DNA of 64,000 nucleotides, taken from positions 1 through 64,000 of IMG/VR virus record IMGVR_UViG_3300012173_000004; one strand, given 5' to 3'. Made by a program: the position numbers and the translations under genes. Within the stretch, counting starts at the first letter, position 1. Each line of letters begins with the position of its first letter. Below are positions 1 through 64,000 of the stretch, piece after piece. Under the pieces are notes generated by a model. That model did no database searches and had not been told where the DNA came from. It was given only the letters and a program-made list of their open reading frames with translations. Source of the DNA: a virus (lineage: Duplodnaviria; Caudoviricetes).

Positions 1-6
1 CCTTTT

Positions 7-888
7 TTGAAGAATGTACCGAAAGAAAAACTTTTTGTACCAACCGGAGGTGTTCAACACCGTATCCGCATCTTACCGCCTTGGAGTGCAACAGGTCTTT
101 TTGCTCGTTTTGCAAAGACTCATTGGCGCGTAGGTGCATCAGGCAAAGCTTTCGTATGCCCTGATATGTGGGAAGAGGGCACTTGTCCTTTTTGCAAAAC
201 CTGGGCACAGATCCGCCAGCAGTACGATTTGTACCAAGTTGACGTACTCGCCATACGTGCGAATCCGAGATATTATTCTAACATCATTAATGTCACTGAA
301 CCACATAAGGGCGTACAAGTTTACACCTATGGTAAGAGAGTTTACCAAATGCTGAAGGGTATTCAAGACTCTGGTAGCTTTGGTGACATTACTGATCCCA
401 TCAATGGCGTGGATCTGATACTTCAGCGTACAGGTCAGGGTATGCAAATCCAAGATGTCATCTATCCCATACCACAGCATACACCGATCCAGAATCCTGA
501 TTGGCTGGACCAGCTGTACAACTTGGATGACATTTTTAGCTTGCCTGATTTAGAGGATATTGAGGCATGCCACAAGACGCATCCTTGGAGGGTCTACAAT
601 CCCAACGCTGCAGCTGGAGCGCCAGCCAGCATTCCAGTATTTACAATGCCTCCACCCGTTGCTCCTACGCCTTTTGCTCCTCCAGCATCTGTACGATTTA
701 CACCGCCTGTGATGCCGGCTGCCACACCTTCCTGGCCTCCCGCTCAGCCTTCTCCTATAGTTGTCGAAACTGCTCATCCTGCTCAGCCTGCTCCTGCTCA
801 GCCTGCTCCTGCTGCAAGCACCATGAGCAGTATTCAGTCTTTGGAAGATAGGATTCGCGCCAAGTTGACAGCAGCCAAACCACAGTAA
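7..888 (+). CDS. T4 gp32-like single-stranded DNA-binding protein (probably 5'-truncated by the window edge)
   Basis: RIRILPP, CP..CPFC zinc motif, RYYSN, YGKRVY and DITDP..G.DL motifs; adjacent to recA; frame is open back to base 1. Confidence 0.75.
   Translation: MKNVPKEKLFVPTGGVQHRIRILPPWSATGLFARFAKTHWRVGASGKAFVCPDMWEEGTCPFCKTWAQIRQQYDLYQVDVLAIRANPRYYSNIINVTEPHKGVQVYTYGKRVYQMLKGIQDSGSFGDITDPINGVDLILQRTGQGMQIQDVIYPIPQHTPIQNPDWLDQLYNLDDIFSLPDLEDIEACHKTHPWRVYNPNAAAGAPASIPVFTMPPPVAPTPFAPPASVRFTPPVMPAATPSWPPAQPSPIVVETAHPAQPAPAQPAPAASTMSSIQSLEDRIRAKLTAAKPQ
778..813 (+). repeat. 15-bp tandem repeat (CCTGCTCAGCCTGCT x2.4) encoding PAQPA repeats in the SSB tail
   Basis: Read directly from the sequence. 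Confidence 0.8.
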
Positions 889-896
889 GGAGATCT

Positions 897-2171
897 ATGG
901 CACGTGACGATGTTATTGAAAGAACAGTCAAAGAGTTCACTAAGAAGTTTGGTGAGGGTACTGCCTGTACTTTGACTAAGATGTTCGCCCCTGAAAATGT
1001 TAAGGGATTTGTACCCACTGGTAATTTAGCCATCGACTGGGTTATCGGCAGACCTGGTTTCCCGTTGGGACGCATTAGTGAAATTGCAGGCCCATTCTCC
1101 AGTGGCAAGAGTTCAATCGTTGCACAGGCCATAGGCGCAGCTCAGAGACAAGGTATTGTCTGCGTATTAGCTGATACTGAGCACAGCTATGATTCCTCAT
1201 GGTCTAGGCGCTTTGGGGTAGATCCCGAACATCTGATTTTGCTGCAGCCTCAGCATCTTGAAGCTCTTTTTGATGAAATTCAGTTTGTCATTGAGGTTGT
1301 TAAAGAGGGGAAGGATCCAACGCCAATGTTTATCGTAGCTGATAGTGTGTCAGCTACGCCAGCGTCTGCTGAACTTGAAATGGAAGATTCGACAGGTTCT
1401 CAAGCTCGTGGCTTACATGCCAGGATCATTTCTCAGGGTTTGCGCAAGCTGAGCAATTTGATTTGGAATGAGAGTGTTGCTTTGCTATTCGTCTCCCAGT
1501 TGAAAGACAATCCTGGCATCATGTACGGTACTAACAAATCAAAGATTGGTGGCCACGCAATTGATTTTCATGCAGGCCTGCTTCTCGAAACTCGTAAGCT
1601 AGCTCAAAAGAAAGGCGAGGGAGAAACTGAGAAGATCATTGGCCAAACCATCCAAGTCCATTCCACGAAGAATAAATTTGTCCCTCCTTTTAGGACCCGG
1701 ACATTTGATCTTTTCTTTGACTCTGGTATCCGACCTAAAGAAATTGCCCTAAGTTTTCTCAGTGATCCAGATTTGCTTGGTAGGATCAAAGCCGGCGGTG
1801 GCTGGTATGAATACGACGGCAAAAAGTACCGTAAAGATGAATTGGCAGCGTTACTTGATGATGCCATTATCTCTGATACCTACAGGTCCTTGGGTTTAAT
1901 TCAAGTCCCTGCATCAGAGCAAGTACAGAAAGTGATTGAGACCAAGAAAGAGGCGACAGTAGTATCTCCCGCACTTAAGGCTGAATTAGCAGATAAGTTT
2001 CCTGTTGTTGATTCTAATAACATTAATCCTTCACAAATTATTCGTGCTGAATCACCTAGTGGAAGTGCACCAATTGTATCTTCTGTGGAAATCGTTGCAA
2101 AGGATGACACCGGTACTTTAAACACTACCGTTGTTAAGCTTGAAGGGGTTGTTTCCATCAAGGATCTGTAA
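897..2171 (+). CDS. recA: RecA/UvsX-like recombinase
   Basis: PTGNLAID, GRISEIAGPFSSGKS (Walker A), DTEHS, ADSVSA, GGHAIDFHA and KNK motifs. Confidence 0.95.
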   Translation: MARDDVIERTVKEFTKKFGEGTACTLTKMFAPENVKGFVPTGNLAIDWVIGRPGFPLGRISEIAGPFSSGKSSIVAQAIGAAQRQGIVCVLADTEHSYDSSWSRRFGVDPEHLILLQPQHLEALFDEIQFVIEVVKEGKDPTPMFIVADSVSATPASAELEMEDSTGSQARGLHARIISQGLRKLSNLIWNESVALLFVSQLKDNPGIMYGTNKSKIGGHAIDFHAGLLLETRKLAQKKGEGETEKIIGQTIQVHSTKNKFVPPFRTRTFDLFFDSGIRPKEIALSFLSDPDLLGRIKAGGGWYEYDGKKYRKDELAALLDDAIISDTYRSLGLIQVPASEQVQKVIETKKEATVVSPALKAELADKFPVVDSNNINPSQIIRAESPSGSAPIVSSVEIVAKDDTGTLNTTVVKLEGVVSIKDL

Positions 2172-2704
2172 TGCTATCAGATGAACAAAGATCTAAGATC
2201 GCTAAGCGATCTAGTGCCAAGGGTGGAGAGTATGAACGTCGAGTTGCTAAACTCATAGCTTCATACTTTGGTATGGATTGGGGTAAAGCCTTCTTACGCA
2301 CTAAGCGTACTACAGGGGGTCAACCACATGGTGATTTAAAGCCTATCGACGATATGTACATTGTATGGAAGGGTGGAGGTTATGGTTCCATTGAATGTAA
2401 GTGTCGCAAGGAATGGGGCTTTAATGAGATTTTTAAGAATCCACGCAAATGTACTGTCTTTGATTACTGGGTTAAAAGTCGTGACGACACGAAAGATGAA
2501 AAAACAGTTGTAATCTTTACCAAGGCCGGTGTAACAGATTACATCTTATTCCCACTTCAGCAGGACTTTATTTTTCATGGTGCCTTTGCGTCCTTTGAAG
2601 CTGAAGGCAAACGCTTTATGATTACTACTCTTAAAGACTTCCTCAGGTTTACCTGGCCTAATGAACCAGAACACATCTCCCAGGGTGACGAATCGGGAGC
2701 TTAA
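2171..2704 (+). CDS. Holliday junction resolvase-like PD-(D/E)XK nuclease
   Basis: KGGEYERRVAK..GDL..IECK motif set; follows recA. Confidence 0.8.
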   Translation: MLSDEQRSKIAKRSSAKGGEYERRVAKLIASYFGMDWGKAFLRTKRTTGGQPHGDLKPIDDMYIVWKGGGYGSIECKCRKEWGFNEIFKNPRKCTVFDYWVKSRDDTKDEKTVVIFTKAGVTDYILFPLQQDFIFHGAFASFEAEGKRFMITTLKDFLRFTWPNEPEHISQGDESGA

Positions 2705-2721
2705 TGCTATACTTATGAGGT

Positions 2722-3246
2722 ATGGCAAAGCAGCCGGATCTCGAACGTAGGCGTAATGCTTATCGCCTCTATTTACGTTGTCGCAACCTTTTACAGGTAT
2801 CCAGAGAGTTAGGAATACCAGCGGCAACCTTACACGTATGGAAAAAGCAAGAGGATTGGGATGCCAAGATAAGCAGGGATCAAGAATTACTTACTCAGGC
2901 CCGTTCGGCTATTGCCCGTGCCCAGCAAAGTGCTGAGACAGCTGACCAGATAAATGAGCTTAAATTACTTGATTTCCTTGAGGGAAAAGTAGCAGAACTT
3001 CTGGTCACTGAAGAAGTACGTCCTACCAGTTGGAAAGATGTTCTAGACACTGTTAAGCTTGTTTCCCACCAGCGTCGTTTGATTACTGGTGATCCCACCG
3101 AAAATAATACCATTGAGACATCAGCAATGAAAGAAAAAGATCTCGACGATGAGATCATCAAATTACGCCGAGCCTTGGCTGAGGCTGAAAATAAGCTACC
3201 TGTCCCTGCAGATATAGTACCCGCGGAGAAGGAACCACATGAATGA
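2722..3246 (+). CDS. terS: Terminase small subunit (N-terminal HTH)
   Basis: HTH VSRELGIPAATLHVWKKQEDWD; lies immediately upstream of terL. Confidence 0.7.
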   Translation: MAKQPDLERRRNAYRLYLRCRNLLQVSRELGIPAATLHVWKKQEDWDAKISRDQELLTQARSAIARAQQSAETADQINELKLLDFLEGKVAELLVTEEVRPTSWKDVLDTVKLVSHQRRLITGDPTENNTIETSAMKEKDLDDEIIKLRRALAEAENKLPVPADIVPAEKEPHE

Positions 3247-4697
3247 GTTCCTTCGACGAAAAATTTAGGTTATATCAGCTTCTTAAAGAAAAGACAATTC
3301 GTCGCGCCCGCGAAGATCCTGCAGCTTTTATTCGTTACGTATTTGATTATGAAGCTACTACCATGCACGAGACATGGCATAGTTTTATGAATACGCATCG
3401 CTTTGGTCAGATGTTGGCAGCTCGTGGTAGTGGCAAGAGTGAACAGGTTACTGTTGGCAGGGTTCTTTGGGAGATCGGTAAGAATCCCAATCTGCGTGTC
3501 AAGATTGTTACTGAAGCTGATGATCGTGCACAAGATCTCATTGTACGCATATCAACGACTATTCTTGAAAATGAGAAATTTAAAGAGATCTTTCCTAATT
3601 GTGTTCCTGCTTCTCTTGGTACTTGGACTAAGTCTAAAATTACGGTTAGACGCAACGTGGCACATACAGACGCCACTGTTGAAGGTTCTGGTGTATTGAC
3701 GTCCTCAACTGGTGGCCGCGCTGATTTAATTATATTTGACGACGTTTCTGGTTATCGTAATAGTTTGGTTTTCCCGCGTTTACGTCAGCAGGTCAAAGAA
3801 GCATTCCATTCAAATTGGCTTAACATGTCTGACGGCGCTGCATTTCGTTGGTACATGGTAGGTACACCCTGGCACGTAGAAGATGTTGTTTCAGAGATAC
3901 GTGCTAACAACATGATACCCAAGTGCCGTGAATACTGGGTTGGAGATAATTTTGAGTCTCATTGGCCAGAGCGCTACGATTCAGAATACTTTAGAGGCAA
4001 GTTAGCTGTTTCAGGTACACGGCATTACAACAGAGCATATCGTGGAGTAGCTCTCACAGACGAAGAGTCCTGGATTAATGCAACGGCTGTTGACTCTTCA
4101 CGAGACTATGAGTTAAAAGCTTTCGACGTTATTATAAACACTGAAGTTATCAAATTCGTCGGTGTGGATTTGGGACATCGGCCTGGCGTCGAGAATTGCC
4201 CCTCAGTGATTTATACTTTGGGTCGAGCTCCCACTGCCAAACGTATTCCATGTGAGATTCGTATTCTTAGACGCAACGAGCCATTAGAAACTGCCCGCTC
4301 TATAATTGAGGTATGTGAGAGGATGAAACCTGCCAAGGTTTATGTTGAAAACAATGGCGCGCAGAAGTATTTAGTCGACATCATTCAATCTCTTGTACCT
4401 CAGTTAGGTTTGCCCATTGAAGGTTACTTTACGGGCAATCAGAAGTTGGATGTTAATGTGGGAATACCCTCATTGATGGCAGAGATTGAAACAGGTCAAT
4501 GGAAGATTCCATTGGGTGCTGGTGGTGATCATGACAAAGCCTGTCAGTGCTCTTTTTGTTATTGGATGCAGGAAGTTAAAGATTATCCAAACTCACATAG
4601 TGACGCCCTGATGGCCGGTTGGCTGGCATTAGAGGCGCTTCGTAAAATAAGCGAACGTAAGGGCGGCGGTTTTTCAGTATGGAATTACAGGACGTAG
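3243..4697 (+). CDS. terL: Terminase large subunit
   Basis: Walker A ARGSGKS, Walker B GGRADLIIFDD, GTPWH, RNase H-like GVDLG, VENNGAQ and HSDALMA. Confidence 0.93.
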   Translation: MSSFDEKFRLYQLLKEKTIRRAREDPAAFIRYVFDYEATTMHETWHSFMNTHRFGQMLAARGSGKSEQVTVGRVLWEIGKNPNLRVKIVTEADDRAQDLIVRISTTILENEKFKEIFPNCVPASLGTWTKSKITVRRNVAHTDATVEGSGVLTSSTGGRADLIIFDDVSGYRNSLVFPRLRQQVKEAFHSNWLNMSDGAAFRWYMVGTPWHVEDVVSEIRANNMIPKCREYWVGDNFESHWPERYDSEYFRGKLAVSGTRHYNRAYRGVALTDEESWINATAVDSSRDYELKAFDVIINTEVIKFVGVDLGHRPGVENCPSVIYTLGRAPTAKRIPCEIRILRRNEPLETARSIIEVCERMKPAKVYVENNGAQKYLVDIIQSLVPQLGLPIEGYFTGNQKLDVNVGIPSLMAEIETGQWKIPLGAGGDHDKACQCSFCYWMQEVKDYPNSHSDALMAGWLALEALRKISERKGGGFSVWNYRT

Positions 4698-4707
4698 GTG
4701 GAGTGGC

Positions 4708-6207
4708 ATGATCTACGACGCACGTGGCAATGAAGTACCTGCTAGCGATACCCGCTTTGATGCTGAGCCTCTATCAATATCTAAAGCGCTTCCCAATGCT
4801 GCCACACGTGCAGCAAGTGCTGGGACTTGGCCTTTTTCATATGCAGTGCATCCCCAAACTTTTGGTCGCCTAAGTTTTAGTTTGTTACGTGACATTTATG
4901 AAATGTCATCTAGCGTTCGACCCATTGTGGATGGTCTAGCTCGTGAAGTCGCATATATTCCTTGGAACATTGTATTTAAAGATAGAATGTTCCATGATCC
5001 CCAAGAGGTAAAAGAATATTGTACTTTCATGCAGATGCCGAACTTGGATCGTGAAACTTTGTCTACCATAATGACAAAGTTTATTACTGATTTATTGGTC
5101 ATAGGCAGAGGTGTCATACAGAAGGTTAGGGATTCTAATGGAATACTGCGGGAATTGCTGGCCAAGGATGGCGCTCTTTTTGCACCTAAGTATGATGGCT
5201 TCGGTATCCTCTTGGGTTACACTGAATTTGAACGTGGCACCATTACGCCTACTATGGTGCATCCTAAGGAAGATATCATTTTTAGGAATTTTACACCTAA
5301 CACTTATCGACCCACAGGCACACCTATAATTGAAACCATTGTTAATGAAATTTCATTGTTGATGCTTTCTGTTAAGACCATTGGTTGGACTTTCTCTAAT
5401 GATGAAATTCCTCCTGGTGTATTAGCCATCGGCAAGATTGCAACTGAAGCATTGGAACGTGCACGTGCCTCTTTCGAAGCTGGCCGTGGTATCAATACTT
5501 CTAGCAATCAGATGAAGGTTATTGATAATGTTGAGGGAGAAGTTAAATGGATTCAGTTCACACGACCTTTCCGTGAATTGCAAGTTGCAGAATTAATCCC
5601 CATCATTGAAAAAATCATAACTAAGAACTTTGGTGTCTCTGCTGTTGAATCTGGCCTGGCAGATGCCTCACAGGGCACAGCTAAGATCGCAGTCAGTGCT
5701 TCGCAGTCCAAATTAATTGGACCTCTAATGGGAATGGTATCTGAAGCCATTACTCTAGAAGTACTAGCAGAGATGAACCCTGATGTGGAGTTCACTTATT
5801 CTAAGGTCCCTCAACAAGATTTTTTGCCACAAACACAGGCTTGGATTCAGATGTGGCGTAGTGGTTTAGCTTCGCGTAATCGTGCGCTAACAGCTCTAGG
5901 TCAAATGCCTGTAAAGGGTGGGGATATATTTACTGTGCTCCTTGGTAATGAAGTTGTACCTCTAGATGAAGATACAGGCCTACCCATTTATCGCAATCCT
6001 ACTCCAGGTACACCCCCTGCAGACCAAGCTGCAAATCGAAATCCAGGTAATCAGCAACAGCAAACAGCAGCTGAAAAGGCGGATGAAGCTATAGCCATTG
6101 AATTGAATCCTGATTTCTTTGAAGAAGTGTTCGACGTCGAAGACGATGGTAGTCTTGAACATGCTAAACGAAAAAGAAAAAGACGCCGCCTTATCAATCC
6201 TTATTAA
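4708..6207 (+). CDS. Portal protein
   Basis: Follows terL; PN...T..F...DLL.IG, G.PIIE, F.N..IP.GVL and FGVS motifs of HK97-like portals. Confidence 0.88.
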   Translation: MIYDARGNEVPASDTRFDAEPLSISKALPNAATRAASAGTWPFSYAVHPQTFGRLSFSLLRDIYEMSSSVRPIVDGLAREVAYIPWNIVFKDRMFHDPQEVKEYCTFMQMPNLDRETLSTIMTKFITDLLVIGRGVIQKVRDSNGILRELLAKDGALFAPKYDGFGILLGYTEFERGTITPTMVHPKEDIIFRNFTPNTYRPTGTPIIETIVNEISLLMLSVKTIGWTFSNDEIPPGVLAIGKIATEALERARASFEAGRGINTSSNQMKVIDNVEGEVKWIQFTRPFRELQVAELIPIIEKIITKNFGVSAVESGLADASQGTAKIAVSASQSKLIGPLMGMVSEAITLEVLAEMNPDVEFTYSKVPQQDFLPQTQAWIQMWRSGLASRNRALTALGQMPVKGGDIFTVLLGNEVVPLDEDTGLPIYRNPTPGTPPADQAANRNPGNQQQQTAAEKADEAIAIELNPDFFEEVFDVEDDGSLEHAKRKRKRRRLINPY

Positions 6208-8767
6208 AAGGGTTCCTAATGTTCAAGCTGCTAAGGATGCAATTGTCCCAGACATAGACATTCCTGAATCTATTCGTCCTGACAAGCTTGGTATTACTGC
6301 CCCGTTAGTTATTCCTGAAGGCGAAAGAGTTGCTTATGTTAAGATGCATTCTCTGCGCAAGACCTTTGCCCATCAGCTTTTGCTCCGCTGGAATAAGTTT
6401 AAATTGGAATATTTGCAAACACTTGACAAGGCATTGGACAAAGAGCAAAAGAATGTATTCCAAGACATGGTCAATGACTTTAGTGATATTGCCCTTAAGG
6501 CTTTTCAGCAGGGTGTCAACATTGGCAACGGTTATTTTGAAGAGCAGTTCAAAGTACGCGGCTTAAACGAAAAGCAGCAAGCCCAGCTGGTTAATAAGCA
6601 CTTAGGTATTTTCGAAGATAAGTCCTACAATCTTTTTTACAAGGAAGCTGCTTCTGTTATAGACGGTGAAACACCTGCGAAGCAAAAGAGTCTTCTTGAC
6701 GGCTTTGACCGCTTTCTATTAAACTACGCTAATGTAGCTGTAAGCATTGCTTATGATACTTTTACACGGGGGATTTCGCTTCTTAACCGCTCAGTAGGTG
6801 CAGCCTTTAAGATAGGTGGTTTAGGACTGCCCACTGATCCTGTTAAAGTTATTTGGGTACTAGCTGAGGATGCTACGCATTCTATCGATTGTGAAGCCAT
6901 GGCTCTGGGGGTTGATGGTGATGGCTCTGGTATATGGGATGCTCGCCAATTAGCTGAGATGGGTTTGATGCCCGGTTCTTCTCTTTTAGATTGCGGCGGC
7001 AATTGTCGTTGTCATCTATCATCATATGTGCCATTGGATGCAAGCGCTGCAAGCTGGCTTGATAGTATGACTGAAGCCGCTCCAGTTCGTAATGCCCTAC
7101 GTGTTCAACCTAACTTAAGTAGTGGCGCTTTACGTAAGTTGCTTGAGACTGAGGGTATAACGCTCAATATTGCTGATGAAGAAATTTTTAGTTCGATTCT
7201 GGCTAATCCCTTATTACGTCGGAGGGAGTTATGGAAGGAACTAGATAGCTTCACCTTGAAGGTGGTGGAGGGTGAAACTTTTGCAGCTGACGGCTTAACT
7301 GTTGTTCGCAATCGTGGTAGTCTTGGTAAATTACCAGATACTATTGAATTGGCTGTTACACTGCCTAAGGGTAAAATATTCACCAGCCTAACACAGTTTG
7401 AAAAAGATGAAATTGTACGGGTGGCAGCCCATGAGTTTGGCCACACGATTGCTTTTCCCCTAAAGACAACTGTTACATCTAATATTCTTGATAAGGAAGC
7501 AGCTACTCTACTTATTGACACTGCAGGTCGCTCCTTAGATGCTGCCGTAGCTCGCATTAGTGCTAATTTTGAAAATGCTGTCCGTGCTATGTCAGCTTCA
7601 ACGATGACGTCTCAGATGCGAAAAGATATTGTTGTAATGAAGACCTTCCTGGCAGATCCCCAAAATCTGATTGAGTCTATTTTTGACGCTGTTCAGAAAG
7701 ATGTCCCTTTTGGATCTGTAAGCGGTCGTGATGCTTGGCGTATGTTGGAAAATGCCATTGCACAATATTCTACTAGTACGCGCCTGTTGACAGCCTATCA
7801 GCTACGTAGTTCTAATGAATATCTGGCAGAATGGCTTTCGGTATTGTTTACAAATCCTGAAAGAGCAGCAGTACTTGATCCTGATCTGAATAAGCTTATG
7901 GCTAAAGTGCTACCCACCTTCTTTGATTCAGCTGCTGTCCGGCGGGCATCTACTCTATTACCTGATTCCTTGGCCTTGGCCTTTCGACTAGATGTCCCTA
8001 CGCCAGGCGGTTTAACACCGATAGCACCTAACGTAATTGACTTCGGTTCTTTAATTGATAGTTTTATTTCTAAGTCAAAGCGTTTTACCACTGAAGCAGT
8101 TCAGAAAGATTTGTTAAGTGTTTTAGAATCTAATCCGCTGCTGCAGCGTTCTGAATATTTTAAAAACTTAGAGGTAAGTTTTGTGGATCGTATTCAGATG
8201 GGTAAGATGTCAGGTTCACGAAATAACATTGGTTTTTTTGATAAGGGCATTTTCACTGTTAATTTTGATTACTGGAATACGTTAACGAAGTCTCAGAAGC
8301 AGGCAACATTGGCTGATGTGATTGCTGAACAGCTCTGGCGTGACGCTAAGCCTCTTATTAAGACAGAAATAAAAGATGCTTATCGTAAAGATTATTTAGG
8401 TCGTACTCTAGATTATTTACAAAATAAGGCAGGTATCCAGCGTATTGGTACTAAGATGGTAGCTGAAATCAGAGCTACTGCTCTGGGAGTTGGTGAAAAG
8501 AAAGGTGATTTAACTTTTTGGACACGGAACTATGAGCAGTACTTTCAGCCAGTGTTAAAGAATATTCCAGATTTACCACTTATGAATCTTGACAGCCTAG
8601 CCAGTCCAAAGGACTTCTGGATGTCCTGGTTTCGGTTATACGTGACACAGCCGTCTTACGCAGCGTATTATAGTAGGGACTTGTTTGAAATTTTAGGGGC
8701 TCAATTACGTCTAGGCGTTTTAGGGAAAATGTTTAATTTTTTAGGGGGTTGGAAAACATGGCATTAA
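6119..8767 (+). CDS. MuF/SPP1 gp7-like head morphogenesis protein with C-terminal zincin metallopeptidase plus a degenerate duplicate domain (likely start 6146 or 6161)
   Basis: Position after portal; W..AED..HSIDC and PG..L.CGGNCRC MuF-type motif; HEFGH at 7430-7444 followed by EYLAE. Confidence 0.7.
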   Translation: MKKCSTSKTMVVLNMLNEKEKDAALSILIKRVPNVQAAKDAIVPDIDIPESIRPDKLGITAPLVIPEGERVAYVKMHSLRKTFAHQLLLRWNKFKLEYLQTLDKALDKEQKNVFQDMVNDFSDIALKAFQQGVNIGNGYFEEQFKVRGLNEKQQAQLVNKHLGIFEDKSYNLFYKEAASVIDGETPAKQKSLLDGFDRFLLNYANVAVSIAYDTFTRGISLLNRSVGAAFKIGGLGLPTDPVKVIWVLAEDATHSIDCEAMALGVDGDGSGIWDARQLAEMGLMPGSSLLDCGGNCRCHLSSYVPLDASAASWLDSMTEAAPVRNALRVQPNLSSGALRKLLETEGITLNIADEEIFSSILANPLLRRRELWKELDSFTLKVVEGETFAADGLTVVRNRGSLGKLPDTIELAVTLPKGKIFTSLTQFEKDEIVRVAAHEFGHTIAFPLKTTVTSNILDKEAATLLIDTAGRSLDAAVARISANFENAVRAMSASTMTSQMRKDIVVMKTFLADPQNLIESIFDAVQKDVPFGSVSGRDAWRMLENAIAQYSTSTRLLTAYQLRSSNEYLAEWLSVLFTNPERAAVLDPDLNKLMAKVLPTFFDSAAVRRASTLLPDSLALAFRLDVPTPGGLTPIAPNVIDFGSLIDSFISKSKRFTTEAVQKDLLSVLESNPLLQRSEYFKNLEVSFVDRIQMGKMSGSRNNIGFFDKGIFTVNFDYWNTLTKSQKQATLADVIAEQLWRDAKPLIKTEIKDAYRKDYLGRTLDYLQNKAGIQRIGTKMVAEIRATALGVGEKKGDLTFWTRNYEQYFQPVLKNIPDLPLMNLDSLASPKDFWMSWFRLYVTQPSYAAYYSRDLFEILGAQLRLGVLGKMFNFLGGWKTWH

Positions 8768-9153
8768 CGCCAAGTGAAGAAAAAACACTACTTCAGTCCT
8801 TTGCCCGCCTAGGTCAGGTTTGGGGTGTGGCACGTAAGGGTTATATTGCTACTGTTAATGGTGCCATTGTTGGGACCTGGGCTTGGAATACATCTAAGAT
8901 GCTCATTAACCCCAATGACAAAGAATTTACTAAGACCATTCGTGGTTTACAAAAGTCAGGTATCTTACATCGCGTACCTGTTCAGGGTCCTACTTTAAAG
9001 GATTTTGATCAGGCAGAAGCTGTTTCTGATAGTTCTCGCCTTGAAGCGATGCCTCTTAATCAGGCTAACCCTGGCCTACTAGATTATGCGTTAAAGCAGC
9101 TGGGTTATCTGGTTATTGATTCAAATCTTCCTGTTGCCAATGGAGGCGAGTAG
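8758..9153 (+). CDS. Hypothetical protein (candidate immunity or partner of the MuF fusion)
   Basis: ORF overlaps the upstream stop and is coupled to the next gene. Confidence 0.55.
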   Translation: MALTPSEEKTLLQSFARLGQVWGVARKGYIATVNGAIVGTWAWNTSKMLINPNDKEFTKTIRGLQKSGILHRVPVQGPTLKDFDQAEAVSDSSRLEAMPLNQANPGLLDYALKQLGYLVIDSNLPVANGGE

Positions 9154-10028
9154 TGGAAGAAGATATTGTTTTAGATGTGGATCTACCCCCAGATTTTGAA
9201 GGCGCGTTAGGCGCTATTCAACCTGTTGGTTTCTATATCATTGATACACCTGAATTACTAGAACTGGCAGGTGTTGGCGGAGCTGTAGCAGCAGTGGCTG
9301 CTAGAGCATTGTCTGTGTTTCAAGGCGCAAAAGGTTTTTGGATTACGACCCGTTCTGGCGCCAGAGTTTTTATTTCAGAAGAAGCGGCTGCCCGCTCAGC
9401 TAGTTCTGCACGTGTCACTGCTAATGGAGGCGTTAGTGAAAGTGAACGTCGTATGGTAGCGGCTGCCTTTAATAAATTACCTGAAGGCGTCCGCAAAGAA
9501 ATTAGTGCAATTGAAGTCTTTGAAAAATCTCCTAATCAACCCATGATTGGTGGCAGAAAGTTAAATGTCCTAGGACAATGGGATGAACAGAATAAAACTC
9601 TTCATGTTTTCATGGCAGGAGTTCGAAAGAATCCTGCTGCTTTAGATCATGTGCTAGCTCATGAATCTGGCCATGCAGTTTATGATCGGAACCTGTATCC
9701 TATTAGTGCTGGCTCTTCAGGTGCTACTCCTGCTTTGGCATCAGCACATAGGCGCTTTACAGCCGCATCAGTGAAGGAAGGTGGTATTACCGATTATGCT
9801 CAGAGTCATTTGACAAATGCTGAAACAGTTGCCCGCACAGGTCAGCCTGCTCATGCGTATAAAGAATTGTACAACAATGAAAACTTTGCGGAGTTCCATG
9901 CACTCTACCGCCAGGCAAAGCAGGATGCATCAGGTGCTAACAAATTAGTTTGGGATTTGCAAACAGGTACCCATCCTGAATCAACAGCAGCTTTTCTTGA
10001 TATTGCTCAGCAGTTAGGGATTTCATAA
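9153..10028 (+). CDS. Zincin metallopeptidase with N-terminal WIT..G..VFI head-associated motif
   Basis: LAHESGH at ~9654-9674, then ITDYA and NENFAE. Confidence 0.7.
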   Translation: MEEDIVLDVDLPPDFEGALGAIQPVGFYIIDTPELLELAGVGGAVAAVAARALSVFQGAKGFWITTRSGARVFISEEAAARSASSARVTANGGVSESERRMVAAAFNKLPEGVRKEISAIEVFEKSPNQPMIGGRKLNVLGQWDEQNKTLHVFMAGVRKNPAALDHVLAHESGHAVYDRNLYPISAGSSGATPALASAHRRFTAASVKEGGITDYAQSHLTNAETVARTGQPAHAYKELYNNENFAEFHALYRQAKQDASGANKLVWDLQTGTHPESTAAFLDIAQQLGIS

Positions 10029-10029
10029 T

Positions 10030-10200
10030 ATGCAAGTTATAAAGCAAGAAATTATTACCACGACTACATTTTTTAAAATGGATCCTGAAACCAAGCAGCT
10101 AGTGGTGGTAGCAGATGACTCAGAAGCAACTGTAGTTAACATTATCAGAGCAGATAAGAACGGCAAGATATTACGTAGCACTTGGGGCGAGCTTGCATAG
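10030..10200 (+). CDS. Small hypothetical protein, 56 aa (MQVIKQEIITTTTFFKMDPETK...), not in the ORF track
   Basis: ATG one base after the upstream stop; fills the gap exactly. Confidence 0.55.
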   Translation: MQVIKQEIITTTTFFKMDPETKQLVVVADDSEATVVNIIRADKNGKILRSTWGELA

Positions 10201-10215
10201 GATAATCCTACATAG

Positions 10216-10245
10216 TTGATCTTACTACGTTTTACCATTTAAATT
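10216..10245 (+). promoter_or_regulatory. Putative sigma70-like promoter TTGATC-N18-TAAATT, 6 nt before the QueC-like ATG
   Basis: Motif match in an intergenic gap; no SD sequence. Confidence 0.35.
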
Positions 10246-10251
10246 AGTTGT

Positions 10252-11466
10252 ATGTCAATTACGCCAAAAAGAGTTGATATACAAAAGCGTGAACTTCCTA
10301 AGTATACTTTACTTACCAGGGCTGAAGTTGAATTAGCCCGTACGCTGAGCGGTCACCTAGCCACTATTAAAGTTTTCAAAATAGATGGTCCTGAATTAGC
10401 CAGTTACTGGTATGAAGTACCAGGTAGCACTACACCAAGTGACAAGTATTTAGGTATAATGGAGGGTTTAGTAGTCGCGCGTTTTGCTACTGAAGCACTT
10501 GTAAACATAGGGCACAGAGCTATGGCACCCATGCCTGCTGATTATGATACGTTGCTTTCTGAATATGGCATGGCACTGGTTGTTTTTGAAGGTGACACTT
10601 GGCAGCCTGAAACGTTTCCGATAACCCAGAACACACTTCTTTTATCTGGTGGCGCCGATTCAACACACCTCATGTTCAAGCATCTCAGGGGTCAGACCAA
10701 CGCAGCAACTTTGTACCATGGCCAATCCACGTTTAGTACAGGTTTGTGGCCGGAAAACAAAGCTTCATCGAAAATTGTGGAACTTGCACAAAAAGTTTTT
10801 GGCACAACTATAGATCATCGTAAGATGTCGGCCCGATGGAACTGCAAGCTTGAACGTAAGTGGGCTAAAGCTTTTCGTAACTTCATGCTGGTGACTCAGG
10901 CTGCAACCACTTTCCCACGTACACGTATGTGGGTTGGTACTAGTATTGATGATCGTCTCCACGATAGTTTTCCAGACTTTATTGAAGGATTCACCAAAGT
11001 TACTGGCATAGAGATCTGCGTACCCAATATACAGACGGGTCGTCGTACGATTATGGGCGACCTTATCAATCTGTCACAAAAGGTGCATCCTTATATTTAT
11101 GCCTCAACGACGTCCTGCCAGCTACCACGTTATTTAGGTAAGAAGCACTTTTACTGTGGGTCTTGCCATTCCTGTTTGCTTCGTTTGCCTGCTGTTGAGT
11201 TTGCAGGTGACCCCCGTTTCAGTAATTTTAACAAGGAGTTAAAACTAATTCCTCACGAGTACAGTAACAATTACTGTTATCAGGATTATTACAAGCGTAA
11301 GCCTAGTTCCAATGTACTAAAGACGTTTTTTGCTGATTTAGGTGATACGCCTGCCTTCGATGAATTTATTCCGACTCTTCACCATGTTAAGGCAGAGTGG
11401 CCAGAATATAGTCTTAAGAAGATACTTTCATTATTCCAGTTTACTCGCCTAATGTCTTATAGTTAG
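10252..11466 (+). CDS. queC: QueC-family PP-loop ATPase (7-cyano-7-deazaguanine synthase-like) with ~120-aa N-terminal extension
   Basis: LLSGGADS PP-loop, YHGQ, RN, and SC-x11-CGSCHSCLLR zinc motif. Confidence 0.8.
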   Translation: MSITPKRVDIQKRELPKYTLLTRAEVELARTLSGHLATIKVFKIDGPELASYWYEVPGSTTPSDKYLGIMEGLVVARFATEALVNIGHRAMAPMPADYDTLLSEYGMALVVFEGDTWQPETFPITQNTLLLSGGADSTHLMFKHLRGQTNAATLYHGQSTFSTGLWPENKASSKIVELAQKVFGTTIDHRKMSARWNCKLERKWAKAFRNFMLVTQAATTFPRTRMWVGTSIDDRLHDSFPDFIEGFTKVTGIEICVPNIQTGRRTIMGDLINLSQKVHPYIYASTTSCQLPRYLGKKHFYCGSCHSCLLRLPAVEFAGDPRFSNFNKELKLIPHEYSNNYCYQDYYKRKPSSNVLKTFFADLGDTPAFDEFIPTLHHVKAEWPEYSLKKILSLFQFTRLMSYS

Positions 11467-11485
11467 TTCCTTATTCCTGCACGGG

Positions 11486-11514
11486 TTGCCAAGACCCAAC
11501 ATTCACGCTATTAT
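11486..11514 (+). promoter_or_regulatory. Putative sigma70 promoter TTGCCA-N17-TATTAT for the capsid operon
   Basis: Near-consensus boxes with 17-bp spacer in an intergenic region. Confidence 0.55.
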
Positions 11515-11544
11515 CATACTCAACACATGAGGTGTCGTTGAGTT

Positions 11545-13242
11545 ATGTTCGTTAATCCAATTCCTTTTACTGCTGAGTGGAATATGTCTGTCGCCGAGAT
11601 TGATAAGGCGACAAAAGACAGTGTTAGTGAAGTCCTTCAAGGTAAGTGGATAATTGAGGGTTATGCCTCGACTGGTGATCTTGATGCGCAGTCTCACATT
11701 ATCACACCTGATGCTATTCGTATGGGTGCAGAGTCGTTACAGAAGTATAACACTCTTCTATATAACCACGACTCAAATCGTCCCATTGGTAGGTTGATTA
11801 AAGCTGAAGCCCAAGGCGATAAGCTTTTTATCAAAGCTGAGATTTCTAAAACGGAACCTCTTCTTTGGAGCAAAATTAAAGATGGCACGCTTTCAAAGTT
11901 CAGTATTCGGGGCCGCATCTTAGACGCAGCCAAACAAGAGGATGCAGTAACTAAGAAAGAAATCCTTGTGATCAAGGGCATGGAGCTTCATGAAGTTTCT
12001 GTTGTTTCAGTGCCTGCTAATCCAGCGGCTCGTTCGTTGGCTTGGTATGTTGAAAAGGCAATGGCCGAATTAGATAAGGCAGTTAAACCTAAGCATTATC
12101 CCTTTGACCAGTGTATGTCCGATCGTAAGGCAGCTGGTTATGATGATAAAGCGGCTGCTGCCATTTGTGGCGCAATTAAGGCTCGTACGATTTCGCACAT
12201 GGTTGAATGGGGCATGGCTAAGACAGAAGAAGAAGCCATTGAGATGGTCAGTAAGAAATATGAAAGTGATCCTGTTTATGCTTATGCATGGCAGAAGTTT
12301 CTTGATCTGGCTGGCGGCGCTGACAAAGCTGAAGGTGTTATCAAAGATCTTAATGAAGGCAATTTGGGTGTGATGCCGGGGCCCGGCAATGCAAATAAGC
12401 GTAGTCGTGGCCAACTAAATCAGGCTCAAAAGAATTGCGTTGGTACACATATTCGTGAAGGTATGCGAGCCGGTAAACCACATGATCAGGCGATCGCTTA
12501 CGCATATTCAGCCTGTAAAGTTAATAAAGAAATCGAGCCCTCAGGTTCTGTCAAGGAATTCTTTGAAGACCTAGTGGCTAATTTGCCTGAATTAGAAACT
12601 CTAGCAAATGAAATTGAACAAGAACTAAAGACAGAAAAGGGGGGTGACGAGGTGGAAACTCAGAAGAATCAAGAACACCTTATGGAGGCTATTAAGGCCA
12701 TTCAAGAAGCAATTCCTACGCTGAAAGGCGAAGCGAAAGATCAAGCAGAAGCGGTACTTCGTTCTTTGGAAGCCCTTAACGTAACCGTCTACGGTAACGC
12801 CAAGAAAGATGGCGAAGGCGAAGATGACGTTGAGAAGGCCAAGAAAGCGAAGATGAAAGCTGAAGAGGATATGAAGACGAAGAAAGCGGCTGAAGATGCT
12901 GCTGCCGACGCCCAGAAATCCTTGGAAAAGCTTATCGGCGACCTGCAGGCCCAAGTTAAAGACGGCCTGGAGAAGACGCAAGCCGAAACTGCCAAGATGG
13001 AAGCTGTTAAAGCTGACATCGAAAAGCAAGTCGCTTCTGTTGTAGCAGCGCTGGAAAAGCTTCCGATCCGTAAGGGTCAGGGGACTGGCGAGGACATCGA
13101 CCGCAGCGGCGAGGGTGATAAAGACACCATTGCCGGCTTGGCGAAGTCTGTCAAAGCTGAAAAAGGCTTTGAGAAGTTGGGACCGGGCGATCAATTGCAT
13201 CGCTTGTTAGCGACTTTCACAGGGGAACGAAAAGTTAAGTAA
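11545..13242 (+). CDS. HK97-type prohead protease fused to inserted domains and a coiled-coil scaffold
   Basis: IEGYAST, LYNHD..PIG, FSIRG and EVSVVSVPANP motifs; K/E/A-rich C-terminus; upstream of the capsid gene. Confidence 0.9.
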   Translation: MFVNPIPFTAEWNMSVAEIDKATKDSVSEVLQGKWIIEGYASTGDLDAQSHIITPDAIRMGAESLQKYNTLLYNHDSNRPIGRLIKAEAQGDKLFIKAEISKTEPLLWSKIKDGTLSKFSIRGRILDAAKQEDAVTKKEILVIKGMELHEVSVVSVPANPAARSLAWYVEKAMAELDKAVKPKHYPFDQCMSDRKAAGYDDKAAAAICGAIKARTISHMVEWGMAKTEEEAIEMVSKKYESDPVYAYAWQKFLDLAGGADKAEGVIKDLNEGNLGVMPGPGNANKRSRGQLNQAQKNCVGTHIREGMRAGKPHDQAIAYAYSACKVNKEIEPSGSVKEFFEDLVANLPELETLANEIEQELKTEKGGDEVETQKNQEHLMEAIKAIQEAIPTLKGEAKDQAEAVLRSLEALNVTVYGNAKKDGEGEDDVEKAKKAKMKAEEDMKTKKAAEDAAADAQKSLEKLIGDLQAQVKDGLEKTQAETAKMEAVKADIEKQVASVVAALEKLPIRKGQGTGEDIDRSGEGDKDTIAGLAKSVKAEKGFEKLGPGDQLHRLLATFTGERKVK

Positions 13243-13263
13243 ACGTTGTTGAAGGGGAGGTGA

Positions 13264-14226
13264 GTGGTAGATATGGGTCCAGATCTTGCATTGTTGCAAA
13301 AAGCGTTAGCCGAGACTGACATCTCGGCGTTGTTCAAGATCCCTGAGATTGATCAGGTGATGGTTCAGCTGTTTGATTTCTTGAATCCGTTGCGGCAAAA
13401 CTTGCGGCGGGTTCCGGGTTCAGGGGATAGCTACTTGGTGTACACTCGTACGCCGGGCACAACTCAGGCTGTGGACATCGACGATGTCGATACTATCACT
13501 GAGCAGGTGGGAACTTACGGGGAAGTTACTTTTCCGTACAGAACCATTGCCACTCAGGGTCGTATCAGTCGGCGTGTTCAAAAGACCGGTCGTTCTATTG
13601 CGGACCTTATGCGTGAAGAGCTCGAGGCGAAAGCTGGCGAGATTCGTAATGCTGAGGATTATCGCATGTTTTGGGGTAACTACCCCACGGTCAATGCCAA
13701 ACAGTTCAATGGCCTTGCGTATCAGTTAAACGCTAATACCGGCCAAATCGTGACTGCAGGTACCGACGGTACTTCTGGTAATGATTTGACGACCGCGAAG
13801 ATGGATCAGGTAATCGATACCAATATTGGTAATCCTGGTTTGATCGTCACGTCGCGTCTTGGCCGTCGGAAGATCAATGCCTTGCTGCAAGCGCAGCAAC
13901 GGTTTGTTGATCGGACGGAAATCGCTGGTGGATTCCGGGTTATTTCGTACAATGATATTCCTATTGTTGCAACGACTAATATTCCGGATGTTCTCACGCG
14001 GCATCCGTCTACAGGCACGATTACGGCTTTGACCGGTGGTTCAACCTCGGCTTTGTTCGTTATCGATCTGCAGGACGTGTTTATGAGTGTCTTGACTGAG
14101 TTGACGGTTATGCCGTTGGCGAAGGTCTCTTCGCAGTATGACTTGTTCGACATCTTTATGGATGAAGCTCTCGTCGTACGTGATTTCCGGCACTTGTCGA
14201 TGTTGTCCGGCATCAGAGCTGTCTAA
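13264..14226 (+). CDS. Major capsid protein
   Basis: Follows protease/scaffold; strong SD (GGGAGG); 320 aa; QFNGL motif; followed by a terminator. Confidence 0.85.
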   Translation: MVDMGPDLALLQKALAETDISALFKIPEIDQVMVQLFDFLNPLRQNLRRVPGSGDSYLVYTRTPGTTQAVDIDDVDTITEQVGTYGEVTFPYRTIATQGRISRRVQKTGRSIADLMREELEAKAGEIRNAEDYRMFWGNYPTVNAKQFNGLAYQLNANTGQIVTAGTDGTSGNDLTTAKMDQVIDTNIGNPGLIVTSRLGRRKINALLQAQQRFVDRTEIAGGFRVISYNDIPIVATTNIPDVLTRHPSTGTITALTGGSTSALFVIDLQDVFMSVLTELTVMPLAKVSSQYDLFDIFMDEALVVRDFRHLSMLSGIRAV

Positions 14227-14247
14227 GCTTAGTGGGGCGGCGGTTGT

Positions 14248-14290
14248 AGAGGGAGCACTACCTAGTGTGGTGCTCCCTCTTTGTGGTTTT
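14248..14290 (+). terminator. Intrinsic terminator after the capsid gene
   Basis: AGAGGGAGCACTAC/GTGGTGCTCCCTCT stem followed by a T-rich tract. Confidence 0.75.
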
Positions 14291-14303
14291 GGTATACTAG
14301 GGT

Positions 14304-14582
14304 ATGCTTTACGAATACCAATGCTCTGCCTGCGGTGTGTTTGAACATCTCACGCCAGGCTTTACGGCCATTTCACAGTGTCCCACTTGTAACCGTCCAA
14401 TTAAAAAGTTAATATCAAAGTCAAGCTTTCATCTCATCGGTGAGCAGTGGCCTTCTAAGGTCAGCTTTCGTAATGAGGTTAACCACATTGAAAAGGTTCT
14501 AGGTGTAGAAGAGGATCGTTTCTACAATGCGGGTTACAGGAAGTTTCCCAAGGGGCATCCTAGAGAAGGGGAACAAACGTAA
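14304..14582 (+). CDS. FmdB-family zinc-ribbon protein
   Basis: YEYQCSACG..CPTC...KKLIS...F.L.G..W. Confidence 0.8.
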   Translation: MLYEYQCSACGVFEHLTPGFTAISQCPTCNRPIKKLISKSSFHLIGEQWPSKVSFRNEVNHIEKVLGVEEDRFYNAGYRKFPKGHPREGEQT

Positions 14583-14591
14583 GGAGGGGTT

Positions 14592-14948
14592 ATGCATGTA
14601 CTGAAATTTACGGTCGATACCACTTACAGGGGCAGCTGGAAAGAGTACCCCTATGAAGAAGTTGTTGAAGTTAAAGACAACATTGCTCTTTGCAATGCTG
14701 AGACTTCAAAGATGTACCTTGAATACAGGGGCTTCAAGACTATCGGCCAGATCGACAATGAAACCCAGTTGGAAAAGTTCCTTAGGGATTTGAATAGACC
14801 CAATCCCTCAGTTCAGGAACCGCCCCGAGAACCTATTTCTTACAAAGACATGTTGCAGCCCCTGCCCAATGAATTTGAAGCTGGTGGACCAAAGATAGAC
14901 GTGGGCGAGACCCCACCATCTGATTTGCCTAAGTGGTGGAAGGGTTAA
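14592..14948 (+). CDS. Hypothetical protein in the head module
   Basis: ORF with AGGAGG SD. Confidence 0.6.
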   Translation: MHVLKFTVDTTYRGSWKEYPYEEVVEVKDNIALCNAETSKMYLEYRGFKTIGQIDNETQLEKFLRDLNRPNPSVQEPPREPISYKDMLQPLPNEFEAGGPKIDVGETPPSDLPKWWKG

Positions 14949-15845
14949 ATGCTAAGAGGTTTCCTGCCAGGGCTCACCTTCCGTCTGGATTTTACATTCT
15001 TTGACGACGCTGGTGATCGTCTGTCCGTAGGTAACCCTAGTGCCAATGTCTACACCCCGGAAAAGTCCATTTTTTTATCAGATCAATCTCTGACAGCTGT
15101 ATCAGGTACTACTGGTAAATATGGTTTTGATTTTTATGTGCCAGTTGGCTCAACTGTAGGCAATTGGTTTGCTCTTGGTGTAGGCTACACCCAAGGTGTG
15201 ACAAGTTTTTCAAGCGCTGTACCTTTTGAAGTTGTTGATGTCACTACCGAACCCTATTGGGTAAGTCTTGAAGACTTACGCAGTTATTTGTTGATTGAAG
15301 ATGATGATCACACCAAGGACAATCTCTATAAAGAATTACTTCGAGCGTCAATTCAGTTGGTAGAGGCATATACTCATCGTACTTTTGGTTTGCGCGCCTT
15401 TGAAGAACTGATCGAAATTAAGCAGACAGATAGGGTAAAACTTAAGAGATATCCCATTCTGACCATTACAGGAGCCACTCCCACTGTTCAGATAAGTCCC
15501 TACAGTCAAACACAGCTTGTTACCCAAAGCTTGACGGGCAACATTGTTTCTTTCTTTTATCGTTTGGAAAAAGCAACAGGTATAATGAAGTTAACAGATT
15601 CCAATGGTTTTGAGATGGTGTATAATAGCATGTTGTTGGCACTCACCTACATTGCTGGCTTTGCATCTACTCCAGAACCTATTCGTGCTGCTGTTTTGGC
15701 CTTGGCTTCTAAGTTACTTAACTTGTCGACGAGTGAAGGTATAGCTACCATACGTCTTAGTGATATTTCCTTTGCTATCGATAATAAGTTATTTGAGGGC
15801 CATATTGGAGATTTACTTAAGGACTATGTTGATAGGCAAATCTAG
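14949..15845 (+). CDS. Head-tail connector/adaptor (gp6-like) with N-terminal beta domain
   Basis: VSLEDLRSYL..D...LL.ASIQLVEAYTHRTF and YIAGF..PEPIRAAVL motifs. Confidence 0.75.
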   Translation: MLRGFLPGLTFRLDFTFFDDAGDRLSVGNPSANVYTPEKSIFLSDQSLTAVSGTTGKYGFDFYVPVGSTVGNWFALGVGYTQGVTSFSSAVPFEVVDVTTEPYWVSLEDLRSYLLIEDDDHTKDNLYKELLRASIQLVEAYTHRTFGLRAFEELIEIKQTDRVKLKRYPILTITGATPTVQISPYSQTQLVTQSLTGNIVSFFYRLEKATGIMKLTDSNGFEMVYNSMLLALTYIAGFASTPEPIRAAVLALASKLLNLSTSEGIATIRLSDISFAIDNKLFEGHIGDLLKDYVDRQI

Positions 15846-16174
15846 TGGGTATCATATCCAATTTTTTAGATCGACGTATAGATCTCTACGATATCACGAC
15901 CACCAATTCCCCTACAGGTCAGCCGCTGGAGAGTTTGGTTTTTAATCGTAAGATACGCATATTTTTTAATCCTGATAGGTCTCGTTTTTATCGCCTCTTT
16001 GATGTAGGCCAAGTCCCAGCGGATCAATCTTTAGCCATTTCTGAATTAAGAACTGTTGAAAACCAAGTCTTGGTAGTTGACGGTACGCGATGGAGAATCG
16101 TAAGATCAAAGCCAGCAGTCTTTAAGACGCGCACATTGGCTTACATAATGATTCTTGAACGCTACCAGCACTAA
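15845..16174 (+). CDS. Head closure/stopper protein
   Basis: 109 aa; PTGQP and VDGTRWRIV motifs; position after the adaptor. Confidence 0.6.
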   Translation: MGIISNFLDRRIDLYDITTTNSPTGQPLESLVFNRKIRIFFNPDRSRFYRLFDVGQVPADQSLAISELRTVENQVLVVDGTRWRIVRSKPAVFKTRTLAYIMILERYQH

Positions 16175-16185
16175 CGAGGCACTCA

Positions 16186-17781
16186 ATGGCTAACAACCTC
16201 ATTTGCGGGTTTCTAAAACTACGCAATGGCATTTTACGCGGTAGTAATCTTTATAGGGTCTTGCGTAACATGCAGGATTACTGCGATGATGTTTTCATCG
16301 TAGATGATGCCAGCTTTGATGGTACCTATGAGTATCTCAAAAAACACATTGTTCCCGAAGATCGTATTCTTCGTGTACCCCTAGATCAACATGATTTCGC
16401 CCAAGAGTTACACTGGAAACAGCAGCTCATTGAACGCGTCCACACTGATGGTCCCTATGAATATATCCTGTGGATGGACGATGATGAGGTCTTGGATGCA
16501 AAAGGAACTGCTGGAATACGTGACTTCTGCCGTAACAATCTTAGTAGTAAGCTTGATGTGTGGTCCTTTCATTATACACAGGTGTGGCGGAATACTGAAT
16601 ACGCCCGAGTTGATGAGGGTTTTGACGATGGCTGGTTTTATAAGCTCTGGCGGTACTTCCCAGATCTCAGTTTCAGTGTTTCACATGGCACTCACAAAGC
16701 CCAATTTCCGAGTCAAATACACAATAAGTTAACTTCGGGCCGTGCTGGCCAGGCTCCGTTTGAGGTCATCCACTACGGAAATGCAGGCATTAATCTTCGC
16801 ATGAAGTGTATTCAATACTATGGGGGTCTTGGCGGAGTAGATCGTCACTTACATTTTGAGAAAGGAATTTTCCGCAAGGTATCGCAGGACATCTTCCCAG
16901 ATGGCGCAGAATTGATTCCCGGTGGTAAACCTGAACCATTTACATCTGAACAATGTGAACGTATATTATCTCTAAAAAATCTGAAGCATCTGGAAAAGAC
17001 TTTTGCTGTTATCTTGCCCACCTACAACAGAGCCAGTACGCTCCCCAGGGCTCTAGATTCCTTGTTGGCACAGACTTACGATAAGTGGGTTTGTTTTGTT
17101 CTTGATGATGGCTCAACAGATAACACGGCTGATACTGTTAATGCTTATGTTGAAAAAGATCCTCGTATCTTTTATTTAAGGTATCATGAAAATCGTGGCG
17201 GCGTAGCAATGAACGAAATTGGTATGGAAATAGCCGTCAATACTTGTGAATGGTGGACACGCCTGGGTTCAGATGATTGGTTTATTTCCGATAAACTAGA
17301 ACTTGATGCCAAAGCTTTTGAGACTGCTGAAGCCGTTTACGGGCCTTTTGTGGTACACCGTAATGGTGCTTTTAATGAAGTTGGCAATATGCCTTGCCCT
17401 TCTGACATTGTTCTTCCTGGATTCTTGAAGCAGGGCTTTTTTGCTTCCTGGGCCAACTGTGCTGTTAAGTCCTCTGTACTAGTTCGTGTAAAGTCTAAGT
17501 TTGGTTCTTATTGTGATCCAGAGTTGCAGAACATGGAAGATCGCCTCTTTAACTTCAGGGTTGCCAAGTTGGTTTCTTGGGTGTGGCGTGGGACTTGTAA
17601 TGAGGAACTTATTATCAATCCAAGTTTGGAAGCCTGCAAAGTCATCATGAGCAGGCCAACTCAAATTAAGCCTGATGGTGTTTGGAATGTTAATCAGATA
17701 GGTGCTTCAGCTAATAGTGACGTTTACAATCGAGATAGTGGAGTTACAACTCGTATCATTGAAAAAGAAAAGGATCTTTAA
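16186..17781 (+). CDS. Two-domain GT2 (GT-A) glycosyltransferase
   Basis: VDDASFDGT and WMDDDEV in the N-domain; ILPTYNR, LDDGSTD and LGSDD in the C-domain. Confidence 0.9.
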   Translation: MANNLICGFLKLRNGILRGSNLYRVLRNMQDYCDDVFIVDDASFDGTYEYLKKHIVPEDRILRVPLDQHDFAQELHWKQQLIERVHTDGPYEYILWMDDDEVLDAKGTAGIRDFCRNNLSSKLDVWSFHYTQVWRNTEYARVDEGFDDGWFYKLWRYFPDLSFSVSHGTHKAQFPSQIHNKLTSGRAGQAPFEVIHYGNAGINLRMKCIQYYGGLGGVDRHLHFEKGIFRKVSQDIFPDGAELIPGGKPEPFTSEQCERILSLKNLKHLEKTFAVILPTYNRASTLPRALDSLLAQTYDKWVCFVLDDGSTDNTADTVNAYVEKDPRIFYLRYHENRGGVAMNEIGMEIAVNTCEWWTRLGSDDWFISDKLELDAKAFETAEAVYGPFVVHRNGAFNEVGNMPCPSDIVLPGFLKQGFFASWANCAVKSSVLVRVKSKFGSYCDPELQNMEDRLFNFRVAKLVSWVWRGTCNEELIINPSLEACKVIMSRPTQIKPDGVWNVNQIGASANSDVYNRDSGVTTRIIEKEKDL

Positions 17782-18446
17782 TGGATTACGAAGAACGGAC
17801 ACGTATCTCTTGGGCAAGGGCAGCCACCTTTCCTAGTAATAAGGAAGAGGTTTATCCCGATCACAAGATCGTACAAGAGTTTGATCTTATCCATGGCAAG
17901 ACAGTTTTAGAATACGGCTGCGGTGCGGGATCAGACGCTATCAGTTATCTTAGACGTGGCAATCAGGTGGTGGCTACTGATATAGTGGCTGCTAATATTG
18001 AAAGAACAAAGTCTAACATTGCCCTGTACAATTTGTCTCGTGCTGCTAGCGTTATTAAACTTGATGTTTCACACCCTCTTCCTTTTGGCAATGAACTTTT
18101 TGATGTTGTTAGCAGCCATGGCGTTATTCATCACATCAAAGAAGGACCTAAGGTTGTGGAAGAGTTTTACCGCGTACTCAAGCATGGGGGTTTTTGTTAT
18201 CTCATGCTTTATACAGAGTACATGTATGACTACTTCTTAGAAACCATTAATAATCTTGTTGAGACTCGAGGTATTTCAAAGGAAGAAGCCTTCTGTTGGT
18301 GTTCGGATGGAGAAGGAGCACCTTATGCCGTTCCCTATAGCGAAGAAGAAGGTAACAGCATGCTTAAAGCAGCTGGCTTCAGGGTAGTGATTAGTACCTT
18401 GTGGTTAAATGACCATTTTAGAACGTTCAAAGCTATTAAAGATTAG
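17781..18446 (+). CDS. Class I SAM-dependent methyltransferase
   Basis: VLEYGCGAG, FDVVSSHGVIHH and YRVLKHGG motifs. Confidence 0.9.
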   Translation: MDYEERTRISWARAATFPSNKEEVYPDHKIVQEFDLIHGKTVLEYGCGAGSDAISYLRRGNQVVATDIVAANIERTKSNIALYNLSRAASVIKLDVSHPLPFGNELFDVVSSHGVIHHIKEGPKVVEEFYRVLKHGGFCYLMLYTEYMYDYFLETINNLVETRGISKEEAFCWCSDGEGAPYAVPYSEEEGNSMLKAAGFRVVISTLWLNDHFRTFKAIKD

Positions 18447-18455
18447 GAGAACAAT

Positions 18456-19271
18456 ATGGACTGGCATCTATCGCGTATCCCGAAAAAAGCGTATTTTTAT
18501 TGGGGTACTGAACTGTTTCCCTGGATACGCTATGTCTCATTAGAGACTTTCGTCAAGCATCATCCTGATTGGGAAGTGTTTCTTTATGTTAAACCCTCCT
18601 TGGATCGTGTACCTGAAGATACTGACAAATCCGATAACTGCTGGAGCAAAGTAGAAGCTCTTGGAGTTAAGATCGTGGAACTTGATATTGAAAAGCACCT
18701 GGGTGTTGACTTCCCAGCTAAGTACATTACGATTTACGCTGACATTTTCCGTTACATTGTTCTCGGTCAAACAGGTGGTTTCTACGCGGATACGGATATG
18801 CTTTTTTTTCGTGCTCTGGAACAGAGCCCCTTCAATAATCCTGGTTACGAAGGCAAAGATGTTTTCATGCTTCCGCCGCCATATCATCATTTCCTTTGGG
18901 GAGTAAAGGACGCCAGTTGGTGGAAAAAGGTTCTTGATTACCAAGTTAATCATTTACCCCACGAAGGCAGCCGTTTTCTTGACACTACAGCATGTACATG
19001 TTACATCCCACAGTCATATAATGACAGAATTCAAATTCTACCCATGACGACTTGTGAAGAGAATTTCAACGCTAACGGTCCTGTTGATGTAAACGCCATT
19101 GCACTCAATTGGCATGGCTCTGGCACTTATGGTAAGTACCGCGCCGTTAATGAACAGAACTACATGGAATCAGATCATCCATTGGCCGCCTGTGTACGTT
19201 TCTGTTTGACTGGTGCAATGGGTCCGGCTTCTGGCATAGGCTCATTTCAGTGGATTAATAGAGGCGAGTAA
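18456..19271 (+). CDS. GT32-like DXD glycosyltransferase
   Basis: IPKKAYFYW, HPDWEV and ADIFRY..L...GGFYADTD motifs. Confidence 0.85.
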   Translation: MDWHLSRIPKKAYFYWGTELFPWIRYVSLETFVKHHPDWEVFLYVKPSLDRVPEDTDKSDNCWSKVEALGVKIVELDIEKHLGVDFPAKYITIYADIFRYIVLGQTGGFYADTDMLFFRALEQSPFNNPGYEGKDVFMLPPPYHHFLWGVKDASWWKKVLDYQVNHLPHEGSRFLDTTACTCYIPQSYNDRIQILPMTTCEENFNANGPVDVNAIALNWHGSGTYGKYRAVNEQNYMESDHPLAACVRFCLTGAMGPASGIGSFQWINRGE

Positions 19272-19274
19272 ACG

Positions 19275-20339
19275 GTGCGCATTCTGATCACAGGTTCCTC
19301 AGGCTTGATCGGTTCTGAGGCAGTTGAATACTTTGATAAATTTCCGGGAGTTGAAATCATCGGTATCGATAACAACTCCCGGAAAGAGTTTTTTGGTGAA
19401 GAGGGTGACACTTCCTGGAATCTTAAGCGCTTACAGGAAATCACTAGTAATTTTAAATCAGCGGACATGGACATTAGAGATCGTGGAAAGATCTTTGATT
19501 TGTTTGTTAATAAGAAGTTTGATTTAATTTTACACTTTGCAGCTCAGCCTGCCCACGATTATTCTTTCAAATATCCTCTGAGAGACTTTGATGTTAACTG
19601 TAACGGCACGGTTAACCTGCTTGAAGCAACTCGGGTACATTGTCCTAAGGCCACTTTTATATACACATCAACCAGTAAGGTTTACGGTGATTCTGTTAAT
19701 GAAAAACCTATGGTCGAATTAGAAAAACGGTATGAGTATAGTGACCCTCTTGATTGGTTGGGCATTTCTGAAAAGCAACGCATTGATCAAAATATGCATA
19801 GTGTCTTTGGGGCTTCTAAGACTGCTGCCGATATCATGGTACAGGAATACGGCAAGTACTTTGGGTTGTATACTGCTTGTTTGAGGGGTGCATGCCTCAC
19901 AGGAGGCAAGCATTCAGGTGTAGAACTTCATGGCTATCTTTCATATCTCGTTAAGTGTGTTTTAGAACAACGTGAATACCAAGTGTATGGTTATAAAGGT
20001 AAACAGGTCAGAGATAACATTCACAGTTATGATGTTGTGCACGCCTGTCTTATGATTTATGAATACGGCCGCACGCAGGAACGTTGTGGTGAAGTTTATA
20101 ACCTAGGTTCTGGTAGAAATAATAGCGTGTCAGTTCTTGAAGCTTTTGATATTGTGGAAGCCATGACAGGCATGAAGCCCATCTATAAGATGCATGAGGG
20201 TAATCGTACTGGTGATCATATCATCTTCATTGCAGATATTACTAAGTTTCAACAACATTACCGCACGTGGGTACCTGTTTATAATCTTGAACGTATTTTT
20301 GAAGATATCATTAATGGACATAGAGCACGTAGCAAATGA
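19275..20339 (+). CDS. NAD-dependent sugar epimerase/dehydratase (CDP-paratose 2-epimerase-like)
   Basis: ITGSSGLIG, AAQPAHD, TSTSKVYGD and GKQVRDNIH motifs. Confidence 0.88.
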   Translation: MRILITGSSGLIGSEAVEYFDKFPGVEIIGIDNNSRKEFFGEEGDTSWNLKRLQEITSNFKSADMDIRDRGKIFDLFVNKKFDLILHFAAQPAHDYSFKYPLRDFDVNCNGTVNLLEATRVHCPKATFIYTSTSKVYGDSVNEKPMVELEKRYEYSDPLDWLGISEKQRIDQNMHSVFGASKTAADIMVQEYGKYFGLYTACLRGACLTGGKHSGVELHGYLSYLVKCVLEQREYQVYGYKGKQVRDNIHSYDVVHACLMIYEYGRTQERCGEVYNLGSGRNNSVSVLEAFDIVEAMTGMKPIYKMHEGNRTGDHIIFIADITKFQQHYRTWVPVYNLERIFEDIINGHRARSK

Positions 20340-21301
20340 GAGTCGTTTGGATCAGTTGGCCTGGCGAAGGGGAACATGATGTCTTTATTGCCTGTCGTCA
20401 AGCTGGGATAGATATAAAACACTTTGCGATTGCTCAAGGTCACTTGTTTGGTTCAGCAATGGAAGTGGAATTTATTAGTATTGGGGATATAGCCAATGTT
20501 TGCAATAATACACCCGCGGATCTTTACATACTCCGTTACCCCCAACAAAATTGGACACTGCCACATGACATGTCCAAAGTGGTTTATTGGGCGTCTGAAC
20601 AAGGTCCTACTCGTCCCTATGTAGAGGCTACCATAGGTCGTTTTCAGAACGTGGCTGTAAATAATCAAGTAGACGTGGCTTACTTCAAGGCTCAGTATCC
20701 TGGTAAGCGTATCTTTTATTTACCCTTTGGTGGGTACAAGCAAGTTCCTCATGTGGCCAATGATGATGCCCATGATTTTATAGTCACGGCGAATTGTCAC
20801 TATGCTTGTCGTTGTGAAAGCAGTCTGAGACGTTTGAGTGTTGAAAGAATGGTTATACCTCTGCTTAAAGATTACGATATTACAATCTATGGCGGTGGCT
20901 CTGATATCCATGCTTGGGATCAGATTGAAGTAGCTATTTCACGATACGCTGGTAGATTTCATCACTGGCAGTATGGGGAAATTCTTAAACGTGGTCGTAT
21001 GTATGTGGGCATCACTTGGAATTGGCAGCATGGTGGTTACGGTATCCAACTAGCTCGTGCACTGGCGGCAGGTATTCCTGTTATGTGGTCGTACACCGCA
21101 GGCATGCACATGGATGGTCTTGTATCAGGTGAACATCTGGCTGTTTCTAATGATGCTACTCAAACTGTGAGTTTAGCTGACTATTACACTTCACACCCTA
21201 AAGAACTTGTTGAGTTAGGCAACCGCGGCCAAGAGTGGTTCAATAATAACTGGCGCTGGGATCTTAATATTCGTCGTTTAGTAGAAGAAGTAAATTCCTA
21301 G
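20336..21301 (+). CDS. GT-B glycosyltransferase (CgeB/GT4-like)
   Basis: C-terminal ALAAGIPV..GLVSGEH..ELGNRGQE..W pattern; position in the cluster. Confidence 0.7.
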   Translation: MRVVWISWPGEGEHDVFIACRQAGIDIKHFAIAQGHLFGSAMEVEFISIGDIANVCNNTPADLYILRYPQQNWTLPHDMSKVVYWASEQGPTRPYVEATIGRFQNVAVNNQVDVAYFKAQYPGKRIFYLPFGGYKQVPHVANDDAHDFIVTANCHYACRCESSLRRLSVERMVIPLLKDYDITIYGGGSDIHAWDQIEVAISRYAGRFHHWQYGEILKRGRMYVGITWNWQHGGYGIQLARALAAGIPVMWSYTAGMHMDGLVSGEHLAVSNDATQTVSLADYYTSHPKELVELGNRGQEWFNNNWRWDLNIRRLVEEVNS

Positions 21302-21302
21302 T

Positions 21303-21899
21303 ATGGATACCACACACATACCTGTTCTTCTTCTACTTCCAGTTTTGCTCTCTGTACGGAGGGCCTTAGAACTCGGCTCAGGTGAATTAAGTACTTTTGT
21401 TATTTCAAATCCTGACTATTATCCTCTGCTAGAGCACTTTATCACGTGTGAAAATGCTGCAGAAGACTACATGCCTCAGCTTGCAACTCACTTACGTCCT
21501 GGTCATCAGGCAATAAGGTCATCTCAGAAGATGGTTCACATAGTAGCAGGCCTGGATTTAAGTGGTTATGATTTAATTTTTATTGATGATTCTACAGGAT
21601 TGGAAGATAGAGTTCAAACAATTTCAAATATTACAAGTCGTGTAGGTTCACATTCTGTAATTGCGGTTCATGATTTTGAACACATTGAGTATCAAAATGC
21701 AGTTCAGGGCGTATTCAATAAGTTCATATTTGATTTTGCGCTACCTTACACAGGTATTTTGTGGCAGGAAGCATCCTTAGATGTTTCTAAGTTTCAGGAG
21801 TATAATGTATTAATGTGCCATCTCTATACATCTTGTGGCGTGACCCCCGCAGAATATTACCATAACTACCTAAAGAGGGTTTTAAAGTGGATGACATAG
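21303..21899 (+). CDS. Methyltransferase-like protein
   Basis: ALELGSG, YDLIFID and VIAVHD motifs. Confidence 0.65.
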   Translation: MDTTHIPVLLLLPVLLSVRRALELGSGELSTFVISNPDYYPLLEHFITCENAAEDYMPQLATHLRPGHQAIRSSQKMVHIVAGLDLSGYDLIFIDDSTGLEDRVQTISNITSRVGSHSVIAVHDFEHIEYQNAVQGVFNKFIFDFALPYTGILWQEASLDVSKFQEYNVLMCHLYTSCGVTPAEYYHNYLKRVLKWMT

Positions 21900-22489
21900 A
21901 AGCTTTGGTTGTGTCTTGGTATTCACGCCCAGATATGTGGGAAGCTAACTCTCAGACCTATCCCAAATCCCCTGGTTACATTGACTGTAGGCTATTGGAT
22001 GTTCAGTCAATGGTAGTGAATAAAGATGTACTTAATGTAGGTTGCTGCTTTCCCAGTGATGAGTTACAGTTCAGTCATGATGCACGAAAATGGGTTGCCA
22101 TTGATTTTTCATCTACAATTGTGAGTAGATGCCAGGCAACTATTCAAAGACCCAACCTTGAATTTGTGCATATGAACATGCGTGATTTGAAGTTTCCATC
22201 CTTATCTTTTGATACCGTACTAGACTTTTCATCAGGGGATCATGTCTGTGAAGAAGACTACAGGGCTACCCTTACTGAGATTTACAGGGTATTACGTCCT
22301 AGCGGGCATTTCATAGTCACCTATGCGAATCTTAATGTTTTTAAGATAAAGGATAACTATGGCGATTTTGGTTATTGGCGTTGTGCCTCTCCTGAAGAAA
22401 TGCGTGAGATGGTTGAGGTCGCTGGCTTCAAAGTAATCAGGGAAGAGGATCCCACTGCTGACAGAGCAGGTCTCGTTGCATTGAAATAA
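21887..22489 (+). CDS. Class I SAM-dependent methyltransferase
   Basis: VLNVGC, AIDFS, FDTVLD and EIYRVLRPSG motifs. Confidence 0.85.
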   Translation: MDDIEALVVSWYSRPDMWEANSQTYPKSPGYIDCRLLDVQSMVVNKDVLNVGCCFPSDELQFSHDARKWVAIDFSSTIVSRCQATIQRPNLEFVHMNMRDLKFPSLSFDTVLDFSSGDHVCEEDYRATLTEIYRVLRPSGHFIVTYANLNVFKIKDNYGDFGYWRCASPEEMREMVEVAGFKVIREEDPTADRAGLVALK

Positions 22490-22553
22490 GGAATGTGCAG
22501 TATCACCACTACTTTTTTTAAGATTAGTCAATAAGGAATGCAATTCGCAAGAT

Positions 22554-23855
22554 GTGATCTTGATGGAAAAAACTATTGTAATTCACGGGCTGGGCTATGT
22601 TGGACTAACAGCTGCAATACACTATGCAGAAGCTGGTTGGCGAGTCATAGGCTACGATCCTGATGCACGCACAGTGTTAGGTATCAATGCAGGCACACCA
22701 CGCGCTCAGGATTTTCTAGAGTATCTCCAGACAGACGTAAAACGCTTAGTTGATAGTGGTATGTTGCATGCTACCAGTGTACTTAACAGTGAGGTCTTGA
22801 GTTGTCCAGTACATTCTGTCGCTGTTCCTACTGAGAAGGTAGGCGAACCATTTGATGATATTATTATAACCGCAGTTACTACGCTTGTCCAAGCTGTTAA
22901 TGCTCCTAAACCTTTGATTATTATTGAGAGCACGCTTTCACCCGGGACAGTTGATCGTATTCTTGCAGCCGGTGGCAAAATGGCAGGTCTTGATTTTAAT
23001 TTAGCGGTTTGTCCGCGGCGTGATTGGTTTGCTGATCGTAAAAAGAATCTTGCCACTCTGCCTCGTGTGGTTGGTGGTGTAACTGAAGAATGTACTCAGC
23101 GAGCCATGCGGTTACTTGAACAGGTGACGTCTCGAGATTTGTTATTGCCGACTACTTATTCGGTTGCTGAACTATGTAAAGCACTTGAAAATGCCTTATT
23201 ACATGTTCAGGTAATGTTCGCACAGGAAGTTTCAGTTCTTTTGCATGATAAAAATGTGAGTGAAGCACTGCGTCTAGCTGGCACTCACTGGCGATTATCT
23301 CAATTGCATTTAGGTATTGGCACTGGTGGCAGGTGTGTACCTTTAGGTACCAAATATCTGGTAAATGCCATGAAGCAGAATGGTTATGATTCGCCCATTG
23401 GTGGTGCTGCCATACGTTTGGATAAGAATATGCGCGTGGTTATCGCTGAACAAGTTGCCCGCCACTTGGAAGGCTATGAGGAAAAAAGTTTAATACTAGG
23501 AATTGGTTATAGGCCTGATTTCAAAGATGCAGGCTTATCTCCAGGTCTTGCAGTTGTTAAACACCTACGCACTAGTAGGATTCAAGTGTCACTGTGTGAT
23601 CCACTTTGGACCCCAGGTGAATTGGAAGTTTTGTCTCCTGATACACCTATAGCTTTTCAGCCCAATGCCATGTTCAAGGTTGTAATACTAGCAACGGCGC
23701 ACACTGCCTTTCTAAATTTTCCACTAGATCCTAGTTTATGGGGTAGGGGTCAATACGTACTTGATTGTACTGGCGCTTGGTCTAAGCATCGTGAACTATT
23801 TAAAGTCTACGGTGTTGACTATCATGTTATTGGAGAACCTGATTGGCTTACATAG
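22554..23855 (+). CDS. Nucleotide-sugar 6-dehydrogenase (WecC/WbpA-like)
   Basis: GLGYVG, VPT, IESTLSPGT, AELCKALEN and catalytic GGRC. Confidence 0.88.
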   Translation: MILMEKTIVIHGLGYVGLTAAIHYAEAGWRVIGYDPDARTVLGINAGTPRAQDFLEYLQTDVKRLVDSGMLHATSVLNSEVLSCPVHSVAVPTEKVGEPFDDIIITAVTTLVQAVNAPKPLIIIESTLSPGTVDRILAAGGKMAGLDFNLAVCPRRDWFADRKKNLATLPRVVGGVTEECTQRAMRLLEQVTSRDLLLPTTYSVAELCKALENALLHVQVMFAQEVSVLLHDKNVSEALRLAGTHWRLSQLHLGIGTGGRCVPLGTKYLVNAMKQNGYDSPIGGAAIRLDKNMRVVIAEQVARHLEGYEEKSLILGIGYRPDFKDAGLSPGLAVVKHLRTSRIQVSLCDPLWTPGELEVLSPDTPIAFQPNAMFKVVILATAHTAFLNFPLDPSLWGRGQYVLDCTGAWSKHRELFKVYGVDYHVIGEPDWLT

Positions 23856-23862
23856 AGGGAAC

Positions 23863-24798
23863 ATGCGAATCTTAATAACAGGCTCGATGGGTTTCATAGG
23901 TTCAGTTTTAACTCAACGAGCTCTTGATAATGGTCATAGTATAATTGCTCTTGACAATGGAGATAGGGGATTAAACAAAGTCAAGAGATCGCAGATGCAT
24001 TTAATGCTTGCAAAGAGGGATTGTCGTGGAGGAATTTCAGATATCCTTGAACGTTATCCCTGTGATGCAATTGTTCATTTAGCTGCTGGAACAGGTAGTT
24101 TAAGTCGACCTTATGAAGAGCTTATAGATTTGAATATCAACATGACACAGACTCTTTATAGGGACGCATGTGCTTATAAGGTACCTGCGTTTGTGTTTCC
24201 GATGACATCGTTGTCGCTGGATTCAGATCTCAAAGATGCCCCCTATGTTAAGAGTAAGCAGGACGGCATGGATTGGTTGCTTGGGCAGAAGGGTGCAACT
24301 CGAGTTATCCCTTTCATGTTTTGTAATCAAGCAGGTGGCTACAAAGGATTGACTGAGTATCGAAGAAAAGAAGTTCATATCGGGCCGACGATGTTATATT
24401 GCTATTTAAAGAAGGTACCCTTTGTCATCAATGGCAATGATTACAACACTCCTGACGGGACCCCAGCACGAGATTACGTTAATGTTGTTAATACGGCGGA
24501 TTTCATTCTCAATGAAATTCTTTCAAACATTATTGGCATCAAGGGACCGTATACAAGTCCAATCTTTTTGGGTACTGGTGAAATAACCACAACATTGCAA
24601 TTGGTTGAATATTTTAGAGAAGTAATCGGACCTCTCGAAGTTCAGATCGGTCCTCGGCGAGCCTTTGATACTGGGTTCATTCAGTGCACTTCTTCTGCCC
24701 TCAAAGACTTTTGTGGGGATCGGTTGATTTACGCGAAGAAGACTTACACTGAGGAATGGACTACTCTCTTAGAATTACTGTTACCAAGTCATCCTTGA
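23863..24798 (+). CDS. NAD-dependent epimerase (GalE-like)
   Basis: ITGSMGFIG, YVKSK, GNDYNTPDGTPARDY and GPRRAFD motifs. Confidence 0.85.
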   Translation: MRILITGSMGFIGSVLTQRALDNGHSIIALDNGDRGLNKVKRSQMHLMLAKRDCRGGISDILERYPCDAIVHLAAGTGSLSRPYEELIDLNINMTQTLYRDACAYKVPAFVFPMTSLSLDSDLKDAPYVKSKQDGMDWLLGQKGATRVIPFMFCNQAGGYKGLTEYRRKEVHIGPTMLYCYLKKVPFVINGNDYNTPDGTPARDYVNVVNTADFILNEILSNIIGIKGPYTSPIFLGTGEITTTLQLVEYFREVIGPLEVQIGPRRAFDTGFIQCTSSALKDFCGDRLIYAKKTYTEEWTTLLELLLPSHP

Positions 24799-24800
24799 AT

Positions 24801-25901
24801 ATGTTTAAAGTACTTATACTAGCAGGCACTCGGCCTGAAGTTATTAAACAGGCCCCCGTCTATAAGGCTCTTCAAGACTATGCCTCTGTAGCAGCAATTT
24901 TTTGTACTTCAGGTCAACATGATGTTTTAGCTGAGCAGGCTCTCATGGCATTTGGTATCATGCCTGAATGTCGTGTTACACTTCAACGTGAAGCAGGTTC
25001 AGACTTAAGTGATCTCACCAGTGAATTAGTGTTTAGTCTTAGTAGAATGTTGGATAAGCAACAGCCTGATTTAGTTGTTGTTCATGGTGATACAACAACT
25101 GCGCTCTGTGGAGCTTTAGCGGCTTTTTATAAACACATTCCCGTTGCCCATGTTGAAGCAGGACTACGTACAGCTCGTTTTGAAAATCCTTTTCCCGAAG
25201 AAATGAACCGGCGTCTGATTGCACAGATGGCAAAATTACATTTTGCGCCTACGAATAGGGCGCTAGCAAATTTGAAGAGTGAGGGCCTAGATCAGCAATA
25301 TATGTACTGTACTGGTAATACGATTGTTGATGCTCTTCATAATTTTATACTACCAACTCCAGTACATAAGATTCAATTCTTCAATACCACCAGCCAACAC
25401 CTACTGGTAACTTGCCATAGGCGAGAATCATGGCAGCACATTCGTACTCTTTGTGGCATTGTCACTAACATCGTAGATGCCAATTCTAATGTTCAGTGTG
25501 TATGGGTTACGCATCCCAATCCTGTGGTATCAGATCCTGTATTCACACATTTCAAGCACCATCCTCAGGTACGAACTCTACCACCGATGCTTTATACAGA
25601 CTTTGTGCATTTGATGGCCAATAGTGATGTTATCCTTACTGATTCAGGGGGCATCATTGAAGAAGCTAGCGTCTTGGGCAAAGCATTAGTCATTATGCGT
25701 GAAGTAACGGAACGTCCAGAGGCATTGGAACTACCTAATGTGGCTCTAGTAGGATATGATTTTGATAAGTTATTCCAACAGGTGCAAACCTGGCTAGCTC
25801 ATCCTGTAAATGGTACATCTAGTAATGTGTTCGGGGATGGTATGGCAGGTAAAAGAATTGCACAGTGTATCGTCAATTTTTTAGGGGGAAATAGGCTATG
25901 A
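24801..25901 (+). CDS. wecB: UDP-GlcNAc 2-epimerase (non-hydrolysing)
   Basis: GTRPEVIK, SGQH, HGDTTT, HVEAGLR, PFPEEMNR, HRRES and TDSGG motifs. Confidence 0.95.
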   Translation: MFKVLILAGTRPEVIKQAPVYKALQDYASVAAIFCTSGQHDVLAEQALMAFGIMPECRVTLQREAGSDLSDLTSELVFSLSRMLDKQQPDLVVVHGDTTTALCGALAAFYKHIPVAHVEAGLRTARFENPFPEEMNRRLIAQMAKLHFAPTNRALANLKSEGLDQQYMYCTGNTIVDALHNFILPTPVHKIQFFNTTSQHLLVTCHRRESWQHIRTLCGIVTNIVDANSNVQCVWVTHPNPVVSDPVFTHFKHHPQVRTLPPMLYTDFVHLMANSDVILTDSGGIIEEASVLGKALVIMREVTERPEALELPNVALVGYDFDKLFQQVQTWLAHPVNGTSSNVFGDGMAGKRIAQCIVNFLGGNRL

Positions 25902-28330
25902 TAAAGTGGAGTGTTGTTTTTTCAACTGAGAGCAAACTGCCCGTTTTCACTCAGAGTCTATCCCAGCTTATTGAATCTGTGGATTCAAAACGTACTGAAT
26001 TTCTTTTAACTTCAGTAAAGCCCATTGATCCCTTGTATCGTGAGATCTTTGATACTTCTTGCCGCCAGGCTAAGATTACCAGCAAAGTACATGAGAGCAT
26101 TGATATCAACACTGTTATAGCTGACACCCAAGGTGAATACGTAGCAGTTGTTCGTGATCATGTACTGGTCCCTAAAAACTTCCTATCACGCTTGACCTTT
26201 TGTATGGATAATTTCGAGAGAACCTATAATCAGGGTCCTATTGGAATTGTCGGCCCCATAACCAATGGTGGTTCTGGTCCTCAGCGTATTGGCATGCAAG
26301 CTAATTTACATCCCCACGACGTCAATGGGATTCAGAAGAAATTGGAAGAGCAGTTGCAGGGGCAACATCCTTGGCAATCAGCTGCAACGTTGGAAAGTTT
26401 TTGTTTCATGTTTCGGCGTGACGCTTACAATCAAGTAGGTGCATTTGATTTTACGGTGGAACCAGACTTCGCTCTGGTTGAATGGATAACTAGAGCAATG
26501 CGTTTCGGCTGGAAGGCAGCTGCTGCTTCTGATGTTTATGTCTACCGTTCTGATGAAGGCCTTCCTTTGATGGATTGGAATCGCGTCTACAAGTCATTAC
26601 CTGAAGGCAATCGCATCCCCCAAAAGCTTGCGTTCCTGCATAGGATAAAGCTTTATGATGATTTTGAAAGAGATATCTTTATTGAGTCATTGGGGCATTC
26701 CCTAGCTGTTGGCGACGCCGTCTTCATACTTGATGATAATTCACTTGTCAAGATGGGCTTATACCTTAAAGAAGAACGCCCTGATATTTGGAATCATCCT
26801 AAATTGGCCAAGTACCAAAAGTATTCACGTCCTCTCGATGAGAAGAGAGACTGGAATGAGTTAATGGATTGGGCAGAAAAGGCAGGTATGAATTGGGCCT
26901 TTGCAGTTGACGGTGATGAAGTTGTTGAAGATAAGGTTACCCGCGACTATCTTGAAAGTCTCATGCACCCTGTTAATCCACAGGTCATGGGTTACTTTGT
27001 ACACCCCTACTATTTTTGGGATAGCTGTTCTAAGTGGCGTATGGATGGTATTTGGGGTGAAACGCATGATTTACGCTTGATCCGTATCAATCCAGGTCAA
27101 CGCATTGGTGTTGAAGGTGTTCTAGCTACACAATGCGGTTACGTGTCACAATACCCCGGCGAATGTATTCGGACTTCCAGCATCCGTCTAAAGGTTTACG
27201 GCAGCGTCTTTGAGGCCCAACGTGAGCGCGTTAAGATCTTACACGAAAAGAATGTACGAGGTGCAACGCCCAATCAATTTAACTACCTTGTAAGCACTTC
27301 CAACTGTAGTCTCTACCCCTGGCAGGAAGCTAACACTGTTAGCGTCTACGCGCCTGTTAACAGGGGAGGTGTTTTACTTTATGAATGGCTAGATGCTGTC
27401 GTACCTTTTGCGGATGAGGTAGTTATTGGTGATAGTGGCCTATCAGCAGAAGATAAAAAACTTCTAACTGATGTTTGGGGTGTTCGTGTTGTTCCTATTT
27501 GGGATAAGCCGGAAGATTTCATGGCCAAAGGCTTTGCGGAATCACGGAATAAGGTTATCAAGGAATGTCGCCAGAGTTACATCCTCCAGTTAGATATTGA
27601 TGAAAAGATAGAAGACTGGCACAAGGTACGACGAATGATGGATCTGCCAACACACCCAGCTTGGGATTTCCAGGTACTTAATTATCAGAGACCGCCAACA
27701 CAGCCCGTGTTGACTAGTACTACTCGGCTTTTTCAGAACGCACCGGGTGTACATTATTGGGGTTATTTACATGAAACTATTGATAACGCTGTTCATGAGC
27801 TTGGCTGGCGTGTAGGCCAATCGCCGACTAAGGTACTACACTTTGGTTTCGCCATCACACCACCTGCAGAAATGTTCAAGAAGATGCAAAAATACCTTGA
27901 ACTAAACCTGCGCCAAATGGAAGACTTTCCGGATGACCCTAGAGCTTACTACAATTTGGCCTTGCACTTGGTGGAAGATGGGCTAGTGGAAGATGCCATT
28001 AGGGTTTTGAAGATTGCTGTGCCTCTCTCAGGACGTTTTCCCTTGCCCATTATTGAATTGGCAAAACTTTATCTTTTTACGTCACGCGCCCATTTTAATG
28101 GCGCCCTACGTATGCTACAACCTAGCCACGCAAGTCATGCAACCTTAGCTCAAACTTGCAAAGACCTGGAACAGGTTACGTCCAATATGAATCACGTCCC
28201 AGCAGCTCCGGGTCATTGTCTATCTTTCTTTACAACGCAGCCCAAGAATATGGAGCGGGTAAGATTGCATTGTGATAATATGGAAAGACACATTGAACAG
28301 GTCAGAGCCGGCCAGTTAAAGAAGAAGTAA
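25898..28330 (+). CDS. Multi-domain GT2 glycosyltransferase with C-terminal TPRs
   Basis: GIVGPITN domain; second domain with VDGDE; third domain with FAESRN..LDIDE..GYLHE..LHFG; PDDPRAYYNLA TPR. Confidence 0.85.
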   Translation: MIKWSVVFSTESKLPVFTQSLSQLIESVDSKRTEFLLTSVKPIDPLYREIFDTSCRQAKITSKVHESIDINTVIADTQGEYVAVVRDHVLVPKNFLSRLTFCMDNFERTYNQGPIGIVGPITNGGSGPQRIGMQANLHPHDVNGIQKKLEEQLQGQHPWQSAATLESFCFMFRRDAYNQVGAFDFTVEPDFALVEWITRAMRFGWKAAAASDVYVYRSDEGLPLMDWNRVYKSLPEGNRIPQKLAFLHRIKLYDDFERDIFIESLGHSLAVGDAVFILDDNSLVKMGLYLKEERPDIWNHPKLAKYQKYSRPLDEKRDWNELMDWAEKAGMNWAFAVDGDEVVEDKVTRDYLESLMHPVNPQVMGYFVHPYYFWDSCSKWRMDGIWGETHDLRLIRINPGQRIGVEGVLATQCGYVSQYPGECIRTSSIRLKVYGSVFEAQRERVKILHEKNVRGATPNQFNYLVSTSNCSLYPWQEANTVSVYAPVNRGGVLLYEWLDAVVPFADEVVIGDSGLSAEDKKLLTDVWGVRVVPIWDKPEDFMAKGFAESRNKVIKECRQSYILQLDIDEKIEDWHKVRRMMDLPTHPAWDFQVLNYQRPPTQPVLTSTTRLFQNAPGVHYWGYLHETIDNAVHELGWRVGQSPTKVLHFGFAITPPAEMFKKMQKYLELNLRQMEDFPDDPRAYYNLALHLVEDGLVEDAIRVLKIAVPLSGRFPLPIIELAKLYLFTSRAHFNGALRMLQPSHASHATLAQTCKDLEQVTSNMNHVPAAPGHCLSFFTTQPKNMERVRLHCDNMERHIEQVRAGQLKKK

Positions 28331-28348
28331 AATCTGCTATCTTAATTC

Positions 28349-28792
28349 ATGGCTCGAAAGCCCCTTGAGGGTTTACGTGTATCTGTTGCGCGCAATATGG
28401 TTGGTGCCCTAGAAGAGGCTGCAACTAAGTTGTTTAATTCTGTGCAGCGCAATGCGACCTTGACAGATCATTCACTCGACGATTTAGCAAAGTTAGGTCA
28501 TCCCTACAATATTCGTAGTTCGGTTTCAATACATTCGCCTTCTTACTTGGTGCACCAGCAGTCGGGTCGCTTATCTGGTGCTTTAAAACTGGTGCGTGTC
28601 AACCAGTACTCATTTAATATTGGTATTGAAGAGAGCGCAGTACCTTATCTACTGGCAGTCGTTTATGGCACTCGTTATATGGTAGGCAGGGATTTCATCC
28701 GCGGCAGCTTGTTGGATCTTGACGACGATCTACGTAACGTCTTTAGTAAAGCTTTAAGCCTCGGCGTACAACAAGGACCTATAAATGTCTGA
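28349..28792 (+). CDS. Tail completion protein (HK97 gp10-like)
   Basis: SGRLS and PY...V.YGT.YM..RDF motifs; position. Confidence 0.65.
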   Translation: MARKPLEGLRVSVARNMVGALEEAATKLFNSVQRNATLTDHSLDDLAKLGHPYNIRSSVSIHSPSYLVHQQSGRLSGALKLVRVNQYSFNIGIEESAVPYLLAVVYGTRYMVGRDFIRGSLLDLDDDLRNVFSKALSLGVQQGPINV

Positions 28793-29177
28793 ATCAGTTA
28801 CAGATTTTATAGCTAGTTTCAGAAATTTTGTCCTGGCTGGCACTACGGTCTCCGGGCTAGTGGGAACTCGTGTCTTCTCAGATCATCTAGCTACGCTATT
28901 TAATCCTGTTTTCCCCCTAGGTACTTTTGAAATTCTTGCTGGAAATCCCAGTGCTGCAGGTATCACAGAAGATTTTGAAATGAATGTTGCTGGCCACAGT
29001 GAAAAATCCTATGACGAGGCTGGTAACATTTTTACTGCCATCCATGACACCGTAAAGAACCAAATAATTCCGCCTAGAATTACTGTCTATTCTTCACGAA
29101 CGCCTGTCAAATTGTATGATAGTAATTCTCGTGTTTATACCGTCGTAGGGAGAGTTCGAGTAGTACGTATTCCTTAA
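28785..29177 (+). CDS. Tail terminator protein
   Basis: 130 aa; LVGTRVF motif; position before the tail tube gene. Confidence 0.6.
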   Translation: MSESVTDFIASFRNFVLAGTTVSGLVGTRVFSDHLATLFNPVFPLGTFEILAGNPSAAGITEDFEMNVAGHSEKSYDEAGNIFTAIHDTVKNQIIPPRITVYSSRTPVKLYDSNSRVYTVVGRVRVVRIP

Positions 29178-29214
29178 AGTATTAGTGTAAAGTGATTTTT
29201 AACGAGCTATAATC

Positions 29215-29442
29215 ATGGCAGCTGTAAAATTCGTACCCTGGCGCTGTGGCAGCTGTCACCACGTACTCGGCTTAAGGTATTCTAATGGAACCTTGGCTGT
29301 GAAGTACAAAGATTTGGTTGCGTGGGTCACAGGTACCTATCGTACGGTTTGTCGTTATTGTAAAACGACAAATGAGATTGAAACACAATCACGACTTGAA
29401 GAGTTTTTAAAAGATGAAGGGGAGGTGAAGTTGAGTGTCTAA
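29215..29442 (+). CDS. Com-like zinc-finger protein
   Basis: RCGSCHHVLG...CRYCKTTN, as in Mu Com. Confidence 0.6.
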   Translation: MAAVKFVPWRCGSCHHVLGLRYSNGTLAVKYKDLVAWVTGTYRTVCRYCKTTNEIETQSRLEEFLKDEGEVKLSV

Positions 29443-29986
29443 CGTACCAAATTACAACACACAAAACATCAGCTTAGGCCCGGGTGTTGCGTACATCGGT
29501 GCTGCGGGTACCACTCCTCTCACGGACGTGGGTGCAATCCACGACGATGGGATGGAATTAACGGTTACTCGTGAGTTCCTGGACGTATTCCAGGGCAGTC
29601 CTAAGGTTTTGATCAAACGTTTCGTTACTGGTGAGACCGTCGAGTTGACTGTCAAAGGTATCGAGTGGAACCTTATTAACTTGGCGCTCGCGCTGGGTAC
29701 TGGGGTTACGACCTCGTCTGCTTCGCAGGATACCTATTCGTTCGGTGAAGATCCGGATGCGACGGAAGTGGCCGTCCAGGTTGTGCATTCCATGCCGACA
29801 GGACATACCATTACCTTGCGCCTGTGGCGTTCACAGACCGTCGGTGAGTGGAAAACCGCTTTGAAACAGGGTGAGCTCCATAGCTTTCCGCTATCATTCA
29901 AGGCTTTGTCCTCGACTCTGACGTGGGATGGGCAGCAGCTGGCAGTCGGTAAGCGGTTGTTCCAAATCGTCCGTCAGAAGCAGTAA
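29435..29986 (+). CDS. Major tail tube protein
   Basis: NISLGPGVAYIG..VGA..G motif; strong SD; followed by a terminator, chaperones and tape measure. Confidence 0.8.
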   Translation: MSNVPNYNTQNISLGPGVAYIGAAGTTPLTDVGAIHDDGMELTVTREFLDVFQGSPKVLIKRFVTGETVELTVKGIEWNLINLALALGTGVTTSSASQDTYSFGEDPDATEVAVQVVHSMPTGHTITLRLWRSQTVGEWKTALKQGELHSFPLSFKALSSTLTWDGQQLAVGKRLFQIVRQKQ

Positions 29987-30044
29987 GCTGCTTCTGATCT
30001 AAAAGTGGGAGAGGCTCTAGAAGCCCAACATGGAAATGTAATCG

Positions 30045-30090
30045 AAGCAAGTCTCCGGTATCAATGGCTGGAGACTTGCTTTATTTTTAT
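30045..30090 (+). terminator. Intrinsic terminator after the tail tube gene
   Basis: AAGCAAGTCTCCGG/CTGGAGACTTGCTT stem followed by TATTTTTAT. Confidence 0.75.
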
Positions 30091-30104
30091 CAAAGGGAGG
30101 AATT

Positions 30105-30587
30105 ATGGCTTACGAGAAAGATTTAGGTGCGGTACAATGTAGCAATGGCGAAACATTGGTGCTGCCTCGTCTCACGTTAGGACGCATCATTTCAGCTTCA
30201 ACGTCCATCTCAGCGCTTATCAAAAAGGTTAAGGAGGTGGCGCCTGACTTGTTTGTTATCCAAGTACCTGAAGCACCTGAAGTTGCCACACCCCAGGCTA
30301 TAGCTGCATACAGAGCAGCCATCAATGCCCAAGATACGAGTCTGGGTCAACGAGTCTTAGGTGCTTTGCCTGAACTTCTGCCTCAGATTTGGAATGAAGT
30401 AGTTGCTTTGCTTGCCAGTTATTTGGAAAAGGAAGTTGACTGGATCAAGAAAGAACTCGACTTGGAGGATGCAGTTAAGATACTGTGCCCTTTCTTCACG
30501 AGTATCTTCATGCAGGGCAATCAGGTAGTAGGCTTGTTCAACCAGTTAACAGGGCCGCAGAAGACGACGGAAGCGACCCAAGGTTAA
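30105..30587 (+). CDS. Tail assembly chaperone (lambda gpG-like)
   Basis: Between tube and tape measure genes; contains a slippery heptamer. Confidence 0.75.
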   Translation: MAYEKDLGAVQCSNGETLVLPRLTLGRIISASTSISALIKKVKEVAPDLFVIQVPEAPEVATPQAIAAYRAAINAQDTSLGQRVLGALPELLPQIWNEVVALLASYLEKEVDWIKKELDLEDAVKILCPFFTSIFMQGNQVVGLFNQLTGPQKTTEATQG

Positions 30588-30838
30588 AACTTGAAGATAC
30601 TGTTGCGGACTTGGTTGACATGTTTGCGTCCGCTTATGGCTGGGGTTTGACTGATGTTTTGAATATGACCTTTCCAGAGGTCTTCAAGCAGCAGGAATCA
30701 ATGTTACGCCGTTTACGTCGCCTGGGCCAGAAGCCCGGTAACGATGGTAATATAAACTGGGAACATAAAAAACCAACGTTAAAACTACATGATGCACTTG
30801 ATAATGAATTACTACGTGGTTGTGTAGTCGAGGAATAA
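30488..30838 (+). CDS. -1 frameshift extension of the tail chaperone (gpGT-like)
   Basis: C CCT TTC at 30488-30494 is in phase; -1 frame is open from 30479 to 30838 and has a DMFASAYGW..DVLNMT motif. Confidence 0.7.
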   Translation, partial: PFLHEYLHAGQSGSRLVQPVNRAAEDDGSDPRLKLEDTVADLVDMFASAYGWGLTDVLNMTFPEVFKQQESMLRRLRRLGQKPGNDGNINWEHKKPTLKLHDALDNELLRGCVVEE

Positions 30839-30841
30839 TCA

Positions 30842-33800
30842 TTGGCAGCTTCTGAACAATATGGTGTAGATCTACAGTTACAGATTGATGCTTTTGAAGC
30901 AAACATTAAGAAGGCCCAGCAAAATCTTCTTGATGTTGAAAAGACTGCCGCTGAAGTTTCTAAGAAGTCATCTCAGGACATTAACCAGATAGGTAGTGAA
31001 TCTGCTACTGGTGGTGTTTCACGGCTAACATCTGCTTTGGGTGGGTTAGCTAAGGTAGCTGCTGTAGGTGGCGGCCTAATTTTAGGTCTAAAATTATTCC
31101 GTACTGTTATAGGTGCCGTCTCAGGTGATGATGAAAAAGCTACACGTTCATTTCTAAACTTGACTCGAGGCATGTCCACAGCTGTTGGTAGCGCGGCTGG
31201 TATGGTGCGTGCCTTTGCTGGTACGACAGGTCCGTTCGATGCTTTCTTAGGTCGGGTCCAAAGAGCTACTGTTAACACTACAGTTTTCTCTGGTGCTTTA
31301 AATAGTCTGCGGGGCAATGATTCTGTTAAGAGTTTTGCTCAAAACTTTGTTACTAACTTTGATCGTATTGAAAAGTCTGTTAAGCAATCTTTGCTTGCCA
31401 TTCCTGGAGTAACACCCTCACTTAACTTTTTGGGCAAAGCTTTCAACGCAGTTACTAAAGAGACCGCTGCCTTCTTCAATAATTTGGCTGCCAACGGTAA
31501 TGCCATTGGTAAGATAGCAGTGGCCTTAGGCAACATGGCTACGGGTGCTGTCAGTGTAGCACCTGGTATGAATAAGTTAAGTGGCGTTGCTGGCCTGGCT
31601 GATGATGCTGCTGTAGGTCTCGCCAAGGGTATGCAATCCGCCGGTATCGAAGCGGGCGCCCTCAGTGCTGTTGGTACTGGCCTGATAGCTACCATAACAG
31701 CCCTCAATGCAGCAATTGCCATTGCTGGTAGTTTGATGTCAGGAATTGGCAAAAGCATAGTTGCTACCACGTCTGAATGGGCCATTGCCTCAGGTAAACT
31801 TGATCTGGCCATCACCCAGTTAACAGCTCAGCTTGAATCAGCATCTGCTGCTACAGGTATTTTCTTAGGTACTGCAGATGAGATGACTACGTTTCTTAAG
31901 GAATTATCTAAAGAAACAGGTCTTGCTGACACTCAGCTGGTTCAATTGGCGTCTTCATTCTTACAAGTAGAAGGTACTGCTCAGCTTAGTAAAGAACAAC
32001 TGCAAGAGGTTATTAAGCGCACCGCCATTCTTGGTGCTTCAATGGGCGATTTGGAAGGCGTAGCTGGTAAAGTTATTGGTGGTTTCCAAGGCTTTACTCG
32101 TGGTTTAAGTTTATTTTTAGGTTTAGGTGCCCGCTCGTCAGAACTAACCAAGCTAGAAGCTGACGGCCTGCAACTTGTTTCAGGCGCTGCACAAGGACAA
32201 GTTGATTCTCTAAAGCGGGCAGCCTTCGCCCAGCAGTTGTATGGTACCTTTGTTAATGGTACAAACGCACGAGTTAAAGCTTACGCCGCCAGCAGTGACA
32301 ACTTGGTCTTGGCTTTGCAACGCCTACAAGGTGCCCAGAGTAACATAGCTGAAGCTTTTGGTAAAGCGTCAGGTACTTTTCTGGTACCTCTAGTTAATGC
32401 CTTCACTAAAATTATTAACGTCGTCACTGATTTGCCTCCAGGTCTGCGTAGTGTAATCTCTGAAGTCATTAACTTAACTGGTGTGGTGCTTGTTGCCATA
32501 GGTACTGTACTTAAATACGCTAGCATTTTTGTTCTTTTAAAGAATAGCGTTGCCATTTTTAATGCTGCCCTAACTTTGAGTTTACCTGTCATTGGCAATG
32601 TGGGTGTTGCTCTTGGTAAATTATTTGGTAGCTTTGGTATCGGTGGGGGAGCTATTACGAGCTTTGGTGGCCTCGTAGGTAAACTAGGTCTTTTGATCCC
32701 AGCTGCCTTCCGTGCAGGTGAAAATGCAATTGCTAGCTTTGTTACCAGAGGTATAGGGGGCTTACTAGGTCTAAGTTTTAGTTTTAGTGGTATTGTAGGC
32801 GTTCTTACTAAAGTGGCTGGCGGCATTCTTACTGTGGGTTTGAATCTGGGTAAATACCTGGTTTTTCCGAGTCATCTAACTTTGTTGATTGTTGCCTTTA
32901 AAGCTTTGTATGATGCTATTCGTATTGTAGATGTGCAGATTGGCATATCCGCCGCCGCAATTGAGTTTTATAAGAATAACATTGAAGGTAGTACTTTGTT
33001 AACTGATATTTTTACCTTTGCTGTTGCCAAGCTTTCACAGGCCATTCAGTTGTTGTCTTTTACTATTGCTTTTGCTTTAGAAGCTGCACTGCTTGGTATT
33101 GTAGCACCTGTCAATATTGTACTTAGTGGTTTGACTTTATTGGCAAAAGGTCTTGATACCGTTTTCGGTACTAGTTTGACTAAGACCATTGAACCTATAA
33201 ATGAAGCTGCCACTGTTTTACAGGATCGCCTCGTCAAGGGCATGCACGATAGTGCTGTAGCAAGTGTCGAAGCTGCAGGACGCCTCTTTTCTATGGATAC
33301 GTCCTTAGGTAAAGTTAAGAAAAGTTCTGAAGCTGCTGCCATTGCTATGAAAAAGGTTTCAGTTTCCGCTGAAGTCTTAAGGGCTATTTTTGATATTGCT
33401 AATAAGGGTCTGGAAGAAACGGCCAAAGGTATACAGAGTAATGCTGACCAAAATGTTGCTACTCTTGATCGCCTTGCTGAAGCTCAAAAAACCTTTGTCA
33501 ATGAATTCATTTCCGATGAAGGTTATAGAGCCTCACGTGTCTTTGAAATTGAAAATACACTACGTAAGCGTCGATTGGATGTTGCGGAACAGACCCAGAC
33601 TGAATTGTTAGCTGTAGCTGCTACAGCCCAAGCCCAGCAACTTGCTGCTATTGGGCATTTGGCCGATGCTTCTGATCAAAAGCAGGAAGATCGTATTAAG
33701 AAGGAAGCTGAAGTTCGGCAGAAGTTTTTAGAAACAGAAACACAAATTACAACAGATTTCCGTGCTAAGCTTCTGGAGCAGCTTGCTGCGGTACGTGAAC

Positions 33801-34897
33801 AGCAAAACCAGCGTGTACAGATTATACGGGATACCCGCAGTCGTATTAAAGATATTGAAACAGCTTCTGCCAATGCTATATCAGATATTCAACTTCGTCT
33901 ATTGTCTGGTGAGAGGGCTAATGCTTTTGTACGTGAACAAATTCGTCTGAAAGAGATACAAGCACGTGACGCCGCTTCTCGTGGTGATTTTGAACGTGCA
34001 GCTCGTACTGCAGAAGAAATTAACGGCCTAGCTTCTAAAGTTGGTGGTCCAGATATCACGAATGCTCTCGCAGCCGCTGCCCGAGTTGGAGCGGCTGGTT
34101 CTATAAAAGAAGCGCAGGCAGCCTTAGACGAACTCACTAATACAGGACATAATGCCGAAAAAACATTTCAGGATTTGTCTTCCGCTGTATTTTTTGCACG
34201 TGGCCCTGAAGACATGGCTAAGATTGCGGCCGCCGCTGCCGCTTTCCAAGCAGCTTTACAAAAGGGTGCTGAAACAACCCAGGGTAATGAACAGATTAGT
34301 ATTTTAGAACGATCTCGTGACTTACAAATTCGAATTCAAGAACAAAGGGCTGCTGCTGCTGAACAAGAAAAAATTACCTTGGAGGCCCAGCAGAAGGCTA
34401 TCGTTGCCCGCTTGGAAGAGACCGAAGCCAAACTCAATGAATTGCGAGAATCACTATCGCAGCCTATCGAGACGTTGGTTAATTTTTCACCTGAAACTTC
34501 AGCAGTAGAAGCAGCCATTAGAGAATTACAAAGTCGTAACATTGTTGTACCTGTAACGTTTCAAACTGCACGTGGTGTCAATATGGAAGGATTCTCAGTC
34601 CATAACGTTGAAGACGTGGGTCGTTTGATAAGGGAAAAGTTTAATCCTGGTATCATTGAAGCTGGTTTTCAAACAGCCACGAATGGTATTGCTGGTTCTG
34701 TGGGTATTGATCGCTTTGGTGGCGACGGCACTGGCCCCAGTAAGCATGTTCGTGTGGATTTGAATCTTAGTGGTGAAACTACTAGTGTCGACACCAAAGA
34801 CCAGGCCAGTGCAGATGCTTTGGTGGGTTTTGCTAAGAATTTACAGAACATTAAGAAATCACGGGGCAACTACACTTCACCGTTTTTGAGGATTTAA
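30842..34897 (+). CDS. Tape measure protein
   Basis: 1351 aa, A/G/L-rich, hydrophobic core and coiled coils; follows the chaperones. Confidence 0.9.
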   Translation: MAASEQYGVDLQLQIDAFEANIKKAQQNLLDVEKTAAEVSKKSSQDINQIGSESATGGVSRLTSALGGLAKVAAVGGGLILGLKLFRTVIGAVSGDDEKATRSFLNLTRGMSTAVGSAAGMVRAFAGTTGPFDAFLGRVQRATVNTTVFSGALNSLRGNDSVKSFAQNFVTNFDRIEKSVKQSLLAIPGVTPSLNFLGKAFNAVTKETAAFFNNLAANGNAIGKIAVALGNMATGAVSVAPGMNKLSGVAGLADDAAVGLAKGMQSAGIEAGALSAVGTGLIATITALNAAIAIAGSLMSGIGKSIVATTSEWAIASGKLDLAITQLTAQLESASAATGIFLGTADEMTTFLKELSKETGLADTQLVQLASSFLQVEGTAQLSKEQLQEVIKRTAILGASMGDLEGVAGKVIGGFQGFTRGLSLFLGLGARSSELTKLEADGLQLVSGAAQGQVDSLKRAAFAQQLYGTFVNGTNARVKAYAASSDNLVLALQRLQGAQSNIAEAFGKASGTFLVPLVNAFTKIINVVTDLPPGLRSVISEVINLTGVVLVAIGTVLKYASIFVLLKNSVAIFNAALTLSLPVIGNVGVALGKLFGSFGIGGGAITSFGGLVGKLGLLIPAAFRAGENAIASFVTRGIGGLLGLSFSFSGIVGVLTKVAGGILTVGLNLGKYLVFPSHLTLLIVAFKALYDAIRIVDVQIGISAAAIEFYKNNIEGSTLLTDIFTFAVAKLSQAIQLLSFTIAFALEAALLGIVAPVNIVLSGLTLLAKGLDTVFGTSLTKTIEPINEAATVLQDRLVKGMHDSAVASVEAAGRLFSMDTSLGKVKKSSEAAAIAMKKVSVSAEVLRAIFDIANKGLEETAKGIQSNADQNVATLDRLAEAQKTFVNEFISDEGYRASRVFEIENTLRKRRLDVAEQTQTELLAVAATAQAQQLAAIGHLADASDQKQEDRIKKEAEVRQKFLETETQITTDFRAKLLEQLAAVREQQNQRVQIIRDTRSRIKDIETASANAISDIQLRLLSGERANAFVREQIRLKEIQARDAASRGDFERAARTAEEINGLASKVGGPDITNALAAAARVGAAGSIKEAQAALDELTNTGHNAEKTFQDLSSAVFFARGPEDMAKIAAAAAAFQAALQKGAETTQGNEQISILERSRDLQIRIQEQRAAAAEQEKITLEAQQKAIVARLEETEAKLNELRESLSQPIETLVNFSPETSAVEAAIRELQSRNIVVPVTFQTARGVNMEGFSVHNVEDVGRLIREKFNPGIIEAGFQTATNGIAGSVGIDRFGGDGTGPSKHVRVDLNLSGETTSVDTKDQASADALVGFAKNLQNIKKSRGNYTSPFLRI

Positions 34898-34900
34898 CTG

Positions 34901-35461
34901 ATGGGCATTCCTACCCTTATTATAGGGGCCACAAGTATTACTGCTACCCGGCGATTACCCTCCCAGGCTTTTAATGCAGTTTGTAAACAAAAGCTCTCTG
35001 GAATGCGTTCTCAGACTGGTAAGTTGTTTACACAGTTCTTGTATGAGAAATACTCTGTCAAGGTCAGCGGCTTATCTCAGACTTTATATGAAGATTTGAG
35101 GCACGAGTATCAGCGCGTAGGTTTCATTGATTTATATTCAATTTCTAATCGTAAGGAGTTGTTTACTGCAACAGGTACAACTCTACAGTTTTTAACAACA
35201 CGTCGAATTCGCATTGATGACGGCAGTGTCGCTGCCCAAGTTGAAAATCCTCCTGGTACGGTGGTGAATGCCTCTTTCGCGGTATCAGCTGGTGGCACAC
35301 AGGGTCTTGTAACTTTAACAGGTGGTACTGTAGTGATTGGCACTGATAGTGTAGTGGTTCGCTATTTTCCCATTATCAATGGCCAAATTATGGAGTTTGA
35401 TAATGGTTATGATTGGATAAATGACCAGGAAACTTGGAACTTATTGTTCGAAGAAGCGTAA
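34901..35461 (+). CDS. Distal tail-like protein
   Basis: Directly follows the tape measure gene; ends LLFEEA. Confidence 0.55.
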   Translation: MGIPTLIIGATSITATRRLPSQAFNAVCKQKLSGMRSQTGKLFTQFLYEKYSVKVSGLSQTLYEDLRHEYQRVGFIDLYSISNRKELFTATGTTLQFLTTRRIRIDDGSVAAQVENPPGTVVNASFAVSAGGTQGLVTLTGGTVVIGTDSVVVRYFPIINGQIMEFDNGYDWINDQETWNLLFEEA

Positions 35462-36646
35462 ATGCTTGCAAGTAATGTGTCTATAATTACAAGTCCTAAG
35501 TTGATTACAGCGGACTTCTTTAGGTTGTTTATCAGCTGGGAACAGACGCCTGCTCTTGTAACAGGTGGTACTGTTGTCATTACAAACACCAACACCCCAG
35601 TTTCAACATTAACAACCACGATTAGTACAACTTGGTTAACGTTAACTGTACGTCAATCTCAATTTGTTAGGGTAGTCCTATTTATTGACGGTACGGATGT
35701 TTCACAATATTTGGTGGGTCGTTTAGAAGTGCACTGGCCGGATGATGGCAACGGGCAATGCACTTTCTCATTAGTTACCCGTAATCCCTTCGCGGATTCA
35801 CCGCCCTTTAACATAGAATCAGATGTGGATGTCTTTGCTCTATATACTGATCCCGATGATGGCAGTTCATCATCAGTACGCATGTTTAAAGGCAAGTTGT
35901 CACATTTTGAATATGTGCCCGAACAAGATGTAGCTAACATAACTGTCCAGGATATGTCACGCACAGTGTCGCGTTCTACTGATAAGTTGAACGTAGATAT
36001 TTTGGGTGTTGATCCTATTGTTACTGAGAAACTTACTTGCACATCCACCAATATTTTAGTCACCACCCAAGCAATGGATATGAACTCACCTAACCCCCTG
36101 ATTGGCATCTGGCTTGAAAGTGACACTGGGTTAAAGGTTAACTTAACATCATTGATGAACTACACCTTTAATTCTCCTCAACAAATTCGTTCCTTTAATG
36201 GTGGGATACTTAATGTAGGCACTAATTATTTATTGAAATACCAGGTACCTCTTGGAAATTTCATCATTCCTAATTTGAAAAAGTCAGAAGTGCTACAAAT
36301 CATCGCAGCGCTATCTGGTATCTCTGAACTGGCCAATGAACGTTCTGATCAGTTTGAAGATGAGGTTGTAGGTGTTAATATTACGGCTAACGACGAATTG
36401 CCTCTGGATCTTATACGTAAGATCATAGTACCTCAGACTTGGAAAGTCGAATTTGATGAGTTTGGCACATTGAGGATTCGACGTGAATATCTTAAAGCTA
36501 CTGAAGATTTTACCTTGGATGGCGATCGTGTCATTGAAGATACTTTGTCAATAAACAAGGACACTGACAGTGTTATAAATGATATAACTATTGTGGGCAT
36601 TGTCAAACGTAATGGTGGTGGGAGCCCCTCAGTACCGGTAATATAA
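35462..36646 (+). CDS. Tail tip/hub protein
   Basis: Position; MFKGKL, VEFDEFGTLRI and VINDITIVG hub-like pattern. Confidence 0.55.
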   Translation: MLASNVSIITSPKLITADFFRLFISWEQTPALVTGGTVVITNTNTPVSTLTTTISTTWLTLTVRQSQFVRVVLFIDGTDVSQYLVGRLEVHWPDDGNGQCTFSLVTRNPFADSPPFNIESDVDVFALYTDPDDGSSSSVRMFKGKLSHFEYVPEQDVANITVQDMSRTVSRSTDKLNVDILGVDPIVTEKLTCTSTNILVTTQAMDMNSPNPLIGIWLESDTGLKVNLTSLMNYTFNSPQQIRSFNGGILNVGTNYLLKYQVPLGNFIIPNLKKSEVLQIIAALSGISELANERSDQFEDEVVGVNITANDELPLDLIRKIIVPQTWKVEFDEFGTLRIRREYLKATEDFTLDGDRVIEDTLSINKDTDSVINDITIVGIVKRNGGGSPSVPVI

Positions 36647-36648
36647 TT

Positions 36649-37707
36649 ATGCCTCTAATTGAACGAAAAGTTTTAGGCACAGGGCATGCTGAACAAGGTT
36701 TGCCTGCGCCTATTGCATGGACTGGCGGAGAAGTATTAACTTCTGCTAATCCTATCACCTATGTGGACATTCCATTGCCTCAGACTACTGTTTTGAATTC
36801 GGTACAGATGGCAGTCAAAAATTTAACAACACCATCAATCCCAGCTGGCTTTAATTTTTATAGTGGTGGACCACCACTACCATTGACAGTAGGGCCTCCT
36901 ACTATAATGCCTGGTGTGTATTTCTTGGTGATAGACGACTGGCTTGCCCAAAAATGGCACTTAATTGGTTTGAATGAGGCAGTCGAGCGTGCCTCTGTTG
37001 GTACTGGTTTCAATTCTGCTCCTGGTGTTTATTCTGTAGCATATGTACAGGGGTTGTTGGGTAGCATTGATATCAATTTCACACCAGTTGGGAATAAACC
37101 TAGTTTCTTTTCAGGCAGTTCAACGCCTCTGGTGCGTTACACTGACGGTAGTTACCATTATTTACTTTCTATTTTTCGTCCTTTTTTTAAGGGGCGCCTA
37201 TCAATATTTATAAATGTAATTTCAGTTTGGTATCCTTTTTCTTTAGACATTCAGATTACAGGATATGCTCTTGAGAATATTAGTTCACAGGGTGTTCCTG
37301 ATGAACAAATCTCTGTGCGTGTGATTGATGAAACTTGTCAAGAGCTTTACGGCGTACGTCCTGGTAAGGAAGAACAATCTGATTTCATTGAAACCCAAAT
37401 ACAAGCCGCTCGTGTAGGTGAACAAATACTTTGGCAGTCGCAAATGGTTCTGGACTTAAGCGCAGTTGTGCCTATCACCCCAGCGATCCGTCGTGGTTCA
37501 ACAGTCCGCATAGCGTATCCATCCAAGAATTTAGATGTTCTAGGTTTAGTAAAAAATGTAACACATACCTTTAACACTGAAGCTCAAGGTATGTCAAGTC
37601 AGGGTATTGCTACTACACAATGTGAAGTCAAGGCGACAGAGTTTATCTTTAGAACTGCCGGCGGTGAATCTCAGGATGCTGAGAAGTTAGATAAGAGGCA
37701 AACCTAA
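36649..37707 (+). CDS. Tail tip protein (hub C-terminal-like)
   Basis: ELYGVR...SDFIET..QA and P.IRRGSTV.I pattern; position. Confidence 0.5.
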   Translation: MPLIERKVLGTGHAEQGLPAPIAWTGGEVLTSANPITYVDIPLPQTTVLNSVQMAVKNLTTPSIPAGFNFYSGGPPLPLTVGPPTIMPGVYFLVIDDWLAQKWHLIGLNEAVERASVGTGFNSAPGVYSVAYVQGLLGSIDINFTPVGNKPSFFSGSSTPLVRYTDGSYHYLLSIFRPFFKGRLSIFINVISVWYPFSLDIQITGYALENISSQGVPDEQISVRVIDETCQELYGVRPGKEEQSDFIETQIQAARVGEQILWQSQMVLDLSAVVPITPAIRRGSTVRIAYPSKNLDVLGLVKNVTHTFNTEAQGMSSQGIATTQCEVKATEFIFRTAGGESQDAEKLDKRQT

Positions 37708-37708
37708 G

Positions 37709-38779
37709 ATGCCTAGAGCTCCTAATCCATCAACCTTAGTCAATGCAATGCGTTCAGTGCAAGGCAGAGAATCTAACTACCGTCAATGGTCTGAGCGTGC
37801 AACTATTATAGGTTTCAACGAAGCAACTCAGTCTTACGAGATTGTCGTCAGCGCTGCAGGACCTTCAGGCGCAGAAACCAATAGTGCAAATCGTACTTTG
37901 CGGGAAATCAAGTCTCTGTTTCCAACAGATTTGCGAACTTTTAATCCCGGGGATAGTGTCCTTGTTGGTTATGTTTCAGAGAAAAAAGAGCATCCTGTTA
38001 TTATGGGATTAGGTGATAATAATCCTTATACAGGTACCACACCGGCAATAACATTACCAACTCAAACAGCATCCGCCAAGCGTGTTGGCGGGGTCGGCGG
38101 CGTTAATCCAGGCACACCAGGTTCAGCTTGTCCTATGCGCGTCAATGATCCTCAAACAGGATCAACCACCACACTAATGGTGGATTGTTCTATGTTAACA
38201 CCAGATAGGAAGTTACAGCTTCCTAATATGCCACGTGTAACTTGTGGTGTTGGTGAAATCAGTTGGAGTACTAATGCTACAGGCGTAACTGTCTCAGGTG
38301 CAGGTACTAATGGAATACTTGGTGAATTAGATCTTGGTCCCAACACAGGTGTTAATGTTACAGGTACAGCATATAAAACGGGGCGGTATCACATTTGTAA
38401 TGGCGGCTTCAATGCCATGGATGTCAAGTCCTATGGTTGTGCTGATCAGATTTTAATTGATTGTAACAAGTTTTTAGCCAATAGTAACAAGTATGATCCC
38501 ACCAGCTGCCACTATTGCGGTGAAGGCGATGTTGCATGTGCAATTGGTGATACCGCAGACACTGCGATAGAAACGAATGATCCTGAATTTGGCACAGGTT
38601 CAGCTTGCGTGGCAGCACGCCCATGCAATGCCCAGGGTACAATGTGTGATGCTAGAACAGCTCAGATGATACTGGACGGTTGTAATCCTTGTGGCTTGGC
38701 ATTGAATAATAAGATCATTACAGCTACAGATGCCAATGGTAATACTGTGTCAATAACTATAACGGTAGCTACGTCATGA
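37709..38779 (+). CDS. Tail protein with OB-like N-terminus and Cys-rich C-terminus
   Basis: FNPGDSVLVGY...PVI.G spike-like OB motif; 14 Cys in the C-terminal part. Confidence 0.5.
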   Translation: MPRAPNPSTLVNAMRSVQGRESNYRQWSERATIIGFNEATQSYEIVVSAAGPSGAETNSANRTLREIKSLFPTDLRTFNPGDSVLVGYVSEKKEHPVIMGLGDNNPYTGTTPAITLPTQTASAKRVGGVGGVNPGTPGSACPMRVNDPQTGSTTTLMVDCSMLTPDRKLQLPNMPRVTCGVGEISWSTNATGVTVSGAGTNGILGELDLGPNTGVNVTGTAYKTGRYHICNGGFNAMDVKSYGCADQILIDCNKFLANSNKYDPTSCHYCGEGDVACAIGDTADTAIETNDPEFGTGSACVAARPCNAQGTMCDARTAQMILDGCNPCGLALNNKIITATDANGNTVSITITVATS

Positions 38780-39183
38780 AGGTATATGCACTACGGCGCA
38801 AATCTACACAGGAATTTTTATTTCCAATTATTCTTGGCGAACCCTATAGGTGTCCTGAAGGTGAGGATCCTCGTGACTTTGAGGCTGTGGACATTTTAAT
38901 ACCTACAACTGAGGCAGAACTACGGAAACTGGAAAGTTCAGTTATAGATGTTAAATTAGAAAAAATGGCACGTCATTTAGGCATGACTGCCGCAGATCTT
39001 ATTGAGAAGGCTGCCACTGCTTTCGGCGTTCCACCTTGTCAAGGTTGTCAGTTACGAAAGCGCATACTTTATGCTGTGGATCGTCTTGGTTGGTGGGCTG
39101 CGGCTCGTATGATACTGAAAACTGTTATGGGCAAGTCTTTAAATGCAAAAGAACGTGGGCTGGTGCAGGGCCTGTGGTCCTAG
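38776..39183 (+). CDS. Hypothetical protein with PCQGC..RK motif
   Basis: Coupled to the upstream gene by ATGA overlap. Confidence 0.55.
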   Translation: MKVYALRRKSTQEFLFPIILGEPYRCPEGEDPRDFEAVDILIPTTEAELRKLESSVIDVKLEKMARHLGMTAADLIEKAATAFGVPPCQGCQLRKRILYAVDRLGWWAAARMILKTVMGKSLNAKERGLVQGLWS

Positions 39184-39203
39184 GCTAAAATAAGGATTCA
39201 GCT

Positions 39204-40949
39204 ATGGCATTACCAAATCTACATTTTTATACTACGGCAGGTCTGACATTGTCTTCTCTGGACTTTGGTACGCTTGCCGCAGGATCTGAAACGGATCCAC
39301 TACAGTTCTATCTCTGGAACAATAAAAACAGTACGGGTCTCTTTGTTGATGATGCTCCTACGCCTCGTATCAGCGTATTGGACTCTCTTAATAGCAAGGC
39401 CGCTGATTTTATCACCCAGGGCTGGGTCCTTGCCCGCTCATCAGGTACCACTAATCCTGATGGTATTTTAAGTTTCTTTGATGACCAGCAAGCAGTTTAT
39501 ACACCAATTACGGACATCCAAGACTTACAGGTTGGTGCTATTCCAAATAACTGCGGTCGTTCCATTTATTTAAAGGTACGAGTACCTGCTGATGCACCAA
39601 CACAATCAAACTTGCAGATTCAGGTAGTGGGTGGTAATGCTCCTAACGTTCAGCCCCTTCCCTACTTTTTTAATCGTGCATTTGGCGACGGCGTTGTACA
39701 AGAAGCAGTAGCAGATGCTTTTACTCCTTATTACTTGACTCAGATTGGTACTTACAGCATAGCTGTGTTGCTATCAGGTGCCTATGTTGGTTTAGCGCCT
39801 ATTCGTGATTATCAGGTACAAGTTGTAACTGCTGGGACGCCAGGCGCCGCGACTTACAAGGTATCTAGTGATAACGGCAATACTTTCTCATCCACACTAA
39901 CATCAGCCACGACAGGTTTTACAAATCTTGTCACTTCAGCAGGACTTACTGAAGGCTTGCAGCTAACTTGGGTAGGCGGCCGTTTGGCGTCAGGTGACAA
40001 ATGGAATGTGCATGTTGATACCAGACCTTTCCGAGTCATTGGTGGTGCATCCAATTCCTTGACCGGTTACGTTGGAAGTGGTAATGCGCTCATTGCAAAT
40101 AACAGGGTGTATCATACCAAGCCCACTACTTTTTTGAGCTTAACAGCTTCAACACGTACATTTTTGTTCTTAGGCGTAGACGGTAGTTTTACGACCACTG
40201 TCACTAATTATAATGCTCAAGCTGGCAAGTTATTAATGGGTTGGTGGGATACCAATACTCTTGGTGTTACTAACTTTGGTAATCTTTTTAATTATGTTAG
40301 TCTGGGCCAAGATGCTTTTGATGATTTCTTGCCTATGTGGTCTTTGATCAATGGCCGCAATTGGTATTATTTTCAAGGCCGTTTTAAGAAATTCAATCAA
40401 ACAGTTTACCTACCTAGTCTTACTTCACTGATTGGTAGTTTGACCTTGACCGCAGGGATTACAAATTACTTGTATGTAGAACCCTTGAGTGAAGCTGTTG
40501 TAACTGCTCCCGGGGATTTCCCACCAGATGCTATTCCGTTGTTTGAAATAGGCGTGGGTACCAATTTCATCAATGGCGTTATTGATCGTAGAGCTCGAGT
40601 AGGATTGGTGGCGCCATCATTAAGAATGCAAGCATCTCTGACCACAAGTTCTGTAAATGCTAATGCCACTTCATCTTTTGATTTAACAGGCTTTGTTAAT
40701 AGGGCTTTGGTCCGTAAGTTAATTGTCGATGTTAGTGGCGGCGGTACTGGACACACTGTTTCAATTTACACTAACGCTGCAAAAAATGTATTGGAATACC
40801 AGGCTGGCGGTTTGTTAGATCCATTCACAGATTCTTTCCCGTGGTTCCATGAAGACACAGATAACACCAAACAGTTGCATGTAACTATTATGAATGGAGC
40901 TACAGCACAAACATTTAATTTTCAGTTTGATTTGGAAAGGTTTGCATAG
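39204..40949 (+). CDS. Tail fibre/baseplate structural protein
   Basis: T/G/S-rich beta composition; within the tail module. Confidence 0.55.
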   Translation: MALPNLHFYTTAGLTLSSLDFGTLAAGSETDPLQFYLWNNKNSTGLFVDDAPTPRISVLDSLNSKAADFITQGWVLARSSGTTNPDGILSFFDDQQAVYTPITDIQDLQVGAIPNNCGRSIYLKVRVPADAPTQSNLQIQVVGGNAPNVQPLPYFFNRAFGDGVVQEAVADAFTPYYLTQIGTYSIAVLLSGAYVGLAPIRDYQVQVVTAGTPGAATYKVSSDNGNTFSSTLTSATTGFTNLVTSAGLTEGLQLTWVGGRLASGDKWNVHVDTRPFRVIGGASNSLTGYVGSGNALIANNRVYHTKPTTFLSLTASTRTFLFLGVDGSFTTTVTNYNAQAGKLLMGWWDTNTLGVTNFGNLFNYVSLGQDAFDDFLPMWSLINGRNWYYFQGRFKKFNQTVYLPSLTSLIGSLTLTAGITNYLYVEPLSEAVVTAPGDFPPDAIPLFEIGVGTNFINGVIDRRARVGLVAPSLRMQASLTTSSVNANATSSFDLTGFVNRALVRKLIVDVSGGGTGHTVSIYTNAAKNVLEYQAGGLLDPFTDSFPWFHEDTDNTKQLHVTIMNGATAQTFNFQFDLERFA

Positions 40950-41689
40950 TGGCCTTTCCTGTTATAGCAGCAACTAATACTTCATCCCATACTAGTAACA
41001 CTACTAGCCACACTATAAATTTACCCTCTGGTATCGTTTCAGGTAATTTGCTGATTGTATTTTTTACTTGCGGACCCCCTAATAATGGTGACGTGACTAT
41101 TACCTGGCCTGCAGGTTGGAACATACTCTCTGAAACATTTTTAGCTGGATCATTAGGTCATAAGCAATCAACTTATTATCGCCGTGCTGATGGTAGTGAG
41201 GGTTCTACTATTACAATAACTACTTCTGCTCTTCGTGTATCAGCGCATGGTTCTTACCGCATTACCGGGCACCATGCAACTCGTAATCCTGAAGCAGGTG
41301 TGGCAGCCACAGGATCAAGTACCAGTGCTAACCCACCGTCATTAAATCCTTCAGCGTGGGGAACTGAAGATACTTTATGGGCCGCATTCGGTTCAGCGGA
41401 ATCTGGCGCAGCTCAATTTTCAGGTTTTCCTAGTGGTTATACATTAAACCAGCTTTCAGTTTCAGGTAATAATGTCCAGTTGGGTGCCGCGGCAAAGCAG
41501 TCACGGGTAGAATCAGAAGATCCTGGAACTTTTACTAATCCAAATGCACCGTGGATTGCCCAGACATTTGCCGTACCTCCTGCACCGGATGATACTGGTA
41601 CTCGTACCCATCCCGTGCAACAGGCAGCTCGTATATTTCCTAATCCGCCAGCGGAAAGAACTTTTCCAAAGGTACCTACTTTAGTTTAG
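40949..41689 (+). CDS. Virion surface/fibre-associated beta-domain protein
   Basis: LPSGIVSGNLLIVF..PAGWN..YYRRADGSEG; S/T-rich. Confidence 0.5.
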   Translation: MAFPVIAATNTSSHTSNTTSHTINLPSGIVSGNLLIVFFTCGPPNNGDVTITWPAGWNILSETFLAGSLGHKQSTYYRRADGSEGSTITITTSALRVSAHGSYRITGHHATRNPEAGVAATGSSTSANPPSLNPSAWGTEDTLWAAFGSAESGAAQFSGFPSGYTLNQLSVSGNNVQLGAAAKQSRVESEDPGTFTNPNAPWIAQTFAVPPAPDDTGTRTHPVQQAARIFPNPPAERTFPKVPTLV

Positions 41690-41702
41690 AGGTAAGGCAT
41701 TT

Positions 41703-42020
41703 ATGACTAAGATTAAACAAAAAGGTAAGTGGTATGATTTAAGTGGTCATCCTTTAGTTGCTTCATTGTTGTCAAATGTAGCGGTACTTGGTGCTCTCGG
41801 TGGAAGTGTTTGGGCTCTTGGTGATCGTCCTCCTTGGGCAGGCATTCAACGTGTCAGTAATATAGAACAGGCAAATATGTTAACTCGTTATAGTCAGGTT
41901 CTAGAAGCCATAACGAAATTGAAAAATAAGAAAAGAACTTCAGAGGAGCAGCAGTGGTATAATAGTTTGCTTCTTGAACAAAAAATCTTAGCTTGTCAAT
42001 TGAAACTGGAGAAATGTTAA
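41703..42020 (+). CDS. Small membrane protein upstream of the endolysin (possible holin/antiholin)
   Basis: One hydrophobic segment plus a coiled coil; coupled to the lysin gene. Confidence 0.4.
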   Translation: MTKIKQKGKWYDLSGHPLVASLLSNVAVLGALGGSVWALGDRPPWAGIQRVSNIEQANMLTRYSQVLEAITKLKNKKRTSEEQQWYNSLLLEQKILACQLKLEKC

Positions 42021-42559
42021 TGGCTTATTCTCAAATCTTCGAACGCGTTATTAAACATCATTTTCTTGTTGAGGGTGGAGAAGTTGATAATCCCTATGAT
42101 CCCGGTGGTTATACTAAGTATGGAATTGCACAACGTTATAATTCTGATGTTGATGTTCGTGGTTTGACAGAGGAAACTGCCAAGGCCTTGTATTACGAGC
42201 GTTACTGGAAACCTCTTGGATTGGATGCTATTTCAGATGAAAGAGTGGCTGCTGAGATGTTTGACCAGGGCGCCGGTCCCAATGGCATTTCAGTTGCTAT
42301 TAAAATAGCGCAAGGCGCTCTTAACTTATTGCGCGTTTCTGTTAAAGTAGACGGTGCAATGGGTCCGATAACCGCAGCGGCCTTGAATGGGTATCCTCAT
42401 ATTGATGCCTTAGTCAAATTAATGAATTGTCTGCAGTTCACTCATTTCTTAGTTGGTAGTGCAAATGTCGAAGAAGTTATTCAGATGGCTCGAGAGCGTT
42501 TGCCTCAACTAAAAGAGTTTATGCGTGGCTGGCTGAAGCGTATTGACGCTAGCACGTGA
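42020..42559 (+). CDS. Endolysin, glycoside hydrolase family 108
   Basis: EGG.VDNPYDPGGYTKYGI, YYERYW, VDGAMGPIT and FMRGWLKR motifs. Confidence 0.9.
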   Translation: MAYSQIFERVIKHHFLVEGGEVDNPYDPGGYTKYGIAQRYNSDVDVRGLTEETAKALYYERYWKPLGLDAISDERVAAEMFDQGAGPNGISVAIKIAQGALNLLRVSVKVDGAMGPITAAALNGYPHIDALVKLMNCLQFTHFLVGSANVEEVIQMARERLPQLKEFMRGWLKRIDAST

Positions 42560-42650
42560 TTGTTCTTGGTGCTTACCCTAATATGGTAAAGCATGCTGTC
42601 AGTTTCATTAACCTCACAAAACATCAGAGTATTATTAAAAGGGGAAATTC

Positions 42651-43895
42651 ATGGGTACAAAATGGACTACTAACGAAATTGCTTTGCTTCGTAAACATTA
42701 CAGCATACGTGGTCCAAAAGGTCTACAAGAACTCTTGCCTGGTCGCACAGCTGCAGCCATTGAAAATCAGGCCGGTTCGTTGGGTTTATATTTTGAAGCC
42801 TCTCACAAGACCAATACAATAACTGCAGCAGCAGCCCTTACCCAAGAAGAAATCGATAACGTAGCCAAGCAAAAGATTCTTAAGTTTTTAGGTGGTGGCA
42901 AGCATAAGGGTCTTATTGATGTTTGTAACCACCTTGATAAGTCTCCTGCCGCAATTCAGAAGTATCTCACTGAACTCAAAAAAGAACATTATAATATTAG
43001 TCTTAAACCCGAAGGTGTTTCGTTGGCGTCCGACCCCCTACAGGGTGGCAAACAGGTTATTGATGTTGAAAAGTACTTCGGCAGCAGTCGTGAAGTTACT
43101 TTTGGTGTCATCAGTGACATGCATTATGGCAACGTCCATAGTCGTGAAGAGCTCATCAAGCTCCAGTATGAAATCTTTAAACGTGAAGGCGTTGAGATTG
43201 TCTTTGAATGCGGCAACATGATTGATGGTGAGCTACATCTCAATCGTTATGAACTTGTTGCTAGTGGCATTGATGGGCAAGTTAACTATTTAGTCAATCA
43301 TGCTCCGCGGGTTGACGGTGTCACCACGTATTTCATTACGGGTGACGATCATGAAGGTTGGTTGGCCCATAACGTAGGAATCAACATTGGTGCGCATATT
43401 CAAGATTCTTTTGAGCGGGCTGGTCGCACTGATTGGAAGTATCTGGGATTTCTTGAAGCCGATGTTGAATTTAAGACCAGAGAGGGTGGCGCATGCGTTC
43501 GGTTAGCCCATCCAGGTGGCGGGACGGCCTATGCTCTCAGCTATACCCTACAGAAGATAGTTGAGTCCCTACAGGGAGGCGAAAAACCGCACGTATACCT
43601 TTCTGGTCATTACCACAAGATGGGGTACTGGATGGTTCGTAACATTCACACCTTCTTGGTTGGTTGCATGGAAGATCAGACGACTTTCATGCGTAAGAAA
43701 CACATTGAAGCTCATCTTGGCGCTTACATTGTACGCATGACTTTGGCGCCGAACGGTACGATTTTAAAGATTCTCCCAGAGGCCTTTCCATACTTCGATA
43801 AGAAGGTTTATCAGGTCAATGGTGATTATAATATGCCTGGCTTGGAAGTAGTCGAGGCAAAAAAGAAAAAACCAGCACCTGTTAAAACGTTCTAA
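42651..43895 (+). CDS. Calcineurin-like metallophosphoesterase with N-terminal Myb/HTH domains
   Basis: SDMHYG, GNMIDG, GDDHE and SGHYH motifs. Confidence 0.85.
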   Translation: MGTKWTTNEIALLRKHYSIRGPKGLQELLPGRTAAAIENQAGSLGLYFEASHKTNTITAAAALTQEEIDNVAKQKILKFLGGGKHKGLIDVCNHLDKSPAAIQKYLTELKKEHYNISLKPEGVSLASDPLQGGKQVIDVEKYFGSSREVTFGVISDMHYGNVHSREELIKLQYEIFKREGVEIVFECGNMIDGELHLNRYELVASGIDGQVNYLVNHAPRVDGVTTYFITGDDHEGWLAHNVGINIGAHIQDSFERAGRTDWKYLGFLEADVEFKTREGGACVRLAHPGGGTAYALSYTLQKIVESLQGGEKPHVYLSGHYHKMGYWMVRNIHTFLVGCMEDQTTFMRKKHIEAHLGAYIVRMTLAPNGTILKILPEAFPYFDKKVYQVNGDYNMPGLEVVEAKKKKPAPVKTF

Positions 43896-43911
43896 GTGGT
43901 GGAGGGGTCAG

Positions 43912-45525
43912 ATGTCGCAATTTTCGGATTTGATCTTTAAGCGTACCTATGCTTTTACTGAAGACGAAACGTGGGAGCAATGCGCTAGGCGGGTATCACA
44001 TTTCGTTGCCCAAGCAGCGCCACAAGAATGGGCAAAAAGCGAGCTAGAATATCTTTTCTACAAGGTAATTTCCACCAAAAAGTTCATTCCCGGTGGAAGG
44101 TACCTTTATTCAGCCGGCCGTAAGATTCCCCAGTTAAATAACTGTTTCTTGTTGCGAGCTGAAGATAGTCGTGAAGGTTGGGGTCGTTTAGTTGATCGCC
44201 ATGTTAACGGCTTGGCAACTGGTGGTGGCTGTGGCACCGAGTATTCACAGATACGTGAGAACGGTGCACCCATCAAGGGTTACGGTGGCACAGCTTCAGG
44301 TCCCATATCATTGATGGCGATGGTTAATGAAGTCGCCAGGCATGTACTTGCAGGTGGAAAGAGACGTTCTGCTCTATGGGCAGGTCTCAATTGGCAGCAT
44401 CCTGATATTGAAGCTTTTATTTCAGTTAAGAACTGGTCAACTCAGATGCGTGCCTGTAAAGAGGCAGATTTTAATTTTCCAGCGCCTCTTGACATGACGA
44501 ATATTTCAGTGGGTTTAGATGACGACTTTTTTGCGGAAGTGCATAAGAATCCCAAGGTATGGGATCTCTATTACCGCATCTGCAAATCAATGTGTAAGAC
44601 TGGCGAGCCAGGGTTCTCTGTTAATTTAGGGAACAGGCGCAATGAAACGCTTCGCAATGCATGTACAGAAGTCACGAGTGAATTCGACTCAGATACATGT
44701 AACCTTGGCTCCGTCAATCTCAGTCGTATTAGTGATCTTGAAGAATTAAAAACTGTGACTGCCATTGGTGTGCAGTTTTTGTATTGTGGTACTTTTTTGA
44801 GCTGGCTGCCACATCAGGACTTTGTCAATGTTCGTAATAAGCTTCGGCGTATTGGTATTGGCTTAATGGGCGTGCATGAGTGGTGCTTGAAGAATGATTT
44901 ACCCTATGCCCCTAGTGATAAGCTGGACCGTTGGCTATTTGAATGGCGAGATGCCTCCGCTGAGCAGGCAGCAAATATGGGTCACATTTTTGGATCAGAC
45001 ACCATCCAGCCAATTGCTGTGCGAGCTATTGCACCTACAGGTACTATTGGCATCATTGGTGAGACAACCACTGGCATCGAACCTATTTTCTGTGTTGCCT
45101 ATAAGCGTCGCTTCCTCAATGGTGCAGACGGCAAATGGAAATATTCTTACGTCGTTGATCCTACAGCTGAGCGCTTGATACAACAAGGTATCAAGCCAGA
45201 TGCCATTGAAGATGCTTATGAGCTAGCCCATGACGTTGAACGCCGCCTTAAAATGCAAGCATTCGTTCAACAATACGTTGATCAGGGCATTTCTTCAACC
45301 ATCAATATGCCAGCTTGGGGTGAACCTGGTAACAATAATGCCAAACATTTTGCACAGACTTTATTGAAGTATCTCCCCCAATTGAGAGGTATTACTGTTT
45401 ATCCTGAAGGTGCTCGTGCGGGCCAGCCTATCACACCCATGAGTTATGAGGAAGCTATAAAACATAAGGGTGTTGTGTTTGAAGAATCTGGTGATCGCTG
45501 TATTGGTGGAACTTGCGGTGTTTGA
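43912..45525 (+). CDS. nrdJ: Class II (B12-dependent) ribonucleotide reductase
   Basis: PGGRYL, NNCF, RRSA, GEPG, NACTE, CNLGS, APTGT, ISSTIN and C-terminal CxxGxC; no beta subunit adjacent. Confidence 0.88.
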   Translation: MSQFSDLIFKRTYAFTEDETWEQCARRVSHFVAQAAPQEWAKSELEYLFYKVISTKKFIPGGRYLYSAGRKIPQLNNCFLLRAEDSREGWGRLVDRHVNGLATGGGCGTEYSQIRENGAPIKGYGGTASGPISLMAMVNEVARHVLAGGKRRSALWAGLNWQHPDIEAFISVKNWSTQMRACKEADFNFPAPLDMTNISVGLDDDFFAEVHKNPKVWDLYYRICKSMCKTGEPGFSVNLGNRRNETLRNACTEVTSEFDSDTCNLGSVNLSRISDLEELKTVTAIGVQFLYCGTFLSWLPHQDFVNVRNKLRRIGIGLMGVHEWCLKNDLPYAPSDKLDRWLFEWRDASAEQAANMGHIFGSDTIQPIAVRAIAPTGTIGIIGETTTGIEPIFCVAYKRRFLNGADGKWKYSYVVDPTAERLIQQGIKPDAIEDAYELAHDVERRLKMQAFVQQYVDQGISSTINMPAWGEPGNNNAKHFAQTLLKYLPQLRGITVYPEGARAGQPITPMSYEEAIKHKGVVFEESGDRCIGGTCGV

Positions 45526-45526
45526 C

Positions 45527-45781
45527 ATGAACCGTCGCGAAAAACCAAATGCCAAGCTCGGTAAGATTACACAGGTGGATGAAGGTGTTGCATTAAGGTA
45601 TCACAGGCGCAAAGACGGTAGCGTGGTTATGCACACCATCTGTTGTGACTGTTGCTTAGTCCATCTTGAACAATACATTGTAAATAAAAATTATATCTCC
45701 GTTAAGGTTTGGAGAGTGGATAATGCTACCCGAAAGCTCAGAACCAAATTTAAACGTCAAGTGCTACGAGATCAATCATGA
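45527..45781 (+). CDS. Small Cys-motif protein (CCDCCLVH)
   Basis: Coupled ORF with a Cys/His cluster. Confidence 0.5.
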   Translation: MNRREKPNAKLGKITQVDEGVALRYHRRKDGSVVMHTICCDCCLVHLEQYIVNKNYISVKVWRVDNATRKLRTKFKRQVLRDQS

Positions 45782-46235
45782 AGCTTTGTATCATGATTTG
45801 ATGCTGTTCGCAGACTATGTTCGTTTAACGTACAAGGAGAAGCCTCGCTTATTTGGCGTACCCCGTGGAGGCTTAATAATAGCTGGCCACTTGGCACATA
45901 TCCTTGACATCAAAGAAATTCTTGCCTGTCCAGTTTCACTCATGCCTTTGATGCGAAATCTTATGAAACCGACAGATCTAATTGTTGAAGATATCTATGA
46001 TTCAGGTAAAACGTACCGTGAGATACGTGAATATGTGTGGCCTGAAGTACGTGTTGTGTCCCTTTATTGTAAGCGGGATTATCCTGAAGATTGTGAGGGC
46101 CAATCTCAATTTATAAGGTCACTTGACGTCGCACCTGATACCTTTGTATTATTTCCATGGGAGAAGATGGCTTATGAGTACTATGAAAAGTTTAAGCACA
46201 ACAGGTTTGTCCAAGGTTGGTGGGCACAAAGCTGA
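45723..46235 (+). CDS. Type I phosphoribosyltransferase (purine PRTase-like)
   Basis: GVPRGGL, LIVEDIYDSGKT PRPP loop and FPWE. Confidence 0.85.
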   Translation: MLPESSEPNLNVKCYEINHEALYHDLMLFADYVRLTYKEKPRLFGVPRGGLIIAGHLAHILDIKEILACPVSLMPLMRNLMKPTDLIVEDIYDSGKTYREIREYVWPEVRVVSLYCKRDYPEDCEGQSQFIRSLDVAPDTFVLFPWEKMAYEYYEKFKHNRFVQGWWAQS

Positions 46236-46647
46236 TGGTGGCAAATTAGACTTTTCGCTACTACCTACTGTTTTATGGCATCTTGTTCAAGTTTATACTT
46301 TAGGCGCTATCAAGTATGGTCGAGGTAATTACAAGAAAGGAATGAAGTTTAGCAGGATCTTCGCGGCTACATGTCGTCACTTATTTCGCTGGTGGTGGTT
46401 TCGTGAAAAGTTAGATCCTATCGATGGCCAGCATCATTTAGCTTCAGCTGCCTGGGGTTGTTTAACATTGATGGAATACGAAATCATACACCCTGATAAA
46501 GATGATCGTGTTAACGGACCAGCTGATGAACTAATAACACTGTTTCCTGAAAAGGGCATTGATTACTTGGCTATGATTGACGTTAAGGGCTGGGAAGATG
46601 ACGTACCTATAAAGGTAAAGCTAAAAAGTAAGAAGAGGAAGAAGTAA
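46174..46647 (+). CDS. DUF5664 dATP/dGTP diphosphohydrolase-domain protein
   Basis: KADGGK...LLP, GAIKYG..NY.KG, RHL and HHLASAAW motifs. Confidence 0.8.
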   Translation: MSTMKSLSTTGLSKVGGHKADGGKLDFSLLPTVLWHLVQVYTLGAIKYGRGNYKKGMKFSRIFAATCRHLFRWWWFREKLDPIDGQHHLASAAWGCLTLMEYEIIHPDKDDRVNGPADELITLFPEKGIDYLAMIDVKGWEDDVPIKVKLKSKKRKK

Positions 46648-46973
46648 TGGAACGTAAGGAAGTTTTTGAACTGATTGATGGCGAACGCACCTACCAGGAA
46701 AGATTGTGGAACGGTTCCACAACAGTTTTGGGTAATGAACACAGGAACAAGCATTCTCTTGAGGAATGGTTCTTGTATATTGAAGATTATGTCAGTGAAG
46801 CAAAACACATTTTATCACGAATTGCTTCGCCTGACTGTGATCGTGAGGCTTCTTCAATTATGCGCAAGGTGGCAGCCTTGGCAGTTGTTGCACTTGAACA
46901 ACATGGCGCAGAATCCCGAGGTCTTCCAGTGCCTGAAATAATTAAGGCCCATGGTATAGCAGAGATGAAATGA
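46647..46973 (+). CDS. MazG-like all-alpha protein
   Basis: ER.YQ..LW, EW..YI..Y..EA and KVAALAVVALE pattern. Confidence 0.5.
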   Translation: MERKEVFELIDGERTYQERLWNGSTTVLGNEHRNKHSLEEWFLYIEDYVSEAKHILSRIASPDCDREASSIMRKVAALAVVALEQHGAESRGLPVPEIIKAHGIAEMK

Positions 46974-47103
46974 TGATTGATTAGATGCTATTTGAATGTG
47001 AAATATTTAACTGTTTCTGGCATGATCCCCGTTTCTGGGTAGCTTCAGGTCCAGCAATATTTGGTATGTTTTTGTTTCTAATCATGGCAGTAAAAAGGAG
47101 ATT

Positions 47104-47601
47104 GTGGTAATGACACGTACTAAGGAATGGTGGGATAATTGGTTCTTACAGCTGGCGGCTTTTTACTCCACCGCTTCAAAAGATCCTAGCACGAAAGTAG
47201 GTGCTGTACTCGTTGAATCTAGAACTAATTTGGTGTTAGGTCTAGGCTACAACGGTTTTCCACGAGGTGTACAAGATACACAAGAACGTCTAGAAAATCG
47301 TGAACTCAAATATAAACTTGTTGTGCATGCTGAGGTTAATGCCATATTAATGGCCGGTAACCGTGCCAGGGGTGGTCGCCTTTACGTTTATCCTAGTTTC
47401 ATGCTCCCACCCATTTGCAATGAGTGTTGCAAGGTGGCCATTCAAGCTGGCATCTCAGAAATTGTTGGCTTCATGGTTGATGAGCAGGATGCTCGTGCCT
47501 TGCGGTGGAAAGATTCTATTTTGATTTCAAGAATGATGTGTGATGAAGCTGGCATAGCTTACCGTGGAATTCCATTACAGGAAATAGGTCATGGTGGATA
47601 A
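47104..47601 (+). CDS. dCMP deaminase
   Basis: SKDPSTKVGA, GYNG, HAEVNA and P.CNEC motifs. Confidence 0.9.
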   Translation: MVMTRTKEWWDNWFLQLAAFYSTASKDPSTKVGAVLVESRTNLVLGLGYNGFPRGVQDTQERLENRELKYKLVVHAEVNAILMAGNRARGGRLYVYPSFMLPPICNECCKVAIQAGISEIVGFMVDEQDARALRWKDSILISRMMCDEAGIAYRGIPLQEIGHGG

Positions 47602-47983
47602 TCGTAATACCTTCCCTCAGTGGATTGCTGTTGATCTAGACGGAACATTGGCATATTACGATAGCAATCGAGGCCTTAGTCTTGATTATATTGGTCCACC
47701 TATTACGTCAATGCTTGTAAGAGTTCTTGGTTGGTTAAGAGAAGGAAAAACAGTCAAGATCTTCACCGCCAGAGCTGCTATGCCAGAACAAATAGCATTA
47801 ATACACTCGTGGTGTAAAATTAATCTTGGCGTCGAACTAGAAGTTACTAATGCTAAAGATCCAGGTATGATAACGATGTACGATGATCGTTGTGTACTCG
47901 TCGAACATAATACAGGTAAGATCCTGGCATTCCCCAGCATTATGCACATAGACACTGACGCTTGTAAAACTACAGGTGATTGA
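47591..47983 (+). CDS. HAD-superfamily phosphatase
   Basis: AVDLDGTLA, FTAR, TN.K and YDDR motifs. Confidence 0.8.
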   Translation: MVDNRNTFPQWIAVDLDGTLAYYDSNRGLSLDYIGPPITSMLVRVLGWLREGKTVKIFTARAAMPEQIALIHSWCKINLGVELEVTNAKDPGMITMYDDRCVLVEHNTGKILAFPSIMHIDTDACKTTGD

Positions 47984-47987
47984 TAGC

Positions 47988-48016
47988 TTGCTACCTTTTA
48001 GTGTAAGTTATATAAT
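47988..48016 (+). promoter_or_regulatory. Sigma70 promoter TTGCTA-N17-TATAAT
   Basis: Perfect -10 box, 17-bp spacer, followed by AGGAGG SD. Confidence 0.7.
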
Positions 48017-48045
48017 TAACCCATTAACCTAGGAGGACTCGTTCC

Positions 48046-48513
48046 ATGAAAAAGTACTTAAGTATTGTTTTTGCTGCTCTTTTTGTTTTCGTGTTCACAG
48101 GCTGCGGTGCTGTCTCAGCTGTAAAACAGCAAGTCGTCGACAAAGTGGTCACCCATGTCGACGAAGATCTAACTCAAGTTAGCCAAATCGCTGCTATCGC
48201 TGACAAACAGGATGTCAAGCAGTGTTCTGATTGGTTGCAAGTTACCGTTGGTAGTTTAAAATCGAATACTGAACTCGCTGATAAGCTCGACGCTATCGAC
48301 ACTTCCGGTAATTTGATGGCCAGCGCTTTCAAAGATTATTTGATAGCTGAAGCCAGTAGAAACGCTGGTCAGGGTCTTATGGAAGAGGTTAAGAAAAACT
48401 TTGCCTCGAAGTGTGGCCAAGTCCAAACTCAATTGACAATAAACTTTTTACGTAAGGCTGCCAAAGTCGGTGCTGCTAGTCGTGGTAATGTCGGTGCTCT
48501 TTTGACGCCGTAG
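48046..48513 (+). CDS. Lipoprotein (moron)
   Basis: MKKY + hydrophobic stretch + FTGC lipobox. Confidence 0.75.
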   Translation: MKKYLSIVFAALFVFVFTGCGAVSAVKQQVVDKVVTHVDEDLTQVSQIAAIADKQDVKQCSDWLQVTVGSLKSNTELADKLDAIDTSGNLMASAFKDYLIAEASRNAGQGLMEEVKKNFASKCGQVQTQLTINFLRKAAKVGAASRGNVGALLTP

Positions 48514-48540
48514 TCAAACACGCTTTTTACTGTTATACTT

Positions 48541-48580
48541 AAGGGACCTTGAGACATTGCCCAAGGTCCCTTTTTTGTTG
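48541..48580 (+). terminator. Intrinsic terminator
   Basis: AAGGGACCTTG/CAAGGTCCCTT stem followed by a T run. Confidence 0.8.
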
Positions 48581-48591
48581 TAAGGTAAATT

Positions 48592-49029
48592 ATGAGCGTA
48601 CCCGCAGCTGGCGAATCATTACCCATTGATGTCAACTACCGTAGTGGTGTTGGTGGTGTCGAAGCAGAAGACGGCGAACGTGTAAGAAATTTACGTATTC
48701 GCCGAAACAGTGATCGTTTGCTTGTTGAGTCTGGTCCTGCTGCAACTAGCTTATTACCTAGTGAAATTCTTATCGATGAATCGGGTACAGGTTTGACATT
48801 CGCCACTGCTTTAAAGTGGTTAGCAGTGGCGAATGATGATCTTACAGACTCAGTCTGGGTACGTTTGGATTCCTTGGTAGGTTCTACTGTATCTGCAACG
48901 TCTTTTAAAGTAGGGCCTCAAGAACTGTTTGATTTGGACGTAGATCGTATTAAAAGTGGGATAACTTCGATCTCATTGAAAACTTTAACAGGTACTGTCG
49001 CCACTTGCCGAGTTATGACAGGACTTTAG
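48592..49029 (+). CDS. Hypothetical beta-rich virion protein
   Basis: First ORF of the second structural-like cluster. Confidence 0.45.
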   Translation: MSVPAAGESLPIDVNYRSGVGGVEAEDGERVRNLRIRRNSDRLLVESGPAATSLLPSEILIDESGTGLTFATALKWLAVANDDLTDSVWVRLDSLVGSTVSATSFKVGPQELFDLDVDRIKSGITSISLKTLTGTVATCRVMTGL

Positions 49030-49037
49030 GAGACAAG

Positions 49038-49274
49038 ATGCAGCTAAGTGAATTTGTACGCACTAGGGTAGAAGATGCCGTGAATGGTGTATTGACGTCA
49101 GCTCCTCCCCAATTAAAAACAGGTTACAAGACAACTGAGTTTGGAACATCGACAAGTCTAATTTCTTTTCTTTGTTTCCAAGCCTACAACACAGGTGATC
49201 CTCAGTGGGCTTACATGGCCACTGCTGTCACTAGCGTATATGTTTTAGCTCGAACTTTTGCAAAGCGGAGCTAA
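49038..49274 (+). CDS. Holin-like small membrane protein
   Basis: KTGYKTTEF followed by two short hydrophobic segments and YVLART..K. Confidence 0.45.
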   Translation: MQLSEFVRTRVEDAVNGVLTSAPPQLKTGYKTTEFGTSTSLISFLCFQAYNTGDPQWAYMATAVTSVYVLARTFAKRS

Positions 49275-49277
49275 TTA

Positions 49278-49907
49278 ATGGGTGCTCCTGTTTTAAGTAA
49301 GCTGGGTGGCAGTGCAGGGGGTAGCGGGACTGTAGCTGTAACTAACTTCCCTGCCGTCCAAGCTGTTAGTGCTGTTGATCTTGACATACGAAATCTTTCT
49401 CATAGCCAAGACTCCATTCGTATTGGCGATGGCACAGATCTTGTTGATGTTTTTGATCTCACTAACAGTAATCCTCTTGTTGTTGCTATTGTTGATGGTG
49501 CTGGTAATCAAATCACCAGTTTCAATGGTAGCAGTGGCATAACGTTTCCAGCTAGGTCATCTGCAACAACTGTAGATCTTGTAGCTGGGAATAGTGCCAA
49601 CCTGGATAGCAGTGTTATCCCCAACTTAAAAACAGGTAAATTGATGAAAATAACTCTTTCATCTTCAGTTGCTTGTAAGTGGCTACTTAAGACGTTTGAT
49701 GGAAGTGTAGAAACTAGTTTTGACATCATCTATACTAGTGGGCTACAGGGTAAGCCCACAGAGGCGTGGGAAACTCCTGATCCTTCCTTTATACTTCAAG
49801 TAGGTACGGGTGGTACTCAACTATTCCGCGTGGCAGTTACTAACTTGGATCGTTCCAATGCCGCGGATGCACATGCAACATTTTATTGGGATGAGGTTAC
49901 TACATAA
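49278..49907 (+). CDS. Fibre/decoration-like protein (paralogue of 50147..50896)
   Basis: GTVAVTNFPAVQAVS shaft motif; shared C-terminal FR..VTNLD..NAAD..ATF. Confidence 0.55.
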   Translation: MGAPVLSKLGGSAGGSGTVAVTNFPAVQAVSAVDLDIRNLSHSQDSIRIGDGTDLVDVFDLTNSNPLVVAIVDGAGNQITSFNGSSGITFPARSSATTVDLVAGNSANLDSSVIPNLKTGKLMKITLSSSVACKWLLKTFDGSVETSFDIIYTSGLQGKPTEAWETPDPSFILQVGTGGTQLFRVAVTNLDRSNAADAHATFYWDEVTT

Positions 49908-50128
49908 TGGCTGATTTAACGACAAGTAGGCGACCAGTGGATCCTTATCCTGGTGTGACACTGAAAGCAAGACGCATTCAGTTAAACATCGAAGCGGTTA
50001 AGTTGGACATTTCCAGAGCGGAAGTTGAAATCTTGGAACATCTCGAAGTGATACAGCAGCGAGAAGGAACAATAGTTGTTCTCCAAGGCAAAGTGGCAGA
50101 ATTAGAGGCGGCTTTAAACGATTCTTAG
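49907..50128 (+). CDS. Small coiled-coil protein
   Basis: Heptad pattern; coupled start. Confidence 0.5.
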   Translation: MADLTTSRRPVDPYPGVTLKARRIQLNIEAVKLDISRAEVEILEHLEVIQQREGTIVVLQGKVAELEAALNDS

Positions 50129-50146
50129 TGGTGGAGGGGTAGGACG

Positions 50147-50896
50147 ATGGCGGATCAAAGATCATATTATCAGGGTCTAGATCTTGACACCGGCGCAGGC
50201 ACGGATCGAGTTCTGGGTGTTAATCTAAGACTATCAGCGGATGGAGGTGCAATTGAAGCACTCGGCCAGAAGGCGATGATTTCATCTCTTCCGGTGGTCA
50301 TTGCTTCAGATCAAACAGTAATTCCTGTTAATTTAACAGGTGGCACACTTACAAGTATCATCGGCACTGTAGGTGTTAACACAGAGTTGCCAGATGCAGT
50401 TGCGCTAGGTGATGCTACGGCCAATCCAACGGTTCCGGGCGTTGGCGCCTTTGCTATGGCTTACAATGGCGCAACTTGGGATCGTGTTCGCAGTGCTAAC
50501 ACTGGTCGTTTGCAAGTTGACGTCATAACTGGTGGAGGTTCAGATACACCAACCAATCCAGTTAATGCCTATGTGACTATTTCAGGTCTCACAGCAGGCA
50601 GTGCTGATCATCTTACCACACCTGAGGCTGCAGGCAAGAAATTGGCTGCTGTTGAGGTTTGGTCCTCTGTCGCATTTAAGGCTTTCTTGCACACTGTGGA
50701 TAACAGCGTGGAAAGCACCAATCCTCTCGTAGTTGGTGGCGGTGAGGCTTTTCAGCCTTTCAAATATAAGCCGTCCCATCGTTCTTATATTACTTTGGGA
50801 ACGACTGCGGGTTTGGATGCCTTCCGTATGAAGGTTACTAACCTGGACGACGCCAACGCGGCAGACATTTACGCGACTTTCCATTATGAGGATTAA
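50147..50896 (+). CDS. Fibre/decoration-like protein
   Basis: GQKAM.SSLPVVIASDQ and YNGATWDRVR motifs; paralogous C-domain. Confidence 0.55.
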   Translation: MADQRSYYQGLDLDTGAGTDRVLGVNLRLSADGGAIEALGQKAMISSLPVVIASDQTVIPVNLTGGTLTSIIGTVGVNTELPDAVALGDATANPTVPGVGAFAMAYNGATWDRVRSANTGRLQVDVITGGGSDTPTNPVNAYVTISGLTAGSADHLTTPEAAGKKLAAVEVWSSVAFKAFLHTVDNSVESTNPLVVGGGEAFQPFKYKPSHRSYITLGTTAGLDAFRMKVTNLDDANAADIYATFHYED

Positions 50897-50898
50897 TC

Positions 50899-51555
50899 GT
50901 GGCGGACAAGCGCGACTTAGACGTTAACAATATTAGGGTTGCCGGCGGCACTCTCTCCATTCAGGGGGCATTGCCTGCCGGCACTAGTAACATTGGTTTT
51001 GTTACCGTTGCTGGTGGTACCATTACTGCAAGCGGCAGCTCTGCAGGCACTACTATATCAGTACTAGGGCCAGAAGCACATGATGCTCCTGTTGCAAGCA
51101 ATCCTGTATTGAATGGCGCAATTGCTAATGATTCTGATGATACTGCTCCTCCTAATAGAGTAAGTACTGAAAGTGATCTTGTTCGTCTAGTTGCTGATAG
51201 AGACGGCAGCCTTCATGTTCTACCCTACGGCCCTCAGGTTTGGGATTACCATGAAGACAGTTCAGCAGGACAATCTGCGGTTGTAGTTCATGCTGCGCCA
51301 GGCGCTGGCCTATCTTTGTATGTAAAAAGTGTTACTTTTGCACTTGGTCAAGCTACAAGCATGAACTTTTGGCTCACAGTCGGTACTACCACTAAAGTAC
51401 TTGGGCCGTTCTATCTTGAAGACAAGGTTGGTCGTGGTGTGCACCTCCCCTTCCTGCAGCCAAAAAAGATAACTGTTAATAGTGACTTACGCATACATAC
51501 CAGTGCTACAGTTACACATTCAGTAGACATCCTCGGTTTTACAGGTCAGGGGTAG
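50899..51555 (+). CDS. Fibre/decoration-like protein
   Basis: LPAGTSNIG.V, HDAPVASNPV and AAPGAGLSLYV motifs. Confidence 0.55.
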   Translation: MADKRDLDVNNIRVAGGTLSIQGALPAGTSNIGFVTVAGGTITASGSSAGTTISVLGPEAHDAPVASNPVLNGAIANDSDDTAPPNRVSTESDLVRLVADRDGSLHVLPYGPQVWDYHEDSSAGQSAVVVHAAPGAGLSLYVKSVTFALGQATSMNFWLTVGTTTKVLGPFYLEDKVGRGVHLPFLQPKKITVNSDLRIHTSATVTHSVDILGFTGQG

Positions 51556-51563
51556 GAGGAAAT

Positions 51564-52262
51564 ATGATTGAAATTGTTTTTGATACCCCCAATAATTTTA
51601 CGAGGTCAGATAAAGTACCTGCTTCGGAAATTATAGGCTTGATGAGTGGTTGGGACTTCGATCTTAAGGACAACATCATTGTCAATGTTGCCAAAGACAA
51701 TGTCTCGCCTGTTGATGGCCAGACCAATGAAATTCTAGATGTTACTGATAGTTTTGGTAATATTTATACCAAAACAGCTGAATACTGTTTAGGTCGCAAC
51801 AAGGCTGGTAGTGGTGTTGTTGTAGCTCAGTTTTGTGCCCGTAATACTGTGGTCGCACCTAATACGACTGTACTTCAAATTACAGCACACTTCAGTTCAA
51901 GTGCAAAAGCCAAGGCAATTGCTGGTTCCGTTTTGAAGTCAGATCAACCCCTTGAAGTTGTGGCTGTAGATTTTCGTACTGATATCAATTCTGACGCTGG
52001 TCCTATGGACCTTGTAGTTCCTGATGCTGAACACCTTTGGGTTCGTTCCATGGGTAAGGAAGGCGTCCATGGTTCTCTTACTACAACGATTTGGGGTTGG
52101 GATTGGGCGGCGGTTGGTACCAACGGCAGTCCTACTGCCTCTAATATTTCAGTGGGTACGGAACTGGCTGTTGTTATGGGTCCTTCAAATCCAAGTAATC
52201 CTATTTGGTTATTCGGCGGCGACCACGTTTCTATTTATGCCGCTTACAAAGAAGTGGTCTAA
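51564..52262 (+). CDS. Beta-domain virion protein (paralogue of the C-domain of 52271..53674)
   Basis: VTDSFGNIYTK..E vs ITDTAGGNTWTK..E. Confidence 0.5.
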   Translation: MIEIVFDTPNNFTRSDKVPASEIIGLMSGWDFDLKDNIIVNVAKDNVSPVDGQTNEILDVTDSFGNIYTKTAEYCLGRNKAGSGVVVAQFCARNTVVAPNTTVLQITAHFSSSAKAKAIAGSVLKSDQPLEVVAVDFRTDINSDAGPMDLVVPDAEHLWVRSMGKEGVHGSLTTTIWGWDWAAVGTNGSPTASNISVGTELAVVMGPSNPSNPIWLFGGDHVSIYAAYKEVV

Positions 52263-52270
52263 TAACTATT

Positions 52271-53674
52271 ATGTCAACAGTACGCGGCGAAGACTTATTT
52301 GGCAGACCTAACGAAGCTCCCTTAGGTTTTCCCTGGGCATCAGCCTTTTCTGGTGCTGGTGGCATGAACCTCTACAATGGGCAAGTGACCGGAGCTACCA
52401 ATAATACTGGTTTTTGTGCAATGTATTATGATTTAGCTATGGCAGGTTCTGATGGCTGGGTTAAGTGCCGCTTCAGCACCGCAGATGCTATTGATAATAG
52501 TGAAGGTGGTGTCATATTTCGATCAGTTGCGGGTACCACCAAAACTTTTTCAAAAGCTGGTTATGGTTACTATCTTGCCAGTGGCGGCTGGAGTTTTCTA
52601 ATTGATGGCTATATTGGAGGGGTATCTATTAGTGGTCCTAGTGAAAGCGCTGCGCCAACAGCACCTGATGATCTTGAGATAAGATTTTTTGGTAACATTT
52701 TAAGTTACTATTTGAATGGTAGTTGGCGCTGGGATGACAACACCATGGATAATACCAATGTATTGATGGATGCAGGTGTACGGTGTGGTTTGTATTCCAT
52801 GATTGGTACTTACAATACGCCAAGAATGGATACCTTTGAATACGGTGACTATGCCTTTCAAACAGATAAAAATATGTTCGCTCCAGGAATCTTGTATCCT
52901 GGCCTTGGAACAATTCAATCGAAAACTGCTAATCAATCAAGTTTAGCTTTAGTTACAGGCGCCACAGCCGCTGCTGGGCGTTTAGCATGGGTAACAATCG
53001 CTGTTGATAATGCCACAACTACAGATGGTGATGGTGGTGCTGTCTCTTCTATCACAGATACCGCTGGCGGTAACACCTGGACAAAGGCCATAGAATTTCA
53101 AAATGGTCAGGGTTCAGCTCAAGCTGGTGCCGTAGTTTCTATTTGGTACAGTATACTTGTTAATCAGATAAATAGGGGCGGGACAATAACAGCGAACTTC
53201 ACCAGCAACACTTCCCGTGATGCTGCAGCAATGGCAGGTGATTGCGTTAAGCTGCTTTCTGGTTACGATCTCCAAGTTTATACTACTATGACAGGTGCGT
53301 CAGATGGCGTCATTAATCCAGGAGATATGACGCTTACAGTTCCAGCGGGATATAGTTATTTGTTTGTAACTGGTTTAGCCGTTGAAGCTCCTGAAACAGA
53401 TGCACATATACCCAGCGGAAATACTATCTTTCCAGCACCACAATCCCGCATGCTTGCTTATCACGGCAATGGTACTACCGGCGGCGCGGCTGCATCTAAT
53501 ATGCTTGTGCGCACAGGTTATCGCATTGGTGATCATCGAAATACTGTTATGGGTTGGATTAATGGTTTTTCAAACTCACGTGACGATGCCATGGTAGCTA
53601 TTGCATTCCGTGCTGTTCCAAATACAGCGCCTGGCGGTTCGACTATTTGGGGTGGCCTTGGTGGTTGGTACTAA
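52271..53674 (+). CDS. Two-domain virion surface protein (lectin-like N-domain plus beta-sandwich)
   Basis: D.F.RPN..LG..W start; G/T/A-rich. Confidence 0.5.
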   Translation: MSTVRGEDLFGRPNEAPLGFPWASAFSGAGGMNLYNGQVTGATNNTGFCAMYYDLAMAGSDGWVKCRFSTADAIDNSEGGVIFRSVAGTTKTFSKAGYGYYLASGGWSFLIDGYIGGVSISGPSESAAPTAPDDLEIRFFGNILSYYLNGSWRWDDNTMDNTNVLMDAGVRCGLYSMIGTYNTPRMDTFEYGDYAFQTDKNMFAPGILYPGLGTIQSKTANQSSLALVTGATAAAGRLAWVTIAVDNATTTDGDGGAVSSITDTAGGNTWTKAIEFQNGQGSAQAGAVVSIWYSILVNQINRGGTITANFTSNTSRDAAAMAGDCVKLLSGYDLQVYTTMTGASDGVINPGDMTLTVPAGYSYLFVTGLAVEAPETDAHIPSGNTIFPAPQSRMLAYHGNGTTGGAAASNMLVRTGYRIGDHRNTVMGWINGFSNSRDDAMVAIAFRAVPNTAPGGSTIWGGLGGWY

Positions 53675-53729
53675 ATCCTCTTTAATGGGTTATAGTATTA
53701 TTAAGATTAAGTGTAATGCGGGGTTTTCA

Positions 53730-54302
53730 ATGGTTAAGATTTGGCATGTGGTTGTACTAATACTAAGTATTTTCATTGTTTTGTTTTGGACGGAGGTTGG
53801 GCGGCCAGCTTCAGCACTACCACCCATGCAGGATTTGAAGACGCTTCAAGTGCAGCGTGTGGATGAATCCCCTTCGTATGAATTAGATTTGTATCATCAT
53901 CAAATTTTTATTGCCAAACACAGCCTTCTTTATAGTTTTGGTATTTTTAATCCTGGTGACATCACAAACGTTAGTGGTTGTACAGCTCTACAAAATCTCA
54001 TAAACCTCTATAAGAAAGAGGTAGATCTTTTCATTGAGGATGGGATAGTAGGCGTTGGGGTACAATGGCGCATTCTTGTACGTGGTGTGAAAGGCGGAGA
54101 AGATTCCCAATATCTTTTAATAAGTTTTGGCTATAGTTTTTTGTTTAAACAAGGTCACATTTTATTGATACCCGTGGCAGTGGACGACACTATATTAGAC
54201 ACCCCATTTTTAAGTGGGTATTCTGCACCTGAAAATGCTGTCGTTCCAGCTTGTCTTGCCCTAGTTCAGCGCCTTGGTGGTAAGAAACGTACCTCTCTTT
54301 AA
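53730..54302 (+). CDS. Hypothetical protein with N-terminal signal/TM segment
   Basis: Hydrophobic N-terminus. Confidence 0.5.
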   Translation: MVKIWHVVVLILSIFIVLFWTEVGRPASALPPMQDLKTLQVQRVDESPSYELDLYHHQIFIAKHSLLYSFGIFNPGDITNVSGCTALQNLINLYKKEVDLFIEDGIVGVGVQWRILVRGVKGGEDSQYLLISFGYSFLFKQGHILLIPVAVDDTILDTPFLSGYSAPENAVVPACLALVQRLGGKKRTSL

Positions 54303-54309
54303 GGACTTA

Positions 54310-54693
54310 ATGGCCACACGAAAGAAAGCTCGGTTTTCTATCACCGAGCGTGAAAACATACAGCGTTGGGTTGAAATCAACTCTAAGCTAGATCATATCA
54401 TTGGCAAGCAAGAAGACTTTTGTAAACGTCTCGAAACTGTTACAAAGACAGTAACTGTCCACTGTGATGCTGATACCCTCTATCAGAAGCACATGACTAT
54501 GATTCTCACTGGTGATCCTGCAGACGAAACTAAGGTTGGTATTGTTGGGCGCTTAAAGATACTTGAAACAGAAAAGAAGCGTTGGGACAAGGCTACATGG
54601 TTTATGGTCTCTACAGTTATTGCCTTGGCTGTCACCAAGGCATTTGAGTGGATTAAGTTTGCATTTACACAAGTCCCCGCTTTGCCTAAATAG
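54310..54693 (+). CDS. Coiled-coil protein with C-terminal TM segment
   Basis: GIVGRLK.LE followed by a hydrophobic helix. Confidence 0.5.
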   Translation: MATRKKARFSITERENIQRWVEINSKLDHIIGKQEDFCKRLETVTKTVTVHCDADTLYQKHMTMILTGDPADETKVGIVGRLKILETEKKRWDKATWFMVSTVIALAVTKAFEWIKFAFTQVPALPK

Positions 54694-54732
54694 TTAGTTG
54701 CCTCTTCCTGCATAAAAATTCTTTAATAGGTC

Positions 54733-55056
54733 ATGTTAGAAGTACGTACTTCAAAACAGGATGATGAGTCTCGGTTAAAAGCTGTATATGTTAGCATGGG
54801 GGCTTTCCTTCATTTGTTTTCTAAGGATCTAAGGAATCCTTCGAAAATAGAATACGCCCACACCTCTGATGATATTCCTGACGATGCTGAGCTTGTTGGT
54901 ATTCACTTGGATCCCCACACAATACATACTGTGGTGCTTATTATGAGATCGCCACAATTTCCACTTGTTGAACCGGGGAATATTATACCTGAGTTACGGG
55001 TAATGCTTCGTGTAACACCAATTAAATTCATTTTGAAAGAGGGAGGTGAGGAATAA
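54733..55056 (+). CDS. Hypothetical protein
   Basis: ORF in a run of coupled small genes. Confidence 0.55.
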   Translation: MLEVRTSKQDDESRLKAVYVSMGAFLHLFSKDLRNPSKIEYAHTSDDIPDDAELVGIHLDPHTIHTVVLIMRSPQFPLVEPGNIIPELRVMLRVTPIKFILKEGGEE

Positions 55057-55259
55057 TGGATGTTACTATTAACTACACGTTTGGGCGATTTGAAGCCAAG
55101 TTGGCTACAGCTCAAATCAACGGTATCTTTTATGCTCGTAAAGGCAAAACTTGGGAAAAGGCCCGCGACGCTGTGCTAAAGGAAATCGTTGAAGATTTAT
55201 CACGCTCTCCGGTCGTGCCGGCTTCTCAGCAAATCAAGCTCGAAGATAAGGCGGCGTAA
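55056..55259 (+). CDS. Hypothetical protein
   Basis: SD plus coupled start. Confidence 0.5.
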   Translation: MDVTINYTFGRFEAKLATAQINGIFYARKGKTWEKARDAVLKEIVEDLSRSPVVPASQQIKLEDKAA

Positions 55260-55264
55260 CCTGC

Positions 55265-55325
55265 ATGCCAATCCCAGATAAAGTATTAGTTAGTACACGT
55301 TACCTTTTCTATCTGGGATTGGCAT
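55265..55325. repeat. Perfect 16-bp inverted repeat with 29-nt loop
   Basis: ATGCCAATCCCAGATA / TATCTGGGATTGGCAT. Confidence 0.85.
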
Positions 55326-55380
55326 TGGGTGTGATGATCGGCGCATTAGCAATAACAGTTTATAGAGGACCAAATTTACC

Positions 55381-55722
55381 ATGTCCCTCACAGAAAGACT
55401 TCGCAGTCCCACGCGAATTTCCAAAGTTTCAGATTTAGAGTTTTATGAATTACTGCTTAAGGTAGAGGTTATTCTACCTGGTGGTCGTTGCTTGACCACC
55501 AGCCGTGTGCTTACCAAACAGATGGCAACTGATTTACTACCACCTGATCCTAATATTCACGAATATCATCACCACATCCTTCAACGCGAACAAAAAAGAA
55601 CAAAGTATCTTCGAAGGCAGGAAATTATTAGATTTTATAGCGATGAAATCGCTAGTCAGCTTACCCAGGCTCTGGAAACTAATGACAATATTGACGCTGC
55701 CTTGTCAAAGAGTAAAACATGA
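55381..55722 (+). CDS. Hypothetical protein
   Basis: ORF with GAGG SD. Confidence 0.5.
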   Translation: MSLTERLRSPTRISKVSDLEFYELLLKVEVILPGGRCLTTSRVLTKQMATDLLPPDPNIHEYHHHILQREQKRTKYLRRQEIIRFYSDEIASQLTQALETNDNIDAALSKSKT

Positions 55723-56267
55723 GTCGTTGGAAATTTATACCTAAGAAAGTAGTTCATCATTGTGATGATCCAGAAGCTGATGCTACGGATTTTGCCCACC
55801 CTGCATATTGGCGAGGAGAGGATATGGGCGTCTTTGGTGCTACGCGTCGCATACTTGAAGCTTTGGCCTTTGGTAAACAAGGTGGCGTCACAGCTAGTCC
55901 TGAACTTAATAAAGCACGTGAACTTGTTGAAGAGTGCCGTGAATTAGTATATCAGGCGGCTGATGCCCTTCAGTGGTGTTCAGTTAGTAGTGACTTTGCT
56001 CTTGGTGGCCAAGCTCGAATAGGTTGGACTACTGTCATTGAACCCGTGCTTCGGCGTTACTATTTATTAGATATTAACTTAAATAAGTTGCAAGGTGAGT
56101 TAAAGGAGGCGCGTTCCTATGCCTACAAAATTATGGATCCTCTTAATGTTCCTATTAGAAGGTTGCGCACAGTTAACCTCCGTGGCGTACACTGTAAATG
56201 GTCAGCCGTGCGAGACCGTGGAAGTGCGCCCCTCGTGGTTCTCAACCCAGGTTGTAACGGTGTGTAA
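55719..56267 (+). CDS. Hypothetical phage protein (DATDFAHPAYWRG motif)
   Basis: Coupled by ATGA overlap. Confidence 0.5.
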   Translation: MSRWKFIPKKVVHHCDDPEADATDFAHPAYWRGEDMGVFGATRRILEALAFGKQGGVTASPELNKARELVEECRELVYQAADALQWCSVSSDFALGGQARIGWTTVIEPVLRRYYLLDINLNKLQGELKEARSYAYKIMDPLNVPIRRLRTVNLRGVHCKWSAVRDRGSAPLVVLNPGCNGV

Positions 56268-56427
56268 GGATGATGTAGGAAAACCTTTCGGCTTTGCAGG
56301 TACTCAGGGCACTTCTCAGGTTGATGTGGCTGTAGGAGCGGGTCAAGCTGGTGTGGCTTTAGGAGCAGCCGGCATGATTCAGGACGCTTTGCGCAAAGGC
56401 ACGAGTGTGCAGTTAAAGCTGCGGTAA
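56119..56427 (+). CDS. Putative lipoprotein
   Basis: AAGGAGG SD; LWILLMFLLEGC lipobox-like sequence. Confidence 0.55.
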   Translation: MPTKLWILLMFLLEGCAQLTSVAYTVNGQPCETVEVRPSWFSTQVVTVCKDDVGKPFGFAGTQGTSQVDVAVGAGQAGVALGAAGMIQDALRKGTSVQLKLR

Positions 56428-56582
56428 TGTATTGGCCACCGGTTCTTCCACCACCAATAGCTTCAACACCACAAAGGAAGTGTCCAGCTTGTGGTAAGTG
56501 GCTATTAGTCAAACAATATTACGCCAGGCGTCCTATGTGGAAATGCGGCATTTGTAAATTTTTCATTTGGCGGTTGAAGTAG
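56427..56582 (+). CDS. Small zinc-ribbon protein (CPACG..CGIC), not in the ORF track
   Basis: TAATG coupling; two CxxC motifs. Confidence 0.5.
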   Translation: MYWPPVLPPPIASTPQRKCPACGKWLLVKQYYARRPMWKCGICKFFIWRLK

Positions 56583-56797
56583 TGTGTGCAAAAAGAACAT
56601 ACTTAAGACAGCACGAAGCTTGCGTTCTTACATATGAAGAACTGTACGATAGTTTTTGGTGTCTTAATCACAAGGTTTGGACAGAAGAAACATGTGGCGA
56701 TCCCGATTGTAACTTTTGTTCTCTTCGCCCTGAAGCAATGGAAGTTAAAACTCCAGTTTCAAATATATTAGAATCCTAAAGAAGGGAGGAAAGAATA

Positions 56798-56980
56798 ATG
56801 GCTGCAAAACCATGGAAGTCTCACGAAAAGAACCTTATCAGTCGTACGGCATATGCTTTACGCAAAGGTAAACGCAGTAGTCAATACTCAGCCGTCAAGT
56901 TTTTGCAACGTATGCTGCCGAAACGTAGCTGGGAAAGTATTCGTAGCAAGCTACGGCGTAACATGGGCTTAATTGCTTAA
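56798..56980 (+). CDS. Small Myb/HTH-like protein
   Basis: W...E..L...LPKRSWESIRSK; strong SD. Confidence 0.5.
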   Translation: MAAKPWKSHEKNLISRTAYALRKGKRSSQYSAVKFLQRMLPKRSWESIRSKLRRNMGLIA

Positions 56981-57210
56981 TGCCCACGGAACTAATACTT
57001 ACGGATGAGGATCGTAGGGATCTGCAATACCACTATAACCTCATCCGTAGTTTCCCCTACACCACGCCCAGGGAAAATGTAGAATGTGCTATCAGTGGGC
57101 ATGTGAAATCTTGGGTAAAGCTTGATTCCAAGATGTCACCGCGAAAGGAATATAGTAATGGTCCCTTCTGTGAAAGGTGCCATAAGTTAGCATGGGGGCA
57201 ATATGTCTGA
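56980..57210 (+). CDS. Hypothetical zinc-binding protein
   Basis: C...GH..CERC pattern; coupled start. Confidence 0.45.
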   Translation: MPTELILTDEDRRDLQYHYNLIRSFPYTTPRENVECAISGHVKSWVKLDSKMSPRKEYSNGPFCERCHKLAWGQYV

Positions 57211-57811
57211 ATTTCCAGTTCTTCCTATATTAGGTTACAGCGCAGCTCGCACAATGATTCAAAGCGGTGATGTCATGTTGGCCAGTGGCGCTTACACGTT
57301 TTCTAAACTTATTCAAAAGGCGACAGGCTCTCCCTGGAGTCATGCTGCCTTTGTTATGAGGCTTGATACATTGGATCGTGTCATGGTTTTAGAGAGCATT
57401 GAAAGTCGGGGCGTCCGTACATTACCGCTCAGTGAATACATTAGTAACTTTGAAGGTACTGGCAAGGGTTACAATGGGCGCCTTGCTATTCTTCGTCACA
57501 AGCGCTTCGAAGAATTAGCTACTCCTGAGGGTATGAAACGCATGGCCCAGTTTGCAGTCGATCGTTTTGCTTACCCCTACGATGAAGAAGAAATCGCACG
57601 TATTACGACACGCATCGTTGGCGCTCATTTGGGTTTCACAAACGGTGAACTTAAACGCAACAACGAATTTATCTGTTCAGAGTATGTGTACGAGTGCTAC
57701 AAGGCCTTGGGCATTGATGTTGTTTACGACAAGCGTGGGTTTGTCGCCCCCGCAGACTTTGCAAGAGATTCAAACCTGGATATTTTATTTGAGATCAACA
57801 TATCTAAATGA
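57203..57811 (+). CDS. Permuted papain-like NlpC/P60 amidase (YiiX/YebB-like)
   Basis: SGDVML, IQKATGSPWSHAA, PYD and FICSEYV motifs. Confidence 0.85.
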   Translation: MSEFPVLPILGYSAARTMIQSGDVMLASGAYTFSKLIQKATGSPWSHAAFVMRLDTLDRVMVLESIESRGVRTLPLSEYISNFEGTGKGYNGRLAILRHKRFEELATPEGMKRMAQFAVDRFAYPYDEEEIARITTRIVGAHLGFTNGELKRNNEFICSEYVYECYKALGIDVVYDKRGFVAPADFARDSNLDILFEINISK

Positions 57812-57931
57812 ATGAATGCTTTGCAGCGGGTATAGCTGGAGGCTTTGTTGTAGTTCTGGCTTTTCTAATTCTAGCTTATATCATTGATACTCTTGAACAA
57901 GGGAGTAAAGATGACAAGGGCTAGTAACGAT

Positions 57932-57989
57932 GTGTCGGTAGCTTAATTGGTAAAGCTCCTGACTGTGGGTTCAAATCTCATCCAACACC
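57932..57989 (+). pseudogene. tRNA-His(GTG) remnant with an internal deletion
   Basis: Acceptor GTGTCGG/CCAACAC, D-arm GCTT-AATTGGTA-AAGC, CCTGA-CT-GTG, T-arm GTGGG-TTCAAAT-CTCAT; 3' anticodon stem and variable loop absent. Confidence 0.6.
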
Positions 57990-58001
57990 TGTGGTGTAAA
58001 A

Positions 58002-58205
58002 ATGGCACTTATAATTGCACTAGTTAACAAATCTAATTTAGCAGAAGTTTCTGACTATCAAGCAGATGTATATGTAAATGATCGACACATTGCAGGCCCT
58101 TTTGAAGTCAAGGGCCACAAACGTAGTGATGGCTGGGCAGCTTTAATACAACAATTTGCGGGACAAATTAAGAAAAAGGAGCACAAACGTGAAACCCAAC
58201 AATGA
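58002..58205 (+). CDS. Hypothetical protein
   Basis: ORF in a co-oriented run. Confidence 0.5.
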   Translation: MALIIALVNKSNLAEVSDYQADVYVNDRHIAGPFEVKGHKRSDGWAALIQQFAGQIKKKEHKRETQQ

Positions 58206-58605
58206 AATGACACGCGTTGAAAGATTCGAATACTTTTCAGAGATGATGGCGCCCCAACAAGCACTTATGCACTTGAATCGAGCCACAGGGAGAACAACGC
58301 GTTTAATAAAAGCAGCGTCTGAAGTTGCGAGGAATGGCTTTAGTGTTTTGATAGTTGTCAATGACGAGAAACATCAGCGCCAGTTAATGCAATGTGCCGA
58401 TGAACTGGACATTGATCCTAGTCGTTTTAGTTGGGCTCACCTTAAAAATCGTGGCATTCAAGTTGATTGGAAAAATATGGAGGTCCATGGCTATTGGGTT
58501 GCAGGCCAGAAGTTTGATAAGATTTTCTTTGATGCCTTCGCAATTGAAGACAACTGGCAAGCACTGTTGTATGAACTGCATCGTTTTGATGAAGAACCAA
58601 AATGA
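58189..58605 (+). CDS. Hypothetical protein with degenerate P-loop (RATGRTT)
   Basis: AAGGAG SD with GTG start. Confidence 0.45.
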   Translation: MKPNNEMTRVERFEYFSEMMAPQQALMHLNRATGRTTRLIKAASEVARNGFSVLIVVNDEKHQRQLMQCADELDIDPSRFSWAHLKNRGIQVDWKNMEVHGYWVAGQKFDKIFFDAFAIEDNWQALLYELHRFDEEPK

Positions 58606-58988
58606 GTGACCAGTTCGTAGTAATGACAGGCAGCCGTGAATGGGAACTCGCTGATCCTGTAAAGGAAGCGGTGTCATCTTTAAATAAGGAAGTAATTGTC
58701 CTCCATGGTGGCGCTCGTGGCCTCGACACATTAGCCCACAATTTCTGTCTTGAATTGGGGTTAAAGGTAATACCAATTTTTGCTGACTGGTATAAGTATG
58801 GTAAGACTGCAGGTGTTATAAGAAACACTACGTTAATTGAATTTAATCCAATTCTTGTTATAGGTTTTCTCATTGATAACATACCCTGTAACGGAACACA
58901 GGATTGTTTGGCCAAGGCCAGATTAAAAAATATCCCGACTTTGGTATGCCATACAGTTTATAACGCAGCGACGTTTGCTTGGGAGTAG
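58602..58988 (+). CDS. SLOG-family (DUF2493/YspA-like) protein
   Basis: VMTGSREW, HGGARGLD, ADWYKYGK.AG.IRN and GT..C motifs. Confidence 0.85.
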   Translation: MSDQFVVMTGSREWELADPVKEAVSSLNKEVIVLHGGARGLDTLAHNFCLELGLKVIPIFADWYKYGKTAGVIRNTTLIEFNPILVIGFLIDNIPCNGTQDCLAKARLKNIPTLVCHTVYNAATFAWE

Positions 58989-58999
58989 TTTGCTTTACC

Positions 59000-59032
59000 G
59001 CTAATTTAACAATGATAATGTGTTAAATTAGC
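59000..59032. repeat. Perfect 12-bp inverted repeat (operator or terminator-like)
   Basis: GCTAATTTAACA-N9-TGTTAAATTAGC, intergenic. Confidence 0.7.
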
Positions 59033-59408
59033 TTGAAAGTAAACCTTTTGATCTGTTTAAGGAGCTATTATGCAGTGTCCCAACAAAAATCACCCATACA
59101 GCAATGATGGTAAATGGACTGTGATGCTTGATAGGATTACTGCTTTTTGTCAAGTGTGTGGGACTAAATGGAGTACTAAGTGAAGAAACGTAAAGTAGTA
59201 CTCAAGGCTTGGGCCGATATTGGATCGCATGGACATATCTTTACATTCATCGGTGGTCCAACTGGAATTCGTTACCCTGGCCTACTGCAGATTTATAAAG
59301 ATCGTCTTACACCAAATCTCAAGCCTATAACGATCACTTATGAGCTTGATAGGAAAAATGAAAATTAGCTAGTTTTTGCCGCCAGAGCTGTATTAGTAAG
59401 GGGGTTCG

Positions 59409-60272
59409 ATGAAGACGACAGTAATTTATCATGGTAATTGTTATGATGGCTTCGGCGCTGCTTGGGCTGCCAATAAAAAGTTCTTTGGCGAAGGTCAAAA
59501 GGTCGAATACATTCCAGGTTTATACGGCATGGAATTTCCTTTCGAAGCGTGGGAAGGCAATCTCTACATTCTCGACTTTTCATTTCCAAAACAGATCATA
59601 GGGTCGCGTCAGTTAGTCGACGATTACGTACTGAATATTGGGGAATTTAAGGTCATCGATCATCACAAGACGGCAGAGGCGGATCTACGCGATTACCCTG
59701 GTTGTACAATCTTTAACATGGCCAAATCAGGGGCGGTACTAGCATGGGAATTCTTTCATCCTGGTAAACCAGTACCCATTCTCTTACAGTACGTTCAAGA
59801 TCGTGATCTTTGGAAGTTTGAGATGCCTTTTAGCCGAGAGATTGACTGCTACATTAAATCGCTGCCTTTCGACTTCAGGGCGTGGGATGAAGCTGAGATC
59901 ATGTTTCAGCACCATATCAACCAAATTATCACTGAAAGTAAAGGCGCTTATAGGTACCAAAGAGCGATGGTCGACGTTATGTGTAATAACTACGTCGTGC
60001 GTAATATTGCTGGTTATCCTGTACCTATTACGAATGCAACAGTGTTCTTTAGTGAAGTAGGCGAAGAACTCTGTAAACGTTTTCCAGATGCTAATTTCGC
60101 CGCCTACTATCTGGATCGTAAAGATGGCAGGCGTCAGTTTGGTCTACGATCTCGCAATGGTTTCGACGTTTCTGAAGTCGCAAAAAAATTTGGAGGTGGA
60201 GGCCATCAAGCATCAGCTGGATTTGTAATAGATCTCGCTGCCTTAGAGGCCCCATGGAATACCAATGCCTAG
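59409..60272 (+). CDS. DHH/DHHA1 phosphoesterase
   Basis: YH..CYDGF, LDFS, IDHHKT, DRDLW and FGGGGH..AGF motifs. Confidence 0.9.
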   Translation: MKTTVIYHGNCYDGFGAAWAANKKFFGEGQKVEYIPGLYGMEFPFEAWEGNLYILDFSFPKQIIGSRQLVDDYVLNIGEFKVIDHHKTAEADLRDYPGCTIFNMAKSGAVLAWEFFHPGKPVPILLQYVQDRDLWKFEMPFSREIDCYIKSLPFDFRAWDEAEIMFQHHINQIITESKGAYRYQRAMVDVMCNNYVVRNIAGYPVPITNATVFFSEVGEELCKRFPDANFAAYYLDRKDGRRQFGLRSRNGFDVSEVAKKFGGGGHQASAGFVIDLAALEAPWNTNA

Positions 60273-60476
60273 ATATGTACAGCCTGAAGACGTCATGCAC
60301 CAAATGAACGAAGAACATCTTCGTTCAGCGGTTTATCATTTAGAAGCTTATGTGGCGTCGAGACAATGGAATGCTTCAGACTCTCAAGTAATCAATACAG
60401 AGATCATTCCTATTATAGGTACTCTAAAAGAAATGTTATCCTAATACCAACACTCATATATGTTGAGGGTGATGAG

Positions 60477-60677
60477 ATGACAGTACCACCTATCTTTAAA
60501 ATCGAATCCTTGCCTGAATCTCCTAATGAATTGGATTTCGTCGATCCTGATATTGCCGAAATTTTTCGTGGCAAAGGAAACTACTTCAATGGTCATCCTA
60601 CGATTATGCAACTAGTAAAGGAACTACGCCTCCTTAGGACGTCAGTAGAAATTCTAGAAAGGAAACTTGTTCCATGA
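60477..60677 (+). CDS. Hypothetical protein
   Basis: GAGG SD before the ATG at 60477. Confidence 0.4.
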   Translation: MTVPPIFKIESLPESPNELDFVDPDIAEIFRGKGNYFNGHPTIMQLVKELRLLRTSVEILERKLVP

Positions 60678-61328
60678 ACAAACCGACACGATCTTTTCTA
60701 AACTTGACATGGGTAGGGTGGCTCAATTTTATCATCCTCCAATGGTTTTTGATACGTTTAGCTTATGGAGACAAGTGGAGATTGATATTTTGGGTTCCAC
60801 CTTTGTGCGGATGGTTGCCAGGTGATAGTCCTCTTTATAACAACGCAGTGAAGCACTTCAGGTGGCCACGCTAATTAAAGACGAATTTAAAATCACACGA
60901 AAGCTGTGGGGAAAGGTTAAGATGGTATGAAAAAACCTGCAATTAACTGGAAGGATATTGCCCTACGTTTAGCAAGATCTATCATTCGACATGATAATGA
61001 CCCATATGCAAGTAATCCATCAGAAAGATCTGTCCGACTAGCTCGTCGAGTAATCGCAGATAACCTAATTCACACTACTAAGTCTAAGTAGCACGTCAGT
61101 GACTACACAACAAGTTTTAAACTTTTGCAAACGTAATCAATTAAGGGCAGTTGTAATAGTTTGGTATTCACCAGATTATGACTGGCGCATGTTTCGAATT
61201 GAGCGTGTACTAAAAGATAAAGTAGCACTTACAGGTATGACTAATACTAGTGAAAGTATACACGATGGTAGTTTTTTCTGGTGCAAGTTTAGTGATATAA
61301 AAAGTATTAAGCTTAGGCGCTGATAACT

Positions 61329-61634
61329 ATGCCTCCAAACGTTAACCTTCCATGGATATTGGTAGATGGTGGCCACTTCCAATGTGTACTAGTTGTCGAT
61401 GCAGATGAAATAATTGTTGATAGTGGTAATATGCTCCATAGTTGGGTCAACTCTAGACTCGACGACTTCCTCGACTATTGTGAACGTCTAGAATTCAACA
61501 CGAGATTACTATCTCCTAATGAAAAGGTTAACCTGACACCCATGTCAATGTTTGAATGGGAGGCTACCTTGTTAAGGATGGGATTAACATATCAGTTAGT
61601 TAATAATAGACTAACCCTGCTACCAAAGAGATAG
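61329..61634 (+). CDS. Hypothetical protein
   Basis: Last ORF before the long non-coding region. Confidence 0.45.
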   Translation: MPPNVNLPWILVDGGHFQCVLVVDADEIIVDSGNMLHSWVNSRLDDFLDYCERLEFNTRLLSPNEKVNLTPMSMFEWEATLLRMGLTYQLVNNRLTLLPKR

Positions 61635-61770
61635 GTACTAGTTACCACCCAACTTCTTCCAACAAATTACTATCAGTAAGTCGTATTCTAATTCGTCTTC
61701 AACGACGATTTTACACAGTTCTATGCCAAATGAAATCAAATGATAACGTATTCCTAACTATAGCTAGTGA

Positions 61771-61913
61771 TTGATATGTCAATGAGGTAATAGGATTCGG
61801 TGGTATAAGGGATGAATAAGGGATCTGTTAAGCAAATGATTTCAGGATTAATATGTCAAGGAGGTTATGTAGTTGTAGATGGAATAGAGCTTAGATTAAT
61901 GTTGATATGTCAA
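61771..61913. repeat. Three copies of quasi-palindromic TT(G/A)ATATGTCAA
   Basis: Copies at 61771-61782, 61848-61859 and 61902-61913. Confidence 0.7.
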
Positions 61914-62402
61914 TAGGGGTGAGGGTATGAGGCTTATTATGGTGATGTGCTTGTGATAATTGATGCGCCTATATGAATCGACAATTCGCACTGGACGTCT
62001 CACATTATAATAACTACATGAACACAACAAACACACAACTAATGGGGGTAGTAATTAGCGTCTAAACATCTGACGTTATAGTCTACACATCAAAAACAGC
62101 CCTAATAGGCAAAGTGTAGATCAGGTAAGTCCAAATCACTACGGTTAGACGACCGAAACTGTCCTTGGATTTCAATCCACGCCAAAGCGTTGGTAGCGGC
62201 GTATGAGGGATATATAGAGTTCAATGTCCCGAAATTTGAGCAGCGTGATATGGAGCCAAAAATTTCCAACTATTAAAGGAGTCGTCATGAAAAGGTTGCT
62301 TTGGGATTTGTGGTCAGTGATCAGTAATTTGTACGTTCTCATATTGGTAGTTAAATCCGTCAGTAAGTAACATTAACCCTTAGCCAATAAAAAGGAGTTG
62401 CT

Positions 62403-62780
62403 ATGAACTTTACCAATGTTGCTAATTTAACCGTCAAATTGTCGACTTCTACTGCGGGTGTTAGCGATTTCATCAAATCGGAGTTACGTTCCATTCCGGA
62501 AGGACAGGCACTCGCGATGGTTGACCTCGTTCGTGCGGTACAGTCAAATTGCCCAACCGTACCTAACAAACATCAAGCTTATACGCGCATCAATAATGTG
62601 TTGTCGCGCGAGTTTGGTAAGGCTTTCATCAAGTTGGTTGGCGACGATGGTTATACCTACATCGCGCATAAGGTCGAAGAGGTCGAAATTCCGACCATCA
62701 GTGACGAGGATTCCAACTTGGAGGAAGACACCACAGGAATCGATAAGTTGATCGAGGATCTTAACAAGGCAGTTGACTAA
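62403..62780 (+). CDS. Hypothetical protein (possible wHTH with acidic tail)
   Basis: AAGGAG SD; 125 aa. Confidence 0.55.
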   Translation: MNFTNVANLTVKLSTSTAGVSDFIKSELRSIPEGQALAMVDLVRAVQSNCPTVPNKHQAYTRINNVLSREFGKAFIKLVGDDGYTYIAHKVEEVEIPTISDEDSNLEEDTTGIDKLIEDLNKAVD

Positions 62781-62897
62781 TGGAGGCAATAATCCACTTC
62801 CTCCTATTGTGGCTGGTAGTGTACGCCTTGCTTCGGCTTGGCGTACACTTAGCTAGTCAAACAAAAACATACGCAACGAAATGGATGCGGAGGTATC

Positions 62898-63326
62898 ATG
62901 AAGTACAGTCCAGTTGGATCCCTGAACCGCGCTGACGCCAACTACCGTCAACGGGGTGGCCGATGGAAAAACACAAGCCACCTAACAGGTAGGCGTATGT
63001 GGATGAAAGACAGTGTCAAGAGGAACTCTGTGACAGGCTTCGATCCAGAGGAGCTGACAGTATTGGAACAAGCTGTGTACGAAGGTATCGCACCACAGAT
63101 GAGCAGCTTTGCCTTACTGGAAGAAGCATGTATCCTGTACGCGCCCGAAATGGAAGGCGACATGGATCCACGTCACGAACTAGGCGAATGGTTCCGTCCG
63201 AAAGCAAAGGGTCGCTTCGGTAACCCTAACCACGGACAAGCCATCTATACGGTAGGGCTTAAGAAGTACCACGGGGATGGGTGCAGCTGCTACGAATGTA
63301 TAGGCGAAACAAGAAATACTGACTAA
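62898..63326 (+). CDS. Hypothetical protein (C-terminal H..GCSCYEC)
   Basis: GGAGG SD. Confidence 0.55.
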   Translation: MKYSPVGSLNRADANYRQRGGRWKNTSHLTGRRMWMKDSVKRNSVTGFDPEELTVLEQAVYEGIAPQMSSFALLEEACILYAPEMEGDMDPRHELGEWFRPKAKGRFGNPNHGQAIYTVGLKKYHGDGCSCYECIGETRNTD

Positions 63327-63610
63327 TCAACCAAAGGCACCAGTCACGCTGCTCCACAGGACCTAAAGGATAAGGGCACACCGTCCCACATAACGGCCAG
63401 GGCGTATACGGGCCAATCCCTAGGCGCTAGACACACGATCGCGCGGCTTACTGGCCCGACCCTCTAGGACTCATGACCCTAGTATATTAACTTGTATCCA
63501 TATATACCTCCCTTCAATTATAAGACGATTTGTGGCTCTAACGTTTCAGCGTCGAGAATATGATGAGCCACAAATTAACGTAGTTATGTAAGAATAGAAA
63601 GAGAGGTTTT

Positions 63611-63844
63611 ATGTCAATGATCAATGGCGTTGAGGTTAATGATGTCACGGTCGACGACTTTATCGATACACGAGACTCAAGGACATTGTGGTTCTGGCCT
63701 AATGGTTATGGCGTTGCACCTGCATTTGAATTGAATAGAGAGCAAGTCGAAGACATGTACAAGTCACTATGGGCTTGTGAGACGATGAGTCAGGATTCCG
63801 ACGATGTGGAGATCAAAGTAACACTGAAACGTCAGAGCAACTAA
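63611..63844 (+). CDS. Hypothetical protein
   Basis: GAGG SD. Confidence 0.5.
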   Translation: MSMINGVEVNDVTVDDFIDTRDSRTLWFWPNGYGVAPAFELNREQVEDMYKSLWACETMSQDSDDVEIKVTLKRQSN

Positions 63845-64000
63845 ATTACTATAAGTAATAATAGTTCAACAATAACGTCTACACACATAGGAGAAGATAG
63901 ATATGTCATTAGTCCCGCCTACACTAGTACGTAAGTGGATAGCTGATAACGATAAGGCATTAGAGGATATGTTAGTCGTTATTAACGTAGATGGTAAGCA

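Follow-up and report, generated by a model that had tools for sequence, protein, structure and literature searches.

The genome of an uncultured siphovirus from freshwater sediment carries an island of 11 glycan genes that, on comparison with its relatives, consists of a conserved core, an 810-aa glycosyltransferase, and a variable shell of ten further genes. The best reading of this island, held with moderate confidence, is that a virion protein of the tail module is glycosylated in the cytoplasm late in infection; judged from sequence, the phage most probably coats its own particle, likely the tail, with sugar. The IMG/VR record is a genome of 103,043 bp with a GC content of 43%, and coordinates refer to its first 64,000 nucleotides, henceforth referred to as the window.

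Gene families were assigned using Pfam and NCBIfam profiles and PDB sequence search. The island, at positions 16186–28330, contains 11 ORFs on the plus strand that adjoin one another or share a few bases, the sole intergenic gap being 64 nt long (22490–22553). Head-tail adaptor and head-closure genes are located upstream, and Neck1/tail-completion, terminator-like and tail-tube genes downstream (Table 1). The occurrence of 11 consecutive glycan genes at the neck site is far beyond chance. Two gene starts were corrected, that of the GalE-like SDR from 23761 to ATG 23863, which is preceded by an AGAGGG ribosome-binding site, and that of WecB to ATG 24801. The GC content of the island is in line with that of the remaining genome, and divergence of its genes from those of relative L010 is about equal to that of the structural genes; the island is therefore not a recent import.

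Table 1 Features of the glycan island and its flanking structural genes in the window.
Feature	Position	Strand	Evidence
Major capsid protein (MCP)	13264..14226	+	PF17236, PF05065
Head-tail adaptor (gp6-like)	14949..15845	+	phrog_442, E 9e-12; weak PF05135
Putative head-closure protein, 109 aa	15845..16174	+	Position only
Dual GT2 glycosyltransferase, 531 aa	16186..17781	+	PF13704 + PF00535
Class I SAM methyltransferase, 221 aa	17781..18446	+	PF08241, 69 bits
GT32-like DXD glycosyltransferase, 271 aa	18456..19271	+	PF04488, 31.7 bits (cut-off 23)
Extended SDR, CDP-tyvelose 2-epimerase-like, 354 aa	19275..20339	+	PF01370; PDB matches
GT-B fold glycosyltransferase, 321 aa	20336..21301	+	PF13524, 38 bits (cut-off 25)
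Probable methyltransferase, MTase_24-like Rossmann protein, 198 aa	21303..21899	+	Weak PF13578; ELGSG motif
Class I SAM methyltransferase, 200 aa	21887..22489	+	PF08241, 56 bits
NDP-sugar 6-dehydrogenase, UDP-ManNAc dehydrogenase-like (WecC/Cap5O-like), 433 aa	22554..23855	+	TIGR03026; PDB
GalE-like 4-epimerase-type SDR, 311 aa	23863..24798	+	PF01370; GalE structures
WecB, non-hydrolysing UDP-GlcNAc 2-epimerase	24801..25901	+	TIGR00236, 339.7 bits (cut-off 210)
Core enzyme, three GT-A domains + TPR-like tail, 810 aa	25898..28330	+	Profile vs PDB, AF2, Foldseek, alignment A1, synteny
Neck1/tail-completion protein, 147 aa	28349..28792	+	Orthologues match phrog_5, E 4e-6 to 9e-9; synteny
Putative tail terminator, 130 aa	28785..29177	+	Weak phrog_78 match of one orthologue, E 0.007; position
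Zinc-ribbon-like ORF, two CxxC pairs, conserved, 75 aa	29215..29442	+	Sequence; directly 5' of tube gene
Tail tube protein, 183 aa	29435..29986	+	phrog_117; AF2 + Foldseek

The adaptor is extended at its N terminus by about 95 aa. The 109-aa putative head-closure protein gave no HMM match and has orthologues at the equivalent place in L002 and L010, while orthologues of the zinc-ribbon-like ORF are found in L005, L007, L010, L012 and L026. The AF2 model of the tube matched the Mystique, Douge and YSD1 tubes by Foldseek. Strong hairpin terminators are located 3' of the MCP gene (14248–14280, 14-bp stem) and 3' of the tube gene (30044–30082). Inside the island, terminator-like hairpins with stems longer than 10 pairs were absent and promoter-like sites did not exceed the shuffle count; a putative phage promoter motif was absent from the structural module. 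Metatranscriptome contigs from one library map to the MCP and tube genes as well as to parts of the island, a weak signal that may include DNA carry-over. Expression of the island is predicted to accompany that of the late genes for neck and tail, and its enzymes would act in the cytoplasm.

The AF2 model of the 810-aa enzyme (pLDDT 89.8, pTM 0.85) contains three GT-A domains followed by a tail of helical repeats. Domain 1 (about residues 1–240) is a generic GT2 domain with a degenerate metal-binding motif, which counts against the virion reading. Domain 2 (about 245–475) carries DDNS and D-G-D-E motifs, domain 3 (about 480–655) is of GmaR/SunS type with an invariant DxDE motif (D566/D568/E569), and residues 656–809 form the TPR-like tail. 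In the family profile, positions 487–712 matched GmaR with an E value of 1.6e-25 (residues 11–202 of its GT domain chain, which is 204 aa long) and SunS/ThuS with E values of 4e-19 to 4e-18; the link is at the profile level only, a single-sequence search having returned nothing, a point against the virion reading. Profile positions 669–745 matched TPR proteins, the OGT TPRs among them. In the alignment (n = 18 sequences), the motifs of the GmaR/SunS catalytic core, DxDE, HE and RN among them, are invariant, and all family-invariant motifs of domain 3 are common to the GmaR GT domain. GmaR, the Listeria flagellin O-GlcNAc transferase, SunS and ThuS all modify proteins or peptides with sugar; a conserved core of this type with a TPR tail therefore indicates a protein acceptor. 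The tail by itself indicates a protein or peptide partner, without identifying which.

GmaR of Listeria monocytogenes is a beta-O-GlcNAc transferase in which a GT domain is followed by TPRs (PMC9638930; PDB 22ao), the order also seen in the phage enzyme, and its substrate, like the proposed phage target, is a helical polymer subunit. GmaR has just one GT domain and also an anti-repressor domain, whereas the phage enzyme has two extra upstream GT-A domains and lacks an anti-repressor domain. SunS and ThuS (7msn, 7msp, 7msk) likewise couple a GT-A domain to a helical TPR-like peptide-binding domain (profile E about 1e-19; Foldseek E 1e-12, TM by target 0.62), and SunS is itself phage-borne, its gene lying in the SPbeta prophage of B. 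subtilis; however, these enzymes form an S-linkage to a cysteine of a small secreted peptide, have one GT domain and are encoded outside structural operons. The top Foldseek matches were the tandem GT-A polymerases E. coli K4 chondroitin polymerase (K4CP, 2z86), Pasteurella heparosan synthase (8vh7) and LARGE1, with E values of 4e-14. TM-scores against them were low (0.24–0.32), so only individual domains superpose, and these polymerases differ in lacking a TPR domain and in making free or lipid- or protein-anchored polysaccharides. One K4CP donor is a uronic acid, as predicted for the present phage. Collagen galactosyltransferase, mimivirus R699 and Listeria RmlT were also matched.

The 810-aa enzyme was present in all 14 sampled phage lineages with the same tail-tube family. 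Its gene is located directly 5' of the Neck1/tail-completion gene in 13 of these; in the other (G001/G002) it closes the run of tail genes. Enzyme, tail-completion gene and tube (37–42% identity) are common even to phages with a different capsid family (PF25209) and unrelated connector genes; on this comparison inheritance of the enzyme follows the tail module and not the head module, and the acceptor is therefore most probably in the tail module. Capsid, neck and tail, which the original prediction named as possible targets, are thus not equally likely. The check that it proposed, whether relatives keep the island at the same position, comes out positive for the 810-aa enzyme and negative for the other ten genes, which vary among lineages so that the core alone is kept at this site. 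Most relatives carry the enzyme only, without donor-synthesis genes; where a shell is present, it comprises MTase, MTase_24 and GT4 genes, or Maf/MptE-like, radical SAM, MTase_24 and GT4 genes, or a sugar-nucleotide set. Shell genes are absent from L002, the closest MCP relative (62% identical), and L010 alone among the relatives has most of the shell genes seen here. A search of 185,579 prokaryote species, each represented by one genome, yielded no relative of the enzyme and thus gave no hint that it serves lysogenic conversion from a prophage. A tblastn search of the protein against 50,697 phage records, including mycobacteriophages, gave no match.

Within the shell, the dual GT2 enzyme combines an N-terminal Glyco_tranf_2_4-type domain, akin to domain 2 of the core enzyme by hmmsearch with the A1 profile, with a classical C-terminal GT2 domain, and has orthologues in L010 (57%), L042 (70%), L044 and L045 (about 50%) and L046 (42%). 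The dehydrogenase scored 213.5 bits against TIGR03026 (cut-off 189.8), its best relatives being UDP-ManNAc dehydrogenases (4r16, 118 bits; Cap5O, 84 bits). CDP-tyvelose 2-epimerase is the nearest solved structure to the 354-aa SDR (9rl0, 132 bits; 1orr, 128 bits). The GalE-like SDR is 80% identical to its L010 orthologue, and orthologues of the GT32-like gene, the 354-aa SDR and the 200-aa methyltransferase are absent from L010. The 198-aa protein contains the Rossmann ELGSG motif, scored 17.5 bits against PF13578 (MTase_24; cut-off 26.3) and weakly matched an L009 MTase_24 protein (E 0.006). Cell-envelope polymers are the typical setting of WecB/WecC and of GT2 enzymes like TuaG, an observation that speaks against a virion role.

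ORFs, HMMs and flanks agree with the original prediction of 11 co-oriented, abutting glycan genes between the head-closure and tail-completion/terminator genes, as do the family matches with its four glycosyltransferases (dual GT2, GT32-like, GT-B and a multi-GT with TPR) and its WecB, WecC-like, GalE-like and paratose/tyvelose-epimerase-like calls. Two of its three methyltransferase-like genes are class I enzymes, and the third (198 aa) is only probable. The statement that membrane glycan genes are not visible extends to the whole 103-kb genome, in which no polytopic membrane protein was found. The term "self-sufficient" was too strong; the pathway would start from host UDP-GlcNAc, other host NDP-hexoses and SAM, and no GlmS/GlmM/GlmU-type gene was found among the proteins scanned. 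Virion glycosylation, the interpretation then offered, is partly supported overall and remains the best-supported reading through the type of core enzyme, the neck site and the absence of membrane machinery.

In the proposed mechanism, the TPR tail of the 810-aa enzyme would bind the virion protein and domain 3 would attach the first sugar, with Ser/Thr O-linkage as the more likely chemistry, after which domains 1 and 2 would lengthen the chain. The ten shell genes would enlarge and diversify the glycan. WecB and the WecC-like dehydrogenase would convert host UDP-GlcNAc to UDP-ManNAc and UDP-ManNAcA, the two SDRs could supply further epimers, the dual GT2, GT32-like and GT-B enzymes would add residues (seven GT domains in total with the 810-aa enzyme), and two or three methyltransferases would cap the sugars. 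The leading candidate acceptor is the abundant tail tube, via an exposed Ser/Thr-rich loop (about residues 88–103) behind its sole helix. This loop is loosely conserved, with few Ser/Thr in L034 and L026 (alignment A4), and MCP and tube are devoid of the Ser/Thr-rich C-terminal tails that bear glycans in mycobacteriophages; both observations count against the virion reading. The glycan may provide shielding, stability or altered particle stickiness.

Alternatively, the soluble enzymes could remodel host envelope glycans by making UDP-ManNAc(A) and other donors and decorating a wall polymer or lipid-linked intermediate at the cytoplasmic face (teichuronic or teichoic acid, an ECA-like polymer or capsule) with the use of host flippases, so that superinfection is blocked or progeny are kept off debris. 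Soluble glycosyltransferases can use such host intermediates without phage membrane proteins, which weighs against the virion reading, and the WecB, WecC-like and TuaG-like GT2 matches fit envelope polymer pathways. RmlT is a cytoplasmic wall-teichoic-acid rhamnosyltransferase, and in L044 and L046 a cassette of dual GT2, dehydrogenase and WecB also occurs outside a recognizable neck position. Envelope remodelling is nevertheless considered unlikely, as the core points to a protein acceptor and mostly occurs without donor-synthesis genes, no membrane protein is encoded, lysogenic conversion is unsupported by the 185,579 prokaryote genomes, and 13 of 14 lineages have the gene at the neck of the structural operon. 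A protein acceptor outside the virion (host flagellin, pilin, S-layer or defence protein, or a non-structural phage protein), whose modification late in infection would hide a receptor or inactivate a host function, would suit the activities of GmaR, the closest characterized relative, on flagellin and of SunS on a secreted peptide, and the TPR tail leaves the partner's identity unspecified. This is quite improbable given that the enzyme is co-inherited with tail-completion and tube genes across head-module exchange and that its gene is embedded among neck genes without signals of its own, a position serving no obvious need of a host-directed function.

Hypermodification of phage DNA, in which the glycosyltransferases and sugar-nucleotide enzymes would decorate modified bases to evade restriction, has precedent in phage glycosyltransferases that add diverse glycans to DNA (Pyle et al. 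2024, as cited in PMC12619734), and the genome is rich in genes of nucleotide metabolism (RNR, dCMP deaminase, ThyX, FolE, QueC and a radical SAM enzyme). However, the genome gave no match to the ThyA-type hydroxymethylase family (PF00303), for which a control search was positive in 10 of 14 known genomes, and its base-modification genes are a separate set of 7-deazaguanine type 50–65 kb from the island. With a core homologous to protein glycosyltransferases, a protein-binding TPR tail and a conserved neck position, DNA as the acceptor is very improbable. The 810-aa protein might also be a virion component, a neck or tail decoration that binds glycans through GT-like or lectin-like domains, as its place among neck genes, the degenerate motif of domain 1 and the occasional occurrence of big multi-domain neck appendages here would allow. 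The invariance of the catalytic-core motifs and the co-located donor-synthesis and methyltransferase genes, which are sensible only with catalysis, make such a role highly unlikely.

Giant viruses encode nucleotide-sugar synthesis and glycosyltransferases for decorating their own particles, as in Mimivirus fibril glycosylation; their eukaryotic setting, enzymes and sugars differ, and one fold match (R699) links them to the present enzyme. In mycobacteriophages, the phage's own glycosyltransferases modify capsid and tube (Freeman et al. 2023, Cell Host Microbe 31:1216, as cited in PMC12619734 and PMC11600133). According to these accounts, Cluster O (e.g. Corndog) and Cluster F1 (e.g. Che8) phages resemble the present phage as siphoviruses encoding glycosyltransferases and an O-methyltransferase. 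Their glycans were seen on capsid and tail-tube subunits, with a Ser/Thr-rich C-terminal acceptor tail, whereas the present phage has no such tail and is known from its genes alone. By tblastn, the mycobacteriophage enzymes have no detectable homology with the 810-aa protein. Compared with these systems, the freshwater-sediment phage, with its genome GC of 43%, adds nucleotide-sugar synthesis through WecB, the dehydrogenase and two SDRs.

The parent IMG/VR record has 103,043 bp, of which the window is the first 64 kb, and is complete by CheckV. Almost every window gene is carried on the + strand, and the left part of the window has the layout of a typical siphovirus late region, as listed in the table below. 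The original prediction had placed the glycan genes between the head-closure gene and the tail-completion/terminator genes, and this placement was borne out by the identity of the genes that follow. The AF2 model of the tail tube (pLDDT 80.7) resembles the solved siphovirus tubes of Mystique, Douge and YSD1, orthologues of the 147-aa protein matched the PHROG "tail completion or Neck1", and one orthologue of the 130-aa protein weakly matched the PHROG "tail terminator"; PDB profile searches with these two neck proteins returned no match. Searches with TerL and the major capsid protein (MCP) gave remote matches only and megablast of positions 14–32 kb against deposited phages gave none, indicating that the phage has no cultured relative. 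The adaptor protein, used as a query against viral contigs, also found no match. The window contains no tRNA genes. The 75-aa ORF contains two CxxC pairs, slightly overlaps the tube gene directly downstream and is kept before the tube in relative contigs L005, L007, L010, L012 and L026.

Positions of features in the window, in the whole genome (G000) and in metagenome contigs (L numbers)
Feature	Position	Remark
Small and large terminase, portal, MuF-like 882-aa protein, protease-scaffold fusion		Start of gene order
MCP	13264-14226	
End of RNA-library contig	14242	
Hairpin with T-run	14248-14280	After MCP; stem 14 bp
gp6-like head-tail adaptor	14949-15845	
109-aa gene		Head-closure position, directly before island
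11-gene glycan block	16186-28330	
Dual GT2; GT32-like DXD enzyme; GT-B enzyme		In island; HMM/PDB
Methyltransferases		In island; two clear class I, one probable
SDR nearest CDP-tyvelose 2-epimerase		In island
GalE-like SDR	Start 23863	In island; corrected start codon
WecB	Start 24801	In island; corrected start codon
810-aa multi-GT protein	25898-28330	In island
147-aa gene (28349-28792), 130-aa gene		After island
75-aa zinc-ribbon-like ORF	29215-29442	After the 130-aa gene
183-aa tail tube (29435-29986)		
Hairpin with T-run	30044-30082	After tube; stem 16 bp
Chaperones with overlapping second frame; 1351-aa tape measure		End of gene order
7-deazaguanine-type genes	10252-11466; G000 79414-80082, 81931-82689, 91101-91805	
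NADAR-domain protein	G000 67202-67792	Early/middle region
ATP-dependent DNA ligase	G000 71049-71993	Early/middle region
RNA ligase	G000 77640-78767	Early/middle region
Family A DNA polymerase, 852 aa	G000 98693-101251	N-terminal uracil-DNA-glycosylase-superfamily domain before 3'-5' exonuclease domain
Maf/MptE-like protein	L009:4366-5986 (with radical SAM/SPASM enzyme); L031:1565-2284	Before the big glycosyltransferase
Different glycan island	L045:9965-19366	82-kb contig

The enzyme classes first read from the island were recovered by HMM and PDB searches for nearly every gene, the third methyltransferase being a probable one. WecB is a non-hydrolysing UDP-GlcNAc 2-epimerase that passes the TIGR00236 equivalog model (339.7 bits against a cut-off of 210); WecB is scarce in deposited phages, the convincing cases being a few cyanophages. 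The nucleotide-sugar dehydrogenase passes the subfamily model TIGR03026, with 4r16 and Cap5O as its nearest structures. The equivalog models against which it scores best are those of UDP-ManNAc dehydrogenases, but the scores, 134 and 110 bits, lie far under the respective cut-offs of 750 and 459. This tailoring set is the largest among the relatives sampled. The term "self-sufficient" used for the system proved too strong, since primary donors and SAM are provided by the host.

The 810-aa enzyme belongs to a broad family. Its closest relatives (P0002 and P0003) are 62–63% identical. A word-index search identified 19 proteins, each of about 800 aa and built in the same way, and an exhaustive search of 1.84 billion representatives with the family profile yielded more than 100 clusters (50% identity), each spanning the entire profile in one stretch. 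The AF2 model (pLDDT 89.8, pTM 0.85) consists of three Rossmann-like GT-A domains followed by helical repeats (residues 656–809). Foldseek matched it to the tandem GT-A polymerases K4 chondroitin polymerase, heparosan synthase and LARGE1, and its C-terminal part to SunS and ThuS. When the family profile was compared with PDB sequences, domain 3 aligned with GmaR over nearly the whole GT domain (E 1.6e-25) and with the glycocin S-glycosyltransferases SunS and ThuS at E about 1e-19 (SunS 4e-19). This kinship is visible at the profile level only; a single-sequence search gave no match. The GT-A motifs of the GmaR/SunS family (nucleotide-binding, DxD(E), RN, HE and HyGY) are present, and the family-invariant residues of domain 3 all align with GmaR and SunS/ThuS. 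Across 18 sequences, residues D566, D568, E569, R550, N551, H625, E626 and H648 do not vary. The metal-binding acidic motifs are invariant in domains 2 and 3 but degenerate in domain 1. Profile positions 669–745 matched consensus TPR proteins and the TPRs of OGT, so that a TPR-like tail directly follows the GT domain. The same order, GT domain and then TPR, is found in GmaR, the Listeria flagellin O-GlcNAc transferase whose TPR has been proposed to recognise flagellin (PMC9638930). By descent, the core enzyme groups with the GmaR/SunS-type GT2-TPR enzymes.

Relatives were gathered from IMG/VR using the enzyme and tube alignments. In 13 of the 14 distinct lineages with this tube family, the core enzyme is encoded directly before the Neck1/tail-completion gene. 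An island of the kind seen in the window was found only in L010, a 68.5-kb contig. Eight island genes are common to the window and L010, at a level of divergence comparable with that of the structural genes, and each phage has three private genes. In six lineages the enzyme occupies the site without shell genes; these include L002, which carries the closest MCP found (62% identical). The 14th lineage, represented by two large records from one sample (G001, 173 kb, and G002, 241 kb), has the enzyme where the run of tail genes ends. These two records show identical ORF maps and blastp figures across the region examined and may be a single phage assembled twice, or a concatemer; their tube has a 20-aa insertion.

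In a second group of relatives the capsid comes from a different Pfam family (PF25209) and the connector genes are unrelated, yet enzyme, tube and tail-completion gene are all present. The tubes of this group are 37–42% identical to that of the window phage, as close as those of relatives whose MCPs are 35–45% identical to the window's. Because tube and enzyme are common to groups with different heads, the enzyme travels with the tail module. The slot before the enzyme in this group holds either MTase_11, MTase_24 and GT4 or a Maf/MptE-like protein, a radical SAM/SPASM enzyme, MTase_24 and GT4. Shared descent of the GT-B and MTase_24 accessory genes across the two capsid groups was considered and rejected; the genes are not orthologous, and the sets are therefore analogous rather than co-inherited. 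The Maf/MptE-like protein (PF01973, below cut-off) was seen in two contigs, in one of which, L009, the slot additionally carries the radical SAM/SPASM enzyme; by analogy, these genes are reminiscent of flagellin nonulosonic-acid glycosylation loci. In more distant siphoviruses (L015–L019) a single-domain protein of 230 aa that is related to domain 3 occupies the corresponding neck position. Taken together, these gene comparisons show a protein-type glycosyltransferase that is conserved, accompanied by a tailoring cassette that can be exchanged.

In the proposed mechanism, a neck-to-tube transcript would be produced late and the TPR tail of the 810-aa enzyme would dock onto a tail-module protein. 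Domain 3 would attach the initial sugar, and the chain would then be lengthened by the other two GT-A domains. WecB and the dehydrogenase would convert host UDP-GlcNAc to UDP-ManNAc and UDP-ManNAcA, the two SDRs would supply further epimers, and four more GT domains with two or three methyltransferases would complete a larger glycan that is probably both acidic and methylated. The weakest step of this model is the acceptor, for which the tail tube is the leading candidate because it is abundant, is co-inherited with the enzyme and has a Ser/Thr-rich loop. The loop (residues 88–103) follows the sole helix and is not strictly conserved; its Ser/Thr content is highest in the two phages with the large island. 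A Gly-x-Thr sequon on virion proteins was tried and rejected for this phage, as the observed/expected ratio of 1.36 for the virion module, against 1.28 for the island and 1.26 for the remainder of the genome, gave no specific enrichment.

Targets other than the virion were weighed against this model. The original prediction had argued against host O-antigen conversion from the apparent lack of a flippase, Wzy, undecaprenyl-phosphate transferase or GtrAB-type gene, and this holds for the 147 predicted proteins; a hydropathy scan found no polytopic membrane protein apart from hydrophobic stretches in the tape measure, implying that no flippase, Wzy, WecA or GtrAB-type component is encoded. The enzyme family had no relative among 185,579 prokaryote species, each represented by one genome, and tblastn of the 810-aa enzyme against 50,697 deposited phage records gave no match. 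There is thus no hint of lysogenic conversion, and also no cultured model. Action of soluble enzymes on host wall intermediates, or alternatively on a host protein, is retained as a rival to glycosylation of the particle.

For phage DNA glycosylation on hydroxymethyl pyrimidines, the marker sought was a ThyA-family dCMP/dUMP hydroxymethylase (PF00303); it had no match in the genome, although the family turned up in 10 of the 14 known genomes searched as a control. Only ThyX is present, and like QueC, a QueE-like radical SAM enzyme and FolE it lies far from the island. If the DNA is modified at all, a 7-deazaguanine-type change unconnected with the island is therefore more likely. QueC is canonical (190 bits), and a second, longer QueC-like protein is located inside the head module. 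No match to the TGT/DpdA family (PF01702) was found, and the Que/FolE set resembles a 7-deazaguanine pathway that lacks a recognisable transglycosylase. Virion glycosylation remains the preferred reading of the island itself.

The composition of the island shows no anomaly. Within it, terminator-like hairpins with stems longer than 10 pairs were not found, and promoter-like sites were not more numerous than in shuffled sequence. Very strong hairpin and T-run terminators follow the MCP and tube genes, a pattern that suits transcription of neck genes, island and tube as a single unit. The neck genes and the glycan island lie between the two terminators, and an RNA-library contig stops close to the first of them. 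A phage-specific promoter-like motif has no occurrence in the structural module. The stretch is present almost complete in many freshwater-sediment metagenome runs, and contigs from one metatranscriptome library cover the MCP, parts of the island and the tube. These contigs, from which level and timing are not readable, are compatible with transcription without proving it, as DNA carry-over is possible, and stretches lacking RNA contigs carry no weight either way.

Nucleotide-sugar synthesis for particle decoration is otherwise known in giant viruses and, to our knowledge, phage virion glycosylation has been demonstrated only in mycobacteriophages. The mycobacteriophage system (Freeman et al. 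2023), as recounted in PMC12619734 and PMC11600133, is the nearest known by function, in that glycosyltransferases and a methyltransferase are encoded by a siphovirus genome. The enzymes are not detectably related, searches with the 810-aa protein and the dual GT2 having found no mycobacteriophage match. In those accounts the glycans are attached to capsid and tube C-termini, whereas in the window phage Ser/Thr-rich C-terminal acceptor tails, taken as a proxy, are absent (the MCP ends in ...SGIRAV and the tube in ...VRQKQ).

We tentatively propose, with rather less than even confidence, that a widespread uncultured siphovirus lineage, with more than 100 enzyme clusters at 50% identity and so far no isolated member, obligatorily glycosylates its tail tube or neck with a single protein glycosyltransferase made of three fused domains, as a phage counterpart to the glycosylation of flagellin, and that the slot before this enzyme is a hot spot at which glycan-tailoring cassettes, up to full nucleotide-sugar pathways, are swapped. 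If so, related phages would differ in virion "glycotype" as bacteria do in serotype. If the virion-glycosylation reading of the island is right, such glycosylation would be common beyond actinophages, using an enzyme family distinct from that of mycobacteriophages and akin to flagellin and glycocin glycosyltransferases, with phage-made acidic and methylated sugars able to take part. Such glycans would matter for the stability and adsorption of the particles, for how host defences or grazers recognise them and for phage-surface engineering, and the enzymes would offer a compact soluble protein-glycosylation toolkit. The main interest lies in the conserved core with its variable shell, which is a concrete, testable model for virion glycan diversification, in the breadth of the family and in the size of the tailoring set in the window phage.

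A metagenome scan with the dual GT2 showed that a cassette of dual GT2, methyltransferase, dehydrogenase and WecB also occurs in other contexts, L045 among them. The different island in L045 encodes a 775-aa dual GT2 fused with an extra domain, an SDR, a GT25, a 361-aa GT2-TPR enzyme and an asparagine synthase that possibly serves uronamide formation; it adjoins an SNF2 helicase, with no recognisable structural module around it.
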